The notes under the pieces are model-generated. The model worked only from the letters and a program-made list of their open reading frames with translations. It made no database searches and had not been told where the DNA came from. A program made the position numbers and the translations under genes. Below are positions 1 through 64,000 of a stretch of DNA of 64,000 bases, one piece after another; positions within the stretch are counted from its first letter, which is position 1, and each line of letters begins with the position of its first letter. The DNA comes from an uncultured Alphaproteobacteria bacterium (lineage in GTDB: Bacteria > Pseudomonadota > Alphaproteobacteria > CAAHEQ01 > UBA3637). The DNA is taken from assembly GCA_944392785.1 (NCBI GenBank), contig CALXXW010000024.1, positions 9,744 through 73,743 of the forward strand. Reading direction: 5' to 3'.

Positions 1-394
1 TTATTTCCTGCCAACTGATTTGCGGCGTCTCAACCAACAGCAGCTGAGCAATAATATCTCCTCGGCGCAACACAAATTGTGCTGAAGAAATATTATGCAG
101 CAAAACAAATAAAGGAGCTCGATCCGCCGGATTGATGACATGAGGTGCATCGGACACAACCATCCCATGCTCTGCAGCAAGTGCCGGCCAACTGACAACC
201 AGGCCGCTGTATCCTAGCGGAATACCGACAGAGAAACCAACAGGGACACGCAAACGCTCACCTACATCAATTTTAATAGACTGAGAAATCGCGGCCGACA
301 AGCGTAATCCCGTATGATAAGGACTTTCATAAGTCGGCAGGCGAAAATCAACGCCATCGGCCGTTCGTTTAATCAGGATTTTCGGTCGTACCAT
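1..394 (-). CDS. dut: dUTP diphosphatase (dUTPase) homolog, 3' end runs off the window start. ATG at 394..392. Catalytic motifs appear substituted.
   Basis: Manual translation gives MVRPKILIKRTADGVDFRLPTYESPYHTGLRL...RGDIIAQLLLVETPQISWQEI. This is collinear with bacterial dUTPase (LP.Y....G.DL ... IPTG ... R.AQ). Motif I Asp, motif II RSG and motif III IDxDYRG are not conserved. The reading frame continues past position 1. Confidence 0.6.
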   Translation of the reverse strand, partial: MVRPKILIKRTADGVDFRLPTYESPYHTGLRLSAAISQSIKIDVGERLRVPVGFSVGIPLGYSGLVVSWPALAAEHGMVVSDAPHVINPADRAPLFVLLHNISSAQFVLRRGDIIAQLLLVETPQISWQEI

Positions 395-462
395 CTATTG
401 CCTCTTTATATTTTTTCTTTTATAGTGGCAAATTGTCCTCAGAAAGTCAAGGTAAAAAAATG

Positions 463-672
463 TCATCTCTTGATTTGTTTTTGCAACTCTTGAAGAATAA
501 AGACACGAAGGGCGCCGGATAAATTTCCTTGACGCGTAGCATCAACCTGAGCAACCAAGGCGGACATGGTGCATTGTTTTTCGATAGCGATTTGCCGCAG
601 AGCCTCCCAAAACTCATCCTCCAGAGATAGGCTGGTTGCATGTCCCATAATCATAAAAGAATGCTTTTTCAT
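463..672 (-). CDS. ribbon-helix-helix domain protein (RHH_4-like small DNA-binding protein)
   Basis: 69 aa with GHATSLSLEDEFWEALRQIAIEKQCTMSALVAQVD, which matches the conserved small RHH family common in alphaproteobacteria. Confidence 0.55.
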   Translation of the reverse strand: MKKHSFMIMGHATSLSLEDEFWEALRQIAIEKQCTMSALVAQVDATRQGNLSGALRVFILQELQKQIKR

Positions 673-677
673 AGAAA

Positions 678-1130
678 TTACCGACGCCTCAAGCTTTCTA
701 AATCTATCACCTTACTTGACATATCCGAACAAGAAGGCGGAATCTCTTTTTCCGTCTGAGGCTTTTCCGGGATTAAGGTCAACCCGAAATTCGCCGCAGG
801 ATCCGCAAAAAACTTGAGCGCCGTAAAGGGAATGTGTATCGTTGCCGCAACACCGCCAAAGGCCAAATCAACCTCAAAAAATAAAGTATCCACCAGCAAA
901 TTCGAAAATTGATTTTGTAAAATAATACTCATCTCTTGCGGATATTTGGCTCGAACAAAATCCGGAATTTTTACATCGGCCCGATTCGTCTCAAAAGTCA
1001 TATAGTAATATGAATCTCCGCTTAACCCTTTTTCTGCAACATCGGTTAAGATATCATGCACGGCGCATCGTAAAGCTTTTTGTAAATAAGGCGCATAATC
1101 CATCTTTTGTATTCTCCGCTGGGGTATCAA
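678..1130 (-). CDS. sspB: ClpXP adaptor SspB (alphaproteobacterial type)
   Basis: YYYMTFETNRADVKIPDFVRAKYPQEMSIILQNQF...FEVDLAFGGVAATIHIPFTAL closely resembles Caulobacter SspB-alpha (HFYVTF..VMPDHLRARYPEEITIVLQHQY..FEVGLTFGG). The start may instead be the internal Met at ~1103. Confidence 0.7.
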   Translation of the reverse strand: MIPQRRIQKMDYAPYLQKALRCAVHDILTDVAEKGLSGDSYYYMTFETNRADVKIPDFVRAKYPQEMSIILQNQFSNLLVDTLFFEVDLAFGGVAATIHIPFTALKFFADPAANFGLTLIPEKPQTEKEIPPSCSDMSSKVIDLESLRRR

Positions 1131-1596
1131 AAGCCCCCGTGTTCTGTTGCTAGGCCCCGGGGAAACCCCACCCGAACGCTCAAAAAATGTTCGGGGATTG
1201 ATTGGTCATTTCAGACGCTTAATACTAAGCGGCCAAAGCGACCGGAGCAAAATTATCATTTGCATTTATTTTTTTTAGCGCGATAACGGTGCTACCATGC
1301 CGGATACAAGAGAAAACCTTTACTATGCGTGTCGATCCTGTTTCACCCCCGAAGGCTTTTTTGGTGGAGGTGTCGGGTACCGCCCCCGAGTCCACTACAT
1401 CTATTCCGCTTTTCGTTTAGCATCATAGTCAGCTTGAAACTGACAGAATCATTATATCAGAGCTTTCCTCAAAAGGCAAGAGAAAAATCTTTCAAAACAC
1501 AAGACCATGGGAGAGTGACTGTCAACAAGACAGAAAGAAATCCGTCTTAGTTCTCCCTTTGAACATGGCCGCTGTCACATCAAGCCAATAAGTCTT

Positions 1597-4233
1597 TTAT
1601 ACCAGCTTACCACAGCAATGTTTATACTTCTTACCGGAGCCACAGGGGCAAGGGGCATTACGTGCAATTTTATCATCCGGTTCGGCTACAGACGTGCTGG
1701 GCGCATCAGCCGGGTAAGCTGCCGGTCTATTTTGAGTCGCGTTCACCGCTGGCGTTGCCTGTTGAATTTGGAATTCCATAAAACTGACGCGACGTGTTAT
1801 CCTCTCTCGCACACGCGTTAAAAAGTTTTCGAACAAATGGAAAGCTTCTTGCTTATAGGCATTCAACGGATTTTGTTGGCTATAGAAACGCAACCCGATA
1901 GAAGTTTGCAAAAAATCCAACATTTGCAAATGCTCTTTCCAACTTTGATCGATGACTTGTATCAGTATGCTTTTTTGCACGTCATTTTTAATGTTTTCCG
2001 GCATAATAGAAAACTTTTCTCGGATACTTTCTGCCGATTTTTCTTTCAAACGCTCCACCATTTTTTCTGGTGTTATCCCAGGTTCTCCTACCCATGAAGA
2101 AAAGGGAATATCTAAATTCAACAGCGCAAAAGTCTCACGTCTCAAGGCCTCGGCATCCCAATCTTCGGGAACCGATTTCATCGGTGCCAAGGTATAAACC
2201 AAATTTTCAAGGCAATCTACCCGCATATCCTCAATTGTATCCGCCACAGAGTCTGCCATCATCAATTCACGTCTTTGCTCATAAATGACTTTACGTTGAT
2301 CATTCATCACATCATCGTATTGCAACACATTTTTCCGTTGGTCAAAATGGAAAGCTTCAACCTTTTGTTGCGCTTTAGCGATGGCCTTGGTTATCCAAGG
2401 GCTAACAATGGCCTGTCCATTGGGCATCCCCATGGATTTTAAGATATTACTAATCCGCTCTGTCCCAAAAATACGCATTAAATTATCCTGAAGAGACACA
2501 AAAAATTTCGATAATCCCGGATCTCCTTGTCGACCCGAACGTCCGCGAAGCTGATTATCAATCCGTCGACTCTCGTGGCGTTCTGATCCCAGAACATACA
2601 ATCCTCCCGCAGCCAGAGCAACCTCTCGTCCCTTTTCGATTTCGGCCTTAATTTTAGCTGCCAATTCGGCTTCATCCGCATCAGGATTTTTGGCTTTTTC
2701 TTCCTTAAAACGCATTTCAAAATTACCGCCCAGCTGAATATCTGTACCGCGACCGGCCATATTCGTTGCAATGGTCACGGCGCCGGGCACACCGGCTTGC
2801 GCAACGATTTGAGCTTCTTGTTCATGATGGCGCGCATTCAATACATTGAAGGGTATATCGCTCTTCTTTTTCAACAGATTCGCCAACAACTCTGACTTCT
2901 CGATAGAGGTTGTTCCCACCAAAATCGGTTGATGCCGCTTATGTGCCAAAATAATTTCATCCACAATGGCATTGTATTTTTCCTCATCTGTACGATAGAC
3001 GACATCTTGCTCATCAATACGACCTGAAGGTTTGTTGGGTGGAATGGCAATAACATCCAAATGATATGTGCTGTCAAACTCATTCGCCTCCGTCATCGCC
3101 GTTCCGGTCATCCCTGCCAACTTGGGATACAACCGAAAATAATTCTGGAAAGTGATGGAAGCCAACGTTTGATTTTCCGGCTTAATCTCGACACCTTCTT
3201 TAGCCTCCAGAGCTTGATGCAAACCGTTGGAATAACGACGACCATTCATGATACGTCCCGTAAACTCGTCAATAATCATGACCTCTCCGTTTTTCACGAT
3301 ATAGGCGACATCTTTTTCAAACAGCGTATGAGCCCGTAAGGCTTGCTCCACATGGTGCACATAAGCCAAATTTTGGACATCATATAAAGAACCTTCAATC
3401 ATCCCGGCATCACGCAACATATTTTCGACGAATTCCGTTCCGGCCTCTGTTAATTGGACCGAGCGGTGTTTTTCGTCTTTTTCATAATGCTCGGGCTTTA
3501 AATGCCGCATCAGCTTATCGACGGCAATATATCTCTCGGAAGAATCTTCCGCCTGTCCGGAAATAATAAGAGGTGTTCGTGCTTCATCAATTAAAATAGA
3601 GTCAACCTCATCCACAATAGCATAGTTAAAAGGACGTTGAACCATATCAGCCAACGTAAACCGCATATTATCTCGCAAATAGTCAAACCCTAACTGATTA
3701 TTTGTGGCATAAGTAATGTCGGCCCGATACGCCGCGCGACGTTCATCATCATTTAATCCATCGACAACACACGCAACGGAAAGCCCCAAAAAGCGATAAA
3801 TTTTACCCATCCATTCACTATCACGTTTGGCCAAATAATCATTCACCGTCACCACATGAACACCCTTTCCCGACAAGGCATTTAAATAAGTCGGCAACGT
3901 AGCCACCAGCGTTTTTCCTTCACCCGTGCGCATTTCGGCAATTTTTGCATTGTGCAGAACAATACCGCCCAACAGTTGCACATCAAAAGGGCGTAAGCCT
4001 AATGTACGCCGAGCTCCCTCACGCACAACGGCAAAAGCCTCAACCAACAAGTCGTCCAATGTCTCACCGGCCTGATAGCGTTTTTTGAACTCTTCGGTTT
4101 TCGCCCGTAGTGCGGCATCGTCAAGTGCCGACATTTCTGGCTCAAGCGCATTAATAGCAGCGATTGTCTTATTAAATTTTCTTAAATAACGGTCATTAGC
4201 CGAGCGGAACAAATTTGTTAATTTCATTATCAT
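1597..4233 (-). CDS. secA: preprotein translocase ATPase SecA
   Basis: 878 aa, Walker A GEGKT, DEAD-like motifs, and the C-terminal zinc-binding tail [14 protein letters not shown]. Start ATG and TAA stop verified by hand. Confidence 0.97.
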
Positions 4234-4307
4234 CCTTACACATTTTTGTGGTTAAAATCATATGTTATCACATAGTCTATTTTCTTTAAAAAGTCAAGAA
4301 AAAGCGC

Positions 4308-5039
4308 TTATTTTTCTATCAAACGTGTCATATCGGCCAACGCTTCGGATTTGGGAGCATAAAAAAGCAGAGGCTGTTGGGCACGAATAGCGTCTTTAAC
4401 CAAGGTATCTCGACGAATAATCGCCTGCAAAGGCGGTGTTTTTTTTAAGAAACTTTCACAAGCCTTCATCAAAGTTGTATACGTGCGCTCTCCCTCTTTT
4501 TCGGAAGCTGCCGCATTCACCAGAATCGACAGCGGGATTTTGTTCTCCAACGTCTCAATTAACGCATAGGCTCCGGCCAAAGCGGTCGGTTCATCAGCCG
4601 TCAAGACAAAAGCTTCTGTCAAATGAGGCATCATAAGTTTCAAAAACCCATCCACACCGGCCGCAAAATCAATCATAACGATGTCATAATGCGTTGCTAA
4701 AATACTTAAATCATCGGCTAACATCTGTTGTTGTCCCTCTGTCAAAGCCCCCAAAACCAAACTTCCGGAACGACCGGCAATGACATCCAAAGGAAGATGC
4801 TCAACCGAACTGACCGCCTGTGTCATGGGACATTTACCAACTAAGATGTCCGCTATATCCACGCGAGGGACCATTCCCAGTTGAACGTCTACATTCGCTT
4901 GCCCGAAAGAACCGTCAAACAACAGCGTTTTATACCCCGCTGATGCAAAAAGCGTCGCTAAAGTGACCGCAACGGTTGTTCGACCGACGCCACCTTTCCC
5001 CGAAACAAGACCGATTATACGAGGGGAAACATGTGTCAT
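4308..5039 (-). CDS. flhG: MinD/ParA-family flagellar number regulator FlhG (FleN). The P-loop Lys is replaced by Arg.
   Basis: Deviant Walker A SGKGGVGRTT (canonical GKGGVGKT), a MinD-like fold, and a 4-nt overlap with the upstream flhF. Confidence 0.75.
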   Translation of the reverse strand: MTHVSPRIIGLVSGKGGVGRTTVAVTLATLFASAGYKTLLFDGSFGQANVDVQLGMVPRVDIADILVGKCPMTQAVSSVEHLPLDVIAGRSGSLVLGALTEGQQQMLADDLSILATHYDIVMIDFAAGVDGFLKLMMPHLTEAFVLTADEPTALAGAYALIETLENKIPLSILVNAAASEKEGERTYTTLMKACESFLKKTPPLQAIIRRDTLVKDAIRAQQPLLFYAPKSEALADMTRLIEK

Positions 5040-5986
5040 TTTAAGCCTCCTTTCAAAAGCAAGGGTTGTCGCATACGATCAGACAAGCTTTCGGCCGTTA
5101 GCGATATCAAAGGAACGGTTTCCATCGCATCTGTCATCAAAGCGGCCAGCGGTATCTGTAATCGATAAGCTATATTCAGCAAACAACCCAAACGATGGAA
5201 AGAATCCGCAAACGTGCCTATTAATACGGTTTGTCGAAACACCAAAAAAGGCTTGACCTGAGCCAAAGCTTCTGATGCATTAAGCCCCAACGAAACCGTC
5301 AACTCAGCCACAGCATCCGATAGATTTGCTGCCAGTTCATGCCAAGTTGTCAATGCTGTCTTTTCTTTTCCTAACTGTCCTGTTGTATCAACATAAATGC
5401 GCCTGTCCGGTGAAATACGCCGCACCAAAAACGATACCTCTGCCGCCGTTTCTGCCGTCAACACCGGCACTTTCAACAAACTGCAAAAAGCCGTCAAATG
5501 TTCCACCGAACCGGGGCGTTTATCTAGCGTAATAACCGTCGCCGGCTTCTTGGCCAATGTATCGGCAACAACCTGTTTTAACAAAGCTGTTGTCTTACCG
5601 CTGGCCGGAGGCCCCATCAAAAAACGGATACGTTCTAACGGTTGTGTAAAGGTCAACAACTGCTCCCAAGCGCTTGCCAGCACATCTTCTGTCGGAAGTT
5701 GAAATCCCTGTTGAAGTCGATGAAGAACATGGCGTGTCAAACTTTCCGATACGCCATGTCGTTTGAGTAAAAGTTGAATAACGGTATTTTGGTTCGGTGT
5801 TTCCTGTCGTCCCAATGCTTTTTTTAAATCCATATCCGATGTCGCATACGGTAAAGCCCCTATCAAACGAATGCGCCCATCGGGCTGACGTTGTGAAGAA
5901 ATAATCACAGCCGCGGCTCCCAACGAGTTGTGGATTAAATCCATCGCTTCAGGAATAGAGGCCGAAACAACCGTTTTCATTCGCAT
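5036..5986 (-). CDS. flhF: flagellar biosynthesis SRP-like GTPase FlhF. The start is set at Met50 of the tracked ORF so that it does not overlap the upstream gene.
   Basis: G1 LMGPPASGKTT, G3 VDTTGQ, and the position between fliF/G and flhG. An SD-like AAGGG lies upstream of the ATG at 5986..5984. Confidence 0.7.
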   Translation of the reverse strand: MRMKTVVSASIPEAMDLIHNSLGAAAVIISSQRQPDGRIRLIGALPYATSDMDLKKALGRQETPNQNTVIQLLLKRHGVSESLTRHVLHRLQQGFQLPTEDVLASAWEQLLTFTQPLERIRFLMGPPASGKTTALLKQVVADTLAKKPATVITLDKRPGSVEHLTAFCSLLKVPVLTAETAAEVSFLVRRISPDRRIYVDTTGQLGKEKTALTTWHELAANLSDAVAELTVSLGLNASEALAQVKPFLVFRQTVLIGTFADSFHRLGCLLNIAYRLQIPLAALMTDAMETVPLISLTAESLSDRMRQPLLLKGGLK

Positions 5987-5991
5987 ATTCA

Positions 5992-7929
5992 CTACCCTTT
6001 TGTCGCAAATGGCGATATTTTTTTGTGATAAATCAATTCTTGCGCCGTTTTGGTAATGGTTGTTTGTGCTCGTTCGATATCGCTCAGACGCGGAGCGCGC
6101 ATTCGTTCCGATTCGCGTATCAAACCGGCCCATACCTGAGGCGGCATATTACGCGCGAAGGCATCACGTATCGCCGTTGTTGCCCCCCGCAAAGCCAAAG
6201 CCGCCATATCACGATTCGTGTGCCGTAAAACCGTCTGAATAGCACTATCCGGCCAGCGCGCAATATCATCAAAACAAATCATGTGATACGCTATTCGCTC
6301 GGCCGATTGAGGTGAGTCACGGTACATATCCGCCATCAATTTTTCTTCACTGGTATGATCCATGGTCCGCAAAATGTCAGAGGCTTTTTCACTACCGGAT
6401 TTAAACCGCGCCTGCAGCATCAATGTATGCAGCTGCTGTGTTAAATCTTGTTCTAATTTCAATCGTTCGGCCGCCGAGATATGCTCTAACTGAGCCAACG
6501 CCTCTAATACCTTAGCGGCTTTTCCGTCAGACAGCAAACTAAGCACTTTGGCAGCCTTGTCATTTGTTAGGTGGTAAAGTATCAAAGCGGTCGTTTCCGG
6601 TTTTTTAGCTTCCAGATAACGCGCCAAAATGGATACATCCAATCGTTGTAATCTTTCCCAAATACTTTCATCACGTCCGCTACATGCCACTTCCATCATC
6701 ATGGCGGCACTTTTTTCCGGTGAGAATACATCTGACAAAACCTGTCGCACACGCGCCTCTGTTCCAAACAAAGCAACAGGCTCTTTAACGGAGCGAATAA
6801 ATGCGCTCAAGACAGAGCGAACACTCTCTGCCGGAACGGCACCCAGTTGGCTCATTAAACGTGACAACGTCCGCACTTCCATTTCGCTGAGACGATGGAA
6901 TATATCACGAATGGTCGTCTCCCCCAAAGCCAGCAATAAAATAGCGGCTTTTTGTTGAGCCGTATACTCTCCGTTGCGGTGGTTTTTGGGGCTGGGTTCA
7001 TATAACCAGTTTTTCAAAAGGGAAAGCGCGGTCTCCGGTTTTTCTCGAAAAAAGCGTTGGATAGCCAGAATATCAGAGGCACTCGGCGTCCGAGCCGACG
7101 AAAACCCGCCGCGTTCTGTGCCCTTCTCAAGCGGCTGAAGCAACGATGCCATCATCGGAAAAATAAAGTGAATCAGCAAAAAAAACGTCAACAACAAACA
7201 GGCGCCCAACAGCACAAAGCGCACCGCCATTTCAACAGACACGGTACGCCAAAAGGAAGGGGGTGCCGCAAAAGGCATATTCTGAATACTTAATGTATCT
7301 CCACGCTCCGGAGAAAAACCGATTAACGCCTCAACCAACTGACGATAGCGTTGCATTTCGGCCGCACCGCGGGGTTGATAAACATAATCTCCGGTTCCTG
7401 TCTTTTTTTGAATACCGTCAATCAAAATACTAACGGATAATCGTTTAACGGCTCCCGAGATGGAAGTCGTTTCTTCGGAGCGTGATGCAACATCATAAGA
7501 GGTTTCCTCTTCTTTTACAACCGACTCATCCACATAAGCCGGTTGTTCCTGCTGACGCATCACCTGACGAACAGCGACTTGCGTGTCGGCCAGTGGCTCT
7601 CGTTTTTGGCGTGTTTCCTGTTGCAAATCCAGCTCTACCTGCACGGTTGCTTCCACATGTCCCTTTCCCAGCGTTTTTTCCAACAAAGCGATGATTTGGG
7701 TCTGAAGGGTATCGGCATAGCGTTGTTGTAATAAAGCATGTTCGGAAAATGAACCGTTTTCCAAGTGCGATAAAGAGGCCGTTTCATTCCAAGAAGCACG
7801 GGGGGTCACATCTGATAAACGCACAAAAGCCGGCACAACATATCCGGCAACGCCCAACAGCGTGGCGGATAGTATCACGACAGCTAATAATCGTATCAAC
7901 TCAGAAGTTTTTATCACGCAATGATACAC
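5992..7929 (-). CDS. fliF: flagellar MS-ring/C-ring fusion protein: a shortened FliF (TM1, RBM3-like periplasmic part, TM2) fused to a full FliG-like domain
   Basis: TM at the N-terminus. A FliF ring-building motif region (ATVQVELDLQQETRQ ... KRLSVSILIDG ... FSPERGDTLSIQN) is followed by a second TM (VRFVLLGACLLLTFFLLIHFIF). Next come ~370 aa with FliG N/M/C-like armadillo segments (QKAAILLLALGETTIRDIFHRLSEMEVRTLSRLM; ALILYHLTNDKAAKVL; C-terminal torque-helix-like region). It is a single uninterrupted ORF with a GTG start directly after an in-frame stop. Confidence 0.7.
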   Translation of the reverse strand: MYHCVIKTSELIRLLAVVILSATLLGVAGYVVPAFVRLSDVTPRASWNETASLSHLENGSFSEHALLQQRYADTLQTQIIALLEKTLGKGHVEATVQVELDLQQETRQKREPLADTQVAVRQVMRQQEQPAYVDESVVKEEETSYDVASRSEETTSISGAVKRLSVSILIDGIQKKTGTGDYVYQPRGAAEMQRYRQLVEALIGFSPERGDTLSIQNMPFAAPPSFWRTVSVEMAVRFVLLGACLLLTFFLLIHFIFPMMASLLQPLEKGTERGGFSSARTPSASDILAIQRFFREKPETALSLLKNWLYEPSPKNHRNGEYTAQQKAAILLLALGETTIRDIFHRLSEMEVRTLSRLMSQLGAVPAESVRSVLSAFIRSVKEPVALFGTEARVRQVLSDVFSPEKSAAMMMEVACSGRDESIWERLQRLDVSILARYLEAKKPETTALILYHLTNDKAAKVLSLLSDGKAAKVLEALAQLEHISAAERLKLEQDLTQQLHTLMLQARFKSGSEKASDILRTMDHTSEEKLMADMYRDSPQSAERIAYHMICFDDIARWPDSAIQTVLRHTNRDMAALALRGATTAIRDAFARNMPPQVWAGLIRESERMRAPRLSDIERAQTTITKTAQELIYHKKISPFATKG

Positions 7930-8000
7930 CTTTTATCTTTCTTAGACCCCACAAAAGATAATATGCCAGACAAAACATTAAAGAAGTGTTAACAAGTTAT

Positions 8001-8297
8001 TTATTTTTTTATCTTTTGAATGACAAGGCGTTGATGAATAACACCGTCTTTAGGATCCCATGCTAATAGCAAGTGATCTGCCTCGGGCGTTTTTACGGCA
8101 AGGCATAAAAAATCACCACAAGAAACCATATTTTCCAAATGTCCCGACACTTTGGGCTGTAATGTTTGAGATGACGATGTTTGCAACTTGCTTTTTTGAA
8201 TACGTTCTGTTATGATAAGCCCCAGTCCGGCAAACCCGGCCAGCAGCATCAAACCAAAAAGAAATGTTAACCATTTTAAAACGACAACAGATTTCAT
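8001..8297 (-). CDS. small membrane protein (98 aa, one N-terminal TM), possibly flagellum-associated or a split-off FliF N-terminal piece
   Basis: MKSVVVLKWLTFLFGLMLLAGFAGLGLII then a ~70 aa soluble part, with a GGGAG SD 5 nt upstream. It lies immediately upstream of fliF/G on the same strand, and only 35 bp separate it from the divergent rluD start. Confidence 0.35.
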   Translation of the reverse strand: MKSVVVLKWLTFLFGLMLLAGFAGLGLIITERIQKSKLQTSSSQTLQPKVSGHLENMVSCGDFLCLAVKTPEADHLLLAWDPKDGVIHQRLVIQKIKK

Positions 8298-8331
8298 GAA
8301 AACTCCCGGAATAAAAGAGGTAAATAAAAAC

Positions 8332-9372
8332 ATGACAGATACACAAGATGACGACATCTTAGAGGGGGAAGTATATCAGAATACAGAGGTCCTTGTCACG
8401 CCAAAAGTACCTGAGACACAAAAAAACTTGCGTCTGGATAAATTTTTAGTCAGTTGCTATCCTCAGTTTTCTCGTAATCAAATGATCCGTCTCATCAAAG
8501 AAGGGGCTGTGTCCGTTGAAGACTGTCCGAGCCGAACTCTTGCTCCCGATGATGAGGTGAAAGTCGGAGAACATTTTAAGATAATCCCCCCCGAGGCCAC
8601 TCCGGCAGATCCCGTTCCGGAAAACATACCTCTGGATATTCTCTATGAGGATAAAGATCTACTGGTCGTCAATAAACCGGCCGGATTAGTTGTTCATCCC
8701 GGTGCCGGGAATACACACGGAACATTGGTTAATGCTCTGTTGGCTCATTGCGGAGATTCGTTATCCGGCATTGGCGGCGTCCGACGTCCCGGTATTGTGC
8801 ATCGCATTGACAAAGATACCAGCGGTATTTTAGTCGTTGCCAAAAATGACTGGGCGCATCGCCACTTGGCAGAACAATTTGCCGAACACACGATTGAACG
8901 CGTCTACCAGGCTTTTGTATGGGGTTTTGTTAAAAACACGACCGGTGTCATCAGTGGTTATATCGGTCGATCGCCGACAAATCGCCAAAAGATGGCTGTT
9001 GTCAAAACGAACGGGAAACATGCCACAACACATTATGAACGCCTGGAGGTCTTTGGAGGGGGCCTTGCTTCTCACATTCAATGTACGTTAGAGACGGGAC
9101 GCACACATCAAATTCGCGTACACATGGCATCTATCGGACATTCTTTAATCGGTGATACGGTTTACGGTATCGTCCCCTACCATGCTCCGGAGGCATTGAA
9201 ATTCTTTCCCAGACAGGCTTTACATGCCGGCTTTTTAGGGTTCATTCATCCGACGACGGAAGAACGTATGACTTTTGAAGTGCCGTTGCCTGAAGATATG
9301 CAGACTCTGTTGAATAACCTAAGATCGCTTTCGTGTGTCGATCAGACGGATCACTTTACGCATCAAGGTTGA
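8332..9372 (+). CDS. rluD: 23S rRNA pseudouridine synthase, RluA family (RluD/RluC-like) with N-terminal S4 domain
   Basis: S4-like LDKFLVSCYPQFSRNQMIRLIKEGAV, and the catalytic HRIDKDTSG motif within VNKPAGLVVHPGAG...GIVHRIDKDTSGILVVAK. AAGAGG SD before the ATG at 8332. Confidence 0.85.
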   Translation: MTDTQDDDILEGEVYQNTEVLVTPKVPETQKNLRLDKFLVSCYPQFSRNQMIRLIKEGAVSVEDCPSRTLAPDDEVKVGEHFKIIPPEATPADPVPENIPLDILYEDKDLLVVNKPAGLVVHPGAGNTHGTLVNALLAHCGDSLSGIGGVRRPGIVHRIDKDTSGILVVAKNDWAHRHLAEQFAEHTIERVYQAFVWGFVKNTTGVISGYIGRSPTNRQKMAVVKTNGKHATTHYERLEVFGGGLASHIQCTLETGRTHQIRVHMASIGHSLIGDTVYGIVPYHAPEALKFFPRQALHAGFLGFIHPTTEERMTFEVPLPEDMQTLLNNLRSLSCVDQTDHFTHQG

Positions 9373-10335
9373 AAAAGGATATTTCTGAAAATCTTCCGGT
9401 TTCACAAAAATACCCTCGGACAAAGGATTTGTTTGAACCGATAGCGTATAAATGTCCAGTGTTAACTTGACATGTGTGAACACGTGCACGATTTGTTTTC
9501 CCAAAGGAAAGTCTCGACTGAACAAAGGAGACTCTTCTTCATAGCCCCACGGGAACTCAAATAAACCGGATAACAGGCCCTTACCGGATCGTTGACGTAT
9601 TAAAAAGCCGCCTTCTTGATTCTGAACCAGCCATAGGGAACCCTTTTTCTCTTTTTTAGGTGGCTTAACAATCAGCGGAATCTGCTCAGCAATACCCTGT
9701 TGACAGGCCAAGCAATACTGGCGCCAAGGACATATCGGACAAGAAGGTTTTGAAGGAGTACAAACGGTTGCTCCCAAATCCATAATGGCCGAAGCATAAT
9801 CAGCGCCCTTATCCGGAGGGGTAAAGCGCACGGCTTTTTGATAAATTTCCTCCCGCTTAACGGCATGTGTTAAGCCATAAAGACGAGCCATAATACGGAT
9901 AACATTACCATCCACAACCGTTTCGGGCATATTAAACGCAAAGCAACAAATGCTGGAAGCTGTATAGGGTCCTATCCCCGGAAGCTTTAAAAGAGTCTCC
10001 CGATCGGCCGGAATTTTTCCTTGGTATTGTTGCACCAACACCTGAGCACACGCATGGATTTTTTTAGCCCGTGTATAATATCCCAATCCCTGCCAAGCCA
10101 ACAACACTTTTTCCAAATCAGCGGCAGCCAATGTTTCAATGGTTGGGAAAAGCTGCATCCAGCGAACAAAATAATCAACAACTGTTTTAACCGTTGTTTG
10201 TTGCAGCATAATTTCCGAGATCCAAACCGCATAGGGATCAAAATGTGCTCCCCCTTTGACACGCCAAGGCATATCCCGACCGTGATGATAAAACCACGTC
10301 AATAATTCAACGGCACACGTTCTTTCAGATACCAT
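9319..10335 (-). CDS. mutY: A/G-specific adenine DNA glycosylase MutY
   Basis: HhH-GPD core (LPGIGPYTASSI), the 4Fe-4S loop CTPSKPSCPICPWRQYC, and a C-terminal MutT-like domain. Its 3' end overlaps the rluD 3' end by 54 nt (convergent). Confidence 0.9.
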   Translation of the reverse strand: MVSERTCAVELLTWFYHHGRDMPWRVKGGAHFDPYAVWISEIMLQQTTVKTVVDYFVRWMQLFPTIETLAAADLEKVLLAWQGLGYYTRAKKIHACAQVLVQQYQGKIPADRETLLKLPGIGPYTASSICCFAFNMPETVVDGNVIRIMARLYGLTHAVKREEIYQKAVRFTPPDKGADYASAIMDLGATVCTPSKPSCPICPWRQYCLACQQGIAEQIPLIVKPPKKEKKGSLWLVQNQEGGFLIRQRSGKGLLSGLFEFPWGYEEESPLFSRDFPLGKQIVHVFTHVKLTLDIYTLSVQTNPLSEGIFVKPEDFQKYPFSTLMRKVIRLIDTRKRS

Positions 10336-10337
10336 GT

Positions 10338-12155
10338 TTATACGTCATCCGACTGTGATGGCAAGGCAGAAGCGGACGAAGCGGTCGAATCGTTTTTTTC
10401 CGTTTGTTGACCTTTGTTTGTTTTGACAAAGACTTGCAATTTTCGACCGGATTCATCAACATTCAAAAAGACATCTTGTCCGGGCTGTATTCGCTCCTGC
10501 ATAATCAAAAGAGACAGCGGATTTTCAACCTGCTCTTGGATCAACCGCTTTAAAGCCCGCACACCAAACTTAGAGGTAAAGACCTCTTCAACGAACCAGT
10601 CTTTTGCCTTATCATCCACAATGACGTGAAATCCCACGGCCGCCGCACGCTTGAGCAATTTATTCAAATGAATATCGACAATCAAGCGTAAATGCTCTTC
10701 CTTTAACTGATGGAAAGAGACAATATCATCCAAACGGTTCAGGAACTCGGGTCGGAAATAGTCTGTCAGCTTTTCAACGCGCTGATAGCTGGGTAAATTG
10801 GCCCCGACATTTGACGTTAAAATAATAATCGTATTGCGGAAATCAACCGTCACTCCTTTGGAATCCGTCAATCGTCCTTCATCCAATAACTGCAACATTA
10901 AGTTTAAAATATCCAGATGAGCCTTCTCAATTTCATCGAACAAAACAACCTGAAAAGGTTTTAATCGCACGGATTCGGTTAATAAGCCTCCCTGCTCGAA
11001 ACCGGGAGTCCCCGGTGGTGGTCCAATTAATCGTGTCACCGATGTCCGTTCCATATACTCAGACATATCCAGACGCAACAACGCCGTTTCATCGTTGAAC
11101 ATAAAGTCAGCCAAAGATTTGGCCAATTCTGTTTTACCGACACCCGTTGTTCCGATAAACAGAAAAGAACCTATCGGGCGATTAGGATCTTGTAGACCCG
11201 AACGCGCTCGTCGTAAGGCATCTGCTACGACTTTTACGGCATTATCCTGTCCGACAACCCGCTTACGCAGCTCATCTTCCGCCGTTGCCAAACGATGTTT
11301 ATCTTCGGCATCAACCTTCTCTACAGGAATGCCTGTCCAAGCCGATATTGTCCGATTACAAAAATCTGTTTCTAACACCGTTGCATCCGGTGACAGCTCT
11401 CCCTTGGCGATATCCATCATAATCAAGCTGGCAGAGTCATCCAGTAAATCCAAAGCTTTTTCAGGAAAAAAACGTTGTTTGATATAACGCGCCGTCAACT
11501 GACAGGCCACTTTTACCGTCTGAGCCGGAATGGTAATGCCGTAATGCTCCTCAAACTGTTTTTTGCGTGCCTCAACAATGTCAATGGCCTCGTCCAATGT
11601 CGGCTCCTCCAATAAAAGAGGTTGCAGACAAGCACTGACCGCCGTATCCTTTTCGATTGACCCGACATAATGTTGTGTATCCGTTTCAATCATGCAATTT
11701 AATTGATCGCTGACAAGAGCCAATTTTAAAAATTTCGCCGGCTCTTTATTTTCAGGAGACGTTTCCGTTTGAACCAACAAGCTGACATCTTTTAAATACA
11801 GCACTTTTTGATGTTCGCTGGCAATCACGATTTGCATGACGCGCTTCATCAATTCAGCATATTCTTCTTCACTTTTTGTCTCCAGCATCACGCGCCCGAC
11901 ATCAATACCGACCACCTCTTTTTGACGCAAGTAATCCGGTGCACTTTCGGAAGCCATAAAAGCTATCAGACCTTCCATCAAGGCGGTTTTACCAATCCCG
12001 GCGGCTCCGACAACAATGGGATTGTTTCGTGTACTGCGCAATAAAATATGAATTAACCGCTCCAACTCATCTTGGCGACCAATCAGCTCCGTCAATTTTC
12101 CCGAGCGCGCCAAGAGTGTATAGTTAATCAGATATTTTTGCAGATCATCAGCCAT
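10338..12155 (-). CDS. Hsp100/ClpB-like AAA+ ATPase lacking the N-domain and the coiled-coil M-domain. D1 Walker B degenerate, D2 intact.
   Basis: D1 Walker A GAAGIGKTALMEGL, but Walker B reads VLYLKD (canonical ILFIDE). D2 has FLFIGTTGVGKTE, VVLFDEIEKAH, and ClpB-like FRPEFLNRLDDIVSFHQL. No IGF/IGL ClpP-binding loop. Only 605 aa. Confidence 0.75.
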   Translation of the reverse strand: MADDLQKYLINYTLLARSGKLTELIGRQDELERLIHILLRSTRNNPIVVGAAGIGKTALMEGLIAFMASESAPDYLRQKEVVGIDVGRVMLETKSEEEYAELMKRVMQIVIASEHQKVLYLKDVSLLVQTETSPENKEPAKFLKLALVSDQLNCMIETDTQHYVGSIEKDTAVSACLQPLLLEEPTLDEAIDIVEARKKQFEEHYGITIPAQTVKVACQLTARYIKQRFFPEKALDLLDDSASLIMMDIAKGELSPDATVLETDFCNRTISAWTGIPVEKVDAEDKHRLATAEDELRKRVVGQDNAVKVVADALRRARSGLQDPNRPIGSFLFIGTTGVGKTELAKSLADFMFNDETALLRLDMSEYMERTSVTRLIGPPPGTPGFEQGGLLTESVRLKPFQVVLFDEIEKAHLDILNLMLQLLDEGRLTDSKGVTVDFRNTIIILTSNVGANLPSYQRVEKLTDYFRPEFLNRLDDIVSFHQLKEEHLRLIVDIHLNKLLKRAAAVGFHVIVDDKAKDWFVEEVFTSKFGVRALKRLIQEQVENPLSLLIMQERIQPGQDVFLNVDESGRKLQVFVKTNKGQQTEKNDSTASSASALPSQSDDV

Positions 12156-13250
12156 TTACTCATCCTCTTCTACTGCACCGAAGGTAAAGCTTTGACGATG
12201 ACGCAATTCTTTTCCATCAATTTCAGCTTCAAAATAATCCTGATCTTGGATATCTTTATCCTCCAGCACAATATAGGCATTATAGGCCGATCCTTGCATA
12301 GACGCCTGCATATAAGCTTTCTGCGGATCACCCCAAATCAATTTTTCCGAATCATCCGGCAATCCATACGTTTCAAACATTAAATTCCAAAAAGCCTCTT
12401 TGCGCGCTTGTTTTTTAGCCAAGTTTCGCCGCGTAAAATTCAACGAATTATCTCCCTCATTTTCATAGAAAATTTTATAAGAAACATTATCTGTTGCCGG
12501 TGTTGAAAACAGCACCTGCATTTTTTCACCCGCCTCCGGCTTAGCCAGAGTCATCGAAGAAATATATTGCATACCGTCAGCTTGAGCCGCTTCTAAAATA
12601 CACCGTTTAACAGCATCCGGCACCACCACACCTGCCGTTCGGCAACGATTCTCATAATAAGAGGTTCGAAACAAAGGAATTCCCTGCTCTATACGCGTAA
12701 TTTTATACCCGTTTTCAAGTGCTGCCTCTTGAATCTCATCCGGCGTTAATCCCAGTGACATGCCCGAAATATCAAACATAAAGACATCATGCAACTTCCC
12801 GAACAACTCCTCGGCAACCTGAGCGGACATTTGCTTTGTTCGACGAGCGGCTTCAGCCTCTGCGGCACGAATGCGCTCTTCTTCAGCTCGTTTTGTTTTT
12901 TCCAACTCGGCTTTTAATTGTTCCGACAACTGTTCATCATTGGCATTTTCCTTAGTCAAGGCAATCGGACGAGAGGGCTGAGCTTTCTCTGTTGAAAGGC
13001 TCTCTTTTTCAGCAACGGCCGTTGGCGAAGTCGATGCTGTCTGCGCATTTTTCTCCACTTTCCCCAAATTAATTTCGACACGTGGCAGCGGCTCAGGTGT
13101 CACGACCAACTTTTCCAAAGGCTCGGCATTTCGACCGATATTCGGGACACTGGGTTCAAAATCATCAAAAAGCGGTATTTCCACTTCCTGAGCAAAGACC
13201 ACCGTCGACAGCAGCATGACTGACAAAGTAAAAACAATATTTTTCATCAA
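12156..13250 (-). CDS. secreted protein with a central coiled-coil (signal peptide, ~340 aa mature), function unknown. Stop is directly abutting the ClpB-like gene start.
   Basis: Signal peptide MMKNIVFTLSVMLLSTVVFAQE, and a charged coiled-coil stretch EQLKAELEKTKRAEEERIRAAEAEAARR. No recognisable catalytic motif. Confidence 0.5.
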   Translation of the reverse strand: MMKNIVFTLSVMLLSTVVFAQEVEIPLFDDFEPSVPNIGRNAEPLEKLVVTPEPLPRVEINLGKVEKNAQTASTSPTAVAEKESLSTEKAQPSRPIALTKENANDEQLSEQLKAELEKTKRAEEERIRAAEAEAARRTKQMSAQVAEELFGKLHDVFMFDISGMSLGLTPDEIQEAALENGYKITRIEQGIPLFRTSYYENRCRTAGVVVPDAVKRCILEAAQADGMQYISSMTLAKPEAGEKMQVLFSTPATDNVSYKIFYENEGDNSLNFTRRNLAKKQARKEAFWNLMFETYGLPDDSEKLIWGDPQKAYMQASMQGSAYNAYIVLEDKDIQDQDYFEAEIDGKELRHRQSFTFGAVEEDE

Positions 13251-13353
13251 CGACCCCTTTTTTAGCTTGACCTTTTCATCCGAAAAAGATACAAATATGA
13301 TATCATGTTTATAGTTTTAAACAAATTATTTAATAAAAGCAAGGAAAAAAACG

Positions 13354-13944
13354 ATGCTTCATTTTAAATCGGTCGTTGTTTGTTGTGGAAGCCGATCGGG
13401 GCGCAATCCTGCTTTTATACAGGCGGCTCAAAATTTCGGGGAATTGTTGGCTCAAAATCACATACACTTAATTTACGGCGCCGGCGGAACGGGTATGATG
13501 GGCGCCGTTGCAACGGGATGTGAACGAAACGGTGGCTATGTGACGGGAGCAACCATTAAACAGCTCTATGATATTGAACGTCCGGATCTGGCTGTCCATA
13601 TCGACCGAATGGAGGTTTGGAATCGCCTTTATGAACGCAAAGTTTCCATGACAAAACAAGCGGATGCCATTGTTGTTCTTCCGGGAGGATACGGAACATT
13701 GGATGAGCTGTTCGAACTTCTGACACTCAAGCAAATCGGCATCAATAACGTTCCGATCATCTTGGTTAATATGGACGGTTTTTTCAATACGCTGCATCAG
13801 TTTTTATTTGAGTTAGTCGGAGAGGGGTATATCCGGCCGGATCAATTACGTTTGCTGACGGTTGTCAAAAGCATTGAAGAAGTCATTCCGGAAATTGAAC
13901 GCCAGATTGTCTCTACCCTTGTGCAGGAGCCGGAGCCGGCATGA
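13354..13944 (+). CDS. LOG-family protein (cytokinin riboside 5'-monophosphate phosphoribohydrolase-like, TIGR00730)
   Basis: VVCCGSRSG...IYGAGGTGMMGAVA...VVLPGGYGTLDELFE, which are the PGGxGTxxE LOG signature motifs. Confidence 0.85.
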   Translation: MLHFKSVVVCCGSRSGRNPAFIQAAQNFGELLAQNHIHLIYGAGGTGMMGAVATGCERNGGYVTGATIKQLYDIERPDLAVHIDRMEVWNRLYERKVSMTKQADAIVVLPGGYGTLDELFELLTLKQIGINNVPIILVNMDGFFNTLHQFLFELVGEGYIRPDQLRLLTVVKSIEEVIPEIERQIVSTLVQEPEPA

Positions 13945-14711
13945 GACGATATCATTTTGTTTTTTTGATAGGGATTTTGTTTTGCTTGGGAGCCTGCGCC
14001 ACCAAACCAACGGACCCTCTTGCTCTACAGCAGTATGAGGCGAACAATGATCCGCTAGAACCTTTAAACCGTCAGATTTTTGCCTTTAATATGGCGGCGG
14101 ATGAATATGTTTTGACGCCGATAGCCAAAGGTTATCGTTTTGTCATGCCCGAACCCTTACGCCAAGGTGTTTTGAATTTTTTCGCCAATTTAGAGCAACC
14201 GGTTTACTTTGCCAATGCCACTTTACAGGCTGAAGGAAAAGATATGTCAGCGGCATTCCAGCGCTTTATGGTCAATACATTTTGGGGCATGTTTGGCTTG
14301 TTCGATGTGGCCAGCGACATGGAGATTCATAAACCGGACAATGATTTTGGTCAAACATTGGCCGTTTGGGGATGGCACAGTCCCGGACCGTTTTTGGTTT
14401 TACCCTTTCTGGGACCATCTAATCCGCGAGATGCTATTGGTCTTGGGGTTGATTCTTTTGTCTCTCCTTTGGGGTATGCTCTGGATGAAAAATTCTGGTT
14501 AGTTTATGCTGTGACAGGTGTTGAAATGTTTGCCAAATATGAAGATGCCATGGACTTTTTGCATAACATGATGAAAACGTCTACGGATACATACGCCATG
14601 ATGCGCACCATGTCGCAACAAAATCGCCAAAAGAAAATTGATGAGAGTTTGGGAATAAAAGACGAAAAACCGTCATATGATTTTGATTTCCCGGAAGATG
14701 AAGACTTTTAA
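13941..14711 (+). CDS. mlaA: outer-membrane lipoprotein MlaA/VacJ (phospholipid transport)
   Basis: Lipobox LGAC, DPLEPLNRQIFAFN, and the WGWHSPGPFLVLPFLGPSNPRD conserved VacJ core. 4-nt overlap with the upstream LOG gene. Confidence 0.85.
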   Translation: MRRYHFVFLIGILFCLGACATKPTDPLALQQYEANNDPLEPLNRQIFAFNMAADEYVLTPIAKGYRFVMPEPLRQGVLNFFANLEQPVYFANATLQAEGKDMSAAFQRFMVNTFWGMFGLFDVASDMEIHKPDNDFGQTLAVWGWHSPGPFLVLPFLGPSNPRDAIGLGVDSFVSPLGYALDEKFWLVYAVTGVEMFAKYEDAMDFLHNMMKTSTDTYAMMRTMSQQNRQKKIDESLGIKDEKPSYDFDFPEDEDF

Positions 14712-14734
14712 TAGAAATAAACAAGGAGAAAACA

Positions 14735-15337
14735 ATGAAAAAGCTATTGACATTCATCATAAGTATTTTAATATCCACAACTGTGTATGCTACCGTTCCG
14801 GCTATTACGTTTGTGAATGATTTAACGGATGACATCATTCAAAACGTTCTTGAATCCAACAAGTCTCAAGATGAAAAGCTGATCACGTTCAGAACGGCTT
14901 TTGAGAAAGCTCTGGATCTTAAAAGCATCGGGCAATTCGTATTGGGTGTTTATTGGCGGCAGGCTTCCGAAACCGACCGAGAGGCTTTTTTAAAGGCTTT
15001 TATCGACTACACGACAAAAACATGGGCCGACCGCTTTAACATGTATAATGGACAAAAAATTATTTTCCTGGGAACACGGAATGCCGAACGGAATCAGTTA
15101 TATGTTGACAGCCAGATTCAGAATAATCCTCCTGTAGAAGTTATCTGGCGACTACGCCAAAAGAACGGGGACTTCCGAATCATTGACATCATTGTTGAAG
15201 GGGTGAGTATGGCTATGAGCTATCGCAATGAATATAGTGCCTTTTTGCAAGCACATGCCGGGAAAGTGTCCGCTTTAACAAAAGAGCTGGAAGAAAAATC
15301 AGCCTCTTTTCAATTCAGTGACACCACGCAGAACTAA
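14735..15337 (+). CDS. mlaC: periplasmic phospholipid-binding protein MlaC (Ttg2D/toluene-tolerance family)
   Basis: Signal peptide, and the MlaC family pattern DLKSIGQFVLGVYWRQASETDREAFLKAFIDYTTKTW. Lies adjacent to mlaA. Confidence 0.75.
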   Translation: MKKLLTFIISILISTTVYATVPAITFVNDLTDDIIQNVLESNKSQDEKLITFRTAFEKALDLKSIGQFVLGVYWRQASETDREAFLKAFIDYTTKTWADRFNMYNGQKIIFLGTRNAERNQLYVDSQIQNNPPVEVIWRLRQKNGDFRIIDIIVEGVSMAMSYRNEYSAFLQAHAGKVSALTKELEEKSASFQFSDTTQN

Positions 15338-15413
15338 TCCTTTTTAAATCCATCCCCATTAGTTTTAGATGGGGATGGATTGTCTGGATATATTTTTATC
15401 TGTTTCGGCTATT

Positions 15414-15797
15414 TTATTTTGAAGCGGTTTTAGATGCCGCCAAATTTTTCTCAACCGTCTCAAAGAAAAGAGGAATGGATATCGGTTTTGACAAGTAATC
15501 GTCAAACCCTGTTTTCAAAAGCTTTTCGGCATCCCCCTTCATGGCAAAAGCAGAAACGGCCACAATCCTTGTTTTAGCAATACTGGGAATGGTGCGGATT
15601 TGCTGCTGCAAAGCCACCCCCGATATCTCCGGCAGTTGAATATCCATTAAAATCAAGTCCGGCTTTATTTCTTCGGCCAAAGCAACGGCCTTTGTCCCTT
15701 CTAAACACTCGGTAATCTGATGCCCTTTTGTTTTCAATAAATCCGAAAACAAACGCATGTTCATCTCGTTATCTTCTACAATTAAAATTTTGGCCAT
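15414..15797 (-). CDS. divK: single-domain cell-cycle response regulator DivK
   Basis: MAKILIVEDNEMNMRLFSDLL...KPDLILMDIQLPEISG...AVSAFAMKGDAEK...YLSKPIS is near-identical in pattern to Caulobacter DivK. Start taken at Met5 of the tracked ORF (GTG-extended upstream). Confidence 0.85.
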   Translation of the reverse strand: MAKILIVEDNEMNMRLFSDLLKTKGHQITECLEGTKAVALAEEIKPDLILMDIQLPEISGVALQQQIRTIPSIAKTRIVAVSAFAMKGDAEKLLKTGFDDYLSKPISIPLFFETVEKNLAASKTASK

Positions 15798-15864
15798 GTG
15801 TCTAACCACTCCTTTTTTTCACATTTTGCTTGAAAACAATCTTAAAATCAAGTAAAAAAAACAT

Positions 15865-16524
15865 ATGACTCAGATAAACTGCACAAAATGCCCGAGATTA
15901 GCCGCCTACATTGCCTCTATTAAGGCCATTCATCCCGACTACTTCTGTGCGCCGGTTCCGCCTTTTGGTGATCAAGATCCTGAGCTACTGGTTGTCGGGC
16001 TGGCTCCCGGACGCGGAACGAATCGAACGGGACGTCCGTTTACGGGAGACGTGGCCGGAGAGCTGTTATACCCCATGCTGGTAAAATACGGATGGGCCAC
16101 GGGACATTTCGAAGCCAAAAAGGATGATACTATCGTCTTACATCAGTGCCGTATCACGAATGCCGTTAAGTGCGTTCCACCGGAGAACAAACCGATTGGC
16201 AGTGAAATAACGGCCTGTCGCGCTTTATTAAAAGCAGAGCTGGCTCAGATGCCGTCCTTAAAAGCGATTTTATGTCTGGGGACGATTGCGCATCATTCTG
16301 TGATTCGCTCTTATGGATTAAAACCAAAAGACTACCCTTTCAAACACCATGTGCAATACATATTGCCGGACGGGCGGTTATTGGTATCCAGCTATCATTG
16401 TTCTAAATATAACACCAGCACACGTCGCCTAACGCCTCAAATGTTTGAAGACGTTTTCAAGACATTAGCTGCGTTTTTAAAACAACACCCCTGTAATCAA
16501 CAGAAAGAAAATCTGACATCCTAA
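15865..16524 (+). CDS. uracil-DNA glycosylase superfamily protein (family 4/5-like, Fe-S type)
   Basis: N-terminal CTKCPRL, VVGLAPGRGTNRTGRPFTGD (GLAPG variant of the GE[AG]PG motif), and a conserved C-terminal HPS/Y region. Confidence 0.75.
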   Translation: MTQINCTKCPRLAAYIASIKAIHPDYFCAPVPPFGDQDPELLVVGLAPGRGTNRTGRPFTGDVAGELLYPMLVKYGWATGHFEAKKDDTIVLHQCRITNAVKCVPPENKPIGSEITACRALLKAELAQMPSLKAILCLGTIAHHSVIRSYGLKPKDYPFKHHVQYILPDGRLLVSSYHCSKYNTSTRRLTPQMFEDVFKTLAAFLKQHPCNQQKENLTS

Positions 16525-16559
16525 AAAGACCTCTGGTATATCAGAGGTCTTTATTTTGA

Positions 16560-17510
16560 TTACTTTTCGAGACGTGTCATAGATAAAAATTTCTCTTGAC
16601 GTTGATGGACCAACTCTTCCGCACTTAATCCCTGTAATTGCTCCAAATACTTTTGCAAGACAATTCCATAAGCTTCCATTGTTTCCTTCGGGAAACGGTG
16701 AGCTCCACCAATTTTTTCCGGCACAATTTCGTCAATAATACCTAATTTTAACAAATCTGCCGCCGTAATATGTAAAATTTCTGCCGCTTTATTGGCGAAT
16801 TTAAAATCTTTCCATAGGATTGAGGCACACCCTTCCGGCGAGATAACCGAATAAATGGCATTTTCCAACATCAACACAACATTACCGGCAGCCAAAGCAA
16901 TCGCTCCGCCCGATCCCCCTTCTCCGATGATGCCGGCAATCAGGGGAACCTGTAGATTCAAACATGTTTCGATCGACTGTGCAATTGCCTGTCCCTGCCC
17001 TCGTTCTTCGCCCTCCATTCCGGGAAAAGCTCCTGCCGTATCCACCAAGGTAATGACGGGAACACCAAATTGTTCTGCTAATTTCATCAACCGAATAGCC
17101 TTACGATACCCTTCCGGCTTAGCCATTCCGAAATTATGAGCCAATCGCGTTTCCGTATCATGGCCTTTTTCATGTCCGATAACCATAACGGTTCGCCCGT
17201 TGAATCGAGCAAAGCCACCGATAATAGCCTTATCCTCTCCGAAAGAACGATCCCCCGACAAAGGACAAAAATCCGTAAATAACGCGGTAATATAGTCACT
17301 GGTATGCGGACGCGATTCATGACGCGCAACCAATGTCTTTTGCCAAGGTGTTAAATCTTTATAGACTTGCTGTAAGGTTTTTTCTTTTTTCTGCATCAAA
17401 CGCTCTAATTCATCAGCGACATTCACACCGCGCAAAGAGCTACTGACCTTAACCTCTTCAATTCGATTATCGATTTCCAATAAGTTTTGCTCAAAATCTA
17501 AATATTGCAT
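16560..17510 (-). CDS. accA: acetyl-CoA carboxylase carboxyltransferase alpha subunit
   Basis: Strong AccA collinearity (DFLEFDRK-like N-terminus, FGMAKPEGYRKAIRLMKLAEQFGVPVITLVDTAGAFPG, GEGGSGGALA). Confidence 0.95.
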   Translation of the reverse strand: MQYLDFEQNLLEIDNRIEEVKVSSSLRGVNVADELERLMQKKEKTLQQVYKDLTPWQKTLVARHESRPHTSDYITALFTDFCPLSGDRSFGEDKAIIGGFARFNGRTVMVIGHEKGHDTETRLAHNFGMAKPEGYRKAIRLMKLAEQFGVPVITLVDTAGAFPGMEGEERGQGQAIAQSIETCLNLQVPLIAGIIGEGGSGGAIALAAGNVVLMLENAIYSVISPEGCASILWKDFKFANKAAEILHITAADLLKLGIIDEIVPEKIGGAHRFPKETMEAYGIVLQKYLEQLQGLSAEELVHQRQEKFLSMTRLEK

Positions 17511-17606
17511 TTTTTATTCCTTTGAAAGTTGCTTTTTTTCATTATACAGATTATAATGGCAAATGTCCAGTCTTTTACTTTATTTGTCATAAAAAGGAAA
17601 CATGAG

Positions 17607-17915
17607 ATGACGTATACAATGTTTATTTGGTTAATGATTCTCTTCGGCGGCCTGTGGACAATGGCGATGAGTTTTCTGGTTTTTTCATTTTTGACACTCA
17701 AACGTTATCAACATATGATGCGCTTTATTGCTCAACGTTTAGAAAGAATTGAGCACCGTTTGACGCCTCATTCCTCAGAGGGGAAAAAAGAACAAGCCGC
17801 AATACCCCCTTCTGAAAAACAATTTGTTATTTCTAAGGATGAACCCCTGGCCAAATATGCCGATGTCTCTCTGCCCGAAAGTGTTCATATTGACTTTGTG
17901 GATACACATTCATGA
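17607..17915 (+). CDS. small membrane protein (two TM), unknown function
   Basis: MTYTMFIWLMILFGGLWTMAMSFLVFSFL..., with an AAGGAA SD and a 4-nt overlap with the downstream solute-binding protein gene. Confidence 0.35.
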   Translation: MTYTMFIWLMILFGGLWTMAMSFLVFSFLTLKRYQHMMRFIAQRLERIEHRLTPHSSEGKKEQAAIPPSEKQFVISKDEPLAKYADVSLPESVHIDFVDTHS

Positions 17916-19681
17916 AATACTCGTGGTTGCTTGGCGCATTATTATTGTTATCTGTTTCGGCGACAGCCGCTCCCCAATCCGGTATCGCCATGCACGGAAA
18001 ACCAAAATATACCGCAAACTTTCAAGCTTTTGACTACGTCAACCCTGACGCTCCCAAAGGAGGAACACTCAAACAAGCCGCCATCGGCAGCTTTGATACA
18101 TTTAATCCTTTTGTTATCAACGGCGTTGCAGCGGCGGGTATTGGGTTAACTTATGATACCTTGATGAAACAGAGTGCCGATGAGCCTTTTTCGCTTTACG
18201 CCCTCATTGCCGAAAGTATAGAAATTGACACCCAAAGGCATCGCGTTATTTTTAAAATCAATCCCAAGGCTCGTTTCAGCGACAACACACCCATTACACC
18301 CGAAGATGTTGTTTTTTCATTTAACATTTTAAAAGAAAAAGGCCTTCCGACCTATCGCGCCTATTATCAGGATGTTTTACGCGTTGAAGCAACCGAGACG
18401 GATGTGATTTTTTACATAAATCCTCAGGTTTCAAATCGAGAACTTCCCTTAATTTTGGGGGAATTACCCGTTCTTTCCAAGGCATGGTGGCAGGATAAAG
18501 ATTTTACAAAGACCATTCTGACACCACCCATCAGCAGTGGTCCTTATCTCATTGATACGTTTGAGGCCGGCAAATTTATTTCCTATCGTTTGAACCCTTC
18601 TTATTGGGCAAAAGACCTCAATGTCAATCGCGGATACTATAACTTTGACACGATTCGCTATGATTACTACCGAGACGCAACGGTAGCCATTGAGGCGTTC
18701 AAAGCCGGTTTGTTTGATGTACGGATGGAAAACGAGGCCAAAAAATGGGTCACTTTTCAAGATATGAAAGAGGTTCAAGAAGGTCAAATCATCATGCGTT
18801 CCTTTGAACACCACATGCCCCGTGGCATGCAGGGGTTTGTTTTCAACACGCGACGAGCTGTTTTTCAAGATCCCAGAGTAAGAGCGGCATTAGCTTATGC
18901 CTTTGATTTTAATTGGTTGAATACGAATTTATTTTATGGGTTGTATCGGCGAACGAACAGCTTTTTTGAAAACTCTTCTCTGAAGGCCACAGGTTTGCCG
19001 ACGCCGGCGGAGAAAAAATTATTAGAGCCTTGGCGTGATACGTTGCCACCGGAGGTATTTACCACACCTTATACAGCCCCTCAGAATAAGGGAAACATCC
19101 GTTGGAATCTTGAAATAGCTCTTAAACTATTAAATGAAGCCAAATGGTTTGTCCGACAGGGGAAACTGGTCAATGAGAAAAATGAACCGTTCACATTTGA
19201 GATTTTATTGGATGCTCCATCCGCGGCTGCCTGGGAGCGGATTGTTTTACCGTTTGTCGGCCAACTCAAACGATTAGGAATAGAGGCCCGCATACGTATA
19301 GTAGACGCCATTCAATACAAAAACAGGTTGGATAACTTCGATTATGACATGATCGTTTTTGTTTGGGGCCAATCGCTTTCGCCGGGGAATGAGCAGCGTT
19401 ATTTTTGGGGTTCACAAAGCGCTCTGACACACGGGTCCTGGAATTTCAGCGGTATCCAAAACCCAGCCGTTGATGCCTTAATTGAGGCGATTGTCCAAGC
19501 CAACTCACAAGAAGAACTGGAAACAGCCGTCCATGCCTTGGATCGCGTTCTGCTATGGTCACATTTGGTCATCCCTCATTGGCACACACCCTATCAATCA
19601 TTTATCTATTGGAATAGATTTGATATGCCTCAAACAACCCCTATGAAAGGTATGGACCTCTTGACTTGGTGGAAAAAATAA
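17912..19681 (+). CDS. ABC transporter substrate-binding protein, family 5 (YejA/oligopeptide-type)
   Basis: Signal peptide, SBP_bac_5 fold. Long collinear resemblance to YejA-like binding proteins (GGTLKQAAIGSFDTFNPF...LYALIAESIEID). Confidence 0.85.
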   Translation: MKYSWLLGALLLLSVSATAAPQSGIAMHGKPKYTANFQAFDYVNPDAPKGGTLKQAAIGSFDTFNPFVINGVAAAGIGLTYDTLMKQSADEPFSLYALIAESIEIDTQRHRVIFKINPKARFSDNTPITPEDVVFSFNILKEKGLPTYRAYYQDVLRVEATETDVIFYINPQVSNRELPLILGELPVLSKAWWQDKDFTKTILTPPISSGPYLIDTFEAGKFISYRLNPSYWAKDLNVNRGYYNFDTIRYDYYRDATVAIEAFKAGLFDVRMENEAKKWVTFQDMKEVQEGQIIMRSFEHHMPRGMQGFVFNTRRAVFQDPRVRAALAYAFDFNWLNTNLFYGLYRRTNSFFENSSLKATGLPTPAEKKLLEPWRDTLPPEVFTTPYTAPQNKGNIRWNLEIALKLLNEAKWFVRQGKLVNEKNEPFTFEILLDAPSAAAWERIVLPFVGQLKRLGIEARIRIVDAIQYKNRLDNFDYDMIVFVWGQSLSPGNEQRYFWGSQSALTHGSWNFSGIQNPAVDALIEAIVQANSQEELETAVHALDRVLLWSHLVIPHWHTPYQSFIYWNRFDMPQTTPMKGMDLLTWWKK

Positions 19682-27461: not shown

Positions 27462-30400
27462 TTAAAACCATCCGGTTGAACGATTACAACTTCCCGTTAA
27501 CCAGTTATAGTATCGACCCTTACAAGCCTGACAAGATTCATACGAGGTTTGTGTATCTCTTTTCTCCGTGCATGCCACACACTTGTTGGCGCTGGTTGAA
27601 AAGAACTGCCCTGTCGGACAAACACATGTTTTCCCGTTGCCGAATCCTTGCCCAGAGGGGCAAAGACGACACCTCTTATTATACCAGTAGCGCTGAGGAC
27701 ATTTTTGACACTCTTCCCATGTTGTATTGGACGCCGCTGATGATAACGAGCAAAGAGCACACATATTCGTTCCATAGAAAAAGCGATTATCACAAGACGA
27801 ACATTCGTCCTCGGTGGCTCTGATAGTTCCGTTAACCGAGCAGGATTGACATTGATTGGAAGTATTCAAAATTTCCCCAGCCGCACATGTACATCCCAAC
27901 CCATCTGAGGTAGCATTTGTGCCGTTGGGACACAGGTAGGACCGAGCATCCGATGGTTTCCAATAACGATTAGGACACTGCCGACTTTCATCCTGTGCAA
28001 CGGCTATAGCCGATGTGTAGTCACAAGAAATACAGGCTCCATCCGAAGAGCGCCACAGACGCTCACCCTGACCACAAGACATACATTCGGCTTGCGTTGT
28101 CGCATGACTTGCTGTTTTACTTGTACAACTCAAGCATGTATTCGCCGCATAGGAAAAATACTGGCCCTCCGGACAAACACATCCCAGCCCATCCGCTGTT
28201 GCCTTTGTTCCGCTGGGACAAATATAGCTATACCCCTTATCCGATCGCCAATAACGATTGGAGCAACGCCGACTTTCTTCATATGAGGCCTTAATGGCTA
28301 CGGAACGGCTACACAGCGAACACGTATCATCGTCGGCTAAAAAGCGTATATTATCTCCACAACCATGGCAAGCGGCCTCAGTGGTTTTAGGCGTATTTGA
28401 TGCGGCACACAAATACGATTTACCATCCTCTGCAAAATAGCGTTTCCCTATGCCGCAGCTGGCACTTGCCTGCTCGGATGAGACAACGGCCGTTGTGATA
28501 TCACAATCAACACATGTTTTATTGCTGGCATTAAAGAAAGTCTCTCCGGCAGAACAGGAACACGAAAGCCCATCTTCTGCCACCAAAGAACCATTCGGGC
28601 ATAGGATGCACCGATCCGTCTGCCAATAACGATTCTGACATGTTTGACAGGCCTCTAACGTCGCATAGCGATTGACCGTATCCGCACAAGAATAGCACTT
28701 ATTATCTTGCGCCGAGAAAAACGCATCTTGCGCGCATCCGCTACAAACAAGGCCGTCTTCACTGGTTGTATTGCCGGTGCATACCAGGCACATATTGTCC
28801 TTTTCTCGCCAATATCGACCTTCACAGACATGACAAGCCCCAAAAGTGGCTTGTTTCGATGCCGTATTTTCACAAGGATAACACTTGCCGTCAGCATAGG
28901 AAAAATACTCGCCCGCCGGACAAACGCATCCCAACCCATCCGCCGTTGCCTTTGTTCCGGTGGGGCACATATAACTATACCCATTATCCGATCGCCAATA
29001 GCGATTTTGACACCGTTGCGAATTTTCCAAAGATGTCGCAAATCTTCCCGTGTATTGACACGCATAACACTGATTCTTGGACGACAGCGTCCGCACATTC
29101 GTCCCACAAGAGAAACAAGCCTCGGCTTCTGTGACAGGATAAGAGGTTGTTTGGGTACATAGATAGGAATAAGAGTTGCTAGCCATATAGCGCACGCCCG
29201 TACCGCAACTGGCACTGGCATCGGCATAAGTCAAAATCGCTGTCGTAGTATCACAAGCCGCACAAACTGTCGGCTTTGCTTGATTAAAGAATGTCTCACC
29301 TATCGAGCAAGAACAAAACAATCCATCTTCAGAGCCTATTCCACCCTCACCACACAGCATACAAGAATTATTTTTCCAATATCGATTTCCGCAGGCTTGG
29401 CACTCAGCCAAGGTTGTTGTCCGAGCCCGAGTCTCTGAGCAGGGATAGCATTTATTGTCGGCATAAGAAAACATATACCCTTCGTCACACTCACAGGCCT
29501 CTCCGGATTCCGAAGCCTTCATTCCGGTCGGGCAAAGGCGACATTGTCCTGTTTTGCTTTCCCAATACCGATTGTCGCACATTTGACACTCTTGAAGCGT
29601 TGAGACGACTTTCTTCGTATTCGTGCATTTGAAGCACGCATTATTTGCCTGAGCGGTAAACCATCCCGGACATGAACTGCAACTGAGATTCTCTGCCAGA
29701 ATGGTACTTTCCTTCAGTTCACTACACGAATAGCAACTTCCATTTTTATCCATTAAATGATTTGTATCTTGGCAAACACATCCCGTTCCCTCCTCATTGG
29801 GACGAGCCGAATAAGCACACGAGTAGCATGTTCCATCCGTATCCATCCAACCTTTTTCCAAATCGCAGACACAAGATTGCGTTTTTTCATCCCATATGGC
29901 TCCGATTGTTTGACACCGATGACAATTCGGGTACTCACCGAAGAAGTAGATCTGAGTGTTGCACTCACATGTTTGTGTTTCCGCATTATAACGCCCGGCA
30001 CGATATTCGGCCGAATAAGCAGGAGAGGAAACGGTATACACAGCCTCAGGACACATACTATCACAGGTTTTTGTGTCATAATTCCAAGCTTGATCTGCAC
30101 CGGCACATAACTGACATGAACCATCGGCTTTGGTATAATAGCGAGCGGCTTCATTACAGACGCATTGCCCATCTTTTTCCGTAAATCCCTTCGATTCATC
30201 ACATCCGGGCAAGCGACACCAGTTATTGATCATTTGAAGTCCCTCAGGACAAGCACATTCACCATTACTTTGTATCACCTGTCCCCGATCACAGAACCAA
30301 TCGCAACGCCCGTCTTGTTTTTCCTTTCCAAAGGGACATACACAATTTTCATCGGCATCAATCAAGCCACAGATATTTTGTCCCAATGCTTTTTCCGGAT

Positions 30401-32267
30401 CTCCGAACACACACATATTATTGCTGTCACAGGAAGCACCTTCTACCGGACACTTGTAGCCTACAATTTCAGATTGTAGAGAATAGGAAATGTTAACTTC
30501 TGTCGAACCAGTTTCAGTACACGCGCCGGTATACACCCATGTATTCGGAGAATTGACAGCATAAACTCTGGAACCGGCAGAACATCCGACAGCATTCATA
30601 TCAATATAAACCGGAAATTTCAGTGTATAATTGGCATATCCGACTTGATGAATCGTATCATCCGTATAATGCCCGCCGTTCGGCATGTCATTATAGGTAT
30701 TGTATTGCGTACAGCGACAACCGGATAATCCATAGTCATAGTTGTGATACCCATTCCATCCGTCCAAGAATCCGACCCGAATACGGCCTTCTAACGTATC
30801 GACACGTACCCATTTATCATGCTCGGTGCAGAAGACCATATTCCCATTGGCTGTGAAGGGTTCAGAGTTCGGGATACACGCAATTTTTTCACAAGCCCCC
30901 AAACGACCATAATATCCTTTCTTTGTATCACATATACAAGCCTGTGTATCCGGATCATATATGGCATCATCCGGGCACTTAACACATCCGTTAGCCGTTA
31001 AGTAATATCCATTGGCCGTATCACAGATACAAGCACCTGTTGCATCTGTTATATATCCAGCTTCTTGAGGACATTGACAAACACCGGCTTCATTCTTTTT
31101 AGGCAGAACACACATACAAACGCCGTTGACGATTTCAAACCCCAAAGAGGTATCACACACACATTTTCCATCTCCGTCCAGATAAAATCCATTCTGCGTA
31201 TCACACGTGCAGATACCCTCCGGTGAACACATCTCATAACTATCGCAATCCTCTTTCTTCAGACATTCAACGCATTTTTTGATTGGAGCCCCCGTTGTGT
31301 TATCTGTTCCATCGACTAAATAAGGCCGCTCTTTAGGGCATAGGCATTGATTTTGAAAGCCGTCTTTGATAATCTCTACAAACCCATATTGAGTGGGACA
31401 CACACATTGATCTCCTGTATCCAAATAATTGGATAAACAAGCACATTTCTGAGCCCCTGTCAGCCCTGCAGCACCATCCATTCGGTCGGGGTCCGTACAT
31501 TGACACGCACACGCATACGGATCCGGATACATATGCTGAGGATTGTCACATGCCGGCACTTGCGCTGCATCAAACACGCATAATCCCCCTATTTCAACCG
31601 AGCAATCCGGACACCCCGAGGTATTGTTATCCGACGGGTATCCCAGAGCATCCGTAAAAACAATCCCCACATCCAACGTCTCTTCCTCTTCGTCTATACC
31701 CCCCATGCAAATCCGACGCACGATGCTTTTGTCGGCATCATCTTTAATCTGACTTTCCGACCAAACCATAAAAGGCTCCCGTGGCATCTGTTGCATGGGT
31801 TCCAGCAACAAAACATAATCGTATGAAATGTTGGACAGTAAAATATCTGAGCAAATTTTCGTGGAAAATTGATTCAAATTAACGATCATGCCACGGCCAT
31901 CTTTCAACATACTGGCCGATAAAACCGTATCCCCGACGGACGCTTGAAAGGCTTCTTTATATTGAGAGCCGGTATATGCCGGAACATCTGAAATATAACC
32001 GTCCCGATTTAATAAATGAAGCCATTCAAGCTCTACCTGTTCCTTTTCTGAAAGAGCACGATAATCAGCCTGTTGCTGCTCTAAATAATGTCCCGTCACG
32101 ACACCGGCTACCGTTTTAGAAATTAAATCTTCTACCGTTGCAATTTCATGTTTGCGGTTGGAATACTGCCACCCCCAAAACACGGCTATGGATAAAAGCC
32201 CTATTAAAAACAATACAATTAAAAGCTCGGTCGTGGTTGTCCCTTTTTCATCTGTCTGTTTTAACAT
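27462..32267 (-). CDS. giant (1601 aa) type IV prepilin-like protein with a huge cysteine-rich tandem-repeat ectodomain (ephrin-receptor-like / furin-like / VSP-like repeats)
   Basis: N-terminus MLKQTDEKG|TTTTELLIVLFLIGLLSIAVFWGW, which is a class III (prepilin peptidase) signal: short basic leader ending in Gly, Glu at +5, and a ~20 aa hydrophobic helix. AGGAGA SD 6 nt upstream of the ATG at 32267. The remainder carries ~250 Cys in repeated units such as CxCDTxxGYYL..GxC, and also C.NRYW....Y.CP.GT.AT.DGLGC.CP.G.YFSY. TAA stop verified at 27462. Confidence 0.8.
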   Translation of the reverse strand: MLKQTDEKGTTTTELLIVLFLIGLLSIAVFWGWQYSNRKHEIATVEDLISKTVAGVVTGHYLEQQQADYRALSEKEQVELEWLHLLNRDGYISDVPAYTGSQYKEAFQASVGDTVLSASMLKDGRGMIVNLNQFSTKICSDILLSNISYDYVLLLEPMQQMPREPFMVWSESQIKDDADKSIVRRICMGGIDEEEETLDVGIVFTDALGYPSDNNTSGCPDCSVEIGGLCVFDAAQVPACDNPQHMYPDPYACACQCTDPDRMDGAAGLTGAQKCACLSNYLDTGDQCVCPTQYGFVEIIKDGFQNQCLCPKERPYLVDGTDNTTGAPIKKCVECLKKEDCDSYEMCSPEGICTCDTQNGFYLDGDGKCVCDTSLGFEIVNGVCMCVLPKKNEAGVCQCPQEAGYITDATGACICDTANGYYLTANGCVKCPDDAIYDPDTQACICDTKKGYYGRLGACEKIACIPNSEPFTANGNMVFCTEHDKWVRVDTLEGRIRVGFLDGWNGYHNYDYGLSGCRCTQYNTYNDMPNGGHYTDDTIHQVGYANYTLKFPVYIDMNAVGCSAGSRVYAVNSPNTWVYTGACTETGSTEVNISYSLQSEIVGYKCPVEGASCDSNNMCVFGDPEKALGQNICGLIDADENCVCPFGKEKQDGRCDWFCDRGQVIQSNGECACPEGLQMINNWCRLPGCDESKGFTEKDGQCVCNEAARYYTKADGSCQLCAGADQAWNYDTKTCDSMCPEAVYTVSSPAYSAEYRAGRYNAETQTCECNTQIYFFGEYPNCHRCQTIGAIWDEKTQSCVCDLEKGWMDTDGTCYSCAYSARPNEEGTGCVCQDTNHLMDKNGSCYSCSELKESTILAENLSCSSCPGWFTAQANNACFKCTNTKKVVSTLQECQMCDNRYWESKTGQCRLCPTGMKASESGEACECDEGYMFSYADNKCYPCSETRARTTTLAECQACGNRYWKNNSCMLCGEGGIGSEDGLFCSCSIGETFFNQAKPTVCAACDTTTAILTYADASASCGTGVRYMASNSYSYLCTQTTSYPVTEAEACFSCGTNVRTLSSKNQCYACQYTGRFATSLENSQRCQNRYWRSDNGYSYMCPTGTKATADGLGCVCPAGEYFSYADGKCYPCENTASKQATFGACHVCEGRYWREKDNMCLVCTGNTTSEDGLVCSGCAQDAFFSAQDNKCYSCADTVNRYATLEACQTCQNRYWQTDRCILCPNGSLVAEDGLSCSCSAGETFFNASNKTCVDCDITTAVVSSEQASASCGIGKRYFAEDGKSYLCAASNTPKTTEAACHGCGDNIRFLADDDTCSLCSRSVAIKASYEESRRCSNRYWRSDKGYSYICPSGTKATADGLGCVCPEGQYFSYAANTCLSCTSKTASHATTQAECMSCGQGERLWRSSDGACISCDYTSAIAVAQDESRQCPNRYWKPSDARSYLCPNGTNATSDGLGCTCAAGEILNTSNQCQSCSVNGTIRATEDECSSCDNRFFYGTNMCALCSLSSAASNTTWEECQKCPQRYWYNKRCRLCPSGQGFGNGKTCVCPTGQFFSTSANKCVACTEKRDTQTSYESCQACKGRYYNWLTGSCNRSTGWF
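27810..29315 (-). repeat. intragenic tandem duplication (~750 bp unit, 2 copies, diverged but with locally near-identical stretches) inside the giant Cys-rich gene
   Basis: The protein module CSCS(I/A)GETFFN...NRYWRSD(N/K)GYSY(M/I)CP(T/S)GTKATADGLGCVCP(A/E)G(E/Q)YFSYA... occurs twice ~251 aa apart. Opposite-strand shadow ORFs at 28013..28294 and 28766..29134 are ~80% identical to each other at a ~750 nt offset. Confidence 0.7.
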
Positions 32268-32277
32268 TTTCTGTCTC

Positions 32278-33978
32278 CTATTCGTTTTCGGGTGGTATAT
32301 ACATCGGCCAATTGCCTTGAACAACATCATCTAATGACTGCAAAGAGGCCCCCATTAAAGACCTGTAAATCCAATAATTGACGATGATACGCTCAACAAA
32401 ACTGCGTGTTTCCTTAGAAGGAATACTTTCCAAGAACAATAACGGATCATCGTTATAGTTCATTTTCTTTTTCCATTTCATCAAATTTCCCGGCCCGGCA
32501 TTATAGGCAACCGCCGTAAAAATCAAATTATTCTGCACCGCCTCCGATGCCATCAAACGCAACAAATAATTTTGCCCCAAAGCCAGGTTATAAGCCGGTT
32601 CTTTCAGCTTTTGTCGCTTCCAGGGCATTTGTAAAAGCGCCGCCTGCTCCCGTCCCGTCTGAGGCATAATCTGCATCAACCCCAATGCCCCCATGGCACT
32701 TTCGGCACGTTTATTAAAACAAGACTCCTGCCGCACAAAGGCAAAGACCAGCGCTTTGTCCACCTTCCATCCATCCTGAGGCGTCCAATTAGGAGCCGGA
32801 TACCGTGCCTCATCCCCATTTAATGTTCCCGCAATTCCCAATAAATCATCCGCAAAACCATTTTTTTGCGAAATCATCAACAAAATACCTTGAGCTTCTG
32901 TATCTGCCTCCAGATACAACTTAGCCAACTCTTTTTGGGCCCACTCATCTGCACCGATTTGTCGCAAGGCATAAAAGCGTGTCAAAGCCGGATGAGAAAA
33001 ATCTCCGATAACATCATCACTGGGTGTTGCCGGTTCATCCCAAACATGAGACAAATCTTGTCCCAACATGCGCATCGCCAGCAAGCCATAGAACGTCCGA
33101 GGGAAAGAGGCTGCCTGCTCCAAATAAGCCCCCACCGCCTGATATTTTCCCTGTTTTAAAAGAGAACGAGCCGCCCAAACCGCTCCGGCGTTTTTAAGCA
33201 ACGGGTAAGCCGTTTTTGCCTTTGCCACCTTTTCAAAGTAATCCCCTGCCTGCGGATAATTTTCCTGTCGCCATGAGACCAATCCGGCTGTCCACCAGGC
33301 TAACGGGATTTCCATTCCAGAATCCAAAACCGGTCTTAACTGTTCCATCGCCAATAAGTCGGCATCATCTATGAAATATGAAAAAGCCAAGGCTGTACGC
33401 GCCAATAATAAATCTCTTTTTGACAACAGTTTTTTGGTCGTTTTCTCTTCGATAACACGTTTAGCATTTAACGTTTTGCCTGCCAAAATATAACGTTCGA
33501 TTTGACGCATAATCCGTTGCGCCTTTTGACGATTAGCCGCATTTAGATAGGAAAAAGATAATCCGCGAATCAAATCAATCGGCTCGATACGTTGAACACC
33601 CAAACATGCTCCTGAATTTCCGCCGAAAATACCGCGCGGACGCGGCGGCAATTTAGCTTTTTTTTGAACACCCAAGGCATAGACATCACTGGCAACGGCC
33701 AGATCACTGTATTTATTCAACCAATTGACGATCTCTGTCCCTTTTGTGCGGTATCCTTTTGAAAAATAACGATCGTATAAAACATATCCCATCAACAGTT
33801 TATCTTTTATTGTCCCCTCGACTTTTTTAGCCGTCTTAAAATCATTTGCTTGATGCGCCTTTAGGATCCGCTGATAGGCGGCGACATCCCTATCGCTCAA
33901 AATAGCCGGCCCCGCCACCGTCGGCAAGGCAAAGCCCAAAAGCAAAAGGATATGACAAATAAAATGAATGACGCGCAA
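32278..33978 (-). CDS. slt: soluble lytic murein transglycosylase (Slt70-like; superhelical N-domain + family 1 LT domain)
   Basis: Signal peptide. The catalytic ES motif in VRQESCFNKRAESAMGALGLMQIMPQTG, and AYNAGPGN. Its TAG stop at 32278..32280 overlaps the SD of the giant prepilin-like gene, 10 nt before that gene's ATG. Confidence 0.85.
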   Translation of the reverse strand: MRVIHFICHILLLLGFALPTVAGPAILSDRDVAAYQRILKAHQANDFKTAKKVEGTIKDKLLMGYVLYDRYFSKGYRTKGTEIVNWLNKYSDLAVASDVYALGVQKKAKLPPRPRGIFGGNSGACLGVQRIEPIDLIRGLSFSYLNAANRQKAQRIMRQIERYILAGKTLNAKRVIEEKTTKKLLSKRDLLLARTALAFSYFIDDADLLAMEQLRPVLDSGMEIPLAWWTAGLVSWRQENYPQAGDYFEKVAKAKTAYPLLKNAGAVWAARSLLKQGKYQAVGAYLEQAASFPRTFYGLLAMRMLGQDLSHVWDEPATPSDDVIGDFSHPALTRFYALRQIGADEWAQKELAKLYLEADTEAQGILLMISQKNGFADDLLGIAGTLNGDEARYPAPNWTPQDGWKVDKALVFAFVRQESCFNKRAESAMGALGLMQIMPQTGREQAALLQMPWKRQKLKEPAYNLALGQNYLLRLMASEAVQNNLIFTAVAYNAGPGNLMKWKKKMNYNDDPLLFLESIPSKETRSFVERIIVNYWIYRSLMGASLQSLDDVVQGNWPMYIPPENE

Positions 33979-33989
33979 AAGATTTTCTC

Positions 33990-34826
33990 CTAAAACGGAA
34001 CATATTGTATGCGAGATTTACAATCCTTTTCGGATAGCTCTCCCACCTGACATATTTCCACTTCCATTTTGGGCACTTCCAAAATATGTTCACATGCCAC
34101 ACCGTTTAAATTGATGGCTTGACTTTGCTTTCCCTTCTTTGCGACACCGGAAAATGACAAGTTCACTTTTTGTGTTCCGAAAGTCAAACTAACGGACAGT
34201 TGCTTTATCTCCATCGGTAATTGATTTTCCAAGTTCATGGTCCCGCTGCAAAACGAAAAATTACGCGCCGGAGGCAAGGTATTTGAAACATTATCCAAAA
34301 CCAACAGCACGCGTCCTTTATCCATATTTGTTTGTATTTCTGACTCGTCTGACTGGGCTGCCAACATATCAAAAGCCTCATCTAAGTCAGCGGCTTGTGT
34401 CAAGTCGGCGGCAGAATCCACACTTTCTTCGGCGACATTTATCAATCCCTCATCGACTACGGCATCGGACCCGAATATAGCAATCATCGAATCGCTGGCC
34501 GTTCGAGAAGGAACACGTGCGGACGGTTGAGCAACCGCAGATCCGGCTGCGGGCAAAGATGTCTTTTTTGATGTTTTTTTGGGGGGCAAGGGTGTCGGCC
34601 CTGACTGTTTTGAGGGTACTTCATTCACGACGGGAGCCCTTTGGGACGTTTGTCGGCCCATCTGTTGAGGTGTAGTCGGCTGAATCACAGATGTTTTGGA
34701 TGCGGCATTTTCTAGCTGAGAAGAGCTTCCCGACGACCGCACGACCGCCAAATCAGGGAACAAAGCTTGAGCCCGTACATCACCAACGGCAATCACACAA
34801 ACCAGAAATCCCAAAATATATCGCAT
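33990..34826 (-). CDS. secreted low-complexity (Ser/Pro/Thr/Ala-rich) protein of unknown function
   Basis: Signal peptide MRYILGFLVCVIAVGDVRAQA, a long low-complexity linker, and a C-terminal ~100 aa globular part. No recognised motif. Confidence 0.45.
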   Translation of the reverse strand: MRYILGFLVCVIAVGDVRAQALFPDLAVVRSSGSSSQLENAASKTSVIQPTTPQQMGRQTSQRAPVVNEVPSKQSGPTPLPPKKTSKKTSLPAAGSAVAQPSARVPSRTASDSMIAIFGSDAVVDEGLINVAEESVDSAADLTQAADLDEAFDMLAAQSDESEIQTNMDKGRVLLVLDNVSNTLPPARNFSFCSGTMNLENQLPMEIKQLSVSLTFGTQKVNLSFSGVAKKGKQSQAINLNGVACEHILEVPKMEVEICQVGELSEKDCKSRIQYVPF

Positions 34827-34910
34827 CTTATCATTCCTCCCTTTACTTCTGACTCCTTTTGGAGTAAGATATTATCCATGTTTCTTACAGTGTAAAGGAT
34901 TATCAATCAA

Positions 34911-36278
34911 ATGGCAACATTTTTTTTCTGTGGAATCGGCGGCATCGGCATGAGTGCGATTGCTTTGTATCTTAAAAAGACCGGACATGTCGTTTGTGGA
35001 TCTGACCGTTCATTTGACCAGCATATAAATACGGACATGCAGCATCGGCTGGAAAAAGCCGGCATTATCCTTTTTCCGCAGGATGGATCCGGTATGAACG
35101 AGCATATTGACGTGGTCGTTGTATCAACGGCCGTCGAAAGTCGCATTCCGGATATCCAAAAAGCTCAAGAACTCAATCGACCGATTAGACGACGTGCAGA
35201 AATTCTGGCTGATATTTTACACACGCATGTTGGGATTGCCGTCGGCGGGACCAGTGGAAAAACAACCGTGACGGCGATGGTCAATCATATTTTATGTTTT
35301 GCCGAACAAGATCCTCTGATGATTAACGGCGGCTTATCTCTCAACACATACGGAACAGATGACATATCCAATCTTCATTTGGGTCAAGGAAAGCTTTGCG
35401 TCATTGAAGCCGATGAATCGGATGGTTCCATCAACCTATATACACCGGCCATTTCGGTTGTCACAAACATTTCTTTAGATCACAAGCCTATCCACGAGAT
35501 TCGTCCATTGTTTCAGAACTTTTTAAATCGAACGACTCAAGGAATCGTCACAAATGCGGACGATCCCGAAACACAAACTCTCCAGATAACGCATCCACAC
35601 CATATACGTTTTTCCTTAAACGATCCGACCGTCGAGTTGTTTGCAGATGACATCTGCATTTTTCAAAAGGATATGACTTTTAAAGTCAACGGTCAAAAGG
35701 CTCGTCTTCCCATGATCGGACGACATAATATCGAAAATGCTTTGGCCGCTTTGGGGGCGTGCCAACTGGCCGGCGTTTCGCTGGAAACAGGAATCATGGC
35801 TCTGGCCTCTTTTAAAGGGACCGCCAGACGCATGCAGACACTTGGTACTGAAAAAAATATCACGGTTATTGATGACTATGCCCATAACCCGGCTAAAATT
35901 CATGCAACACTGGATGCGTTATCGACTCTACCGGGACGCTTGATTTGCGTGTTTCAACCGCATGGTTTTGCGCCGACACGTTTGATGAAAGAAGAACTGC
36001 TTCATATGTTAAAACAAACCCTCAACCAAAATATAATTTGGGTCATGCCGGACATTTTCTATGCCGGTGGAACAGTCGCGCAGGATATTTCTTCTCAAGA
36101 TATTATCTCCCCGCTTCAAGAGGCCGGGAAACAGGCATTTTATGTCCCTCGAACCGAGATACCGACCTATCTGAAACAGATAGCACAAGCCGGTGACCGC
36201 ATTATTATTATGGGTGGACGAGATAACACATTAACCGAATTGGGATATTCTGTATTAACCACATTGAAAGAGAACTAA
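34911..36278 (+). CDS. mpl: UDP-N-acetylmuramate:L-alanyl-gamma-D-glutamyl-meso-DAP ligase (murein peptide ligase Mpl), MurC/Mpl family
   Basis: N-terminal GIGGIGMSAIAL, ATP site GTSGKTTVTAM, and MurC/Mpl collinearity. The adjacent ldcA supports a recycling role over MurC. Confidence 0.75.
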   Translation: MATFFFCGIGGIGMSAIALYLKKTGHVVCGSDRSFDQHINTDMQHRLEKAGIILFPQDGSGMNEHIDVVVVSTAVESRIPDIQKAQELNRPIRRRAEILADILHTHVGIAVGGTSGKTTVTAMVNHILCFAEQDPLMINGGLSLNTYGTDDISNLHLGQGKLCVIEADESDGSINLYTPAISVVTNISLDHKPIHEIRPLFQNFLNRTTQGIVTNADDPETQTLQITHPHHIRFSLNDPTVELFADDICIFQKDMTFKVNGQKARLPMIGRHNIENALAALGACQLAGVSLETGIMALASFKGTARRMQTLGTEKNITVIDDYAHNPAKIHATLDALSTLPGRLICVFQPHGFAPTRLMKEELLHMLKQTLNQNIIWVMPDIFYAGGTVAQDISSQDIISPLQEAGKQAFYVPRTEIPTYLKQIAQAGDRIIIMGGRDNTLTELGYSVLTTLKEN

Positions 36279-37163
36279 ATGCCTCAAATTACCCTGATTG
36301 CGCCGGCATCTCCTTTGCCGAATTTGAACGAAAAAATATCTCATGAATGGACACGCTTGTGGTCCGATCGGGGATATACGTTAAAATTTGCTGATTCGTG
36401 TTTCAAAAGCGAGCGTTTTTTAGCCGGTTCTGATACCTTACGAGCCACTGACATTCAAGCTGCCTTTTCGGATCCCGAAACGACAATCATCATGGCATTA
36501 AAGGGTGGCTACGGCTCTCTTCGCCTACTGGATAAATTAGATTATAATCTGATTCGAAAAAATCCTAAACCGTTCGTGGGGTTCAGTGATAATACAGCGC
36601 TTAACCTAGCTTTATTGGCCCAAGCCGGTCTTCCCAGTATAACAGGGTTTAATGCTTCTTTCATGTCGCGTATATCCCAGGCTCCTTTGTTATTTCAGAC
36701 GTTGCAGGAAGCCTTAACCGGTCATCCTCAGCGCTTTTACCATCTCAAGCCGTTATCACACGGTCATGCCAAAGGTCGTTTAATCGGTGGAACACTCAGT
36801 TTATTGTGCCATCTCATCGGAACGCCTTATCTGCCGGATATGAAAGGAGCTATTCTGGTCTTAGAAGATGTCGGAGAAGAACCTTATAAAATTGATAAGA
36901 TGCTGACACATTTACGCCTGTCCGGCTTGTTCCACCTGATTTCCGGTATTGTTCTGGGTAGGTTTGAAAATTGTCTGTCAAAAGATGCGGCCGACGGCTC
37001 TGTAGAAACAGTTTTGGGCGATCATTTTTCGGCTCTTTCCATACCCGTCATGACAGGGCTTCCCTACGGACATACAACTGACCATGCCGTGTTTCCACTA
37101 GGAACACAAGCTGTTTTGGATACAACGACTTCAACTTTAGAAATCAATCCCCTACCGTTCTGA
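36279..37163 (+). CDS. ldcA: LD-carboxypeptidase (muramoyltetrapeptide carboxypeptidase, S66)
   Basis: Catalytic Ser nucleophile region PFVGFSDNTALNL, and the Glu/His region VLEDVGEEPYKIDKMLTHLRLSG. Starts 1 nt after mpl. Confidence 0.8.
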   Translation: MPQITLIAPASPLPNLNEKISHEWTRLWSDRGYTLKFADSCFKSERFLAGSDTLRATDIQAAFSDPETTIIMALKGGYGSLRLLDKLDYNLIRKNPKPFVGFSDNTALNLALLAQAGLPSITGFNASFMSRISQAPLLFQTLQEALTGHPQRFYHLKPLSHGHAKGRLIGGTLSLLCHLIGTPYLPDMKGAILVLEDVGEEPYKIDKMLTHLRLSGLFHLISGIVLGRFENCLSKDAADGSVETVLGDHFSALSIPVMTGLPYGHTTDHAVFPLGTQAVLDTTTSTLEINPLPF

Positions 37164-37185
37164 GTATCTTTAAAAGGAGTTTTCA

Positions 37186-39450
37186 ATGGATACAGAATTA
37201 CTTGCCCCCGCCGGTGATTTAGAGGCTGGCTATAGTGCTCTTTACTTTGGTGCAGATGCCGTTTATTTGGGACTTCGGCGTTTTTCCGCGCGTGCGGAGG
37301 CGACTAATTTTTCTCCTGAAGATTTAGATACCTTTACAGCCTATGCACACTCTTTGGGTCGAAAGGTTTATGTGGCTGTCAACACGCTGGCTCAAGAGGA
37401 AGAGTTGCAAGAGGCCATGAATACCCTGCAAACCTGTGCTGACTGTCATGTCGATGCCGTTATTGTTCAAGATTTAGGTATTGCTCGTTTGGTACGACGC
37501 TCTTTTCCCGAATTAACGCTTCATGCCAGCACGCAAATGGCCATTCACAATCTGGCCGGAGCGTTGGCATTAAAGAAATTAGGTTTCAAACGTGTTGTCT
37601 TGGCACGAGAATTGACATGGGAAGAAATTCAAAAAATCCGGCAAGAGTCCGGGTTGGAAATTGAAGTATTTATTCATGGAGCCTTGTGCTATTCTTACAG
37701 CGGTCTATGCCTATTTTCCTCTCTGGAAACGGGACGAAGTGCCAATCGAGGAAAATGCGTTTATTCCTGTCGTGACATATTTCGGATAGAGGGTCGTGAA
37801 ACACGCGCTTTTTCGATGCGAGATTTAGCGTTAGAAAAAGAGGCCGGACGTTTGAAAGGTATGTCCCTTAAAATTGAAGGACGCAAGAAAACCGCTTTGT
37901 ATGTTGGTGCCGTCACAGACTATTATCGCCGCATTTTAGATACGGGGAAAGCGGATATCTCTCTTTCGGATAATATCAAACAAATTTTTGCGCGTCCCTG
38001 GACAAAGCTGCATTTTTATGGAAAAAACAAAGACGTATTTACACCTGATTTTGCCGGTCATAGAGGACTTCTCATCGGTTCGGTTGAGCGCACGGTCAAT
38101 CAAAGCATCACATTCAAATTAACACATGACATTGCTCGATATGACGGCGTTCAAATTGATATTCCGGGCGGTGACAAGCCTTTTGGCTTTTCCGTTGAAC
38201 AGTTAACCCTTAACGGCAAACATGTCTTTGAAGCCAAGTCCCATCAAACAGTCACTGTCAACTTGCCTCCGCATCATCCTTTTATTCCCAAGGGCGCTTC
38301 GGTCTATTTAGCCTCATCGACTCAAGTCAAAAGTGCCTATCCCTACACCAAACCCAAACCGGGAGCTTATCGCAATCGCTACCCGTTGGATGTCACCGTA
38401 TACCTTCATGCGGATGGCTTGACGGCAGAGGCGATGGGAGAAAGCATAACGCTGGCAACTCCTCTTACACCGGCTCGCCAACCTACCCTGGTTGACAGCC
38501 AAGTACGAACAGCTTTTGATAAGACGGGAGACACGCCGTTTACTTTGGCCCGGCTTACCGTTGTGAACCCCGAGCAGCTTTTTGCACCGGCTTCCGCTTT
38601 GAACGAGCTGAGACGGCGCCTATATGCCATTTTACGAATCGCGCGAAAAGAGCGCTTTTTACCACCGATCTCTTTATCGGCTTCGATACGACAAACACCT
38701 CTGTGGAGCATCAAAGTGCATCATCCCGACATGTTATCACACGTGCCGTTCGATCAATATGATGAGGCGGTTATTATGCTGGCGACGACATATCGTCCCG
38801 ATGATTTTCAAGGATTGCCTATTGATAAAATTCGCTTGGCTTTACCCCCTGTCATGCGCGGGGAAAATCTTTGGAAAAAAACAATTTCAACCTTTTTAAA
38901 TGCTGGTTTTAAACGCTGGGAAATCGGTAATCTATGTGGTTTGAGTTTATTACCCAAGAACACGGAGATTTCATTTGATTTCACGATTCCCGTCATGAAT
39001 ACCCAAAGCCTCATGAGCGCTTTGGAACTGGGCGCCAGCAGGGTGACATTTTCCCCCGAAGATACGCGTTTCAATATCTGCCGATTAGCACACAGCGGTG
39101 GGGCTCAGACATGCTTAATTGTCTATCAAGACACACCCCTTTTTCTTTCGGCAAACTGCATTCGCCCCTATGATTGTTCTGCCTGTGACAGAAAACCTCT
39201 GGAACAGCACATTTCAAATGGGAAAGGACAATTCCGTCTGATGTCGCAACAGTGTCAAACGGTTGTTTCTGATATGCGACCCTTGGCTCTGGGGCCCAGC
39301 GCTGGCGATATTCCGACAGAGTGGATGCGTGCTGATTTTTGTTGGCGCCTCTACGAGGCCTCTGAAATAGCCTGTCTCTATTCCCAGGTGAAACAAGCCA
39401 AACAAATGGCACATACTTTCACCGGGAATTTCCTGAAAAAATTTGCATAA
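37186..39450 (+). CDS. peptidase U32 family protein, long form (754 aa; RlhA/YhbU-like with C-terminal extension)
   Basis: N-terminal ELLAPAGDLEAGYSALYFGADAVYLG and the conserved Cys-containing core (FIHGALCYSYSGLC, CVYSC). It is a paralog of the ORF at 62418..63701. Confidence 0.8.
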   Translation: MDTELLAPAGDLEAGYSALYFGADAVYLGLRRFSARAEATNFSPEDLDTFTAYAHSLGRKVYVAVNTLAQEEELQEAMNTLQTCADCHVDAVIVQDLGIARLVRRSFPELTLHASTQMAIHNLAGALALKKLGFKRVVLARELTWEEIQKIRQESGLEIEVFIHGALCYSYSGLCLFSSLETGRSANRGKCVYSCRDIFRIEGRETRAFSMRDLALEKEAGRLKGMSLKIEGRKKTALYVGAVTDYYRRILDTGKADISLSDNIKQIFARPWTKLHFYGKNKDVFTPDFAGHRGLLIGSVERTVNQSITFKLTHDIARYDGVQIDIPGGDKPFGFSVEQLTLNGKHVFEAKSHQTVTVNLPPHHPFIPKGASVYLASSTQVKSAYPYTKPKPGAYRNRYPLDVTVYLHADGLTAEAMGESITLATPLTPARQPTLVDSQVRTAFDKTGDTPFTLARLTVVNPEQLFAPASALNELRRRLYAILRIARKERFLPPISLSASIRQTPLWSIKVHHPDMLSHVPFDQYDEAVIMLATTYRPDDFQGLPIDKIRLALPPVMRGENLWKKTISTFLNAGFKRWEIGNLCGLSLLPKNTEISFDFTIPVMNTQSLMSALELGASRVTFSPEDTRFNICRLAHSGGAQTCLIVYQDTPLFLSANCIRPYDCSACDRKPLEQHISNGKGQFRLMSQQCQTVVSDMRPLALGPSAGDIPTEWMRADFCWRLYEASEIACLYSQVKQAKQMAHTFTGNFLKKFA

Positions 39451-39511
39451 AAGCTGGGGGCACCTTATATGAGCTTCTGTTTTTTTAGCACACATTTTTG
39501 AAGGAGGAAAA

Positions 39512-40288
39512 ATGAAAATCATGAAATTATTGATGTTTCTTATCGGCCTGCTCGCCGTATTAGCACTTGGACTCTATCTATCTGCCGGTTTTCTGGTAAA
39601 ACAAGCGGTTTCCAGCCTTGTGCCGCCTATTACCGGTACATATGCCTCTGTTGATGATGTGGATATCGGATTCTTTTCGGGACAACTGGGGCTTAAAAAT
39701 CTGACTATCAGTAATCCTGCCGGTTTTTCAACACCGACGCTTTTCAATCTGGAATCCGTTGAAATTCTTTTTGATCCCTCGTCTTTGTTTCAACAGACAT
39801 TGGTTATTTCACGTATCGCCATAAAAGGTATCAACATTCATGCCGAAATGAATCAAAAAGGACAATTTAACCTAGTCGTTGTGAACGATAATATACAGAG
39901 TTATTTAACAACACGTCTCCACGAAACAGCAGAACAAAAAAGTGAAAGAGCCGATGAAACCGGTTCCTCTAAACAAGTTAAAATAAAAGAGCTGGACATT
40001 CAGGATACAACACTGCAGCTAACTGCTTTTGATCAAAATTTAACCATAAACATTCCCTCTATTCATCAAACCGATATCGGCAATAATCAAACGCCGGCGG
40101 AAGTCATAGCCGTCATGTTGGGCACAATCAGCTCCGAATCGGTGAAAAACCTATTGACTTCTGGTCGTGAGATGTTGGGGCAACACTTGAAAATAGACTC
40201 TCAGATATTTGAACACGTCAAAGCCGCCGGAAAAATGCTAGAACCACAAGGCGGAAAACAACGATATCGCATTCAAGATCTATTTTAG
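39512..40288 (+). CDS. membrane-anchored AsmA-like/DUF748-like protein (258 aa)
   Basis: N-terminal TM, then LKNLTISNPAGFSTPTLFNLESVEILFDPSSLFQQTLVISRIAIKGINIHAE, which resembles the AsmA N-terminal region. Confidence 0.45.
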   Translation: MKIMKLLMFLIGLLAVLALGLYLSAGFLVKQAVSSLVPPITGTYASVDDVDIGFFSGQLGLKNLTISNPAGFSTPTLFNLESVEILFDPSSLFQQTLVISRIAIKGINIHAEMNQKGQFNLVVVNDNIQSYLTTRLHETAEQKSERADETGSSKQVKIKELDIQDTTLQLTAFDQNLTINIPSIHQTDIGNNQTPAEVIAVMLGTISSESVKNLLTSGREMLGQHLKIDSQIFEHVKAAGKMLEPQGGKQRYRIQDLF

Positions 40289-42123
40289 AAATAATATCGA
40301 ACACTCAGCCGCACGGTATTATCACTGTGCGGCTTGATTTTTGTCCAGGCATAATCTATCGCCCACGCCCAATGACGCGTTATTTTATAACTATACTCGA
40401 CGGCCAACCTGGTTTGATTTAATTGCCAATTATCCGACAACAAACGTTCAGCCGACAAATGAGCTTGCATTGAGGGACCATACCATACTCCTCCTAATTC
40501 CGGCCCCATAGCCAGTCCCATATGATGCGCCAAAAATCCACTCAACGCAGCATCCGTATTCCAAAAAGCATATCCATAAAATCCGGAGAAGAGTTCATAA
40601 GCCACACCCGTTCCCCCTTTGATATGAGCGATATATCCCTCTTTATCCGTTTTGGGATTCCATTCGCGGCGTATTTGAGCTTTAATATGATAAGAATAAG
40701 GATGGAAAAGTGCATTTCGTGCTGAAACGGAAACAATATCAAGCAAATCAAATTGTTGCAAAACAAGTTTTTCTTTCTGATCATAATATCGCAATGTGGT
40801 CCGTCCGAAATTGATTTCCGACCCTTTTAACAACCCATCCGGAGCATCTGTCAATGAGTGATAGGCCCAACGCATATCCCATTCTTGAAAAGCCTCTCCC
40901 CGCCACCATCCCTGAGAGAGAACAATTCGCTTCGAATCATGGGATAACAAAGGCGAAATCGGTTCCGATACGCGAACATCAGAAAGTATGGGTAAATCAC
41001 GACGCTTCTGTAATGTATAAAACGTTTTCTTACGATAGGTAGCCAAATCCAAATCCCCCGCAACCGCTTGATACTGCAAGTACTCATAAGCGGTATCATA
41101 AATTCTTGCCTGAGCCAACAACGACAAATCACCTAAATCCGTTTCTTTCATATTCTCCAAATACCGAATAAGACATTGTTTTTCTTGCGGCGTCATCACT
41201 TGGTACTTTGCTGCAATTCTCTTCTGTCGAGAAGGACGATACTGAATCCGACGGACCAAACCGGGCTTCATGGCCACGGCTTTAAGGGTATCCGCCGGAA
41301 TCACGGTTCCTCGAAACGCTTTAGCTAACTCTAATGAGGGACGCACGGCATCTAATACTTCCATCAACATATACGAACAATTCTCGCTAAAAAAGAAATA
41401 CCGACTTTGATTGTGACCAATTTCCCATAAATGAGCCACAAAAAAATGTAATTCCTCCGACGATAGATTCAAAGTTAGTTCCCAAATATCACGATTTTCG
41501 ATATTATTGTAAGTATTGATGACATCATAATACGGCTTCACGGAAAAACCGCCCAAATAACCTCCTGTCAAGCCTAAGATCGCGAACAGAACACCGCCTT
41601 CATTCGGGTCAACAAACGCCCCATAATTAACCCCGTGTGCCACCAATTGTGTTCGCCCCTCCGGAATGTCTATACGAAACAGTGTATGTCCGAATAATGA
41701 GGAAGGATTATTCATATATGCATCCGTATACAAAAGTGTTAATGCTGCCGGATTTAAATCACGTTGAAATGATTCAAACTCAGAGCAGGCAGGATAAGGT
41801 TCTAACTTTTCTCCGGCTTTTTTTAAATAGAGATAACGGGCCGGAAAGAGACACTTTTTCTTTATATCCCCCTGAGGGTCTTGAAATAATTTTCTGGTTG
41901 CCATCAATTCTGTTTCAGGGTTTGTTCGTCCATCCTGAGCCAAAAAGAAACCGGGCGTATCCAGTGTGCTTTTATACCCTCCCAAGACAGCCGGTTGATA
42001 GTGTCCCAACGCCAACCAGCCGGCTTCATCAAATGAAACAGCTCCCCTGGCCGAAAATGTCCCAATACAGCATAAAAAGAGAGTCTCAAGAAGCGCTCTT
42101 AAGACTCTCTTTACAAAAGACAT
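40285..42123 (-). CDS. DUF4105 (Lnb N-terminal-like) domain outer-membrane protein
   Basis: Signal peptide, an FGHTLFRID motif region, and a C-terminal beta-barrel-like segment ending in RYYF. 612 aa. Confidence 0.65.
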   Translation of the reverse strand: MSFVKRVLRALLETLFLCCIGTFSARGAVSFDEAGWLALGHYQPAVLGGYKSTLDTPGFFLAQDGRTNPETELMATRKLFQDPQGDIKKKCLFPARYLYLKKAGEKLEPYPACSEFESFQRDLNPAALTLLYTDAYMNNPSSLFGHTLFRIDIPEGRTQLVAHGVNYGAFVDPNEGGVLFAILGLTGGYLGGFSVKPYYDVINTYNNIENRDIWELTLNLSSEELHFFVAHLWEIGHNQSRYFFFSENCSYMLMEVLDAVRPSLELAKAFRGTVIPADTLKAVAMKPGLVRRIQYRPSRQKRIAAKYQVMTPQEKQCLIRYLENMKETDLGDLSLLAQARIYDTAYEYLQYQAVAGDLDLATYRKKTFYTLQKRRDLPILSDVRVSEPISPLLSHDSKRIVLSQGWWRGEAFQEWDMRWAYHSLTDAPDGLLKGSEINFGRTTLRYYDQKEKLVLQQFDLLDIVSVSARNALFHPYSYHIKAQIRREWNPKTDKEGYIAHIKGGTGVAYELFSGFYGYAFWNTDAALSGFLAHHMGLAMGPELGGVWYGPSMQAHLSAERLLSDNWQLNQTRLAVEYSYKITRHWAWAIDYAWTKIKPHSDNTVRLSVRYYF

Positions 42124-42149
42124 GGCTTAAAAAAATCCTTATAGTCTAT

Positions 42150-42608
42150 TTAAGCTTGCACATTTAACAAATTCATCAGATTTGTTGCAACCGTCAACAC
42201 ATCTGTATTTTCATCCGAAAAAATAGTGTTAAAGTTCTCTTTAGAAACCGTGGCCACTTCTTCCACCGGACGCCCTAAAATACCGGCGATGGTATATAAA
42301 GTTTCTCCTTCGCCGCGTGAGGCATCAAAAGCATATTGCTCCATATTGTTTTCCAAAAAGACAAATAAGACTTTACCTGTTCCACCGGTAATACGACCGT
42401 TGGGATCACACCCCAAAGAACCTGAGGTAATACCAAAACTTTGAGAACCTGATGTACCATTTGTCGTCACGGCCAAAAGCTGAGGACCCGCCCCACGATG
42501 GCCTTTCCATAAGGTGCTTCCCAATCCGCAACCGGTGCTATCAATAGCCATCGCTTGTGTTGAGGCCAGTAAAAATCCGGCGGCTGCCAGTGTCATAAGT
42601 TTTTTCAT
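42150..42608 (-). CDS. DUF3015-family secreted protein
   Basis: Signal peptide, GCGLGS near the N-terminus, Gly/Ser-rich, ~150 aa. These are typical DUF3015 features. Confidence 0.6.
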   Translation of the reverse strand: MKKLMTLAAAGFLLASTQAMAIDSTGCGLGSTLWKGHRGAGPQLLAVTTNGTSGSQSFGITSGSLGCDPNGRITGGTGKVLFVFLENNMEQYAFDASRGEGETLYTIAGILGRPVEEVATVSKENFNTIFSDENTDVLTVATNLMNLLNVQA

Positions 42609-42690
42609 TATCTTTTCCCTTTCTTATAGTAATACAATGACATTTTTAGGATTACCATAGACTAAAGTTAAAATCAAGTCCCGACAGAGA

Positions 42691-42723
42691 AAAAAAAGCA
42701 AAAAAAGTCCGCAGAAGCGGACT
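42691..42723 (-). terminator. intrinsic terminator (AGTCCGC-ttct-GCGGACT followed by a U-tract on the minus strand) after the bPH-domain gene
   Basis: Perfect 7-bp stem at 42706..42723, followed on the minus strand by TTTTTTTGCTTTTTTTT. Confidence 0.75.
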
Positions 42724-42753
42724 TTAAGATACAATTGATCAGATTCTTTGACG

Positions 42754-43203
42754 TTAAGCCAAGCTCTCCAGAATAACCGTCCCCTTCTTTTGACGAGCCA
42801 TCACATATTGCTGGCGTAAGGTATCTCGCACACGATGGGGATTAGGAATTTTATCCATAACAACACGACTTGTTTGATCACTAGAGTGAATATAAATGCG
42901 CCCTAAGTCCGCCCAAACATCTATCATAGACTGCTCTGTTTTCGTATCCACAATACGAAACAGCTCAACCTCATCAACAGCTTTACTAAAAATACCCGAA
43001 ATGACTATTAACCGTTGATTGGTTAAAACATAGGATGTATAAATACGCTTATAGTATAAGGCGATTAAAAAGATACCCAGCGTGACAACCGTTAAAATCA
43101 AATAAAACGGGTTGTACTTGACATCAGCGATAGAACCGGTCACATTCCAAATAAACTCTTCATCCGAATTAATGATATTGCTGATAATACGATAGTTATT
43201 CAT
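42754..43203 (-). CDS. bacterial PH-domain (bPH_2/YdbS-like, DUF304) membrane protein
   Basis: Two N-terminal TM helices then a PH-like domain (VLTNQRLIVISGIFSKAVDEVELFRIVD). Confidence 0.6.
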   Translation of the reverse strand: MNNYRIISNIINSDEEFIWNVTGSIADVKYNPFYLILTVVTLGIFLIALYYKRIYTSYVLTNQRLIVISGIFSKAVDEVELFRIVDTKTEQSMIDVWADLGRIYIHSSDQTSRVVMDKIPNPHRVRDTLRQQYVMARQKKGTVILESLA

Positions 43204-43431
43204 AAAGACTCCTGTAAAAGCATATTAAAACACCCGCGCTTTATTCTAGCGATGAACGCACTAAAAATCAATTCTTTTTTTAATCTTATAAACATTTTAT
43301 GATATGTTCTTTTTACATACTTTCGTCTTTATTTAAAAAAAAACGAGCAAAAGGGGTAGATTTTTAACAAAATACTACTTAAAGTTGTAAGTGCTTCTAG
43401 TGATATTTTTTTATGAAGAAAGGAGAATGAA

Positions 43432-44028
43432 ATGAAAAAATATTTGTTATCCACATTAGCAGTTGCCGGTTTAATGGTTGCCGCGACAAATGCCTCAGCC
43501 AGTTGGTCAGGCTTTGAAGCCCCGGCTTATGCCGTTGTTGAAGCCGGATATTCCATAGGGCAAAAAGACAATGACGATTCGGCACTGTTAGGTCTTGGTA
43601 TGGGCTATCAATTTGACAAGTACATGCGTGCGGACATCATTGCTGATTACCGCGGATGGGGAGAAGTCAAATTTAAAGGTGACAAACATCACAAAACCGA
43701 TGTCTGGTCCATTCCTGTTTTGGCCAACGCCTATGTGACATATCCGTTTGCCGATGGAATTGGTATCTACGGTATGGGTGGTATCGGTATGGCATTCACC
43801 AAAACCGACAAAACCCACGAAACCAAGGGCAAAATGAAGACAAATTTTGCTTGGAATGTCGGTGCCGGTGTTGAATATAAGCTGACACCTTGCTTAGTCA
43901 TGGATCTGGGATATCGTTATTCGGATTTGGGCCAAGCGCGCATCAAATATCGTAACGGCTTCTCTGGTAAGTCAAAAGCCGATATGCGTTCACACGATAT
44001 TAAGCTGGGACTCAGATACTATTTCTAA
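43432..44028 (+). CDS. outer-membrane beta-barrel protein (Omp25/OmpA-like small porin family)
   Basis: Signal peptide, alternating amphipathic beta-strands, and the C-terminal consensus DIKLGLRYYF. Confidence 0.8.
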   Translation: MKKYLLSTLAVAGLMVAATNASASWSGFEAPAYAVVEAGYSIGQKDNDDSALLGLGMGYQFDKYMRADIIADYRGWGEVKFKGDKHHKTDVWSIPVLANAYVTYPFADGIGIYGMGGIGMAFTKTDKTHETKGKMKTNFAWNVGAGVEYKLTPCLVMDLGYRYSDLGQARIKYRNGFSGKSKADMRSHDIKLGLRYYF

Positions 44029-44050
44029 TCTGATTTCCTTTCAGAAAGAA

Positions 44051-44080
44051 AACATCCTGCCCTGCGACAGGATGTTTTTC
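44051..44080. terminator. bidirectional intrinsic terminator between the OMP gene (+) and lpxC (-)
   Basis: AACATCCTG-ccctgcga-CAGGATGTT is a perfect 9-bp stem, flanked by an A-tract upstream and TTTTC downstream. Confidence 0.7.
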
Positions 44081-44102
44081 ATATCAAAAACCAACTTATT
44101 TT

Positions 44103-45077
44103 TTAGGCACTTTTACGTTTGTTTTTTTGCAGTAAATCTTCCTCATAATCGTCTAAGTCAACGATTTCATAAGCCGTTCTGTCTGACATCAGCTTTCGCA
44201 ATAACATGTTGGTATGATAGTGACCTGACTTACATCCACAAAAATGACCAATGATAGGCATCCCCAACTGATACAAATCACCGACGGCATCCAGTGTTTT
44301 ATGCACAACGAACTCATTATCACTGCGCAAACCCTCTGTATTTAACACCACATCTCCATCAACGACGACGGCATTGTCCAAAGATCCTCCCTTGGCCAAT
44401 CCCATGGAACGTAAAAGCTCCACCTCCTGTGCAAAACCAAACGTTCTGGCATATCCAATGTGATCTTTAAAAGCTTGCTCGGATAATTTCACCGAGTATT
44501 CCTGACGCCCAATGGCGCGAGACTGCTGAAAATCAATCATAAAATCAATGGAAAGCCCCTCAGCTGCCGGATACAAGCAAACAGAACACCCTTTATCATC
44601 CTCAAAAGATACTTCTTTCAAAATTTTAATAGCCTTCTTCGGAGCATCTTGAGGCACAATCCCGGCACACGCAATCAACGTTATAAAATCTTTAGCCGAA
44701 CCATCCATGACAGGTACTTCCGGCCCATCCAACTCAACGAACACATTCGTTAAGCCAAAACCGGCAAAAGCCGCCATCAAATGTTCTATTGTTGAAACGG
44801 TCACCCCCTCGTGATTTCCGATACAAGAACACATCCGAGTATCCACAACAGCCGCATAACTTGCCGGGATCAGATTATCTTTATCCTTAACATCCGTGCG
44901 ACGGAACACAATGCCTGTTCCGACCGGCGCCGGCTTCAAACACATTTGCACTTTTTGTCCCCCATGTAATCCTATTCCTGTACATGGTATGGCATTTTGC
45001 AAGGTTGTTTCACAATGTTTGTATGGTGATAATGTTTTAATTTCGGCTATCATCGTTAACTCCCTATTGGTTTTCAT
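44103..45077 (-). CDS. lpxC: UDP-3-O-acyl-N-acetylglucosamine deacetylase LpxC
   Basis: GIGLHGGQKV, HEGVTVSTIEHLMAA (zinc ligands), and FGFAQEVELLRSMGLAKGGSLDNAVVV. The start is ambiguous (Met1/13/21). Confidence 0.9.
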   Translation of the reverse strand: MKTNRELTMIAEIKTLSPYKHCETTLQNAIPCTGIGLHGGQKVQMCLKPAPVGTGIVFRRTDVKDKDNLIPASYAAVVDTRMCSCIGNHEGVTVSTIEHLMAAFAGFGLTNVFVELDGPEVPVMDGSAKDFITLIACAGIVPQDAPKKAIKILKEVSFEDDKGCSVCLYPAAEGLSIDFMIDFQQSRAIGRQEYSVKLSEQAFKDHIGYARTFGFAQEVELLRSMGLAKGGSLDNAVVVDGDVVLNTEGLRSDNEFVVHKTLDAVGDLYQLGMPIIGHFCGCKSGHYHTNMLLRKLMSDRTAYEIVDLDDYEEDLLQKNKRKSA

Positions 45078-45216
45078 TGGTTGCAGAATAGCTGAATATG
45101 CCGTCAATATCAAATCAATGATTATTTCAAATTATTACAGTCTTTCATAAACCAAAGAATTTCTTGATTTTCAAGGAGTAAACAACTTACATATAAAGAC
45201 AAGAAAGGAGAAGTGC

Positions 45217-46185
45217 ATGCGCAAGACAAGTTATAAAATTGCCATTATCGGTCCCAAAACAAGCCTTGGCAGCGCTCTGTTAACGCTATTAGAAGAGCAT
45301 CACTTTCCGCCGGAAAATATCTACCCCCTGGATGCCCATCAATATCAAAACACTTTTTTACCCTACGATGACGGTTTCCTAAAGGTTGAGGCGCTTGATA
45401 CCTTTCGCTTTGACAACCGTTATATTGCTGTTTTATGCACGGACAGTATTCTCTCTGCCTATAAAGAAGAGGCTATTCAACAAGGCAGTTGGCTTATTGA
45501 CTGCACGGGACGTATTTCGTCAGCTCCCGTTGTGATGCCAGAAATCAATCCAGAAGCAATCTCTCGAGCAGACAAGCGTATGATTAGCAGTCCGACAGCT
45601 GCCGCCGGCGCATTAAGCCTGGTTTTAACAACCCTTCAAAAGAAATTTAAATTACTTTCTTGTTGCTCGACAGGCATTTACAGCGCCGGAGAAATCGGCT
45701 TTGAAGCCTCTGATACTCTCTTTAATCAATCACGTTGTATTTATACGCAACGTGAACTTCCTTCCTCCACCTTTCATAAACCATTGGCCTTTAATCTTAT
45801 TCCCGAGCTGATTCCCAAGCTCAGCACTTTGACAATCCAGCAAATACATCAACTGACGCATGCTCCTATCTTTTTTTCATCTTGCTTTGCACCCGTTTTT
45901 CAAGGGCAAGCTCTCTCTTTATCCTTTCTTCTGCCTCAATCGACACGTCTCAAATGTGTTGAAAGAGTCTTAAGCCGCACACCACGCTGCCGTTTAATTA
46001 CTCAAGCCTCTGAGGGTTTTACACTCTCCCCGATGGATATTTTAACCGAAGACGATATCTACATAACCTCTTTACGAGCGGATGCGGACACCATTGGATT
46101 ATTTCATGCTTGGATTTTATCGGATAATCTGCGCACAGGAACAGCTTTAAATGCCGTTCACTTAATTAAACTTCTTTTATCTTGA
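45217..46185 (+). CDS. aspartate-semialdehyde dehydrogenase family (USG-1-like) protein. The catalytic Cys is apparently absent.
   Basis: N-terminal Rossmann IAIIGPKTSLGSALLTLLEEHHFP. The position of the Asd NCST active-site motif reads SSPTAAAG instead. Confidence 0.55.
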   Translation: MRKTSYKIAIIGPKTSLGSALLTLLEEHHFPPENIYPLDAHQYQNTFLPYDDGFLKVEALDTFRFDNRYIAVLCTDSILSAYKEEAIQQGSWLIDCTGRISSAPVVMPEINPEAISRADKRMISSPTAAAGALSLVLTTLQKKFKLLSCCSTGIYSAGEIGFEASDTLFNQSRCIYTQRELPSSTFHKPLAFNLIPELIPKLSTLTIQQIHQLTHAPIFFSSCFAPVFQGQALSLSFLLPQSTRLKCVERVLSRTPRCRLITQASEGFTLSPMDILTEDDIYITSLRADADTIGLFHAWILSDNLRTGTALNAVHLIKLLLS

Positions 46186-46216
46186 CATTTTTTAAAAAAA
46201 AAGTGAATATAGGCCT

Positions 46217-47680
46217 ATGACATTAAAAGAAAGACTACATAAGGCTGCTCAGCGCACACGTGTTATCCGCTACAAGGCCTATAAACGAGTCGGTGTTGCC
46301 AAACATCGTCACAAGATTGATTTCTCCTTATTTTTAATTATCTTATGGTGCTTAGCAACCCTACCGTTTTTTATTTTACCCACCAAAGAGTACACTTCAG
46401 AAACACTGTCTTCCGTCTCCATCCCCGTCCCGGTCGGGACCAATCCGGAGGCCGAAGAAGTTGTTCATGAGGATTTAGGCGATGCACCTGTCGAGCAAGA
46501 ACAACAGGCCTCTTTAATTGAACTGGAAAAACGCGCTCAATTGGGTGAAGTTTCCGTCGATATTCAATCTTTACAAAAAGGAGATTCTCTGTTATCCGTT
46601 TTGGCCGATGAAAACATTTCGGCCACAGAACGCTTGGATATTGCCGAGGCCTTTGAATTACTAATAGACTTACGCGCCCTACAACTGGGGACGCCCGTCA
46701 TGTTTTTTAAAGATGCCGAGACGAATACCATATTGGGTGTATCCATTCAAATCAAACCCGACGAAACGGTCTCTGCCTTGCGGGAGGAAAACGGATCCTG
46801 GACACCATTTTCTCAAGCCAGTCGTATTGAATCTCACACTACGCGCTTAACCGGTTCGGTCGAAAGGACTTTTGCCGGCTCGGCGGCCAAGGCCCTTGTG
46901 CCTGAGTCCATTATAACCCAGGTGATCAACGCGTTAGATGGCGAGGTAGATTTTCAATCCGATATTCATGCCGGCGATACATTTGACGTTATTTTTGAAA
47001 CAAAGACAACGCAAAGCGGCCTTGAAATCGGGGCAAAACAATTGCTGTTTATCGGTCTTCAATTAAAGGATAAAAACATTTATCGTTATTACTACACGGA
47101 TCATACGGGAACGCCGGGCTTTTATGATGCTCGAGGAAAAAGCGGCGAAAAAGTTCTGCTGAAACGTCCCCTAAAAGCACGGGCTCGGCTATCCTCACCT
47201 TACGGGCGACGGCGTCATCCTGTATTATTATATGAAATCTTTCACCACGGCGTTGATTTAGCGGCACCGAAAGGAACACCGATTATGGCTGCTGCCGACG
47301 GCACCATTCTTCAGATCGGAAGAAAAGGGGCATACGGGAAGTATATTCGCATCAAACATGATGGTAATTACTATACGGCTTATGGACATATGAACGGCTA
47401 TCGCGCCGATTTAAAGCCAAGATCAAAAGTCAAGCGCGGAGAGGTCATCGGCTATGTCGGCTCTACGGGCCGATCTACGGGACCTCACCTACATTTTGAA
47501 GTGTGGAAAGGGAATAAAACCGTCCCTCCGTTCGGACATAATGCCATTCCCAGCAAACAGCTGAAAAATTTTGAGCTGGAACAGTTTGTCGCCTTTGCCG
47601 AAGGGCTTCATCCAGATTATATTTGGCAGGCCGCCGGTACGATTCCGGATGTTCCGCCCCCAAAACCTATTTTTAAATGA
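46217..47680 (+). CDS. M23 family (LytM-type) peptidoglycan endopeptidase with N-terminal TM
   Basis: HHGVDLAAPKGTPIMAAADG...YGHMNGY...GYVGSTGRSTGPHLHFEV are the canonical M23 zinc motifs. Confidence 0.8.
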   Translation: MTLKERLHKAAQRTRVIRYKAYKRVGVAKHRHKIDFSLFLIILWCLATLPFFILPTKEYTSETLSSVSIPVPVGTNPEAEEVVHEDLGDAPVEQEQQASLIELEKRAQLGEVSVDIQSLQKGDSLLSVLADENISATERLDIAEAFELLIDLRALQLGTPVMFFKDAETNTILGVSIQIKPDETVSALREENGSWTPFSQASRIESHTTRLTGSVERTFAGSAAKALVPESIITQVINALDGEVDFQSDIHAGDTFDVIFETKTTQSGLEIGAKQLLFIGLQLKDKNIYRYYYTDHTGTPGFYDARGKSGEKVLLKRPLKARARLSSPYGRRRHPVLLYEIFHHGVDLAAPKGTPIMAAADGTILQIGRKGAYGKYIRIKHDGNYYTAYGHMNGYRADLKPRSKVKRGEVIGYVGSTGRSTGPHLHFEVWKGNKTVPPFGHNAIPSKQLKNFELEQFVAFAEGLHPDYIWQAAGTIPDVPPPKPIFK

Positions 47681-47751
47681 CAAAAATTTTTCCGTTGAGA
47701 TTGATATTCATATAACAACGCAACAAATCAGAGCGCATATACGATGACTCT

Positions 47752-47789
47752 AAAAAAACTCAGAGCAAGCCCATGGGTTTGCTCTGAGT
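47752..47789 (-). terminator. intrinsic terminator for the minus-strand binding-protein/kinase operon (10-bp stem CTCAGAGCAA/TTGCTCTGAG, then U7 on the minus strand)
   Basis: Perfect stem-loop at 47758..47789, with an AAAAAAA run on the plus side (U-tract for the minus transcript). Confidence 0.75.
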
Positions 47790-47819
47790 TCAGCATCAAC
47801 AGGGGCTTTTCAAGAGCCC

Positions 47820-48830
47820 TTAATCCAATGTTTCTTGTTTCTGTAAATCCAAGGCTTCCTCTGGCGTTGCAGAATCCTCAGCAACCGAACCCTCAGGTGG
47901 GAATAACTCTTCCCGCAATGAAGGTTCATCCGCAAAACGCAATCCCCAATCATCGATATAGGCACGAACAGATTTATCCAATGTTTCTCGGGATAAATTA
48001 TTCTTTTCTATAGCCTCAGCAAACTGCTTTTTTAAGCGCACACAACTGGTCACAGAGGAAAAAACAAAAAATAACTCGGGCTCTAACGGTAAAAATTCCG
48101 CAACGGTAATTTCATGATTCATTTTAAAGCGACGCGCCTCAGCCTCCAAGGCATAAGGACTTGTCAACATATAATCGGCCTCTCCGGTCATCAGCATGGT
48201 GAAAGCCTTACGTGCACCGGAAACCTGTTGAATATTAACGCCCTCCGGCAATACTTGATATATCAGCGAATAAAGTCCTTCTTCTTGACGGGCTACACCT
48301 TTAAGGCCTTTCAGATCGTCAAAGCTGTTAACTTTCTTTTCCTTCCCTTTCATAAAAGCAACTATGACAGAGTTCTTAAAAAAGCTGGGGTATAAAATAG
48401 AAGTGCCGTCTCCTAACATACGTTTATCAAAATAGACGCCGGCAATGACATCGACTTGTCCTCGTTTCAAAGCTTTTAACGCAGCCGCATAAGATCGGAA
48501 TCCCACATTTTGGACACGATATCCCAACTCTTTGGCCAATTGTTCAAAAAGATGATATCCCAACCCGTCATTTTTATAGGCCGTCTTTTTATCTGATGAG
48601 ACTGTCGTATCAACGTCCACCCAACCAAAAGGGGGATTTGTCACAAACCCAGCCACACGAATCGGTGTATTGCATCCGCAATCTATTGTGCAGCGTTTCA
48701 CTTGTTTTTTGACAACGACTTCTTCTCCGACATAAGCACGGTTCGAGCGCGTTCCCGTCGTTTGAGCTGCAACCGGACACCCCACCAAATATACAGCCAA
48801 GAATCCTATCAACAAGATGTATTTCTTCAT
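47820..48830 (-). CDS. periplasmic solute-binding protein, family 3 (amino-acid-binding-like), co-operonic with a sensor kinase
   Basis: Lipoprotein-like signal (LVGCPVAA), an SBP_bac_3-like core, and a 4-nt overlap with the upstream histidine kinase gene. Confidence 0.65.
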   Translation of the reverse strand: MKKYILLIGFLAVYLVGCPVAAQTTGTRSNRAYVGEEVVVKKQVKRCTIDCGCNTPIRVAGFVTNPPFGWVDVDTTVSSDKKTAYKNDGLGYHLFEQLAKELGYRVQNVGFRSYAAALKALKRGQVDVIAGVYFDKRMLGDGTSILYPSFFKNSVIVAFMKGKEKKVNSFDDLKGLKGVARQEEGLYSLIYQVLPEGVNIQQVSGARKAFTMLMTGEADYMLTSPYALEAEARRFKMNHEITVAEFLPLEPELFFVFSSVTSCVRLKKQFAEAIEKNNLSRETLDKSVRAYIDDWGLRFADEPSLREELFPPEGSVAEDSATPEEALDLQKQETLD

Positions 48831-50908
48831 TTTTTTACTCCTTTTTTTACCGCCATGACACGATTTTTAGGGAATGTCACCGTAATCATCGTTCCTTGTC
48901 CTTCCTTACTTTTTAAAGAAACCGTCCCTTGATGCAATTCAACCAAGCGCTTAATCAGAACAAGCCCCAATCCCGTGCCTTTATGAGCTCGCGTTAAAAA
49001 ATTTTCGACCTGTGTAAAGGGCTGGAACAAAGTTTTTATTTTATCGGCCGGAATACCGATACCATCATCTGAACACGTCAAACGGAACCTTTTATCCGGC
49101 GTTAGCCCTAATGATACATGAATATGCCCTCCGACTTGTGTAAATTTGATTGCATTTGACAGCAGATTTAGACAGATTTGTTTCAAAGCACGCTCATCTG
49201 CCAGAATTCGAGCCGTTGCCGGCAATGTGGTTTTCAAGCTGATATGCCGCTCTGTTGCCCCCGGATAAGCTTGAACAACCTCCAACACATTTTCCAACAC
49301 CTCTTTGGGATTCAAAGGAGCAAAAGATAGTTTTTGATGACCGGATTCAATACTGGACAAATCTAAAATATCGTTGATTAAAGACAACAGCAGTTTTCCG
49401 CTTGAGTAAATATACTGAATATATTCCTCATATTGAGGGTTTTGTAAAGGGCCAAACGTTCCGGAAATCATCGCTTCAGAAAAACCTAAAATAGCATTCA
49501 ACGGTGTGCGTACTTCATGGCTCATATTGGCTAAGAACTCACTTTTAGCCTTATTGGCTGCTTCTGCCGCATCACGAGCCTCGACCAAATCGGCAATCAT
49601 ACCATTAAGCGCATCTGCCTGTTTTTGCATAACCTTTTTGTTGTCTTCCAACTCATGAATCTGTTCTCGTAAGCGCTCTTCGTATCGGCGCAAAGCGATA
49701 TGAGCCCGTCGACGCATACGAATAGCCGAGATATTTTCACAAATTTCGGAGAGCAGCTGTTGGAATCGGAAGATTAAACTATCTGTAAAGAACCCCTCCG
49801 TATAACCGTAAAGGCTGATAACGCCTTCGACTTCACCATCAATTAACAAAGGGAAAGCATATGTCGAAACAGGGCGCAAGCGCCGATGGCGCATAAAAGA
49901 TTTTCGATAGTACGGCATGTATGTAATGTCTTTGTATCCAATAGGACGGCGTGTCACGAAAGCGCGTATGGCAGCAACATCCGTTAAAGATTCATCCGTT
50001 AGATCTAATTCTTTGCGCACATTTGGGAATTGACGTTCGTCACCGACCACGAAAGCGACATGTAGTTTTTTATTGCGATATGACAAAAGAAATGCCGTTT
50101 TTAGACCATAGATACCTATCACTTCACTTAACATTTGTTGCAATAGCACGTTTTCATCATCTTCTTCATTAAATTCATGAAGCAATGTTAACACTCTAAA
50201 GACCGTCTGATAGTATTTTTCTAACTCAATGTTCCGAGTCTCGGCCGAAAAATTTTGAAAAATCCACGCAATCTCTTGTTTATTTTGAGGGTTCAAATAA
50301 AAAGCCGAAATTTGATACAAAACAGGAGCCCCGGTTATCGTCGTCAAGTTCACTTGATAAACAAACGTGTTTTTGCGTGTTAAACTCTGTACGGCTCGCT
50401 CAAACAACTTTTTAAATTCCTCCGGTCGACAAGCGACTTGTACCATACGACGGCCCACCAACTCTTTCACCGCGCAATTAACAAGCGGTGCTACTTTGGT
50501 ATTTGTATACACTATCCGCTGGCCATGTGTAATAAACACACCACCACAACCGTGACCAACAATCTCTTGAAATTTTGATAATTCCTCCTCTGTTGCCTGA
50601 TTTTCCGCCAGCAACTGATCTGTTGTCATTTTAAGCAAAATTTCCAAGTCATGTTTGCGGAAAAACCCCAATAACTTGACCAAAACGATTAAAACGATAC
50701 CGGCAAAGATCACGGTCGTATAGATAAAAAGCGTATAACTGAACGATTCAACCAAAAACTGTAAAAACAGGTTGTCCCATCCCAAGTAATTCAAGCTCCA
50801 AAAATAGCTGAAAAACACCGACATGCAAAACAAGATTGTAAAAATAAAAAAGGAAATAATCCAGTTTTTATAATATCGTAGATAATACCCAATCCCTAAA
50901 AAATGCAT
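48827..50908 (-). CDS. membrane sensor histidine kinase (PleC/DivJ-like HisKA + HATPase, N-terminal TM and PAS/GAF-like region)
   Basis: ANMSHEVRTPLNAILGFSEAM (H-box), N/G1/G2 boxes (LLSNAIKFT...DDGIGIP...GTGLGL), and several N-terminal TM helices. Confidence 0.85.
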   Translation of the reverse strand: MHFLGIGYYLRYYKNWIISFFIFTILFCMSVFFSYFWSLNYLGWDNLFLQFLVESFSYTLFIYTTVIFAGIVLIVLVKLLGFFRKHDLEILLKMTTDQLLAENQATEEELSKFQEIVGHGCGGVFITHGQRIVYTNTKVAPLVNCAVKELVGRRMVQVACRPEEFKKLFERAVQSLTRKNTFVYQVNLTTITGAPVLYQISAFYLNPQNKQEIAWIFQNFSAETRNIELEKYYQTVFRVLTLLHEFNEEDDENVLLQQMLSEVIGIYGLKTAFLLSYRNKKLHVAFVVGDERQFPNVRKELDLTDESLTDVAAIRAFVTRRPIGYKDITYMPYYRKSFMRHRRLRPVSTYAFPLLIDGEVEGVISLYGYTEGFFTDSLIFRFQQLLSEICENISAIRMRRRAHIALRRYEERLREQIHELEDNKKVMQKQADALNGMIADLVEARDAAEAANKAKSEFLANMSHEVRTPLNAILGFSEAMISGTFGPLQNPQYEEYIQYIYSSGKLLLSLINDILDLSSIESGHQKLSFAPLNPKEVLENVLEVVQAYPGATERHISLKTTLPATARILADERALKQICLNLLSNAIKFTQVGGHIHVSLGLTPDKRFRLTCSDDGIGIPADKIKTLFQPFTQVENFLTRAHKGTGLGLVLIKRLVELHQGTVSLKSKEGQGTMITVTFPKNRVMAVKKGVKK

Positions 50909-50979
50909 TTTTTTCTCCCTTTTCCGAAGACAGGATAACTCAATTTTTTTTAAAAAGACACAAAAAAATGCATTAGCTC

Positions 50980-51008
50980 TTGATTTTTTTTCCGATTTCC
51001 GCTATAAG
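50980..51008 (+). promoter_or_regulatory. sigma70-type promoter (TTGATT-17-TATAAG) ~200 nt upstream of tRNA-Ser
   Basis: -35 at 50980..50985, a 17-nt spacer, and -10 at 51003..51008. Confidence 0.4.
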
Positions 51009-51045
51009 AAGGTGTCTCATTCGAAAAGCCTCAGAAAAACCGATA

Positions 51046-51074
51046 TGGCAGAGTGGTCGAATGCGGCAGACTCG
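51046..51074 (+). repeat. 29-nt exact direct repeat of the D-arm/anticodon-stem 5' half of the downstream tRNA-Ser (pseudo-tRNA fragment in the tRNA leader)
   Basis: TGGCAGAGTGGTCGAATGCGGCAGACTCG at 51046..51074 is identical to 51215..51243 inside the tRNA-Ser. No acceptor stem or T-arm accompanies the upstream copy. Confidence 0.7.
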
Positions 51075-51207
51075 CTCTCGAGGTCCAACGGACCGAAGAT
51101 GAACGAAGGGCTTTATAGCCCGAAGGACAAATCTGGCGGTTTGCGGAAAAACGCAAACAAACAACAGATGAAAGAGTCTGACGCAACAATGGCTCTGAGC
51201 ATTCAAA

Positions 51208-51298
51208 GGAAAGGTGGCAGAGTGGTCGAATGCGGCAGACTCGAAATCTGTTGTACAACTTGTTTGTACCGAGGGTTCGAATCCCTCCCTTTCCGCCA
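51208..51298 (+). tRNA. tRNA-Ser (anticodon CGA) with long variable arm, CCA encoded
   Basis: Acceptor GGAAAGG/CCTTTCC, anticodon stem-loop GCAGA-CTCGAAA-TCTGT, variable arm TGTACAACTTGTTTGTACC, T-arm GAGGG-TTCGAAT-CCCTC, discriminator G, CCA. Confidence 0.9.
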
Positions 51299-51446
51299 AA
51301 AAACACCCCCTATTCTCTGGGGTTGGGGCCGTTTTCCCCCTCAGTATTTTCATTTTGATCAACTTTATTTCAACGGGTCTGTTTGTGTCAAAAAATCCGT
51401 TGCATTTTCTTTCATCCTTTTTCATCTTTGTAGATAAAAGATAAAC

Positions 51447-51475
51447 TTGACAAAATTATGGTTCCGTGCTAATAT
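51447..51475 (+). promoter_or_regulatory. near-consensus sigma70 promoter (TTGACA-17-TAATAT) for the downstream hypothetical gene
   Basis: -35 TTGACA at 51447..51452, a 17-nt spacer, and -10 TAATAT at 51470..51475. The tracked ORF's GTG start lies inside this promoter, so the true start is downstream. Confidence 0.55.
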
Positions 51476-51513
51476 ATAAACTATACCGACATAAAAGCAT
51501 TCAGGAGAAACAC

Positions 51514-52374
51514 TTGGCTCACGTTTTAAATCCCTTTTCATATTTCAACGATAACTTTGAAATGGATGATATTAAAATCATCTATTGGCCACATACATTG
51601 GATGAAATGCCTCGCATTCACGAATCTTCTTTTGACTATTATGCATCCATTTCTGCCGATGTTTCCGACTACATTGAAAAGGACTGGGCGGCACAGTGTG
51701 CCAAAAAACCGCTTGAAAATGAACCGCTTGTTTCCGTTAAAGGCATCCATCTGGAAGACGGAACTCTACACGTTGTACCGGTTGATTATAAGGCATGGAA
51801 AACAACGGGTAAGAAAGATTTCTATCAACAATACGGTAAGCATGATATTCCTAATCCTCTTAATGTCCAAATGCTGGTTGAAACGAAAGATGAGCACTTA
51901 ATTTTAGGTCCGCGTCCCGGAAAGAATGTCTTACAAGTTCCCGGTGGCATGCTCCAAGGAGAAGCCGATCGGACGCTCGGTCACATTGATATTAAAAAAG
52001 CGGACATCCGTGAATTTCATGAAGAGATTGCCCCTTTGCCGGTATCTCAAGTATCCTTTTTAGGAACATCATTTTATGCGGGACGCGTTTTGTCAACGCT
52101 CTATCTGATGGGACAAATTGGCTTAAATGCCGATGAAGTGGCAAGCTGGCGTCAAGAACATAAACAGGACATAAAAAACTTTAAGGATATGCCTGAAATT
52201 TGTACCATTCCGGCAACACCTGAAAGAATCAGTGATACCCTAAAAAATCAAAAGCTGCAAGAAACAGCCATGATTGTCCTTTTATTATTCGGTCGCAAAT
52301 ACTTTGGACATCACTGGCTTCGTCGGAATATCAACATGAAAGTGCTAGCTGATCACCTTCAAAACGGTCGTTAA
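51514..52374 (+). CDS. hypothetical protein with a degenerate Nudix-like box (start proposed at TTG 6 nt after the AGGAG SD)
   Basis: GPRPGKNVLQVPGGMLQGE...ADIREFHEEIAPL resembles Gx5E...REUxEExGU but carries an ~8-aa insertion. No other motif recognised. Confidence 0.45.
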   Translation: MAHVLNPFSYFNDNFEMDDIKIIYWPHTLDEMPRIHESSFDYYASISADVSDYIEKDWAAQCAKKPLENEPLVSVKGIHLEDGTLHVVPVDYKAWKTTGKKDFYQQYGKHDIPNPLNVQMLVETKDEHLILGPRPGKNVLQVPGGMLQGEADRTLGHIDIKKADIREFHEEIAPLPVSQVSFLGTSFYAGRVLSTLYLMGQIGLNADEVASWRQEHKQDIKNFKDMPEICTIPATPERISDTLKNQKLQETAMIVLLLFGRKYFGHHWLRRNINMKVLADHLQNGR

Positions 52375-52495
52375 CAAAATAACCATCTGTATCCCTCAAG
52401 TATCCGGGCGACATTTTTCAACCCCCGCCACTATGACGGGGGGTTGAGTTAAGGTCTTTTGATGATTGACGGGTCCGGAAAAATCCCCTGATTTT

Positions 52496-53449
52496 TTAAT
52501 CCCTCCAAAGCGCAGCGGCTTCCTGAACAGAAACCATATCCCCAACATTGACAAGTTTTGCCTCCGGACTCAAGCGTTTCATCAAACCGGTTATCACTTT
52601 TCCGTTGCCGCATTCAACAAACGTATCAAAGCCCGCCTCTGCCATTCGGTGAGCAGATTCCGTCCAACGAACAGAGCCAACAACTTGTTCCACCAAACGC
52701 TTTTTAATGATATCCGGATTTGTCTCAAATGAGGCCGATACATTTGATACAACCGGAATCGAGGGAACTTCAAACGGTGTCTCGGCCAAGATTCGATTCA
52801 TTTCGTCGGCAGCACTTTGCATATAAGGACTATGGAAAGCACCGGCTACCTGCAATTTTAAAGCACGTTTGGCACCGGCTTCCGTTGCTAATTGCATGGC
52901 CCGTTCAACGGCTTTTTCTTCTCCACTGATAACAATCTGTCCCACGCAGTTATCATTTGCCACAACCACACGAGCCTCTGGTGTGGATGCTTTTTGGACC
53001 AAATCCTGCACCTGCTCGATTGATAATCCCAAAAGAGCGGCCATCGTTCCGGGCACAGATTGAGCGGCACGCGCCATAGCCTGACCTCGGGCACGCAACA
53101 GCCTCGCCGCTTCACCGATGGAAAAAACACCGGCCGCACATAATGCCGTATATTCTCCCAAAGAATGCCCGGCCACAGCCGACGCCAGTTGAGCCACTGT
53201 TTGACCTGTCTCGGCTTCCAGAGCGCGAACAGCAGCCATACCGACCGTCATAATGGCCGGCTGCGCATTCTCGGTGCGTGTCAACTCAGCCATATCTCCT
53301 TCAAACATTAACGTACTTAACGCAAAACCTAAGGCATCATCCACCTCTTCAAATACCTGGTGAGCGGCCGTGGATTTTTCGTATAAATCTTGTCCCATTC
53401 CAATAGTTTGAGAGCCCTGTCCCGGAAATAAAAAAGCTGTTTTCATCAT
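52496..53449 (-). CDS. fabD: malonyl-CoA:ACP transacylase
   Basis: FLFPGQGSQTIGMG, active-site GHSLGEY, and QPAIMTVGMAAVRAL. Start taken at Met50/51 of the tracked ORF. Confidence 0.9.
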   Translation of the reverse strand: MMKTAFLFPGQGSQTIGMGQDLYEKSTAAHQVFEEVDDALGFALSTLMFEGDMAELTRTENAQPAIMTVGMAAVRALEAETGQTVAQLASAVAGHSLGEYTALCAAGVFSIGEAARLLRARGQAMARAAQSVPGTMAALLGLSIEQVQDLVQKASTPEARVVVANDNCVGQIVISGEEKAVERAMQLATEAGAKRALKLQVAGAFHSPYMQSAADEMNRILAETPFEVPSIPVVSNVSASFETNPDIIKKRLVEQVVGSVRWTESAHRMAEAGFDTFVECGNGKVITGLMKRLSPEAKLVNVGDMVSVQEAAALWRD

Positions 53450-53523
53450 AATCCTTTCACATAATAGATGAGTTATTTTTGAGCTCTTATTATAACGTTT
53501 TTTTCTAAAAAAGAAAGGGCTTT

Positions 53524-54054
53524 TTATGACACTTTTTTGATAGACGGGAGTCCTTGTATCAAATCGCCGACCTGAACCCGATGACGTGTACACCAACCAC
53601 CATTGACCTCCATAACGCCGGCGACAACGCCGGTTGAAAAGATCAAATCCTCACTCAACGGTTGCGCCATTGAGTAAATCTGAACAATCCGCCCATCTGA
53701 TTGATAGAAAATTAAATCCAACGGAATCAAGGTATTTTTCATCCAAAAAGCAACCGTTCTAGGGATAGCATTTGGGAAAATCATCCCCTGATTTTCTGGC
53801 AATGTTGGCACAAACATCAATCCTCGCGCCTGTTGTGTCCTGGTTTCGGCGACAAAAGCTGTCAATCCGATAACACGCTTATCCGCTGTTTGCACTGTCA
53901 CAGACACCTGTTTGGGAAACAAAGAAACCCAATCGGTTGACAATTCTGGCGGATATGATTTTTTTTGAGAAAATCCCCCCCACAGCCCAGTCAGGACAAG
54001 ACAAATCCCCAAGCCAATCAGCCACAGAGCGCCCTTTCCCGAAACAGATTTCAT
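53524..54054 (-). CDS. DUF192 family protein (secreted/periplasmic)
   Basis: TM/signal then the DUF192 core (MKNTLIPLDLIFYQSDGRIVQI). The ATG overlaps the murJ stop as ATGA. Confidence 0.6.
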   Translation of the reverse strand: MKSVSGKGALWLIGLGICLVLTGLWGGFSQKKSYPPELSTDWVSLFPKQVSVTVQTADKRVIGLTAFVAETRTQQARGLMFVPTLPENQGMIFPNAIPRTVAFWMKNTLIPLDLIFYQSDGRIVQIYSMAQPLSEDLIFSTGVVAGVMEVNGGWCTRHRVQVGDLIQGLPSIKKVS

Positions 54055-55631
54055 TTTTGCCTCATCAAGCGTTTGAGTTGAGTGCGCGGAATACCTCCGG
54101 ATACCCACAGAATACCGAAGAACAACACAACGGATAGACCGATTAAACATACCAGTGCCGTCAAAGAAAGCACGCTTATCCCGTGTTGCCAGTTTAATCC
54201 TGTCGCATTTAAAGCCGTTTTTCCACTCCACAAGACACCGCCCATCACGACCGAAGCTAAAAGAATCCTTGGGAAACGATAGAAAAACAGTTTATCCAAC
54301 CGAAAATCACCTCGACGCGCCAACCGGACCATATATTGGGCCGCGTTAATCCAAACCGTAATGCCCGTTGCCAGAGCAATACCAACATACCCCCAAAATG
54401 GCATGAATGACAAAGCTAATATAGCATTTAATATAACTCCTACGATGGCAATTTTCACCGGCGTTGTTGTATCTCCGCGCGCATAGAAAAAGGGAGATAG
54501 CGCTTTTGTCATCATATATGCCGGCAACCCCATGGCAAAAACCATCAAAGCACGCGATGTATTGAGTGTGTCTACTGCCGTAAAAGCGCCTCTTTCAAAT
54601 AAAATACCGATAATAGGATACGCTAACAACATCAACCCAATCATGGACGAAAGCGACAAAGCCAAAGACAGCTCCAACCCTCGATTTAATTGCTCATTAG
54701 CCTCTTTCAGTTCCCCGGCTTTAATATGTTTTGATAGGATAGGCAGCAACGCCGTACCTATAGCAACGCCGATAATCCCGATAGGCAACTGAAACAAATG
54801 ATGCGCATAGTTCAACCATGAAATAGCCCCTGCCCCAACGAATGAGACAAAAAGTGTATCAAAAAATAAATTGATCTGATAAACCCCCGATCCCAATACA
54901 CCAGGCGCCATTTTTTTCAACAATGTTTTGACCCCGCGGTTCATGTGGCCGACCGCTTTAAGGGGAGGCAGCAATCCGAACACCAATCCGGCCCGACGAA
55001 TATGCCACAGCAAGAATAGAAATTCAATAATACCGGCGGCCAGAACACCTATCGCCAACGCATACGCCGGCGCAAAATCCGAGTGTAAATATGGTGTCAG
55101 GAATAACAACGCCATAATCATGGATAAATTTAAAATGGTCGGGGTAAAAGCCGCGGCCCAAAATTTTCCCAAAGAGTTCAGCATGCCCGACAATAAAGAC
55201 ACCAATGAAACACACATCAAAAAAGGAAAGGTGATTCGACTTAAAGCGGTTGTCAGCACTAATTTACCGGCTATTTTTTCGAAACCCGGCGCCAACAGGA
55301 ACATCAAAGCGGGCATCAATATCTCCATGACCAGAGTAAATGCCAATAGGACATAAAATAAAAAACTGAACGCGGCTCGAGCAAAAACCAGAGCATGTTT
55401 TCGCCCTTTTGTATGATACTCTCCGGCAAACAACGGGACAAAAGCCACGTTTAATGTCCCTTCGGCGAACAAGCTGCGAAAGAGGTTGGGAAAGCGCAGC
55501 GCCACGAAAAAAGCATCGGCCATCATACTGGCGCCCAAAAAACGAGCAATTAAAATATCGCGGACAAACCCGACCACACGACTGATAGCGGTACAACCAC
55601 CGACCGTAGCTATAGACTTCAATAATGACAT
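54051..55631 (-). CDS. murJ: lipid II flippase MurJ (MviN)
   Basis: N-terminal VGFVRDILIARFLGASMMADAFFVALRFPNLFRSLFAEG, and 14 predicted TM helices. Confidence 0.9.
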   Translation of the reverse strand: MSLLKSIATVGGCTAISRVVGFVRDILIARFLGASMMADAFFVALRFPNLFRSLFAEGTLNVAFVPLFAGEYHTKGRKHALVFARAAFSFLFYVLLAFTLVMEILMPALMFLLAPGFEKIAGKLVLTTALSRITFPFLMCVSLVSLLSGMLNSLGKFWAAAFTPTILNLSMIMALLFLTPYLHSDFAPAYALAIGVLAAGIIEFLFLLWHIRRAGLVFGLLPPLKAVGHMNRGVKTLLKKMAPGVLGSGVYQINLFFDTLFVSFVGAGAISWLNYAHHLFQLPIGIIGVAIGTALLPILSKHIKAGELKEANEQLNRGLELSLALSLSSMIGLMLLAYPIIGILFERGAFTAVDTLNTSRALMVFAMGLPAYMMTKALSPFFYARGDTTTPVKIAIVGVILNAILALSFMPFWGYVGIALATGITVWINAAQYMVRLARRGDFRLDKLFFYRFPRILLASVVMGGVLWSGKTALNATGLNWQHGISVLSLTALVCLIGLSVVLFFGILWVSGGIPRTQLKRLMRQK

Positions 55632-55772
55632 ACCTAGGTTATACTCGAAAAAAGATAAAAGAACAACGAAAATCGACAGAGTTTCTTTAAAAAAGAATCT
55701 TAGCGCGGGGCATCACGGCGTGGCGGTTATGCATTTCAGGTGTCTACCGTTTTTAAACCGACAACATGATAC

Positions 55773-56261
55773 TTAAATATTCTCCTCACGATAACGCACC
55801 ACCATGGGACGAAATTCCGCGACAACACTCTCATAGACGGCACGCTTAAAAGGAATGACCAAGGCCGCGATGGTATCAATATCTTTCCATTCATAACCAA
55901 CAAATTCCTGATACACACCATTTTCAAGACAAATATCCGCCTCTGAGCCCGTCAAAAGAAATAAAAACCACTTTTGTCTCTGGCCTTTAATTGTCCGTCG
56001 CGGAAACAGTTCCGGCGGTAAATCATATTTTCGCCACTTTTTGGCAACGGCAATCAATTTAACCGAATGGGGTGTTAAGCCTGTCTCTTCACGCAGTTCG
56101 CGCCAGACGGCTTCCGTCGGATTTTCACCGGCGTCTATACCCCCTTGAGGCATCTGTAATCGATAGGGTGAATTGGATGGGTTAGACCGAATACCCATCC
56201 AAACTTGTCCTTTGTCATTGATCAGCATAATACCGACATTTTGACGATATCCTCTACTCAC
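55773..56261 (-). CDS. rppH: RNA pyrophosphohydrolase (Nudix)
   Basis: YRQNVGIMLIN, and the Nudix box GGIDAGENPTEAVWRELREETGL. Confidence 0.9.
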   Translation of the reverse strand: MSRGYRQNVGIMLINDKGQVWMGIRSNPSNSPYRLQMPQGGIDAGENPTEAVWRELREETGLTPHSVKLIAVAKKWRKYDLPPELFPRRTIKGQRQKWFLFLLTGSEADICLENGVYQEFVGYEWKDIDTIAALVIPFKRAVYESVVAEFRPMVVRYREENI

Positions 56262-56275
56262 ACCCGGATCCTTTC

Positions 56276-57622
56276 CTATTTTTGATGATAAACCGCAATC
56301 CCTCTCAAGATATCCATGGCTCGATCCAGCTGATAATCCGTTTTATCTTCCTCGTCCGTTAAATCATCATTAGCCGGCTTTGCTTTTTTCTGATCCGCTT
56401 TTTTATCCGATTTTTTAACTTTTTTCTCTTTTTTGACGGGATCCGTATCATGCGCTTTTTTCCCGACCTCTGAAGATAAAGCCTTATCCAAATTGTTTTC
56501 ACCATAGCCCTCTATGACCGGTAATTCCTCAATTTTGGCACGAGGCACCCGTACGTCCGGTTCGATACCTTTTGCCTGGATTGAACGCCCGGAAGGCGTA
56601 TAATACCGAGCCGTCGTAATCTTGATTCCTCCGAACCCGGGGATTTGGCGCACGGTTTGAACGGACCCTTTGCCGAAAGATTTTAATCCAACCAAAACGG
56701 CACGCCGATGATCTTGTAGCGCACCGGCCACAATTTCCGAAGCCGAGGCAGACCCTTCATTGATTAACACGACCAAGGGTGCTCCGTCCGTTAAATCATC
56801 CGGTTTTGCCGAAAAGCGCATTGTATCCTCCGGTTGCCGCGAACGAGTTGACACAATCTCCCCTTCCGTCAGAAAAGTATCACTGACCCCAACTGCCTGT
56901 TCCAACAAGCCACCGGGATTATTCCGCACATCCAGAATAAATCCCAATAATTTATCTTTACCGATTTCTTTGGTTAATGTCTTGATAGCTTCATGCAACA
57001 TCTCTGTCGTACGCTCACTGAACGAGATGATTCGTAAATACCCGATATCCCCTTTTGCTTCATATTTGACGGGAATAACTTTAATGATAGCCCGTGTAAT
57101 TTCGACATCAAATGGTTCTTTATCTTTTCGGGAAATGGTAAGAGTCACCTTTGTTTTGGGTTTTCCGCGCATTTTTTTAACGGCTTCGTTTAAAGACAAC
57201 CCCGAAACAGATACCCCATCGATATGGGTAATATAGTCTCCTGTTTCCAGTCCGGCTTTATACGCCGGCGTATCATCAATCGGGGACAAAACGCGCACAA
57301 ATCCCTTATCGGAAGTCACCTCCAATCCCAGGCCGCCGAACTCGCCTTTTGTCTGAGTCTCCATTTCCTCAAATGTTTCCGCATCCAAAAAGCCCGAATG
57401 AGGATCCAACGAAGAAAGCATGCCATCAATCGCTTTTTCAACCAATTTACGATCATCCGTTTCCTCAACATAATCATTTTTGATCGTCGTAAAAGCCGCA
57501 CCGAACAATTCCATCAACATATAGGGATCCTCGGTGTTTTTAGACACATCTTCCGTCACCGGAGCTGCCCATACACTGTGAGATATTAATAAAATCATTA
57601 AACCCAAAAATTTCAAACGCAT
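56276..57622 (-). CDS. ctpA: carboxy-terminal processing protease (S41, PDZ-containing)
   Basis: PDZ domain, catalytic Ser in GSASASEIVAGALQD, and a Lys-rich C-terminal tail. Confidence 0.9.
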   Translation of the reverse strand: MRLKFLGLMILLISHSVWAAPVTEDVSKNTEDPYMLMELFGAAFTTIKNDYVEETDDRKLVEKAIDGMLSSLDPHSGFLDAETFEEMETQTKGEFGGLGLEVTSDKGFVRVLSPIDDTPAYKAGLETGDYITHIDGVSVSGLSLNEAVKKMRGKPKTKVTLTISRKDKEPFDVEITRAIIKVIPVKYEAKGDIGYLRIISFSERTTEMLHEAIKTLTKEIGKDKLLGFILDVRNNPGGLLEQAVGVSDTFLTEGEIVSTRSRQPEDTMRFSAKPDDLTDGAPLVVLINEGSASASEIVAGALQDHRRAVLVGLKSFGKGSVQTVRQIPGFGGIKITTARYYTPSGRSIQAKGIEPDVRVPRAKIEELPVIEGYGENNLDKALSSEVGKKAHDTDPVKKEKKVKKSDKKADQKKAKPANDDLTDEEDKTDYQLDRAMDILRGIAVYHQK

Positions 57623-57647
57623 CTTTTTCCCTTTCCTACATCATCAA

Positions 57648-58892
57648 TTAAGTTGCAAACCACGGTTGTGGATCTATCGGTTGCCCGCTTTTTCTGATTT
57701 CAATATACAGTGTCGGATTACCTTTTTTTAAGACACCTATAGGTTCACCCGTTAAAATCTCCTGACCGACACCGACATTCATACGCTCCATCCCAGCCAA
57801 CAGCGTCATATACTCATCGCCGTTATCAATAATCATCAACTGTCCATAATTTTTAAAGGGGCCGGCAAACAAAACCGTTCCGTCAAAAGGTGCGACCACA
57901 TGAGCCGCGGGACGAGCCTTCAAGGTTATCCCTTTTGTATGGGCACCAGAACTTGTCGTCTCCCCGAAAGCCTGCACAATTTGTCCACGCGCCGGAAGCT
58001 GTAAAGAACCGCGAGATTTTTCAAATAAGCCCGTCGTTGTATCATTCACAAAAACCGAATCTCGAGGCATCAAATGAGTGGATTGACCCGGCCGCAAGCG
58101 ACTGCTCCGCTCCACCAAGCGCCGTGTCGTTTGCATTCGCTCTTGTCGTTTTAACTCGGCCCGTCGTTTTTGCTCTGCCTCTAATTTTTGCAATAAATCT
58201 TTTAGATCGCTTGCCTGAACGGCCAATGTTTCGGCACGTTGTTTAGCTTGTTGATGTGACACGTCATACTGCGCCTGCAACAAGGCTTTTTGTTGTAAAA
58301 GCCGATCCATTTGTTCGGTTCTTTCTGACAACTGAGCCGTTGTTGTTTTAATTTCCAAAATTTGGGATTGCAACTCTGAACGGACTTGTGTCAACTCAGC
58401 TAAATCCGAACGCACTTTATCGTTTGTATGTGCCACGGTTGGTAAGACATCTCGCATCAACGCCTGTCCGCGCAATAAAGAGACCGGCCCCTGCGAGGAA
58501 ATCCACAACAGCTCTCGAGGACGTAAAGCCATTGTTTGTAGTCCGCTGACCAACTGAACCACCTGGGCATCTGTCAAAGCCATTTTCTGTTCCAGTTCTT
58601 TTTCTCGTTTTTCCAGTTGATCCCGCCTTTGTTCCAAATCGCTCAGAGCTTCTTCCTTTGTCTGAACCGTCTTAGCCAAAGCAATCATGCGCTGTTGGAC
58701 ATCTTTGACTTCTTGAGAGAGGGCATCTGCTTTTCGGCGACTTTCTTGCTGTGTTGCTCGTTCTTGCCGAAGTTGCGTTTCAAGTTGTCGCAAATCGGCA
58801 CGTGTCGGAGCTGCTTTGACCGCAACACTTGACAACACAACACTTGACAACACAGCAACCATCGTCACACATCTGAGCAGCAGATTCCTCAT
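57648..58892 (-). CDS. coiled-coil M23 peptidase-domain protein (EnvC-like murein hydrolase activator/endopeptidase)
   Basis: Signal peptide, a long N-terminal coiled coil, and a C-terminal LytM domain. Position in the conserved alphaproteobacterial gpmI-M23-ctpA-rppH cluster. Confidence 0.8.
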   Translation of the reverse strand: MRNLLLRCVTMVAVLSSVVLSSVAVKAAPTRADLRQLETQLRQERATQQESRRKADALSQEVKDVQQRMIALAKTVQTKEEALSDLEQRRDQLEKREKELEQKMALTDAQVVQLVSGLQTMALRPRELLWISSQGPVSLLRGQALMRDVLPTVAHTNDKVRSDLAELTQVRSELQSQILEIKTTTAQLSERTEQMDRLLQQKALLQAQYDVSHQQAKQRAETLAVQASDLKDLLQKLEAEQKRRAELKRQERMQTTRRLVERSSRLRPGQSTHLMPRDSVFVNDTTTGLFEKSRGSLQLPARGQIVQAFGETTSSGAHTKGITLKARPAAHVVAPFDGTVLFAGPFKNYGQLMIIDNGDEYMTLLAGMERMNVGVGQEILTGEPIGVLKKGNPTLYIEIRKSGQPIDPQPWFAT

Positions 58893-58893
58893 C

Positions 58894-60423
58894 TTAGTCC
58901 TTTTTCAACAACGAGTGTCCTGTCATTTCCTCCGGTTGAGGCAATCCCATTAACGCCAACAGTGTCGGAGCCACATCCGACAACCGACCATCTTCCAAGC
59001 CCGAAACACCTGCCGCATTGACCAAAACAGCCTGGACCGGCGTCGCGGTATGAGCCGTATAAGGGGCTCCTGTTATCTCATCTTTCATTTTTTCTGCATT
59101 GCCGTGATCTGCCGTGACAAACATGGCTCCGCCAACATCCGTTATGGCCTGAACCAAGCGTCCCAAACAACTGTCAACGGCCTCTACGGCCTTAATAGCA
59201 GCTTCTAAAACACCTGTATGACCGACCATATCACCGTTGGCATAATTGACAATGATGGCATCGAATTTACCTGATCGAATTGCCTCGACCAATTTATCCG
59301 TCACTTCATAGGCCGACATTTCCGGTTTCAGATCATAGGTTGCCACCTTGGGACTGGCCACCAAAATACGCTCTTCTCCGGGGAATAACGTTTCTTTACC
59401 GCCGTTAAAAAAGAAAGTGACATGTGCATACTTTTCCGTTTCAGCGATACGCAGCTGTGTTTTTCCGGCTTTGGACAACACCTCTCCGAAAATGTTTTTT
59501 AGGTCTTCCGGAGGGAATAACACCTTCATCCAAGCATTGTGATCGGTTGAATACTCTGTCATCGCCACGGCATCAGAAAAGTGCACGACGCGTATGCGCG
59601 AAGCCAGATTAAAATCCGGTTGCAGCAACATTCTGGTAATCTCTCGCGCCCGATCCGAGCGATAGTTAGCCATTACCACGGCATCTCCGTCATGCATACC
59701 TTGATAGGAACCCAGCACACAAGGAATCACAAATTCATCATAAACAGAGGCCGCGTATGACGCTTCTATAGCCGCATCGGCCGTTTCAAAGCGAGCCCCT
59801 TCGGCGTTGACCAAAGCACGATAGGCTTTATCCACACGCTCCCAACGATTATCACGATCCATCGCGTAATAACGACCGGAAAGCGTCCCCAGAGACACAT
59901 GCGGCATTTGAGCAATTTTTTCACACAGCTCGGCCACAAACCCTCGCGCAGAATCCGGCGGAGTATCTCGTCCGTCCAAAAAACCGTGGATTACAACGGA
60001 TACGCCGTGTTTGCTTAAAATATCCGCCAACGCCACAATATGTGTTTGTTGTGCGTGAACGCCGCCGGGTCCCAACAGCCCCATCAAATGGCATACACCC
60101 GTTGCTGCCTTGACCTTTTGAATCAGCTGTTGCAAAACAGGGTTTTGTGCCAAAGCACCGGAAGCGATGGCTTGGTCGATGCGAGGTAAATCCTGCATAA
60201 CGACGCGACCGGCGCCAAGATTCGTATGTCCGACCTCTGAATTTCCCATTTGCCCTGCCGGCAAGCCGACATCTAATCCGGAAGTCTGCAACATAGCCGT
60301 TGGCCATTCACGAATCAACCGATGCCATACCGGTGTTTGCGCCATTTCAATAGCATTATTTTCTTTTTCTGCGCGGTATCCCCATCCATCCAAAACGCAG
60401 AGCATAATCGGTTTTTGTACCAT
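58894..60423 (-). CDS. gpmI: 2,3-bisphosphoglycerate-independent phosphoglycerate mutase
   Basis: PIMLCVLDGWGYR, the metal-binding Ser region, and ADHGNAE near the C-terminus. Start taken at Met14 of the tracked ORF. Confidence 0.92.
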   Translation of the reverse strand: MVQKPIMLCVLDGWGYRAEKENNAIEMAQTPVWHRLIREWPTAMLQTSGLDVGLPAGQMGNSEVGHTNLGAGRVVMQDLPRIDQAIASGALAQNPVLQQLIQKVKAATGVCHLMGLLGPGGVHAQQTHIVALADILSKHGVSVVIHGFLDGRDTPPDSARGFVAELCEKIAQMPHVSLGTLSGRYYAMDRDNRWERVDKAYRALVNAEGARFETADAAIEASYAASVYDEFVIPCVLGSYQGMHDGDAVVMANYRSDRAREITRMLLQPDFNLASRIRVVHFSDAVAMTEYSTDHNAWMKVLFPPEDLKNIFGEVLSKAGKTQLRIAETEKYAHVTFFFNGGKETLFPGEERILVASPKVATYDLKPEMSAYEVTDKLVEAIRSGKFDAIIVNYANGDMVGHTGVLEAAIKAVEAVDSCLGRLVQAITDVGGAMFVTADHGNAEKMKDEITGAPYTAHTATPVQAVLVNAAGVSGLEDGRLSDVAPTLLALMGLPQPEEMTGHSLLKKD

Positions 60424-60574
60424 TTTTGATTTTCCTTTTCTGATAAAATAAACTTTGTTCATTCGGTATTATAAGTTAAAAATAAAAAAAAGTGTATCAT
60501 TTTTTTAAAAAAGCGTGCTTTTCTAAAAAAAAAGAGTATACTAAGAAAAGTTATTAGGTAAAAGAGAGAGGCTG

Positions 60575-61552
60575 ATGATTTATCAAAAAACCTTTTCGCT
60601 TGTATTGGCTCTTGTGATTTCCGGGCTTATAATGGCTACCACAGCCGTGGGCCTATGGTTATATCACATCCCATTATGGCTTTATTCCCTTTTACTGATA
60701 CTATCGACCGTCCCTGCGTTTATGGGGATTTTACGATTCGTTCAACAACGGCAAAATCTGCTGGAGAAACAAATCAATGAACGCACGCAAGAGCTGCAAA
60801 AAGCTTTACGCATTGCCGAAACTGCCAGTCAATCCAAGTCTGACTTTTTAGCTAATATGAGTCATGAATTACGAACGCCCTTAAATGCCATTCTTGGGTT
60901 TTCAAGCGCCATGGAACACGAAGCTTTTGGCCCTATCGAAAACCCGACTTATCGAGAGTATGCCGGCCGTATTTATAAAAGCGGTGCCCATTTATTAGAG
61001 CTGATTAACGATATTTTGGATTTATCAAAGATTGAGGCGGATAAACAAGTTGTCCATTCCGAATGGCTCAAAATAGACACCGTATTGAATGATGCTCTTC
61101 AAATTGTTTCCGGATATCCCGATGCGACGGCCAGGACTATTACCGTCCAGCCTCACAATCAACTTCCCAAACTGTTAGCCGATGAAAAATTGGTCCGGCA
61201 AATGATTTTAAACATTCTTTCCAATGCCATTAAATTCACCAAAGAAAACGGACATATCCGTGTTATGCTTTCCGAAGATGAGGGAGGTACTTTTACATTA
61301 GCCGTCTCAGATGACGGGATAGGCATTCCGGCCGATAAAATTGCGACGCTGGCACAACCCTTTATACAATTAGAAAATGTCATGACTCGTTCACATAAAG
61401 GCTCGGGTCTGGGGCTGGCATTGGTGGATCGGATTATGAAATTGCATGGCGGTCAAATGAAAATTGAAAGCCAACTGGGACAAGGGACAACCGTGTCTTT
61501 GATTTTCCCAGCAATGCGAATCGAAAATAAAAACGACATTGTCATTGCGTGA
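60575..61552 (+). CDS. membrane sensor histidine kinase (two TM + PleC/DivJ-like HisKA/HATPase)
   Basis: FLANMSHELRTPLNAILGFSSAM, FGP..NP.Y.EY motif, ILSNAIKFT, DDGIGIP, GSGLGLALV. Confidence 0.85.
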   Translation: MIYQKTFSLVLALVISGLIMATTAVGLWLYHIPLWLYSLLLILSTVPAFMGILRFVQQRQNLLEKQINERTQELQKALRIAETASQSKSDFLANMSHELRTPLNAILGFSSAMEHEAFGPIENPTYREYAGRIYKSGAHLLELINDILDLSKIEADKQVVHSEWLKIDTVLNDALQIVSGYPDATARTITVQPHNQLPKLLADEKLVRQMILNILSNAIKFTKENGHIRVMLSEDEGGTFTLAVSDDGIGIPADKIATLAQPFIQLENVMTRSHKGSGLGLALVDRIMKLHGGQMKIESQLGQGTTVSLIFPAMRIENKNDIVIA

Positions 61553-62385
61553 TGAAGAAAGGAGAAAAAATGGGATTTTTATCGAATTTATTTAGGCCAA
61601 AACACAAAGAAATCACCGAATCCGATTTACGACGAGCCTTACAAAATGAAGAATTCATATTCTACTATCAACCTGAATGGGATTTAAAAACCGGTGAAGT
61701 GTTAGGAGTTGAAGCTTTGGTTCGTTGGGAATCCCCCTCAGGTATTATTCCTCCGAACGATTTCATTCCCATTTTGGAAAAGACCGGCATCATTCATGAA
61801 TTCACGCCTTATCTTCTTGAAAAGACGTTGACGGATTTAAAGCGTCTGCATTTGGCGGGCTATACATCCTTATTTTTATCAATCAACTTGTCCATGATTC
61901 AGCTACAGGATGCCGAGCTTCCTCAAAAAATCACCAATGCTCTGAATAACGCTGCCATCTCAACGGACAAGTTGGAGTGTGAAGTCACCGAAACACAGGC
62001 CATCAAAAAACCGGCCTTGGAAATCAAAACATTGGAAAAGTTGCGTGAACTGAATATCCGACTTTCTATTGATGATTTTGGCTCCGGCCATTCCTCTTTC
62101 AATTATTTACGTGAATTGAATACCCAAAAGCTGAAAATTGACAGAGAATTTATCAACAGCTTGTTTGAGAAAAAAAGCAATGAGACCATCTTACAAACAA
62201 TCATAACATTGGGACATAATTTAGGACTGATTGTGCTGGCCGAAGGCATTGAAACCAGCGAACAGGAAAGATGGCTACGCGAAAACGGATGTGATGTCGG
62301 TCAAGGCTTTTGGTTTTCGAGAGCTTTGCCCATTAACATGCTGATACCTTTTTTGGAAAATCAAAAGATTAAAAAGTTGATATAA
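61549..62385 (+). CDS. EAL-domain c-di-GMP phosphodiesterase (stand-alone EAL)
   Basis: EALVRW, DDFGSGHSSF, EGIET and QGFWFSRALP, which is a complete catalytic EAL motif set. 4-nt overlap with the upstream kinase gene. Confidence 0.85.
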   Translation: MMKKGEKMGFLSNLFRPKHKEITESDLRRALQNEEFIFYYQPEWDLKTGEVLGVEALVRWESPSGIIPPNDFIPILEKTGIIHEFTPYLLEKTLTDLKRLHLAGYTSLFLSINLSMIQLQDAELPQKITNALNNAAISTDKLECEVTETQAIKKPALEIKTLEKLRELNIRLSIDDFGSGHSSFNYLRELNTQKLKIDREFINSLFEKKSNETILQTIITLGHNLGLIVLAEGIETSEQERWLRENGCDVGQGFWFSRALPINMLIPFLENQKIKKLI

Positions 62386-62417
62386 ACATAGAGCACACAG
62401 ATATAGGCATCAAAGAC

Positions 62418-63701
62418 ATGAATCATTTACGCAAACCGGAGCTTCTTTTACCGGCTGGTTCTTTGGAGCGCTTAAAGACCGCTTTTTTATACGGAGCCGA
62501 TGCCATTTATGCCGGCATGCCGGGTGTTTCACTTCGTAATAAAACATCTTTTACGATGGATGATATGCAAGAAGGTATCACCTATGCGCATACGTTGGGT
62601 AAAAAGGTATATCTGACAATTAATTTATTTACACACAATCACGATTTAGAGCGACTGGAAGCCTTTATCAGTCACCTTTCCGACCTTAATCCCGACGGTG
62701 TTATTGTTGCTGATCCCGGCGTATTTGGTTTACTTAAACAACGTCTTCCGCAACTGCCTTTACATATTTCAACCCAAGCCAATGTCTGCTCCAGCCTAAC
62801 CGTCCGGTTTTGGAAAGAACAAGGCGCGGCTCTTTGCGTGTTGGGACGAGAGGTTCCTTTGAAGGAAATCAAGGAAATTCGAGAAGACTGTCCCGATATT
62901 CGTCTTGAAACCTTTATTCACGGAGCTCTGTGTGTCAGCTATTCGGGACGCTGTCTTCTCTCTAATTTTATGACCGGACGCAGTGCTAACAAAGGGAATT
63001 GTGCGCATGCTTGCCGTTGGAAGTATCACCTGTATACGGGGCCGGATGAAGATCGGGCATACTACCTAGAGGAAGAAACGCGCCCCGGAGAGCTGATGCG
63101 TATTGATGAAGATGAACACGGCACGTATATTATGAATTCTCGTGATTTATGCTGGATGCCTCGCCTGGACGAGATATTACCGATTGGCATTGATTGCTTT
63201 AAAATTGAAGGACGCAATAAATCGGAATATTATGCCGCCATCACGGCACGCGCTTATCGCCAAGCCATTGATGATTGGTTTCAAGATCCGGAACATTGGA
63301 GCTCTGAACCATATGTTGCCGAGTTAATGACGCTGCAATCACGTGGTTGGACGGTTGGTTTTCTGGACGGGAATGCGGGACCCGAAGCACAAAATTATGA
63401 TGTTTCGGCCAGTACGGGAGCATGGCGCTATGCCGGTCTTGTTCGCGGCGTTAGCGAAAACGGCTTGCGTATGGAAATTAAGCATAAAATATCTCGCGGT
63501 ATGGTTTTAGAGTTTTTATCACCCTATCAATTCCAGCCCATTCGTATAACCGTCAAAGATTTTTATGATGCTCGCACGGGCAATATGGCTGAAAACCTGT
63601 CTTCCGGACATTTGGGGCAGGCTATTGACATTCCTCTTTCCCCCGATGTCATAAGGCTTTTACCGCCTCTTTCCGTCGCACGAACGCACCTATCAGATTA
63701 A
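62418..63701 (+). CDS. peptidase U32 family protein (427 aa)
   Basis: ELLLPAGSLERLKTAFLYGADAIYAG, FIHGALCVSYSGRCLLS and CAHACRW form the canonical U32 core. Confidence 0.85.
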   Translation: MNHLRKPELLLPAGSLERLKTAFLYGADAIYAGMPGVSLRNKTSFTMDDMQEGITYAHTLGKKVYLTINLFTHNHDLERLEAFISHLSDLNPDGVIVADPGVFGLLKQRLPQLPLHISTQANVCSSLTVRFWKEQGAALCVLGREVPLKEIKEIREDCPDIRLETFIHGALCVSYSGRCLLSNFMTGRSANKGNCAHACRWKYHLYTGPDEDRAYYLEEETRPGELMRIDEDEHGTYIMNSRDLCWMPRLDEILPIGIDCFKIEGRNKSEYYAAITARAYRQAIDDWFQDPEHWSSEPYVAELMTLQSRGWTVGFLDGNAGPEAQNYDVSASTGAWRYAGLVRGVSENGLRMEIKHKISRGMVLEFLSPYQFQPIRITVKDFYDARTGNMAENLSSGHLGQAIDIPLSPDVIRLLPPLSVARTHLSD

Positions 63702-63750
63702 CTTCCTGTTAACCTTTAAATAACTTTTTGAAAAAAGGAAAAAAAAGGTG

Positions 63751-63779
63751 TTGCAAATTATTTTTTTTCATCATATATT
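63751..63779 (+). promoter_or_regulatory. sigma70-type promoter (TTGCAA-17-TATATT) for the DUF2934 gene
   Basis: -35 at 63751..63756, a 17-nt spacer, and -10 at 63774..63779, 37 nt before the ATG. Confidence 0.45.
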
Positions 63780-63816
63780 GAGGCTGTTGTATAAGAAATC
63801 ATAGGGAGTTTTAATC

Positions 63817-64000
63817 ATGACAAACAAAATTAATGAAGAAAATATCCGCGTTGCCGCTTATTATATTTGGGAACAAGCCGGACGTCCGCAAGGGGCTGAA
63901 GTTGAATGCTGGTTTAAAGCGTGTGAGCAATTATGCGCCGCTACCAAACCTTCTTTGAAGAAAGCAGGACAAAAAAAGGCTGCCGTCAAAACATCTCCGT
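63817..64000 (+). CDS. DUF2934 family protein, 3' end truncated by the window end
   Basis: IRVAAYYIWEQAGRPQGAEVECWFKA is the DUF2934 signature. The ORF runs off the window. Confidence 0.55.
   Translation, partial: MTNKINEENIRVAAYYIWEQAGRPQGAEVECWFKACEQLCAATKPSLKKAGQKKAAVKTSP

Follow-up and report, generated by a model that had tools for sequence, protein, structure and literature searches.

In the 64,000-nucleotide stretch of DNA analysed here, called the window in what follows, FliF and FliG, the core of the flagellar rotor, are encoded as a single polypeptide that runs from a first transmembrane helix (TM1) through a periplasmic RBM3/β-collar part, a second transmembrane helix (TM2) and the FliF C-terminal tail into a full FliG with its N, M and C domains. 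The fusion is genuine and natural, and it has been inherited vertically. We consider it most likely, with a probability of roughly 0.55, that its product is a self-assembling S-ring carrying a 1:1 FliG ring and reused as a scaffold that neither rotates nor secretes.

The fusion coding sequence occupies 5992..7917 on the minus strand and encodes 641 aa from a GTG start at 7917. This second GTG (MIKTSEL...) is the likely start according to the N-termini of the family and the gene callers; an alternative GTG at 7929 gives an ORF of 645 aa (5992..7929, minus strand), and the residue numbers of the fusion domains follow the 645-aa numbering. Stop codons in the same frame, 2 and 5 codons 5' of GTG 7929, make a longer N-terminus impossible, in agreement with the preliminary description. 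All domains are given on the minus strand. TM1 (aa 8-39; 7813..7908) was delimited by a hydrophobicity scan (8-38) and by an AF2 helix (8-39), and is followed by the periplasmic FliF RBM3, or S-ring domain, with a shortened β-collar hairpin (aa 60-220; 7270..7752), assigned from Pfam PF08345, PDB matches to FliF, AF2 and Foldseek. In the AF2 model of the fusion (pLDDT 80), RBM3 consists of a helix at 60-87, strands at 92-125 and 140-170, a helix at 189-203 and a strand at 212-217. TM2 (aa 229-264; 7138..7245) was found by the hydrophobicity scan at 229-265 and as an AF2 helix at 232-264. The FliF C-terminal cytoplasmic helices, a predicted FliG_N-binding tail (aa 284-312, ...PETALSLLKNWLYEP; 6994..7080), were placed by AF2, which models helices at 284-296 and 298-310, and by alignment of aa 289-320 with the FliF tail in an engineered fusion of Vibrio FliF and FliG (8z4d), which is also the best PDB match of the whole protein in a sequence search. 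The FliG N-terminal domain (aa 323-420; 6670..6963; PF14842, E 1.6e-24, with PDB and Foldseek matches), middle domain (aa 431-508; 6406..6639; PF14841 and a motif census) and C-terminal domain (aa 537-638; 6016..6321; PF01706, E 1.2e-25, and a residue census) complete the protein.

The Pfam matches proper extend over aa 83-220 for YscJ_FliF_C (E 7e-23), 323-419 for FliG_N, 434-504 for FliG_M and 537-638 for FliG_C; all four exceed the gathering scores and lie far beyond chance. PF08345 is matched along its entire model (82 bits, 1-147/147), and the RBM1/RBM2 family PF01514 (YscJ_FliF) gives no match to the fusion at E<=1. This outcome of the FliF and FliG profile alignment suggested in the preliminary description, together with the transmembrane segments, bears out its claim of a single ORF in which a shortened FliF is joined in-frame to a full FliG. 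PF01514 is likewise missing from every member of the short family tested, and the AF2 model leaves only ~20 disordered residues between TM1 and RBM3. Foldseek aligned the model with the RBM3 rings of Salmonella and Vibrio (E 1e-10 to 1e-8, TMt 0.54-0.61), its FliF-side matches being limited to RBM3/S-ring chains, and aligned the FliG part with full-length FliG (8wo5, 3hjl, 8umd).

Many canonical loci carry fliF and fliG in the same frame with only one stop codon between them, so that single errors can make apparent fusions. It is nevertheless exceedingly improbable that a frameshift or a lost stop codon, introduced during sequencing or assembly, merged two separate genes in the window. The fusion gene recurs with 99% identity and unchanged neighbours in three other, independent assemblies from different samples, and with 76% identity, again with unchanged neighbours, in the relative L001. 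A further ~30 clusters at 50% identity, whose members are 24-40% identical and 544-648 aa long, share the TM-RBM3-TM-FliG plan; the junction is continuous and alignable among relatives, and a frameshift cannot produce the missing RBM1/RBM2. With the same architecture in ~30 clusters, the earlier statement that natural FliF-FliG fusions are rare needs to be qualified, because the family is sizeable and unannotated. NCBI labels its members only 'hypothetical protein'. The family alignments are too divergent for pattern design; a search with a three-sequence alignment recovered only two GTDB loci, one with the 30-sequence family profile, whose word filter passes over the family, brought up just ordinary FliG and the two close fusions, and a scan of genome contigs with a single fusion protein as the query gave no match. 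Our literature search found no specific description of a natural RBM3-only FliF-FliG fusion, and nothing specific on flagella in RF32-like or Holosporales-like gut Alphaproteobacteria.

The fusion ORF is intact in every lineage sampled, with 545-650 aa, and its dN/dS is 0.06-0.08, compared with 0.04-0.10 for rluD. Purifying selection covers all three FliG domains, the FliF tail and RBM3. The collar, whose hairpin is shorter than that of Salmonella, is the least conserved segment of the fusion (13% identity, 39% gaps), and across the family it varies and is often deleted. The family has invariant residues of its own (W424, A448, A579, L580 and W600), and the fusion has been kept across a divergence at which RluD identity is only 57-70%.

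The genes around the fusion follow the order rluD / small one-TM protein - fliFG - [fliN] - flhF - flhG - secA. The dedicated flagellar placement genes flhF and flhG are co-transcribed with the fusion in the window: an FlhF-like SRP-type GTPase of 316 aa (5036..5986, minus strand) starts 5 nt past the fusion stop, and the gene of an FlhG/MinD-like ATPase of 243 aa (4308..5039, minus strand) overlaps the flhF stop. The pseudouridine synthase gene rluD (8332..9372, plus strand) is divergent and serves as the synteny anchor beside the fusion locus throughout the clade, whereas secA (1597..4233, minus strand) is the downstream anchor and was also found in L012, L015, L016 and L017. In this clade of uncultured Alphaproteobacteria the fusion gene always adjoins rluD and is the sole invariant gene of the locus; which of FliN, FlhF, FlhG and the small one-TM protein are retained varies, and sublineages have lost FliN, FlhF and FlhG independently without losing the fusion. 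FliN is encoded beside the fusion in L013/L014 and L010/L011. Apart from it, the 64-kb window and the relatives' flanks of +/-10 kb yielded no additional flagellar gene; FliM, MotAB and the export apparatus were absent from the same regions. A promoter and terminator scan around the locus returned no more sites than shuffled sequence. In the FlhF of the window, G1 is intact and G3 reads DTTG, but G4 has changed from TKLD to TFAD, and the Walker A motif of FlhG reads KGGVGRT, the P-loop lysine being replaced by arginine (GKT to GRT); this erosion of the NTPase motifs takes different forms in different lineages. The locus looks like a flagellum-derived reductive series that shrinks stepwise within the clade.

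Such stepwise gene loss, and the erosion of canonical motifs in FliG, FlhF and FlhG, are what one might expect if the fusion were a decaying, pseudogene-like relic that a lost flagellum left behind, non-functional and under no selection for any role. We regard this as very improbable: the universally intact ORF, the low dN/dS, the family's own invariant residues and the retention of the gene while RluD drifted as far as it did essentially refute it.

Immediately upstream of the fusion, a 98-aa protein (8001..8297, minus strand) with a conserved start, one TM helix and a ~45-aa four-stranded β domain is encoded. It is a real, conserved partner gene of the fusion, with invariant residues G21, K37, C60, G61, C65 and P82. 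The preliminary description had suggested that it could be the detached TM1/RBM1 portion of FliF, a suggestion we do not uphold: TM1 is still in the fusion, and the small protein has a TM helix and a predicted β-meander, not the αββαβ fold of an RBM domain. Its AF2 model, of moderate confidence (pLDDT 72), comprises the TM helix and four β strands, the soluble part being free of helices, and neither Pfam, NCBIfam nor Foldseek gave a FliF or SctJ match. Pfam returned no family match of any kind for this ORF, and the Foldseek matches in the PDB, all single β-propeller blades, had E>0.2. Other identities were considered. The cytoplasmic domain of FipA is helical. FipA (DUF2802), a partner of FlhF (PMC11620751), was rejected, given the lack of a Pfam match and the all-β prediction for the soluble part; FliO and FliL were rejected for want of profile support for either.

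The FliG part was compared in a residue census of 116 canonical FliG proteins and 30 fusions. The EHPQR motif of FliG_M binds FliM and is nearly invariant in canonical FliG (E in 115/116, followed by H or Y, P in 110/116, Q in 113/116 and R in 111/116); at this site the fusion in the window has K442-K443-P444-E445...A477 (KKPE...A). In the torque helix of FliG_C, canonical proteins have R281 in 109/116 and an acidic residue at 288 in 113/116 and at 289 in 111/116; of the 30 fusions, 2 keep R281 and 7 an acidic residue at 288. The residues of the window that correspond to E. coli K264, R281, D288 and D289 are R581, Q598, R605 and E606, so that R281 is replaced by Q598, D288 by R605 and D289 by E606, and FliG_C in addition carries the family-specific PP596-597 and W600. 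The contact between the torque helix and MotA/B depends on complementary electrostatics (PMC11087270). Judged by its sequence, the window lineage has lost both the EHPQR motif, to which FliM binds, and the charges of the torque helix that contact the stator, and these losses, with the GRT of FlhG and the TFAD of FlhF, agree with the earlier view that the flagellar module is remodelled. The loss is not uniform: EYPQ...R is present in one third of the fusion family (e.g. P0014, P0028 and P0031), and P0035 retains R281/D288/D289. Since some relatives have kept EYPQ...R, fliN or the torque-helix charges, the architecture is not by itself at odds with a C-ring or with stator contact.

These retained features leave some room for a working MS-ring and rotor of a highly divergent flagellum, which we consider possible but rather unlikely. 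In such a flagellum, the 1:1 FliF:FliG ratio would be hard-wired, the stator would have co-evolved with the torque helix, and the roles of RBM1/RBM2 would either be unnecessary or fall to a different protein, perhaps the small TM protein or an SctJ-like lipoprotein. The remaining genes would have to lie elsewhere: other parts of the genome may encode flhA/B, fliPQR, fliI, motAB, the rod, hook and filament proteins, or indeed a further, canonical fliF/fliG. Salmonella with an engineered fusion of full-length FliF to FliG is motile, and such fusions form rings in Vibrio (PMC10941966; 8z4d), the purifying selection on the FliG domains, FliF tail and RBM3 is as expected of a working rotor, and the co-transcription of flhF and flhG with the fusion fits as well. 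However, the collar, which would have to hold the rod, varies or is deleted among family members, the window lineage has lost R281, D288/D289 and EHPQR, which are nearly invariant in canonical FliG, the catalytic motifs of FlhF and FlhG are eroded, sublineages have independently discarded FliN, FlhF and FlhG but not the fusion, and FliN is the only further flagellar gene in any flank examined. The earlier proposal that the fusion fixes the stoichiometry of MS-ring and C-ring in a working motor is likewise not the best reading, because the motor residues are lost.

We therefore favour a ring that has been reused as a static scaffold. In a canonical basal body, the RBM2 ring (the inner M-ring) houses the export gate, and the collar normally holds the rod. 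Without an RBM2 ring, with a collar that is variable or deleted, and with the FliM and MotA contacts lost, the fusion most likely does not build a rotating, secreting basal body. By analogy with work in Salmonella and Vibrio, we infer its ring formation, stoichiometry and localisation as follows. RBM3 would drive self-assembly into an inner-membrane S-ring of ~33-34 subunits with a short collar; every subunit would bear one covalently tethered FliG, with its own FliF tail docked into FliG_N, giving a membrane ring and a cytoplasmic FliG ring at 1:1. Its partners would be the small TM protein with its β domain and the FlhF-like and FlhG-like NTPases with their eroded catalytic motifs. The ring has probably been retained as a static scaffold, in the membrane or at the cell pole, and the cytoplasmic face of FliG, with the new invariant Trp600 and PP596-597, might bind some other partner.

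The new conserved surface residues W600 and PP596-597, which suggest a changed partner, would also suit a leftover flagellar ring that serves a non-flagellar type III secretion system, or some other machine of the envelope, as its accessory platform, the role proposed for the FliF-FliG(M) of Chlamydiaceae. Such a role appears improbable here, as T3SS or other secretion genes do not adjoin the locus in the ~15 contexts examined, and the domain content differs, RBM3 and a full FliG standing against the RBM2-like and FliG_M-like parts of the chlamydial protein. Returning to the reused scaffold, we venture a broader proposal more tentatively, at somewhat less than even odds: that the S-ring/FliG ring was exapted, in this uncultured alphaproteobacterial clade and in one or more lineages besides, into a new, non-rotating and non-secreting membrane organelle, made of a single RBM3-FliG fusion, a novel one-TM β-domain partner and catalytically eroded FlhF/FlhG. 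The function of such a scaffold would be unrelated to motility, for example that of a polar landmark or an envelope-organising ring.

The fusion family is a natural experiment on which parts of FliF and FliG are needed, and on what becomes of them once motility is lost: a self-assembling RBM3 ring joined 1:1 to a complete FliG, devoid of the export-gate housing and the canonical stator and FliM contacts, has remained under strong purifying selection over a deep divergence. If the fusion still drives a flagellum, then the minimal MS-ring is redefined, and a motor can do without RBM1/2 and the conserved charges of the torque helix or replace them. Otherwise, it is a clear exaptation of the rotor into another cellular structure, and the chlamydial precedent would no longer stand alone but reach into free-standing Alphaproteobacteria associated with gut and sludge. 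In addition, the fusion is an attractive minimal single-polypeptide construct for structures of MS-ring and C-ring coupling.

Among known systems, canonical FliF (TIGR00206, PF01514 + PF08345) resembles the fusion in having two TM helices around a periplasmic RBM3/β-collar and FliG_N-binding C-terminal helices, and canonical FliG (TIGR00207) in having three armadillo-type domains N, M and C in this order; the genetic linkage to flhF and flhG is also shared. Unlike canonical FliF, the fusion lacks RBM1/RBM2 and has a shortened collar, its periplasmic part being ~190 aa instead of ~400; unlike canonical FliG, it lacks the EHPQR motif and the torque-helix charges. The two proteins are one polypeptide here, and both equivalog cut-offs are missed (48.9 bits against 129.75 for TIGR00206, 144.1 against 226.7 for TIGR00207). 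The CT719-type FliF-FliG of Chlamydiaceae is also a natural protein in which a shortened two-TM FliF with a reduced periplasmic region is joined to FliG-like sequence, with few flagellar genes in its context. As described, it has ~330 aa, with an RBM2-like and one further RBM but no SpoIIIAG-like RBM3, and its cytoplasmic part is FliG_M-like only (Bergeron 2016, PMC4768692); compared on the basis of that description, the fusion has 641 aa, RBM3 only, a FliF tail and a complete FliG N/M/C, and it belongs to Alphaproteobacteria (tmRNA), not to Chlamydiaceae. The engineered FliF-FliG fusions of Salmonella and Vibrio alginolyticus (FliFG, 8z4d/8z4g), in which the FliF tail likewise runs straight into FliG_N, form MS-rings and are functional in motility (PMC10941966), but they were made in the laboratory, their RBM1-3 are complete and their motor residues are canonical; RBM1/2 and the motor residues are missing from the natural fusion. 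Closest in periplasmic content is the isolated RBM3 fragment of Salmonella FliF, which alone assembles into a 33/34-mer S-ring with collar (6sd1, 8ftf, 8zdt); that fragment is a soluble laboratory construct, whereas the RBM3 of the fusion is anchored in the membrane on both sides and carries FliG.

The fusion gene occupies 5992..7929 on the minus strand and encodes 645 aa from a GTG start. Because in-frame stops lie 2 and 5 codons before the GTG at 7929 in the window sequence, the N-terminus cannot extend further, as the preliminary description had argued; a second GTG at 7917 (641 aa; residue numbers here follow the 645-aa form) is favored by the gene callers on near-identical contigs and by the N-termini of all relatives, which read M-x-K-T-x-E-L-I-R-L. 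In a Pfam scan, the RBM3/collar model YscJ_FliF_C was matched over its complete profile at aa 83-220 (E 7e-23), and FliG_N (aa 323-419), FliG_M (aa 434-504) and FliG_C (aa 537-638) all scored well over their gathering scores; YscJ_FliF, the RBM1/RBM2 model, gave no match. Two stretches, aa 8-38 and 229-265, are strongly hydrophobic. The closest PDB sequence was 8z4d, an engineered Vibrio FliF-FliG fusion, whose FliF RBM3b/TM2 region, C-terminal FliG-binding tail and FliG aligned with aa 111-268, 289-320 and 323-630, respectively. The AlphaFold2 model, computed from the family alignment (mean pLDDT 80), places TM1 at aa 8-39 and TM2 at aa 232-264, each followed by a disordered linker, with an RBM3 core between them (helix 60-87, long beta-hairpin 92-125/140-170, helix 189-203, strand 212-217), then two FliF tail helices at aa 284-310 and an all-helical FliG at aa 324-634. 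Foldseek searches of the PDB with this model returned full-length FliG chains (E 1e-15 to 1e-14) and Salmonella and Vibrio RBM3/S-ring chains (E 1e-10 to 1e-8), with no match to RBM1/RBM2. The single reading frame with TM1, an RBM3-only FliF, TM2 and a complete C-terminal FliG, first proposed from the sequence alone, is thus borne out by Pfam, hydrophobicity and structure prediction. The collar insertion measures ~58 residues against ~110 in Salmonella, if the correspondence inferred from positions is accepted.

An assembly artefact is so unlikely as to be nearly negligible: the protein is encoded at 99% identity in three other assemblies, a 647-aa protein 76% identical to it lies on an independent contig with matching neighbors, and a frameshift, which might merge two genes, could not delete RBM1/RBM2. 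HMMER, run exhaustively against 1.84 billion representative proteins, recovered ~30 further clusters of fusion-like proteins (544-648 aa, 24-40% identical), annotated at NCBI as 'hypothetical protein', which align across their full length or from the RBM3 core on; all N-terminally complete clusters share the plan of a TM helix, ~130-190 periplasmic residues, a second TM helix and FliG. Conservation within the family is highest in the RBM3 core (29-35% mean pairwise identity) and lowest in the collar (13% identity, 39% gaps). The 99%-identical strain differs by 11 synonymous and 3 non-synonymous changes, and dN/dS is 0.06-0.08 for the fusion and 0.04-0.10 for rluD, a neighboring housekeeping gene; the fusion value is approximate against locus L001, where synonymous sites are saturated, and comes from only 14 differences in the strain comparison. 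That the gene is a decaying relic is, in our judgment, quite unlikely.

The FliG part of 30 fusions was aligned with 116 canonical FliG representatives. The EHPQR motif, canonically conserved at E (115/116), P (110/116), Q (113/116) and R (111/116), reads K-K-P-E...A in the window protein and E-Y-P-Q...R in 10 of the 30 fusions. What each charged residue does, and how EHPQR serves to bind FliM, was reportedly dealt with by Lloyd and Blair in 1997 and Brown et al. in 2002. At K264 (K or R in 115/116 canonical proteins) the window has R581, and the position is not conserved in the fusion family; R281 (109/116) is replaced by Q598 and kept in 2/30 fusions; D288 (acidic in 113/116) is R605 and acidic in 7/30; and D289 (acidic in 111/116) is E606 and acidic in 13/30 (E in 11, D in 2). 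The family instead carries a near-invariant 'NMPP-x-x-W', with W600 in 29/30, where canonical proteins have 'NMS-x-RAA'. The torque helix, to which the charged positions belong, is the docking site of MotA/B, through complementary electrostatics (PMC11087270).

FliF-FliG fusions form rings (PMC10941966), and the proximal rod sits inside the collar (PMC11739650). RBM3 would drive self-assembly of the fusion into an inner-membrane ring of roughly 33-34 subunits, each with one tethered FliG. Such a ring would lack an export-gate seat as well as canonical interfaces for FliM and MotA, and its collar would be dispensable; we therefore consider it most likely, with a probability of about 0.55, that it is a static flagellum-derived platform, with the FlhF/FlhG-like proteins and a small TM protein as its partners.

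A divergent rluD (8332..9372, plus strand, in the window) flanks the fusion locus in nearly all cases, and a downstream secA (1597..4233, minus strand) is often a second anchor. RluD is 57-70% identical between fusion-bearing loci, which therefore belong to related organisms, labeled 'uncultured Alphaproteobacteria bacterium' in GenBank; the fusion is only 27-38% identical and, to judge from these identities, evolves faster than housekeeping genes. Beyond rluD, L013 and L014 have, in order, the fusion, fliN, flhF and flhG; the window, L001, L009 and L012 have the small ORF, fusion, flhF, flhG and secA; L008, L015, L016 and L017 have the fusion, an flhG-like gene or remnant and secA; and L005, L006 and L007 have the small ORF and the fusion, with unrelated genes after them. 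No gene but the fusion is common to all of the loci examined. In L012, a Cys-rich 532-aa repeat protein (8241..9839) separates the small ORF from the fusion; a 1622-aa ORF of the window without a Pfam domain (27462..32330, minus strand) resembles it repeatedly by tblastn (22-26% identity).

In a more distant lineage outside the rluD-linked clade, that of database protein P0035 (L010 1702..5046; L011 10001..13357), a 124-aa ORF, fliN and an FlhG-like gene that has degenerated come after the fusion, all amid housekeeping genes. P0035 alone keeps R281, D288 and D289 together, and the lineages with an adjoining fliN, P0014 and P0035, are among those retaining E-Y-P-Q...R; the P0035 locus may represent a stage at which reduction has gone less far, or else a minimal rotor that still works. 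No further flagellar genes were found in the 64-kb window (tblastn being used for FliN), nor any beyond those of the layouts described in the +/-10 kb flanks examined. The main rival reading, of a highly divergent flagellum that still works and has its remaining genes elsewhere in the genome, is possible but clearly the less probable.

Among the putative partners of a static platform, the FlhG-like ATPase (4308..5039, minus strand) has a Walker A motif KGGVGRT, with the P-loop Lys changed to Arg, and DGS for DGD, and the FlhF-like GTPase (5036..5986, minus strand) has an intact G1 and TFAD for TKLD at G4, in keeping with the degenerate FlhG and remodeled module suggested earlier. The FlhG-like relatives range from an intact GKT (L009, L012) through loss of the signature Lys (KGG to GGG, L013) to a fully degenerate P-loop (L008 and L011, the latter of the P0035 lineage), and the FlhF-like ones keep TKLD with DTPA at G3 (L009, L012) or have TRLD at G4 (L013). 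Both genes are under purifying selection (dN/dS 0.12-0.19), and eroded motifs so maintained would fit retention for binding or scaffolding, not canonical NTPase cycles.

The small ORF (8001..8297, minus strand; 98 aa from a conserved start) is a real gene, with homologues at the equivalent position in L001, L005, L006, L007, L009 and L012, 11 database relatives in a profile search, invariant G21, K37, C60, G61, C65 and P82, and dN/dS of 0.27; it is missing in the sublineages L008, L013 and L014. Pfam and NCBIfam hold no family for it. Its AlphaFold2 model (pLDDT 72, moderate confidence) shows one long TM helix and a four-stranded beta-meander, for which Foldseek gave no match under E 0.2, the local matches being single beta-propeller blades. 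The suggestion that it is a detached TM1/RBM1 piece finds no support, since a meander differs from the alpha-beta-beta-alpha-beta RBM fold and the fusion keeps its own TM1; a lineage-specific accessory membrane protein is the better description. In the region 8212..8357 of the window, the longest rluD ORF (ATG 8212) shares 86 nt with the oppositely oriented small ORF, and the gene-caller start at 8332 leaves ~35 nt between the divergent genes, so that the small-ORF/fusion operon promoter must sit within the rluD 5' end. A sigma-70-like promoter scan had its best match at 8399..8370 and was overall no better than shuffled sequence.

The host is an alphaproteobacterium, given its two-piece alphaproteobacterial tmRNA just downstream of secA (1132..1483, minus strand; RF01849, 229.8 bits). 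The window also encodes AdhE, a bifunctional aldehyde/alcohol dehydrogenase (23160..25934), and two U32-family peptidases (37186..39450 and 62418..63701), all on the plus strand; the U32 family includes the O2-independent ubiquinone hydroxylases UbiU/UbiV. These genes suggest an anaerobic or microaerobic lifestyle, in line with the accession and locus-tag series of the NCBI MAGs that carry the related proteins MBQ9739268.1, MBR6674689.1 and MBO7257661.1, from which we presume that these MAGs come from animals (gut or rumen).

Natural FliF-FliG fusions had been called rare, and one has been described for Chlamydiaceae, but databases hold the ~30 clusters found here and also full-length fusions with PF01514, PF08345 and FliG N/M/C (P0048, 895 aa; P0087, 869 aa; P0147, 787 aa). 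P0050 (451 aa) and P0058 (440 aa), with two adjacent TM helices, a FliF tail and FliG N/M/C but no periplasmic domain, are in effect membrane-anchored FliG. In a metagenome scan, canonical fliF and fliG shared a frame in L019, L020, L022, L023, L024 and L025, parted only by the fliF stop codon, so that one point mutation would yield a full-length fusion. The chlamydial protein (~330 aa) keeps an RBM2-like domain, has lost the RBM3-type one and contains only a FliG_M-like part (PMC4768692). A chlamydia-like association of the ring with another secretion machine is possible but improbable. Going by the published description of the chlamydial protein, the window protein, with RBM3 and a full FliG and without RBM1/RBM2, is nearly the mirror image of it. 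We found no description in the literature of an RBM3-only FliF joined to a full FliG, or of such an alphaproteobacterial locus. The full-length FliF-FliG fusions of Salmonella and Vibrio are engineered, whereas the fusion in the window is natural and retains RBM3 only.

Follow-up and report, generated by a model that had tools for sequence, protein, structure and literature searches.

Positions 10338 to 12155 on the minus strand of the 64,000-nucleotide stretch of DNA analyzed here (the window) hold an open reading frame for a 605-aa ATPase with an Hsp100 core, recognized by its Pfam domains and called mini-Clp below. The gene begins exactly where an upstream gene for an exported protein ends. 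The locus raises the question of what kind of Hsp100 mini-Clp is and whether it works together with the protein encoded in front of it.

Domain architecture and family

Pfam matches in mini-Clp are AAA_lid_9 (aa 187 to 250), AAA_2 (aa 326 to 478), and ClpB_D2-small (aa 484 to 562). Pfam and the AlphaFold model together place a D1 large domain with AAA_lid_9, a D2 AAA_2 domain, and a C-terminal D2-small domain in the order that defines the class-I Hsp100/Clp proteins. In the model, both AAA+ modules are predicted with confidence and the tail is disordered; the fold matches the cores of ClpC, ClpB, and ClpA with E values of 1e-46 to 1e-53. The ATPase has neither a signal peptide nor a membrane segment. 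An identical protein, P0001, is present on four public contigs.

Residues 5 to 263 of mini-Clp align with residues 153 to 408 of T. thermophilus ClpB (1qvr), and residues 260 to 571 align with residues 521 to 844. Since this alignment skips ClpB upstream of residue 153 and between residues 409 and 520, the N-domain and the M-domain of ~110 aa are absent from mini-Clp. The alignment with ClpA is unbroken, running from query residues 5 to 573 and ClpA residues 169 to 742. D1 and D2 are joined by a linker of only 29 aa (aa 251 to 279; positions 11319 to 11405, minus strand), with ClpB residues 409 to 520 (the M-domain, ~110 to 120 aa) left unmatched. The linker measures 28 to 36 aa throughout the family, whereas canonical representatives mostly have 80 to 160 aa and are short only in ClpA-like proteins. 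Clp_N (PF02861) was not found by Pfam in mini-Clp or in any of its 124 homologs, all of which start within 1 to 15 residues of query position 5; this rules out a mis-called deletion. At the site of the ClpP-binding loop of ClpA and ClpC there is a 22-aa segment (NVGANLPSYQRVEKLTDYFRPE; 10746 to 10811, minus strand) in which motif comparison found no IGF, IGL, or VGF ClpP-docking motif. A reading made from the sequence only had described a minimal Hsp100 stripped of N-domain, M-domain, and ClpP loop, and the Pfam search, the 1qvr alignment, the 22-aa segment, and the 124 homologs all agree with that description. The protein ends in a low-complexity C-terminal tail (aa 580 to 605; 10341 to 10418, minus strand) that is modeled as disordered (pLDDT, ~32), ranges from 16 to 244 aa across the family, and is unconserved.

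Mini-Clp falls below the cutoff of every NCBIfam Clp model. It scored 588.6 against a cutoff of 1232.1 for the ClpB model TIGR03346, in line with the earlier proposal that this is not a canonical clpB, and 500.3 against 1417 for PRK10865. Scores were 507.2 versus 993.15 for ClpA (TIGR02639) and 438 versus 885 for ClpV/TssH, and no T6SS genes neighbor mini-Clp. ClpG (434) and ClpK (448) were measured against a cutoff of 1900, and mini-Clp has no N-terminal extension; the models scored included none for ClpL. Family members form five clusters at 50% identity with scores of 617 to 1021 bits, and the next canonical Hsp100s reach at most 482 bits. Judged by sequence, the family is a small, discrete Hsp100 subfamily. 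Its distances to the A, B, and C types of Hsp100 are about equal (D1, 31 to 35% identity; D2, 46 to 52%), and it includes four divergent members with 48 to 52% identity. No described homolog was found in the literature searched. A scan of genome contigs with the family alignment, keyed on the universal Hsp100 motifs RLDMSEYM and LFDEIEKA, recovered no family members; its hits were all canonical ClpC/ClpB-type genes from other phyla, with 34 to 42% identity. The hosts are probably gut-associated, uncultured Alphaproteobacteria. Relatives of P0247, a canonical alphaproteobacterial ClpB, look marine, and none of their contigs coincides in length with a contig bearing mini-Clp.

The two AAA+ modules

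The D1 module (aa 5 to 250; 11406 to 12143, minus strand) is modeled as a folded AAA+ domain (pLDDT, ~90), with 32% identity to canonical Hsp100s versus 54% among canonical Hsp100s themselves. Its Walker A motif, GAAGIGKT (11985 to 12008, minus strand), is kept: family members conserve GxxGxGK[TS], and not even those with 48 to 52% identity vary at G50, G53, G55, or K56. Other D1 motifs are degenerate. The Walker B motif reads LYLKD (11787 to 11801, minus strand) in place of canonical LFIDE; ILFIDE of ClpB aligns with VLYLKD, and the state hhh[K/N/D/T]D is conserved across the 124 family members, so that the degenerate Walker B read from the sequence alone holds for the whole family. At the arginine-finger site, alignment with ClpB places SACLQ (11622 to 11636, minus strand) opposite ERRFQ. 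Of 145 canonical representatives, 130 have the RRF arginine fingers; no member of the mini-Clp family does. The pore-loop region (LETKSEEEYAELM; 11847 to 11885, minus strand), aligned to AGAKYRGEFEERL of ClpB, carries Ser in place of the tyrosine of canonical K-Y-R. It reads KSE in mini-Clp; the majority of canonical representatives show [KR][YF]R, and no family member has the tyrosine.

Having lost the Walker B acidic pair, sensor-1, and both arginine fingers, D1 would be hydrolysis-dead. The same proposal had been made earlier from Walker B; with the acidic pair, both arginine fingers, and its pore-loop tyrosine all gone, D1 is very probably unable to hydrolyze ATP. The loss of both arginine fingers and of the pore-loop tyrosine goes beyond what that earlier call had covered.

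The D2 module with its D2-small domain (aa 280 to 570; 10446 to 11318, minus strand) has a complete set of catalytic motifs, conserved in 122 to 124 of the 124 members: GTTGVGKT (Walker A), VVLFDE (Walker B), TSN (sensor-1), NRLDD (arginine finger), and GVRALKR (sensor-2). By its motifs, mini-Clp would have one hydrolysis-competent ATP site and not two as ClpB does, with LYLKD and SACLQ in D1 and an intact D2. The D2 pore loop (GPPPGTPGFEQGG; 10986 to 11024, minus strand) was identified by alignment and as a family motif. It reads GTPG in mini-Clp and G(S/T)PG in 124/124 family members where GYVG is expected; among the 145 canonical Hsp100 clusters nearest to the family, 132 have GY[VI]G. The ClpB-type D2 hallmarks read from the sequence are thus confirmed for the catalytic motifs but not for the pore loop. 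G378, P379, P381, G382, P384, G385, and E387 of the loop are invariant or nearly so. Conservation is also uneven between the rings. Within the core clade, D2 identity is 89% versus 62% for D1, and among the divergent members it is 63% versus 38 to 40%; in canonical Hsp100s the two domains are about equally conserved.

Kinship with ClpB and other AAA+ systems

The window is a stretch of chromosomal housekeeping genes, including those for SecA, RNase R, MurJ, MutY, and MlaA/C, and the neighbors of mini-Clp are mutY, mlaA, mlaC, LOG, and rluD-like genes. No phage, defense, or secretion context was found around mini-Clp, and PADLOC and PHROGs gave only generic AAA_2 or Clp matches. A promoter/terminator scan of positions 9200 to 13450 gave no more matches than chance would, and inspection by eye of the intergenic region from 13251 to 13353 showed no recognizable heat-shock-type signal.

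One explanation for such a gene is that the lineage lost canonical ClpB and that mini-Clp, as its reduced descendant and orthologue, still serves bulk quality control or disaggregation uncoupled from DnaK. With ClpB and Hsp104 it shares the AAA_lid_9, AAA_2, and ClpB_D2-small core, the complete D2 motifs, and the missing ClpP loop. ClpB is its best HMM (the top NCBIfam model, 588 versus 507 bits for ClpA), and T. thermophilus ClpB is its best PDB sequence match. The linker motif WTGIPV is of the ClpB/ClpC type, conservation is very high, as expected of a core chaperone, and the chromosomal housekeeping context fits as well. The ten largest open reading frames of the 64-kb window included no further Clp gene. 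In L101, a canonical alphaproteobacterial locus, full-length clpB comes right after a DUF4167 gene, and one mini-Clp locus (L003) has such a gene 2.5 kb upstream; however, this proximity is seen in L003 only. The family's near-equal distance from A-, B-, and C-type Hsp100s also falls short of demonstrating ClpB descent. ClpB requires its M-domain for DnaK-dependent disaggregation, and threading requires pore tyrosines. Unlike ClpB, mini-Clp has no N-domain, no M-domain for DnaK docking, no D1 Walker B or arginine fingers, and neither pore tyrosine. The known stand-alone disaggregases ClpG and ClpL rely on N-terminal aggregate-binding domains, and a domain of this kind is likewise absent from mini-Clp. 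On this balance, we consider a reduced ClpB unlikely.

Other relatives resemble mini-Clp in part. In joining D1 to D2 without an M-domain it is like ClpA, especially N-domain-deleted ClpA; unlike ClpA, it lacks the N-domain with its ClpS-binding region, the IGL loop, and the pore tyrosines, and its D1 is degenerate. The D2 ring of NSF is an AAA+ ring that binds but does not hydrolyze ATP. Mini-Clp may be similar: D1, one of its two stacked rings, keeps a P-loop without catalytic residues and probably serves for oligomerization only. NSF differs in its AAA+ clade and in the place of the inactive ring, which comes second there. The defense ClpB-like ATPases Dodola DolB and PDC-M37B (PADLOC) match only D2 of mini-Clp (E = 1e-31 to 1e-35). 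Unlike Dodola, mini-Clp sits in a housekeeping context rather than in a defense island and has no Dodola partner gene.

The invariant replacement loop and the loss of both pore tyrosines would also suit a regulatory or scaffold ATPase that does not thread its substrate, an ATP-switched ring binding a specific client by analogy with the plant SMAX1/D53-type ClpB-like proteins. D1 matches the SMAX1 nucleotide-binding-domain model weakly, and the variable disordered C-terminal tails could be docking regions. However, the strong constraint on the D2 Walker B glutamate, sensor-1, arginine finger, and sensor-2 points to real ATP turnover and not to a pure switch; the tail is unconserved, and no candidate client was identified. 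A role of this kind appears distinctly unlikely.

The upstream gene and the proposed mechanism

The upstream gene (12156 to 13247, minus strand) is an open reading frame for a clade-restricted, 363-aa exported protein, here called the partner. Its start is more likely the ATG at 13247 than the TTG at 13250; the ATG gives the 363-aa length that database copy P0121 also has. The partner and its 134 homologs are all unnamed, with no match in Pfam, NCBIfam, PADLOC, or PHROG. A Sec-type signal peptide (MKNIVFTLSVMLLSTVVFA; 13191 to 13247, minus strand) is conserved across 52 aligned homologs together with the QE that follows it, before which the sequence pattern predicts cleavage. Next comes a proline-rich N-terminal motif, IPLFDD..PNxGRxAxPLxxLVxTPxPLPxV (13062 to 13178, minus strand), with G38, R39, P51, and P55 invariant. 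The C-terminal domain (aa 150 to 350; 12198 to 12800, minus strand) is globular (AlphaFold pLDDT, >90) and, in the homolog alignment, has two invariant cysteines, C202 and C216; Foldseek found no PDB match better than E = 0.012. With its signal peptide and the two cysteines, the partner is probably periplasmic. It had been described as a secreted coiled-coil protein. The conserved signal peptide upholds the first part, but the supposed coiled coil amounts to one charged helix in the AlphaFold model (aa 104 to 139). The linker that contains this helix varies among homologs or is missing from them, and the coiled coil is therefore not a feature of the partner family.

The stop and start codons abut as TAAATG (12153 to 12158, minus strand), within ...GAG TAA ATG GCT..., and GAGGA lies 7 nt upstream of the mini-Clp ATG. 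The sequence itself thus confirms the direct abutment at 12156/12155 and the extents of both minus-strand reading frames. The third gene of the apparent operon, mutY (A/G-specific adenine glycosylase; 9319 to 10335, minus strand), begins 2 nt after the mini-Clp stop. This junction reads TAA AC ATG in the window and becomes an overlap of 8 to 32 nt in L003 to L005; in orthologous loci, mutY encodes HhH-GPD, HHH, and NUDIX_4 domains. Partner and clp are adjacent in 16/16 core-clade loci examined (the window, L001 to L005, L090 to L097, L099, and L100), with intergenic gaps of 0 to 15 nt wherever both gene ends were fully aligned. All 16 loci share the block mlaC-mlaA-(LOG)/partner-clp-mutY. Neighboring genes in the window commonly lie ≤2 nt apart or overlap by 4 nt, and such spacing also occurs in the functionally unrelated pairs LOG/mlaA and clp/mutY. 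Genes of the Mur-ligase and LD-carboxypeptidase families also abut, at 36278/36279; these two are probably functionally related, and abutment is therefore not uninformative in general.

These features bear on the possibility of a dedicated two-component module in which the ATPase acts on or with the exported partner, for example by unfolding its precursor for Sec, in secretion, or in envelope assembly. The abutting codons with a Shine-Dalgarno sequence upstream speak for such a module, as does adjacency in every core-clade locus although the partner has diverged to 29 to 49% identity. In the two homolog lists, moreover, 21 pairs of partner and Clp clusters have longest contigs of identical size. 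The perfect core-clade adjacency and the short gaps are compatible with translational coupling and a clade-specific functional link. However, the whole five-gene block is syntenic, and clp and mutY are joined just as tightly. The four divergent members have other neighbors (ddl and a solute-binding protein; dapF and ATP synthase; DUF386 and RNase J), and neither tblastn nor HMM searches found a partner homolog in their available flanking DNA. In L006, L008, and L009 the partner is not adjacent, and the upstream flank of L007 ends 88 nt before the gene and is uninformative in that direction. The expectation that the two genes would be neighbors wherever the ATPase family occurs holds for the core clade but not beyond it. 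Across loci, mini-Clp retains 70 to 79% identity, compared with 50 to 70% for MutY, 45 to 60% for MlaA, 52 to 59% for LOG, and 29 to 49% for the partner; the ATPase evolves far more slowly than the partner, unlike a coevolving pair. A cytoplasmic ATPase without a signal peptide or membrane segment and a periplasmic partner have no obvious meeting place, and missing pore tyrosines are unexpected for an unfoldase. The suggestion of a functional pair is thus weak, its adjacency being confined to a larger syntenic block of one clade, and a dedicated module is quite improbable. Suggestions of a phage-derived or secretion module found no support in this housekeeping context, and a phage origin was rejected: the phage collection yielded nothing beyond generic ClpB at ≤43% identity, and the partner had no match in it.

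With somewhat better than even confidence, we favor the reading that mini-Clp is a stand-alone cytoplasmic remodeling ATPase driven by D2 alone and that its link to the partner is inherited gene order. Because the P-loop and lid are retained, D1 would bind nucleotide without hydrolyzing it, and it may serve as a static assembly ring of a predicted hexamer, as the D2 ring does in NSF. D2, with every catalytic motif kept, would be the only motor. Without an IGF/IGL loop the protein is predicted not to dock on ClpP; without an M-domain it would be neither recruited nor regulated by DnaK, and without an N-domain it would use no adaptors there. Both pore tyrosines are replaced and the PPPG(S/T)PGFE loop is itself invariant, and substrate engagement is therefore probably altered and not simply lost, with either a low grip or a specialized client. 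The abutment of partner and clp would reflect cotranscription in the compact syntenic block partner-clp-mutY and not a dedicated two-protein machine. Mini-Clp itself would be a cytoplasmic, chromosomal, strongly constrained gene of the housekeeping type. Loss of the pore tyrosines could mean that no polypeptide is translocated at all, in which case "remodeling ATPase" overstates the activity.

The textbook case of threading a substrate with pore-loop tyrosines is the Hsp100 machine. Here, a natural family under strong purifying selection combines a competent D2 with a disabled D1, has no pore tyrosines, and has shed every adaptor and partner interface. The idea that two proteins form one system fares poorly. 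More tentatively, the family may represent an undescribed Hsp100 subfamily, with one dead ring, a proline-rich pore without tyrosine, and a noncanonical mechanism, that replaces ClpB as the sole class-I Hsp100 in its clade. Mini-Clp offers a ready-made minimal system for asking what a bare D2 motor is capable of and whether an aromatic grip is really required. If the genomes that carry it have no canonical ClpB, it would show that protein quality control has been rewired in an uncultured gut lineage.

Domain architecture and family of mini-Clp

The 605-aa Hsp100-core ATPase, here called mini-Clp, is encoded at 10338-12155 on the minus strand. A Pfam search placed AAA_lid_9 at aa 187-250, AAA_2 at aa 326-478, and ClpB_D2-small at aa 484-562; the first AAA+ module (D1) drew only weak generic P-loop matches, and Clp_N was absent. 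Among NCBIfam models, ClpB ranked first (588 bits), ahead of ClpA (507 bits) and then ClpK, ClpV, and ClpG, with mini-Clp far under the curated cutoff of each. In an alignment to T. thermophilus ClpB (1qvr), ClpB 153-408 was covered by mini-Clp residues 5-263 and ClpB 521-844 by residues 260-571, with no counterpart of the ClpB N-domain or of any part of its M-domain. ClpA aligned with mini-Clp as one unbroken stretch. The AlphaFold model (mean pLDDT, 80.5; D1, about 90) contained two AAA+ modules, no additional domain, and a tail disordered from residue 580, and it superimposed on the ClpC, ClpB, and ClpA cores with E values of 1e-46 to 1e-53.

The best 120 database matches to mini-Clp were 73-82% identical to it and 587-794 aa long, and none contained Clp_N; the few named ones read [quoted passage not shown] All excess length within the family was accounted for by a C-terminal tail of low complexity, 16-244 aa long. 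After clustering of the library at 50% identity, the family comprised only five clusters (P0016 and P0241-P0244; 617-1021 bits), below which scores fell sharply to canonical Hsp100s at 482 bits or less. Identity values placed the family at nearly the same distance from A-, B-, and C-type Hsp100s. Judging from sample labels and MAG names, it may come from animal-gut metagenomes. MAGs that carry the gene include the assembly with MBQ8251144.1, GCA_045587165.1, and GCA_964368695.1.

Motif states of the two AAA+ modules

Motif states were read off the ClpB alignment and checked in 124 family members and the 145 nearest canonical Hsp100 clusters. D1 retained its Walker A motif (GAAGIGKT; canonical GxxGxGK[TS]). 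The D1 Walker B motif, LFIDE in about 125 of the 145 canonical clusters, reads LYLKD in mini-Clp and hhh[K/N/D/T]D across the family. At the D1 pore loop, the canonical K-Y-R ([KR][YF]R in most of the 145 clusters) is K-S-E, and the arginine fingers, canonically ERRFQ (RRF in 130 of 145), are SACLQ. The second module, D2, retained Walker A (GTTGVGKT; canonical GxxGxGKT), Walker B (VVLFDE; canonical hhhhDE), and, in 122-124 of the 124 members, sensor-1 (TSN), the Arg finger [NR(L/I)D], and sensor-2 [G(A/V)R]. The D2 pore loop is canonically GAPPGYVGYEEGG (GY[VI]G in 132 of 145 clusters); the family has GPPPG(S/T)PGFExGG and never GYVG. This substitute loop is nearly invariant across the family, which argues for a selected new state rather than decay. 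At the site of the ClpP-docking loop (IGF/IGL, confined to ClpA and ClpC types), the family carries a 22-aa segment without the motif.

These data uphold the sequence-only reading of a minimal ClpB-like ATPase, with no Clp_N, M-domain, or ClpP motif (Pfam, 1qvr alignment, and 124 members), and of a degenerate D1 Walker B. The losses of the D1 arginine fingers, D1 pore tyrosine, and D2 pore tyrosine go beyond that account; since its pore is without its tyrosines, mini-Clp is odder than was described there. An unrelated Hsp100 of 622 aa (P0372) also has neither N-domain nor M-domain, and it kept the canonical KYR, LFIDE, RRF, and GYVG, with a longer D2 loop. Domain loss alone need not bring the motif changes of the mini-Clp family.

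Identity between the family and canonical Hsp100s was 32% in D1 and 47% in D2, compared with 54% and 51% among the canonical Hsp100s themselves; within the core clade, it was 62% and 89%. D1 has diverged far more than D2, a pattern that fits a module that would have lost catalysis and would still be required structurally. Beside these motif states stand two other readings of the ATPase: that it is a reduced ClpB orthologue still doing bulk quality control, which we regard as unlikely though not negligible, and that it is a non-threading regulatory ring, which appears improbable.

The upstream exported protein and its locus

The gene directly upstream of mini-Clp encodes an exported protein, the partner (12156-13250 in its longest form, minus strand, 364 aa). 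Its start is most likely the ATG at 13247, giving 363 aa and matching the public copy P0121. The direct abutment read from the DNA was correct: the junction at 12156/12155 is GAG TAA ATG, with the start codon immediately after the stop and GAGGA 7 nt upstream of the mini-Clp ATG. As mutY (9319-10335, minus strand), for an A/G-specific adenine glycosylase, begins 2 nt past the mini-Clp stop codon, the three genes form an apparent operon, with LOG-mlaA-mlaC (13354-15337) divergently transcribed.

All 134 homologs of the partner were unnamed, and no match was found in Pfam, NCBIfam, PADLOC, or PHROGs. Four regions emerged when 52 homologs were aligned. Three of them are conserved: a Sec-type signal peptide, a proline-rich motif (IPLFDD...PNLGRxAxPLDxLVLTPxPLPxV), and a C-terminal domain, about 200 aa long, in which two cysteines are invariant. 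The remaining region is a linker of variable length and composition that some homologs lack. The C-terminal domain was modeled at a pLDDT above 90, and its best PDB match was no better than E = 0.012. The signal peptide and cysteine pair point to a putative periplasmic protein. Of the earlier description as a secreted coiled-coil protein, the signal peptide stands, while the coil amounts to one charged helix (aa 104-139) within the variable linker. The partner gene and (LOG-)mlaA-mlaC are divergently transcribed in nearly every core-clade locus with sufficient upstream DNA (12156-15337 in the window; L003-L005 and L091-L099). The genes mlaA-mlaC act in outer-membrane lipid asymmetry, and a periplasmic role tied to Mla is conceivable.

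The two genes had been proposed as a functional pair. Consistent with this, the partner lies directly upstream of mini-Clp in every core-clade locus examined (the window, L001-L005, and 10 metagenome loci, these being all found by the partner profile that reach far enough downstream), with gaps of 0-15 nt wherever both gene ends were fully aligned. However, the same loci share the entire block mlaA/(LOG) <-> partner-clp-mutY, so that adjacency is inseparable from inherited synteny. Partner-clp-mutY is a conserved three-gene unit in which mutY is bound to mini-Clp as closely as the partner is (2-nt gap in the window; 8- to 32-nt overlaps in L003-L005). Tight junctions are also frequent in the window: eight same-strand junctions have a gap of 2 nt or less or a 4-nt overlap, some linking unrelated genes (LOG/mlaA) and one linking probably related genes. 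The latter is a second exact abutment, at 36278/36279 (34911-37163, plus strand), between a Mur-ligase-family gene and an LD-carboxypeptidase (Peptidase_S66) gene, probably a peptidoglycan-recycling pair.

The four divergent mini-Clp members (48-52% identity) have different housekeeping neighbors (ddl and a solute-binding protein; dapF and ATP synthase; DUF386 and RNase J), and tblastn and profile HMM searches of the available DNA, which is cut off upstream in L007, found no partner homolog near them. Within the block, mini-Clp evolves most slowly (70-79% identity) and the partner fastest (29-49%), and the two are predicted to occupy separate compartments. With adjacency seen only inside the syntenic block, a two-protein system is not supported, and a dedicated pair is very doubtful.

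Genomic setting and proposed function

The window is ordinary chromosome, carrying flagellar genes as well as SecA, RNase R, AdhE, MurJ, and phosphoglycerate mutase; among its ten largest ORFs, no second Clp gene was found. In phage records, the only matches were to generic ClpB, at no more than 43% identity, and none resembled the partner; PADLOC matches of mini-Clp were limited to D2. In L003, a DUF4167 gene (3016-3465) lies 2.5 kb upstream of mini-Clp. At the canonical alphaproteobacterial locus L101 (2022-2915), full-length clpB comes after prfA-prmC-DUF4167, and a single MOSC gene on the opposite strand separates DUF4167 from clpB. The single locus L003 gives a weak hint that mini-Clp occupies the ancestral clpB position. 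Elsewhere in the window, a 645-aa ORF (5992-7929, minus strand) with YscJ_FliF_C (aa 83-220) and complete FliG (FliG_N/M/C, aa 323-638), and without the FliF N-terminal ring domain, looks from its domain content like a natural FliF-FliG fusion; its putative start is GTG, and it appears to overlap the next ORF, at 5036-6133. A 1622-aa ORF (27462-32330, minus strand) had no Pfam match at E <= 1e-4.

We lean, somewhat beyond even chances, toward mini-Clp being a stand-alone cytoplasmic Hsp100-core ATPase. D1 would serve as a nucleotide-binding assembly ring without hydrolysis and D2 as the only motor, working through a remodeled pore without ClpP, DnaK, or N-domain adaptors; the partner would be cotranscribed and functionally not tied to it. 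Mini-Clp matters mainly to AAA+ and chaperone specialists.

Follow-up and report, generated by a model that had tools for sequence, protein, structure and literature searches.

The window, the whole analysed stretch of 64,000 nucleotides from an uncultured Alphaproteobacteria bacterium, contains on its minus strand a giant gene coding for a protein of 1601 amino acids. The start codon is the ATG at 32267 and not the upstream ATG at 32330; an AGGAG (32275-32279) lies 7 nt ahead of it, and the stop codon is the TAA at 27462-27464. The gene, its parts and its neighbourhood comprise the following features.

32278..33978, minus strand: upstream gene for an Slt70-like lytic transglycosylase (Pfam SLT, 1.2e-23; PRK11619, 4.8e-34)
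27462..32267, minus strand: whole giant gene, an open reading frame; gene calls made independently in four alleles gave 1601 aa each
32178..32267, minus strand: class III (prepilin-like) signal; hydrophobic tract of ~21 residues after TTTTE (Glu at +5), preceded by the hydrophilic leader MLKQTDEKG
31572..32267, minus strand: N-terminal pilin-like domain of ~232 aa; predicted ~50-residue helix and beta-sheet head, conserved Cys139/Cys187
30858..31562, minus strand: Cys-repeat region A, aa 236-470; ~31-aa repeats of the DUF5874 type (Pfam PF19202)
30393..30857, minus strand: non-repeat 'mid' domain, aa 471-625; conserved in the homologues P0003 and P0004
29571..30392, minus strand: Cys-repeat region B, aa 626-899; degenerate C-x-C / C-x2-C units running into the RYW array (unit HMM)
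28818..29570, minus strand: block copy 1, RYW units U1-U4, aa 900-1150
28062..28817, minus strand: block copy 2, RYW units U5-U8, aa 1151-1402; collinear with copy 1, 52% aa identity
28893..29006, minus strand: probably homogenised patch in U4, aa 1088-1125, NRYWRSDNGYSYMCPTGTKATADGLGCVCPAGEYFSYA; 89% nt identity to 28146-28259
28146..28259, minus strand: partner patch in U8, aa 1337-1374
27465..28061, minus strand: C-terminal tail of the array, consisting of half unit U8h, U9, half unit U10h, U11 and partial U12; without a collinear partner in block 1
27422..27457, no strand: inverted repeat AAGCGCTCC ... GGAGCGCTT, directly past the stop codon, where the giant and GT4 genes converge; read from the sequence

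Because the stop codon of the transglycosylase gene overlaps the ribosome-binding site of the giant gene, the two are probably co-transcribed. The inverted repeat is a putative structure that may act as a bidirectional terminator. The adjoining GT4 glycosyltransferase shows a distant resemblance to SdgA/SdgB.

The giant protein contains 155 Cys residues (9.7%). Its C-terminal part is made up of about twelve 'RYW' units of ~62 aa, which follow the pattern R-Y-W ... C-x2-C ... CP-x-G ... G-x2-C-x-C ... C-x2-C with a spacing of ~31/62 aa. When scanned alone, region A matched DUF5874 (PF19202) with an E-value of 3e-9 and 37.5 bits, which is above the gathering cutoff of 27.1; the whole protein reached 21 bits, and region B matched weakly. 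The protein is like DUF5874 proteins in region A and unlike them in the duplicated blocks U1-U8, for which zero Pfam matches, DUF5874 included, were obtained even at E <= 10. No papers were found in the literature on DUF5874 / PF19202, and PDB sequence searches with each half of the protein gave no match. In an AF2 model of the rod (pLDDT 84.6), each ~31 aa form a beta-hairpin and a short helix. The 'mid' domain is the part of the protein that is most polymorphic between strains (pS 0.058, with multi-nucleotide codon changes).

Type IV pilins have an alpha-1 helix of ~50 residues that projects from a globular beta-sheet head, often with a C-terminal disulfide; a prepilin peptidase processes them, and type IV filament machinery assembles them. 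A class III signal (IPR012902, TIGR02532) consists of a hydrophilic leader ending in Gly or Ala and ~21 mostly hydrophobic residues with a Glu at position 5 (PMC8179133). The N-terminus of the giant protein, MLKQTDEKG followed by TTTTELLIVLFLIGLLSIAVF, has a leader ending in Gly, the Glu at +5 and the hydrophobic tract. Of 17 homologues, 15 show the G-x4-E and the tract; two lack the leader because their sequences begin inside the tract or past it. In an alignment of homologues sharing 26-40% identity, Glu(+5) is invariant and Gly(-1) is at least 90% conserved. This conservation argues against an ordinary uncleaved Sec signal-anchor, with which the protein would be tethered to the membrane as a periplasmic or surface rod and would have no relation to type IV filaments. 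The predicted fold points in the same direction: the AF2 model of the N-domain (pLDDT 78.6, pTM 0.74) comprises a helix (residues 8-58), strands and the conserved pair Cys139/Cys187, and the best Foldseek match in the PDB is the TcpA pilin 8uhf_B, albeit a weak one (E 0.17, probability 0.69, TM 0.45/0.52). Furthermore, type IV pilins account for 10 of the 13 PDB matches listed for an N-domain profile, including the eight best (E 0.004-1.8). A signal-anchor would, on the other hand, agree with the residue at +1, which is Thr or Arg and not the usual Phe, Met or Leu, and with the scores of the curated pilin models. N_methyl (PF07963) remained below threshold (E 0.57; 10.3 bits versus a cutoff of 21.2), and the NCBIfam models were far under their cutoffs (PRK10506, a prepilin-peptidase-dependent protein family, E 0.006; GspH, 0.03; ComGE, 0.04). 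It would also fit the finding that no peptidase A24, secretin or PilB/PilC-type gene is present in the 64 kb of the window or adjacent to any homologue. We regard the signal-anchor as the less plausible explanation, though one of some weight; likeliest is a modular adhesin of pilin-like type that lengthens through block duplication.

Modular type IV pilins include PilB and PilC of S. sanguinis, CofB, TcpB, ComZ and GspK; the concept and a survey were published by Raynaud et al. 2021 (PMC8179133). The giant protein is like them in its leader ending in Gly, Glu +5, tract of ~21 residues, predicted long helix and predicted small beta-sheet head, and in the large non-pilin module grafted C-terminally. 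Moreover, the family member P0013 contains a vWA-like DxSxS segment, in which it is like PilB. The giant protein is far larger, having 1601 aa, of which ~1370 are cargo, against 860 aa and 12 repeats in the protein noted there as richest in domains (PMC8179133). It also differs in its cargo, a cysteine-laddered rod that Pfam does not contain, in the sub-threshold pilin HMMs, in the Thr or Arg at +1 and in having no filament machinery near its gene.

The rod has its own parallels. Tandem units of ~30-40 aa with paired C-x2-C / C-x-C motifs are shared with TNFR CRDs, furin-like/ErbB domains and ephrin-receptor-like GCC2_GCC3 repeats, and the predicted elongated beta-hairpin ladder resembles eukaryote-type Cys-rich rods in general. 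The CXXC repeats of Giardia VSPs and of ciliate surface antigens likewise form eukaryote-type cysteine-rich repeat rods. The best PDB fold matches of the rod are TNFR1, OX40, megalin EGF, Pfs25, EphA4 and ErbB4; all are weak (best Foldseek E 0.024, TM 0.21-0.24), and as no match to TNFR, furin-like or EGF domains was significant, the likeness is one of general class only. Unlike these rods, the giant protein has a bacterial host, and the RYW motif and the hierarchy of 62 aa and four units are specific to its family.

Units U1-U4 and U5-U8 are collinear copies with a period of 249-251 aa and 52% aa identity. The motifs CSCSIGETFFN and CSCSAGETFFN are spaced by 251 aa, and NRYWRSD(N/K)GYSY(M/I)CP(T/S)GTKATADGLGCVCP occurs twice at a distance of 249 aa (747 nt), with 27 of 30 and 33 of 38 residues identical. 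In a comparison of the gene with itself, an off-diagonal was found at 747 nt with 55 of 60 matches, far above the background of all offsets (median 25, 99th percentile 32). The tandem block duplication is genuine. A previous sequence-only reading, which described a ~251-aa module present twice in tandem, was thus right about the duplication, its period, both motifs and the shorter Cys repeats upstream, but it overstated the case. The span it gave, 27810-29315, is about 250 nt too low; the blocks occupy 28062-28817 and 28818-29570. Its 'long near-identical DNA segments' amount to one patch of 114 nt with 89% identity (113 nt at 90% in a repeat search), and the longest exact match is 17 nt; the remainder of the block shows ~50% nt identity. 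Tandem Repeats Finder reported nothing in the gene because the copies are too diverged.

Outside the patch, the synonymous sites of the two copies are saturated. The pS value is 0.79, and the same codon is used at 41 of the 94 positions with identical amino acids (44%), compared to 43% expected from codon usage. Judged by these sites, the duplication is ancient and its copies have not been homogenised, unlike those of frequently recombining repeats. Inside the patch, the same codon is used at 25 of 32 such positions (78%; 42% expected), which differs from the 41 of 94 elsewhere with p = 0.0009 (Fisher). It is probable that the patch in U4 and U8, which also covers a conserved protein motif, was later re-homogenised by a short gene-conversion event. 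This event, too, would be old, because pS between the two patches is about 0.3 as opposed to 0.02 between strains.

The patch might alternatively reflect purifying selection on a functional site only, for example a ligand-contact loop that is present twice, without any gene conversion. Its motif CP-x-G-T-x-A-T-x-DGL-x-C is seen again in U9 and in P0005, a distant homologue, and U8 contains no amino-acid polymorphism among the four alleles, as expected for such a site. The partner copy U4, however, carries four polymorphic sites; the patch edges are sharp at the DNA level; and the synonymous positions are conserved as well, which selection at the protein level does not predict. Conversion is not cleanly separable from selection because the TG-T-x-ATADGL-x-C motif is conserved in P0005 too, but selection as the sole cause is improbable. 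Ongoing gene conversion was examined with the SNPs between strains. The sole SNP that matches the paralogue is at aa 1103 (Thr/Ser); Ser is found in three of four alleles, and the Thr of the window is therefore derived and gives no evidence of conversion.

A search of ~15 billion proteins yielded four distinct alleles of the giant protein. All have 1601 aa, with 44 polymorphic sites, no indel and no change of a Cys, although these are only four sequences of ~98% aa identity, from several samples and on short contigs or MAGs, so that rare copy-number variants could escape. The DNA is colinear in three alleles; those at loci L001 and L004 were among the ones compared with the window. No length variants, i.e. 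near-identical shorter or longer proteins, were present in the ~15-billion-protein collection, and no further close relatives were found in 5.8 billion clusters. The pN/pS values are 0.25-0.28 for U1-U8, 0.30-0.39 for the whole gene and 0.13 for neighbouring genes (small counts). The duplicated blocks are under purifying selection that is two to three times more relaxed than in the neighbours, without a diversifying signature.

These data bear on the proposal that the copies are an active recombination substrate, on which RecA-mediated unequal crossing-over would change the length of the array appreciably often and cause length or antigenic variation of the surface domain. In E. coli, the minimal identity for recombination is ~25 bp. 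Recombination frequency drops log-linearly with divergence and requires tens of bp of identity, with a MEPS >40 bp (PMC4824099). The copies are a poor substrate for RecA, because their longest perfect identity is below the usual tens of bp and the sole similar patch has 11% mismatches over its 114 nt. A contingency locus would have near-identical direct repeats well above the minimal processing segment, a copy number that differs within the species and diversifying selection on the repeats; here there are 17 nt of exact match and 114 nt at 89%, equal copy number in the four alleles and a pN/pS of 0.25-0.28. In favour of the proposal are the direct tandem orientation with the 114-nt patch, the elevated pN/pS relative to the neighbours, and a perfect 691-nt repeat in one homologue, which shows that the process occurs in the family. 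Against these stand the short exact match and the divergence, the saturated synonymous sites, the equal length of all alleles with no length variant in the collection, and a pN/pS below 1 with no Cys lost. Active RecA-driven length or antigenic variation is not supported at the giant-gene locus and is very unlikely. The sequence-only reading had named identical copy number together with a dN/dS typical of housekeeping genes as an outcome that would speak against it, and this is largely what the strain comparison gave; its idea of a changing length holds up at the level of the family.

In streptococcal alpha C/Rib, staphylococcal SD-repeat proteins and Bap/Esp, surface adhesins vary by recombination between identical repeats; the repeats are near-identical DNA, and their copy number differs between isolates. 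The giant gene resembles them in that it codes for a large exported protein and contains direct repeats, hundreds of nt long and arranged in tandem, and in the GT4 gene beside it. It is unlike them in the ~50% nt identity of its copies, with 89% over 114 nt only, and in its invariant copy number.

An exhaustive search detected 60 relatives among 1.84 billion cluster representatives. P0003 and P0004 share 41% and 39% identity, respectively, with the giant protein over all matched stretches, and the best stretches include the 'mid' domain. The sole non-allelic k-mer match was P0002, a lipoprotein with DUF5874 and DUF6273; a k-mer search with the N-domain profile found only four proteins, and GTDB genomes scanned with the giant protein gave no relative. 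P0003, P0009 and P0010 have repeats that look like Ephrin_rec_like/GCC2_GCC3 by inspection, the recorded support being a faint precomputed Pfam match in P0003 only. The family is rare and undescribed, and Pfam lacks a model for the RYW repeat. In P0005, P0006, P0007 and P0012, the supermodule is conserved and its Cys residues are invariant; its copy number differs among distant homologues, as counted with a non-iterated HMM only, since an iterated HMM drifted to generic Cys repeats (ciliate-like P0034, P0011). The homologue P0007 (locus L005) contains the perfect 691-nt direct repeat, with a period of 795 nt. Because the number of supermodules differs between members and because of this repeat, block duplication is the route by which family members change length over evolutionary time.

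At the level of single units, three consecutive pairs (U2/U6, U3/U7 and U4/U8) are each other's best matches, with order and register preserved and with 56, 40 and 66% identity; other pairs share 21-50%. The atypical units U2/U6 and U3/U7 are unlike any remaining unit, and the similarity of the blocks has z = 8-14 when computed with the cysteines held fixed. That there was no duplication, and that the likeness is generic RYW-unit similarity from a Cys scaffold conserved convergently or in parallel, with an accidental 250-aa period, would suit the 25-50% identity and equal Cys spacing common to all RYW units and a U1 about as near to U4 and U8 as to U5, but it is hardly credible in view of the ordered reciprocal pairs, atypical units included, the z-scores, and the U2-U3-U4 order kept as a supermodule in other family members. 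U1 and U5 are not reciprocal best matches, as U1 lies slightly nearer to U4 and U8; the duplication may therefore have comprised three units, with a further unit added.

We consider it likely that the feature is an ancient tandem block duplication, now stable, in the C-terminal rod of a disulfide-rich, extracytoplasmic, pilin-like protein of a host-associated alphaproteobacterium. A four-unit block (~250 aa, ~750 nt) would have been duplicated once to give U1-U4 and U5-U8, with unequal recombination or slippage of adjacent units as the most likely mechanism. The copies would then have diverged to their present 52% aa identity and saturated synonymous sites, and the 114-nt patch would probably have been re-homogenised afterwards by short gene conversion. 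Today the block behaves like a stable element of the rod's structure rather than like a contingency repeat. The giant protein itself would most likely be a modular type-IV-pilin-like subunit: the prepilin-type leader and pilin-like head may serve as its anchor, either in the inner membrane or at a type IV filament tip, and the cysteine-laddered rod of >1300 aa and the 'mid' domain may be presented outward for binding.

As a mechanism of variation the feature carries little weight. The duplication is old and now fixed: its copies have diverged and are equal in number in every available strain, which makes it a case of ordinary evolution in a repeat protein and not a variation switch; a diverged higher-order repeat can pass for a contingency locus. 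More tentatively, the gene could stand for a family, as yet undescribed, of very large type-IV-pilin-like proteins of modular build in uncultured host-associated Alphaproteobacteria, in which a conserved prepilin-type head carries interchangeable eukaryote-like rods (RYW supermodules, DUF5874, GCC2_GCC3-like, vWA) that are lengthened by four-unit block duplication. If so, its members would act in gut symbionts as adhesins at the filament tip or across the envelope, and no larger pilin-type subunits would be known. Should the prepilin-like head be functional, the idea of the modular pilin would extend to cysteine-rich cargos of 1000-2000 aa in poorly known gut Alphaproteobacteria, and the perfect 691-nt repeat of the homologue would provide a natural series for rod growth by block duplication.

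With regard to the host, a foreign origin of the region was ruled out by its uniform GC content of 44-49%. The tmRNA is of the alpha-type, two-piece form. A scan of GTDB genomes with SecA placed the host at class level only, and SecA shares 73% identity with gut alphaproteobacterial MAGs.

The repeats lie in a long minus-strand ORF (27462..32330), in which the true start of the giant gene is ATG 32267. An AGGAG 7 nt 5' of this ATG overlaps the stop codon of slt, the gene before it; 1601 aa is also the length called independently in other assemblies, and residue positions follow this numbering. Unit boundaries were determined with an HMM that was seeded with a single unit and iterated on the giant protein itself. 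The C-terminal 700 aa consist of about twelve tandem 'RYW' units of ~62 aa (U1 to U12) and two half units. In pairwise comparison, the units of three successive pairs were each other's best match: U2/U6 (56% identity), U3/U7 (40%) and U4/U8 (66%). What was duplicated collinearly is therefore a higher-order block of four units, whose two copies are 52% identical over 248 aligned residues. The features of this region are:

26280-27401, plus strand: GT4 glycosyltransferase, convergent with the giant gene
28062-28817, minus strand: block U5-U8, aa 1151-1402
28818-29570, minus strand: block U1-U4, aa 900-1150
30393-30857, minus strand: mid domain, non-repeat, aa 471-625
32278-34826, minus strand: slt (Slt70-like lytic transglycosylase) and orf278, directly upstream of the giant gene

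DNA self-comparison gave a clear off-diagonal at 747 nt (55 of 60 matches; across all offsets the median is 25 and the 99th percentile 32), close to the 750 nt proposed in the sequence-only reading, and repeat finding on the DNA returned 113 nt at 90%. The duplication is thus real and not due to chance. Both motifs quoted in that reading exist twice in the protein: CSCSIGETFFN and CSCSAGETFFN are spaced by 251 aa, and the two copies of NRYWRSD(N/K)GYSY(M/I)CP(T/S)GTKATADGLGCVCP by 249 aa, with 27 of 30 residues identical. The boundaries 27810-29315 assigned to the tandem module have to be corrected, and the copies have diverged. In this frame they align over the first ~175 aa only, the rest requiring gaps of 14 and 17 aa and leaving a 32-aa overhang, because U8 is followed by a half unit and U9, which are without partner in block 1.

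Compared codon by codon, nucleotide identity across the block is ~40-65%, except for one sharp-edged patch of 38 codons at 89% (28893-29006 versus 28146-28259). Exact matches between the copies are nowhere longer than 17 nt, and the long near-identical DNA segments that had been postulated are not supported. Outside the patch, pS is 0.79 and identical amino acids share the same codon in 41 of 94 cases (44%). As 43% is expected from the codon usage of the gene, synonymous sites are saturated there and the duplication is therefore old. Inside the patch, same-codon use rises to 25/32 (78%; Fisher p = 0.0009). The best explanation of the patch is a short gene-conversion tract that arose after the duplication, in a motif whose protein sequence is conserved as well. 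With about 7 synonymous differences per 38 codons, compared to a strain divergence of pS 0.02, the tract itself is much older than the divergence of the strains.

The MEPS of E. coli is ~25 bp. RecA-dependent exchange relies on identity over tens of bp, and its frequency drops log-linearly as the sequences diverge (PMC4824099); the repeat of the giant gene is therefore a poor substrate. In a k-mer search of 5.8 billion clusters, close relatives turned up in a single cluster. The distinct sequences in it are P0001, P0063 (the same as in the window), P0064 and P0065. These four alleles share a length of 1601 aa and differ at 44 polymorphic sites, with neither indels nor cysteine changes among them. 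An allele that had lost or gained the 250-aa block would have been seen in this cluster or as another match of high identity, but none was. At the DNA level two alleles were compared: L001 is 99.1% identical to the window over 24.8 kb, the gene being without indel, and L004 is likewise colinear. pN/pS is 0.30-0.39 for the giant gene and 0.25-0.28 for U1-U8, compared to 0.13 for twelve neighbouring genes pooled. Constraint on the giant gene is relaxed without a diversifying signature.

A single SNP, at aa 1103, matches the paralogous copy; three of the four alleles have the paralogue's state, so it reflects divergence and not conversion. In the mid domain, synonymous divergence between strains is 2-3 times higher (pS 0.058 versus 0.007-0.03 elsewhere in the gene), and multi-nucleotide codon replacements occur at aa 515 (TCC to CGG) and aa 588 (TCG to GCA). 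A recombination hotspot or a tract imported by recombination is suggested by this pattern. P0003 and P0004 retain the domain at ~40% identity.

The U2-U3-U4 supermodule is kept with invariant cysteines in P0005, P0006, P0007 and P0012, which come from other alphaproteobacterial MAGs (alignment A4); this includes the atypical units that have another residue in place of the first Cys of C-x2-C (e.g. YSYLC). The window has two copies, P0005 and P0006 up to five or more; counts from iterated searches drift and were left out of these numbers. The annotation of P0006 says no more than hypothetical protein, Alphaproteobacteria bacterium. One homologue contains a direct repeat:

L005, 320-3325: P0007 gene, MAG GCA_964369135.1

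Here, a perfect 691-nt repeat has a 795-nt period, which corresponds to a four-unit block. The repeat reflects a block duplication of very recent date or, the source being a MAG, an assembly artefact. The differing supermodule counts and this repeat make block duplication the family's mode of length change. RecA-mediated expansion and contraction, as proposed for the giant gene, and antigenic variation are not supported at this locus today, whereas on the evolutionary scale there is support for a rod that has grown by duplicating blocks of four units. As an event this is commonplace; what is unusual is the protein family, which is essentially undescribed.

The RYW region had no match in Pfam and NCBIfam even at E <= 10; DUF5874 matches aa 236-470 of the giant protein only. 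For every ~31 aa of U2-U4, AlphaFold2 predicted a beta-hairpin and a short helix (pLDDT 84.6). All fold matches in the PDB were weak (E >= 0.02, TM <= 0.24) and comprised cysteine-rich domains of TNFR1, OX40, megalin EGF, Pfs25, EphA4 and ErbB4. The rod resembles these in its general class, disulfide-laddered rods, but is not a member of their families.

With aa 1-1200 as the query, an exhaustive phmmer search of 1.84 billion representatives yielded 60 matches, 13 of which share the first ~230 aa. A few of the distant matches have a eukaryotic look: P0034 is similar to a ciliate surface antigen, and P0011 is a 2942-aa mosaic. The thirteen with the shared N-terminus plus P0003, P0007 and P0017 were compared. 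Their consensus is a hydrophilic leader followed by [ES/T]G | R[ST]M[LV]E[IM]L-VL-I-G-LS, with an invariant Glu and a Gly conserved to >=90%; the window protein begins MLKQTDEKG|TTTTELLIVLFLIGLLSIAVF. This pattern is the class III (prepilin) signal in the sense of PMC8179133. With the N-domain profile, type IV pilins (geopilin, PilA, PilE, CFA/III, TcpA, MshA) made up 10 of the 13 PDB chains listed, including the eight best, at weak E-values of 0.004-1.8. The AlphaFold2 model from a 12-sequence alignment (pLDDT 78.6) has a 50-residue N-terminal helix and a beta-sheet head; its top Foldseek match in the PDB is TcpA pilin (probability 0.69, TM 0.45/0.52), lower matches being noise. The rival reading is an ordinary signal-anchor: the N-terminus did not reach the threshold of curated pilin HMMs, and filament machinery genes were found neither near the giant gene in the 64-kb window nor beside homologues. 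'Modular pilin-like' is the best, albeit unproven, description of the protein. That the family represents giant modular pilin-like adhesins of gut Alphaproteobacteria is a tentative proposal, with the odds somewhat against it. P0004, P0009 and P0025 have ordinary signal peptides without the pilin-like head, which indicates that Cys-repeat modules are shuffled between different carriers. In L088, a 767-aa ORF (5432-7735) with the same prepilin-like N-terminus (KINEIGRSMVEMLGVLAVTGVLSV) lies directly upstream of the P0003 gene; at least one genome thus carries members of the family as tandem paralogues.

The slt gene and orf278, which encodes a signal peptide and then a low-complexity Ser/Pro/Ala-rich region, are probably co-transcribed with the giant gene. 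Mpl and LdcA (peptidoglycan recycling) are the divergent neighbours of this group. The GT4 enzyme is closest in NCBIfam to the adhesin O-glycosyltransferases SdgB (81 bits) and SdgA (77 bits), far below the cutoff of 800; that it might glycosylate the Ser/Thr-rich giant protein is pure speculation. GC content is uniform across the region. Two further features of the window are:

1132-1483, minus strand: two-piece (permuted) alpha-type tmRNA, 229.8 bits
5992-7929, minus strand: ORF of 645 aa with domain matches to the FliF C-terminal domain and FliG

The alpha-proteobacterial tmRNA places the window in Alphaproteobacteria. The SecA of the window is <=73% identical to anything in GTDB, the nearest being from uncultured gut and rumen alphaproteobacterial MAGs. 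In the 645-aa ORF, the FliF C-terminal domain (aa 83-220) is joined to FliG with all of its domains (N, M and C; aa 323-638), so that it resembles a natural fusion of the two proteins in which FliF is shortened. FlhF-like and MinD/ParA-like genes come next, and a related MAG has a 635-aa equivalent (L088, 385-2292).
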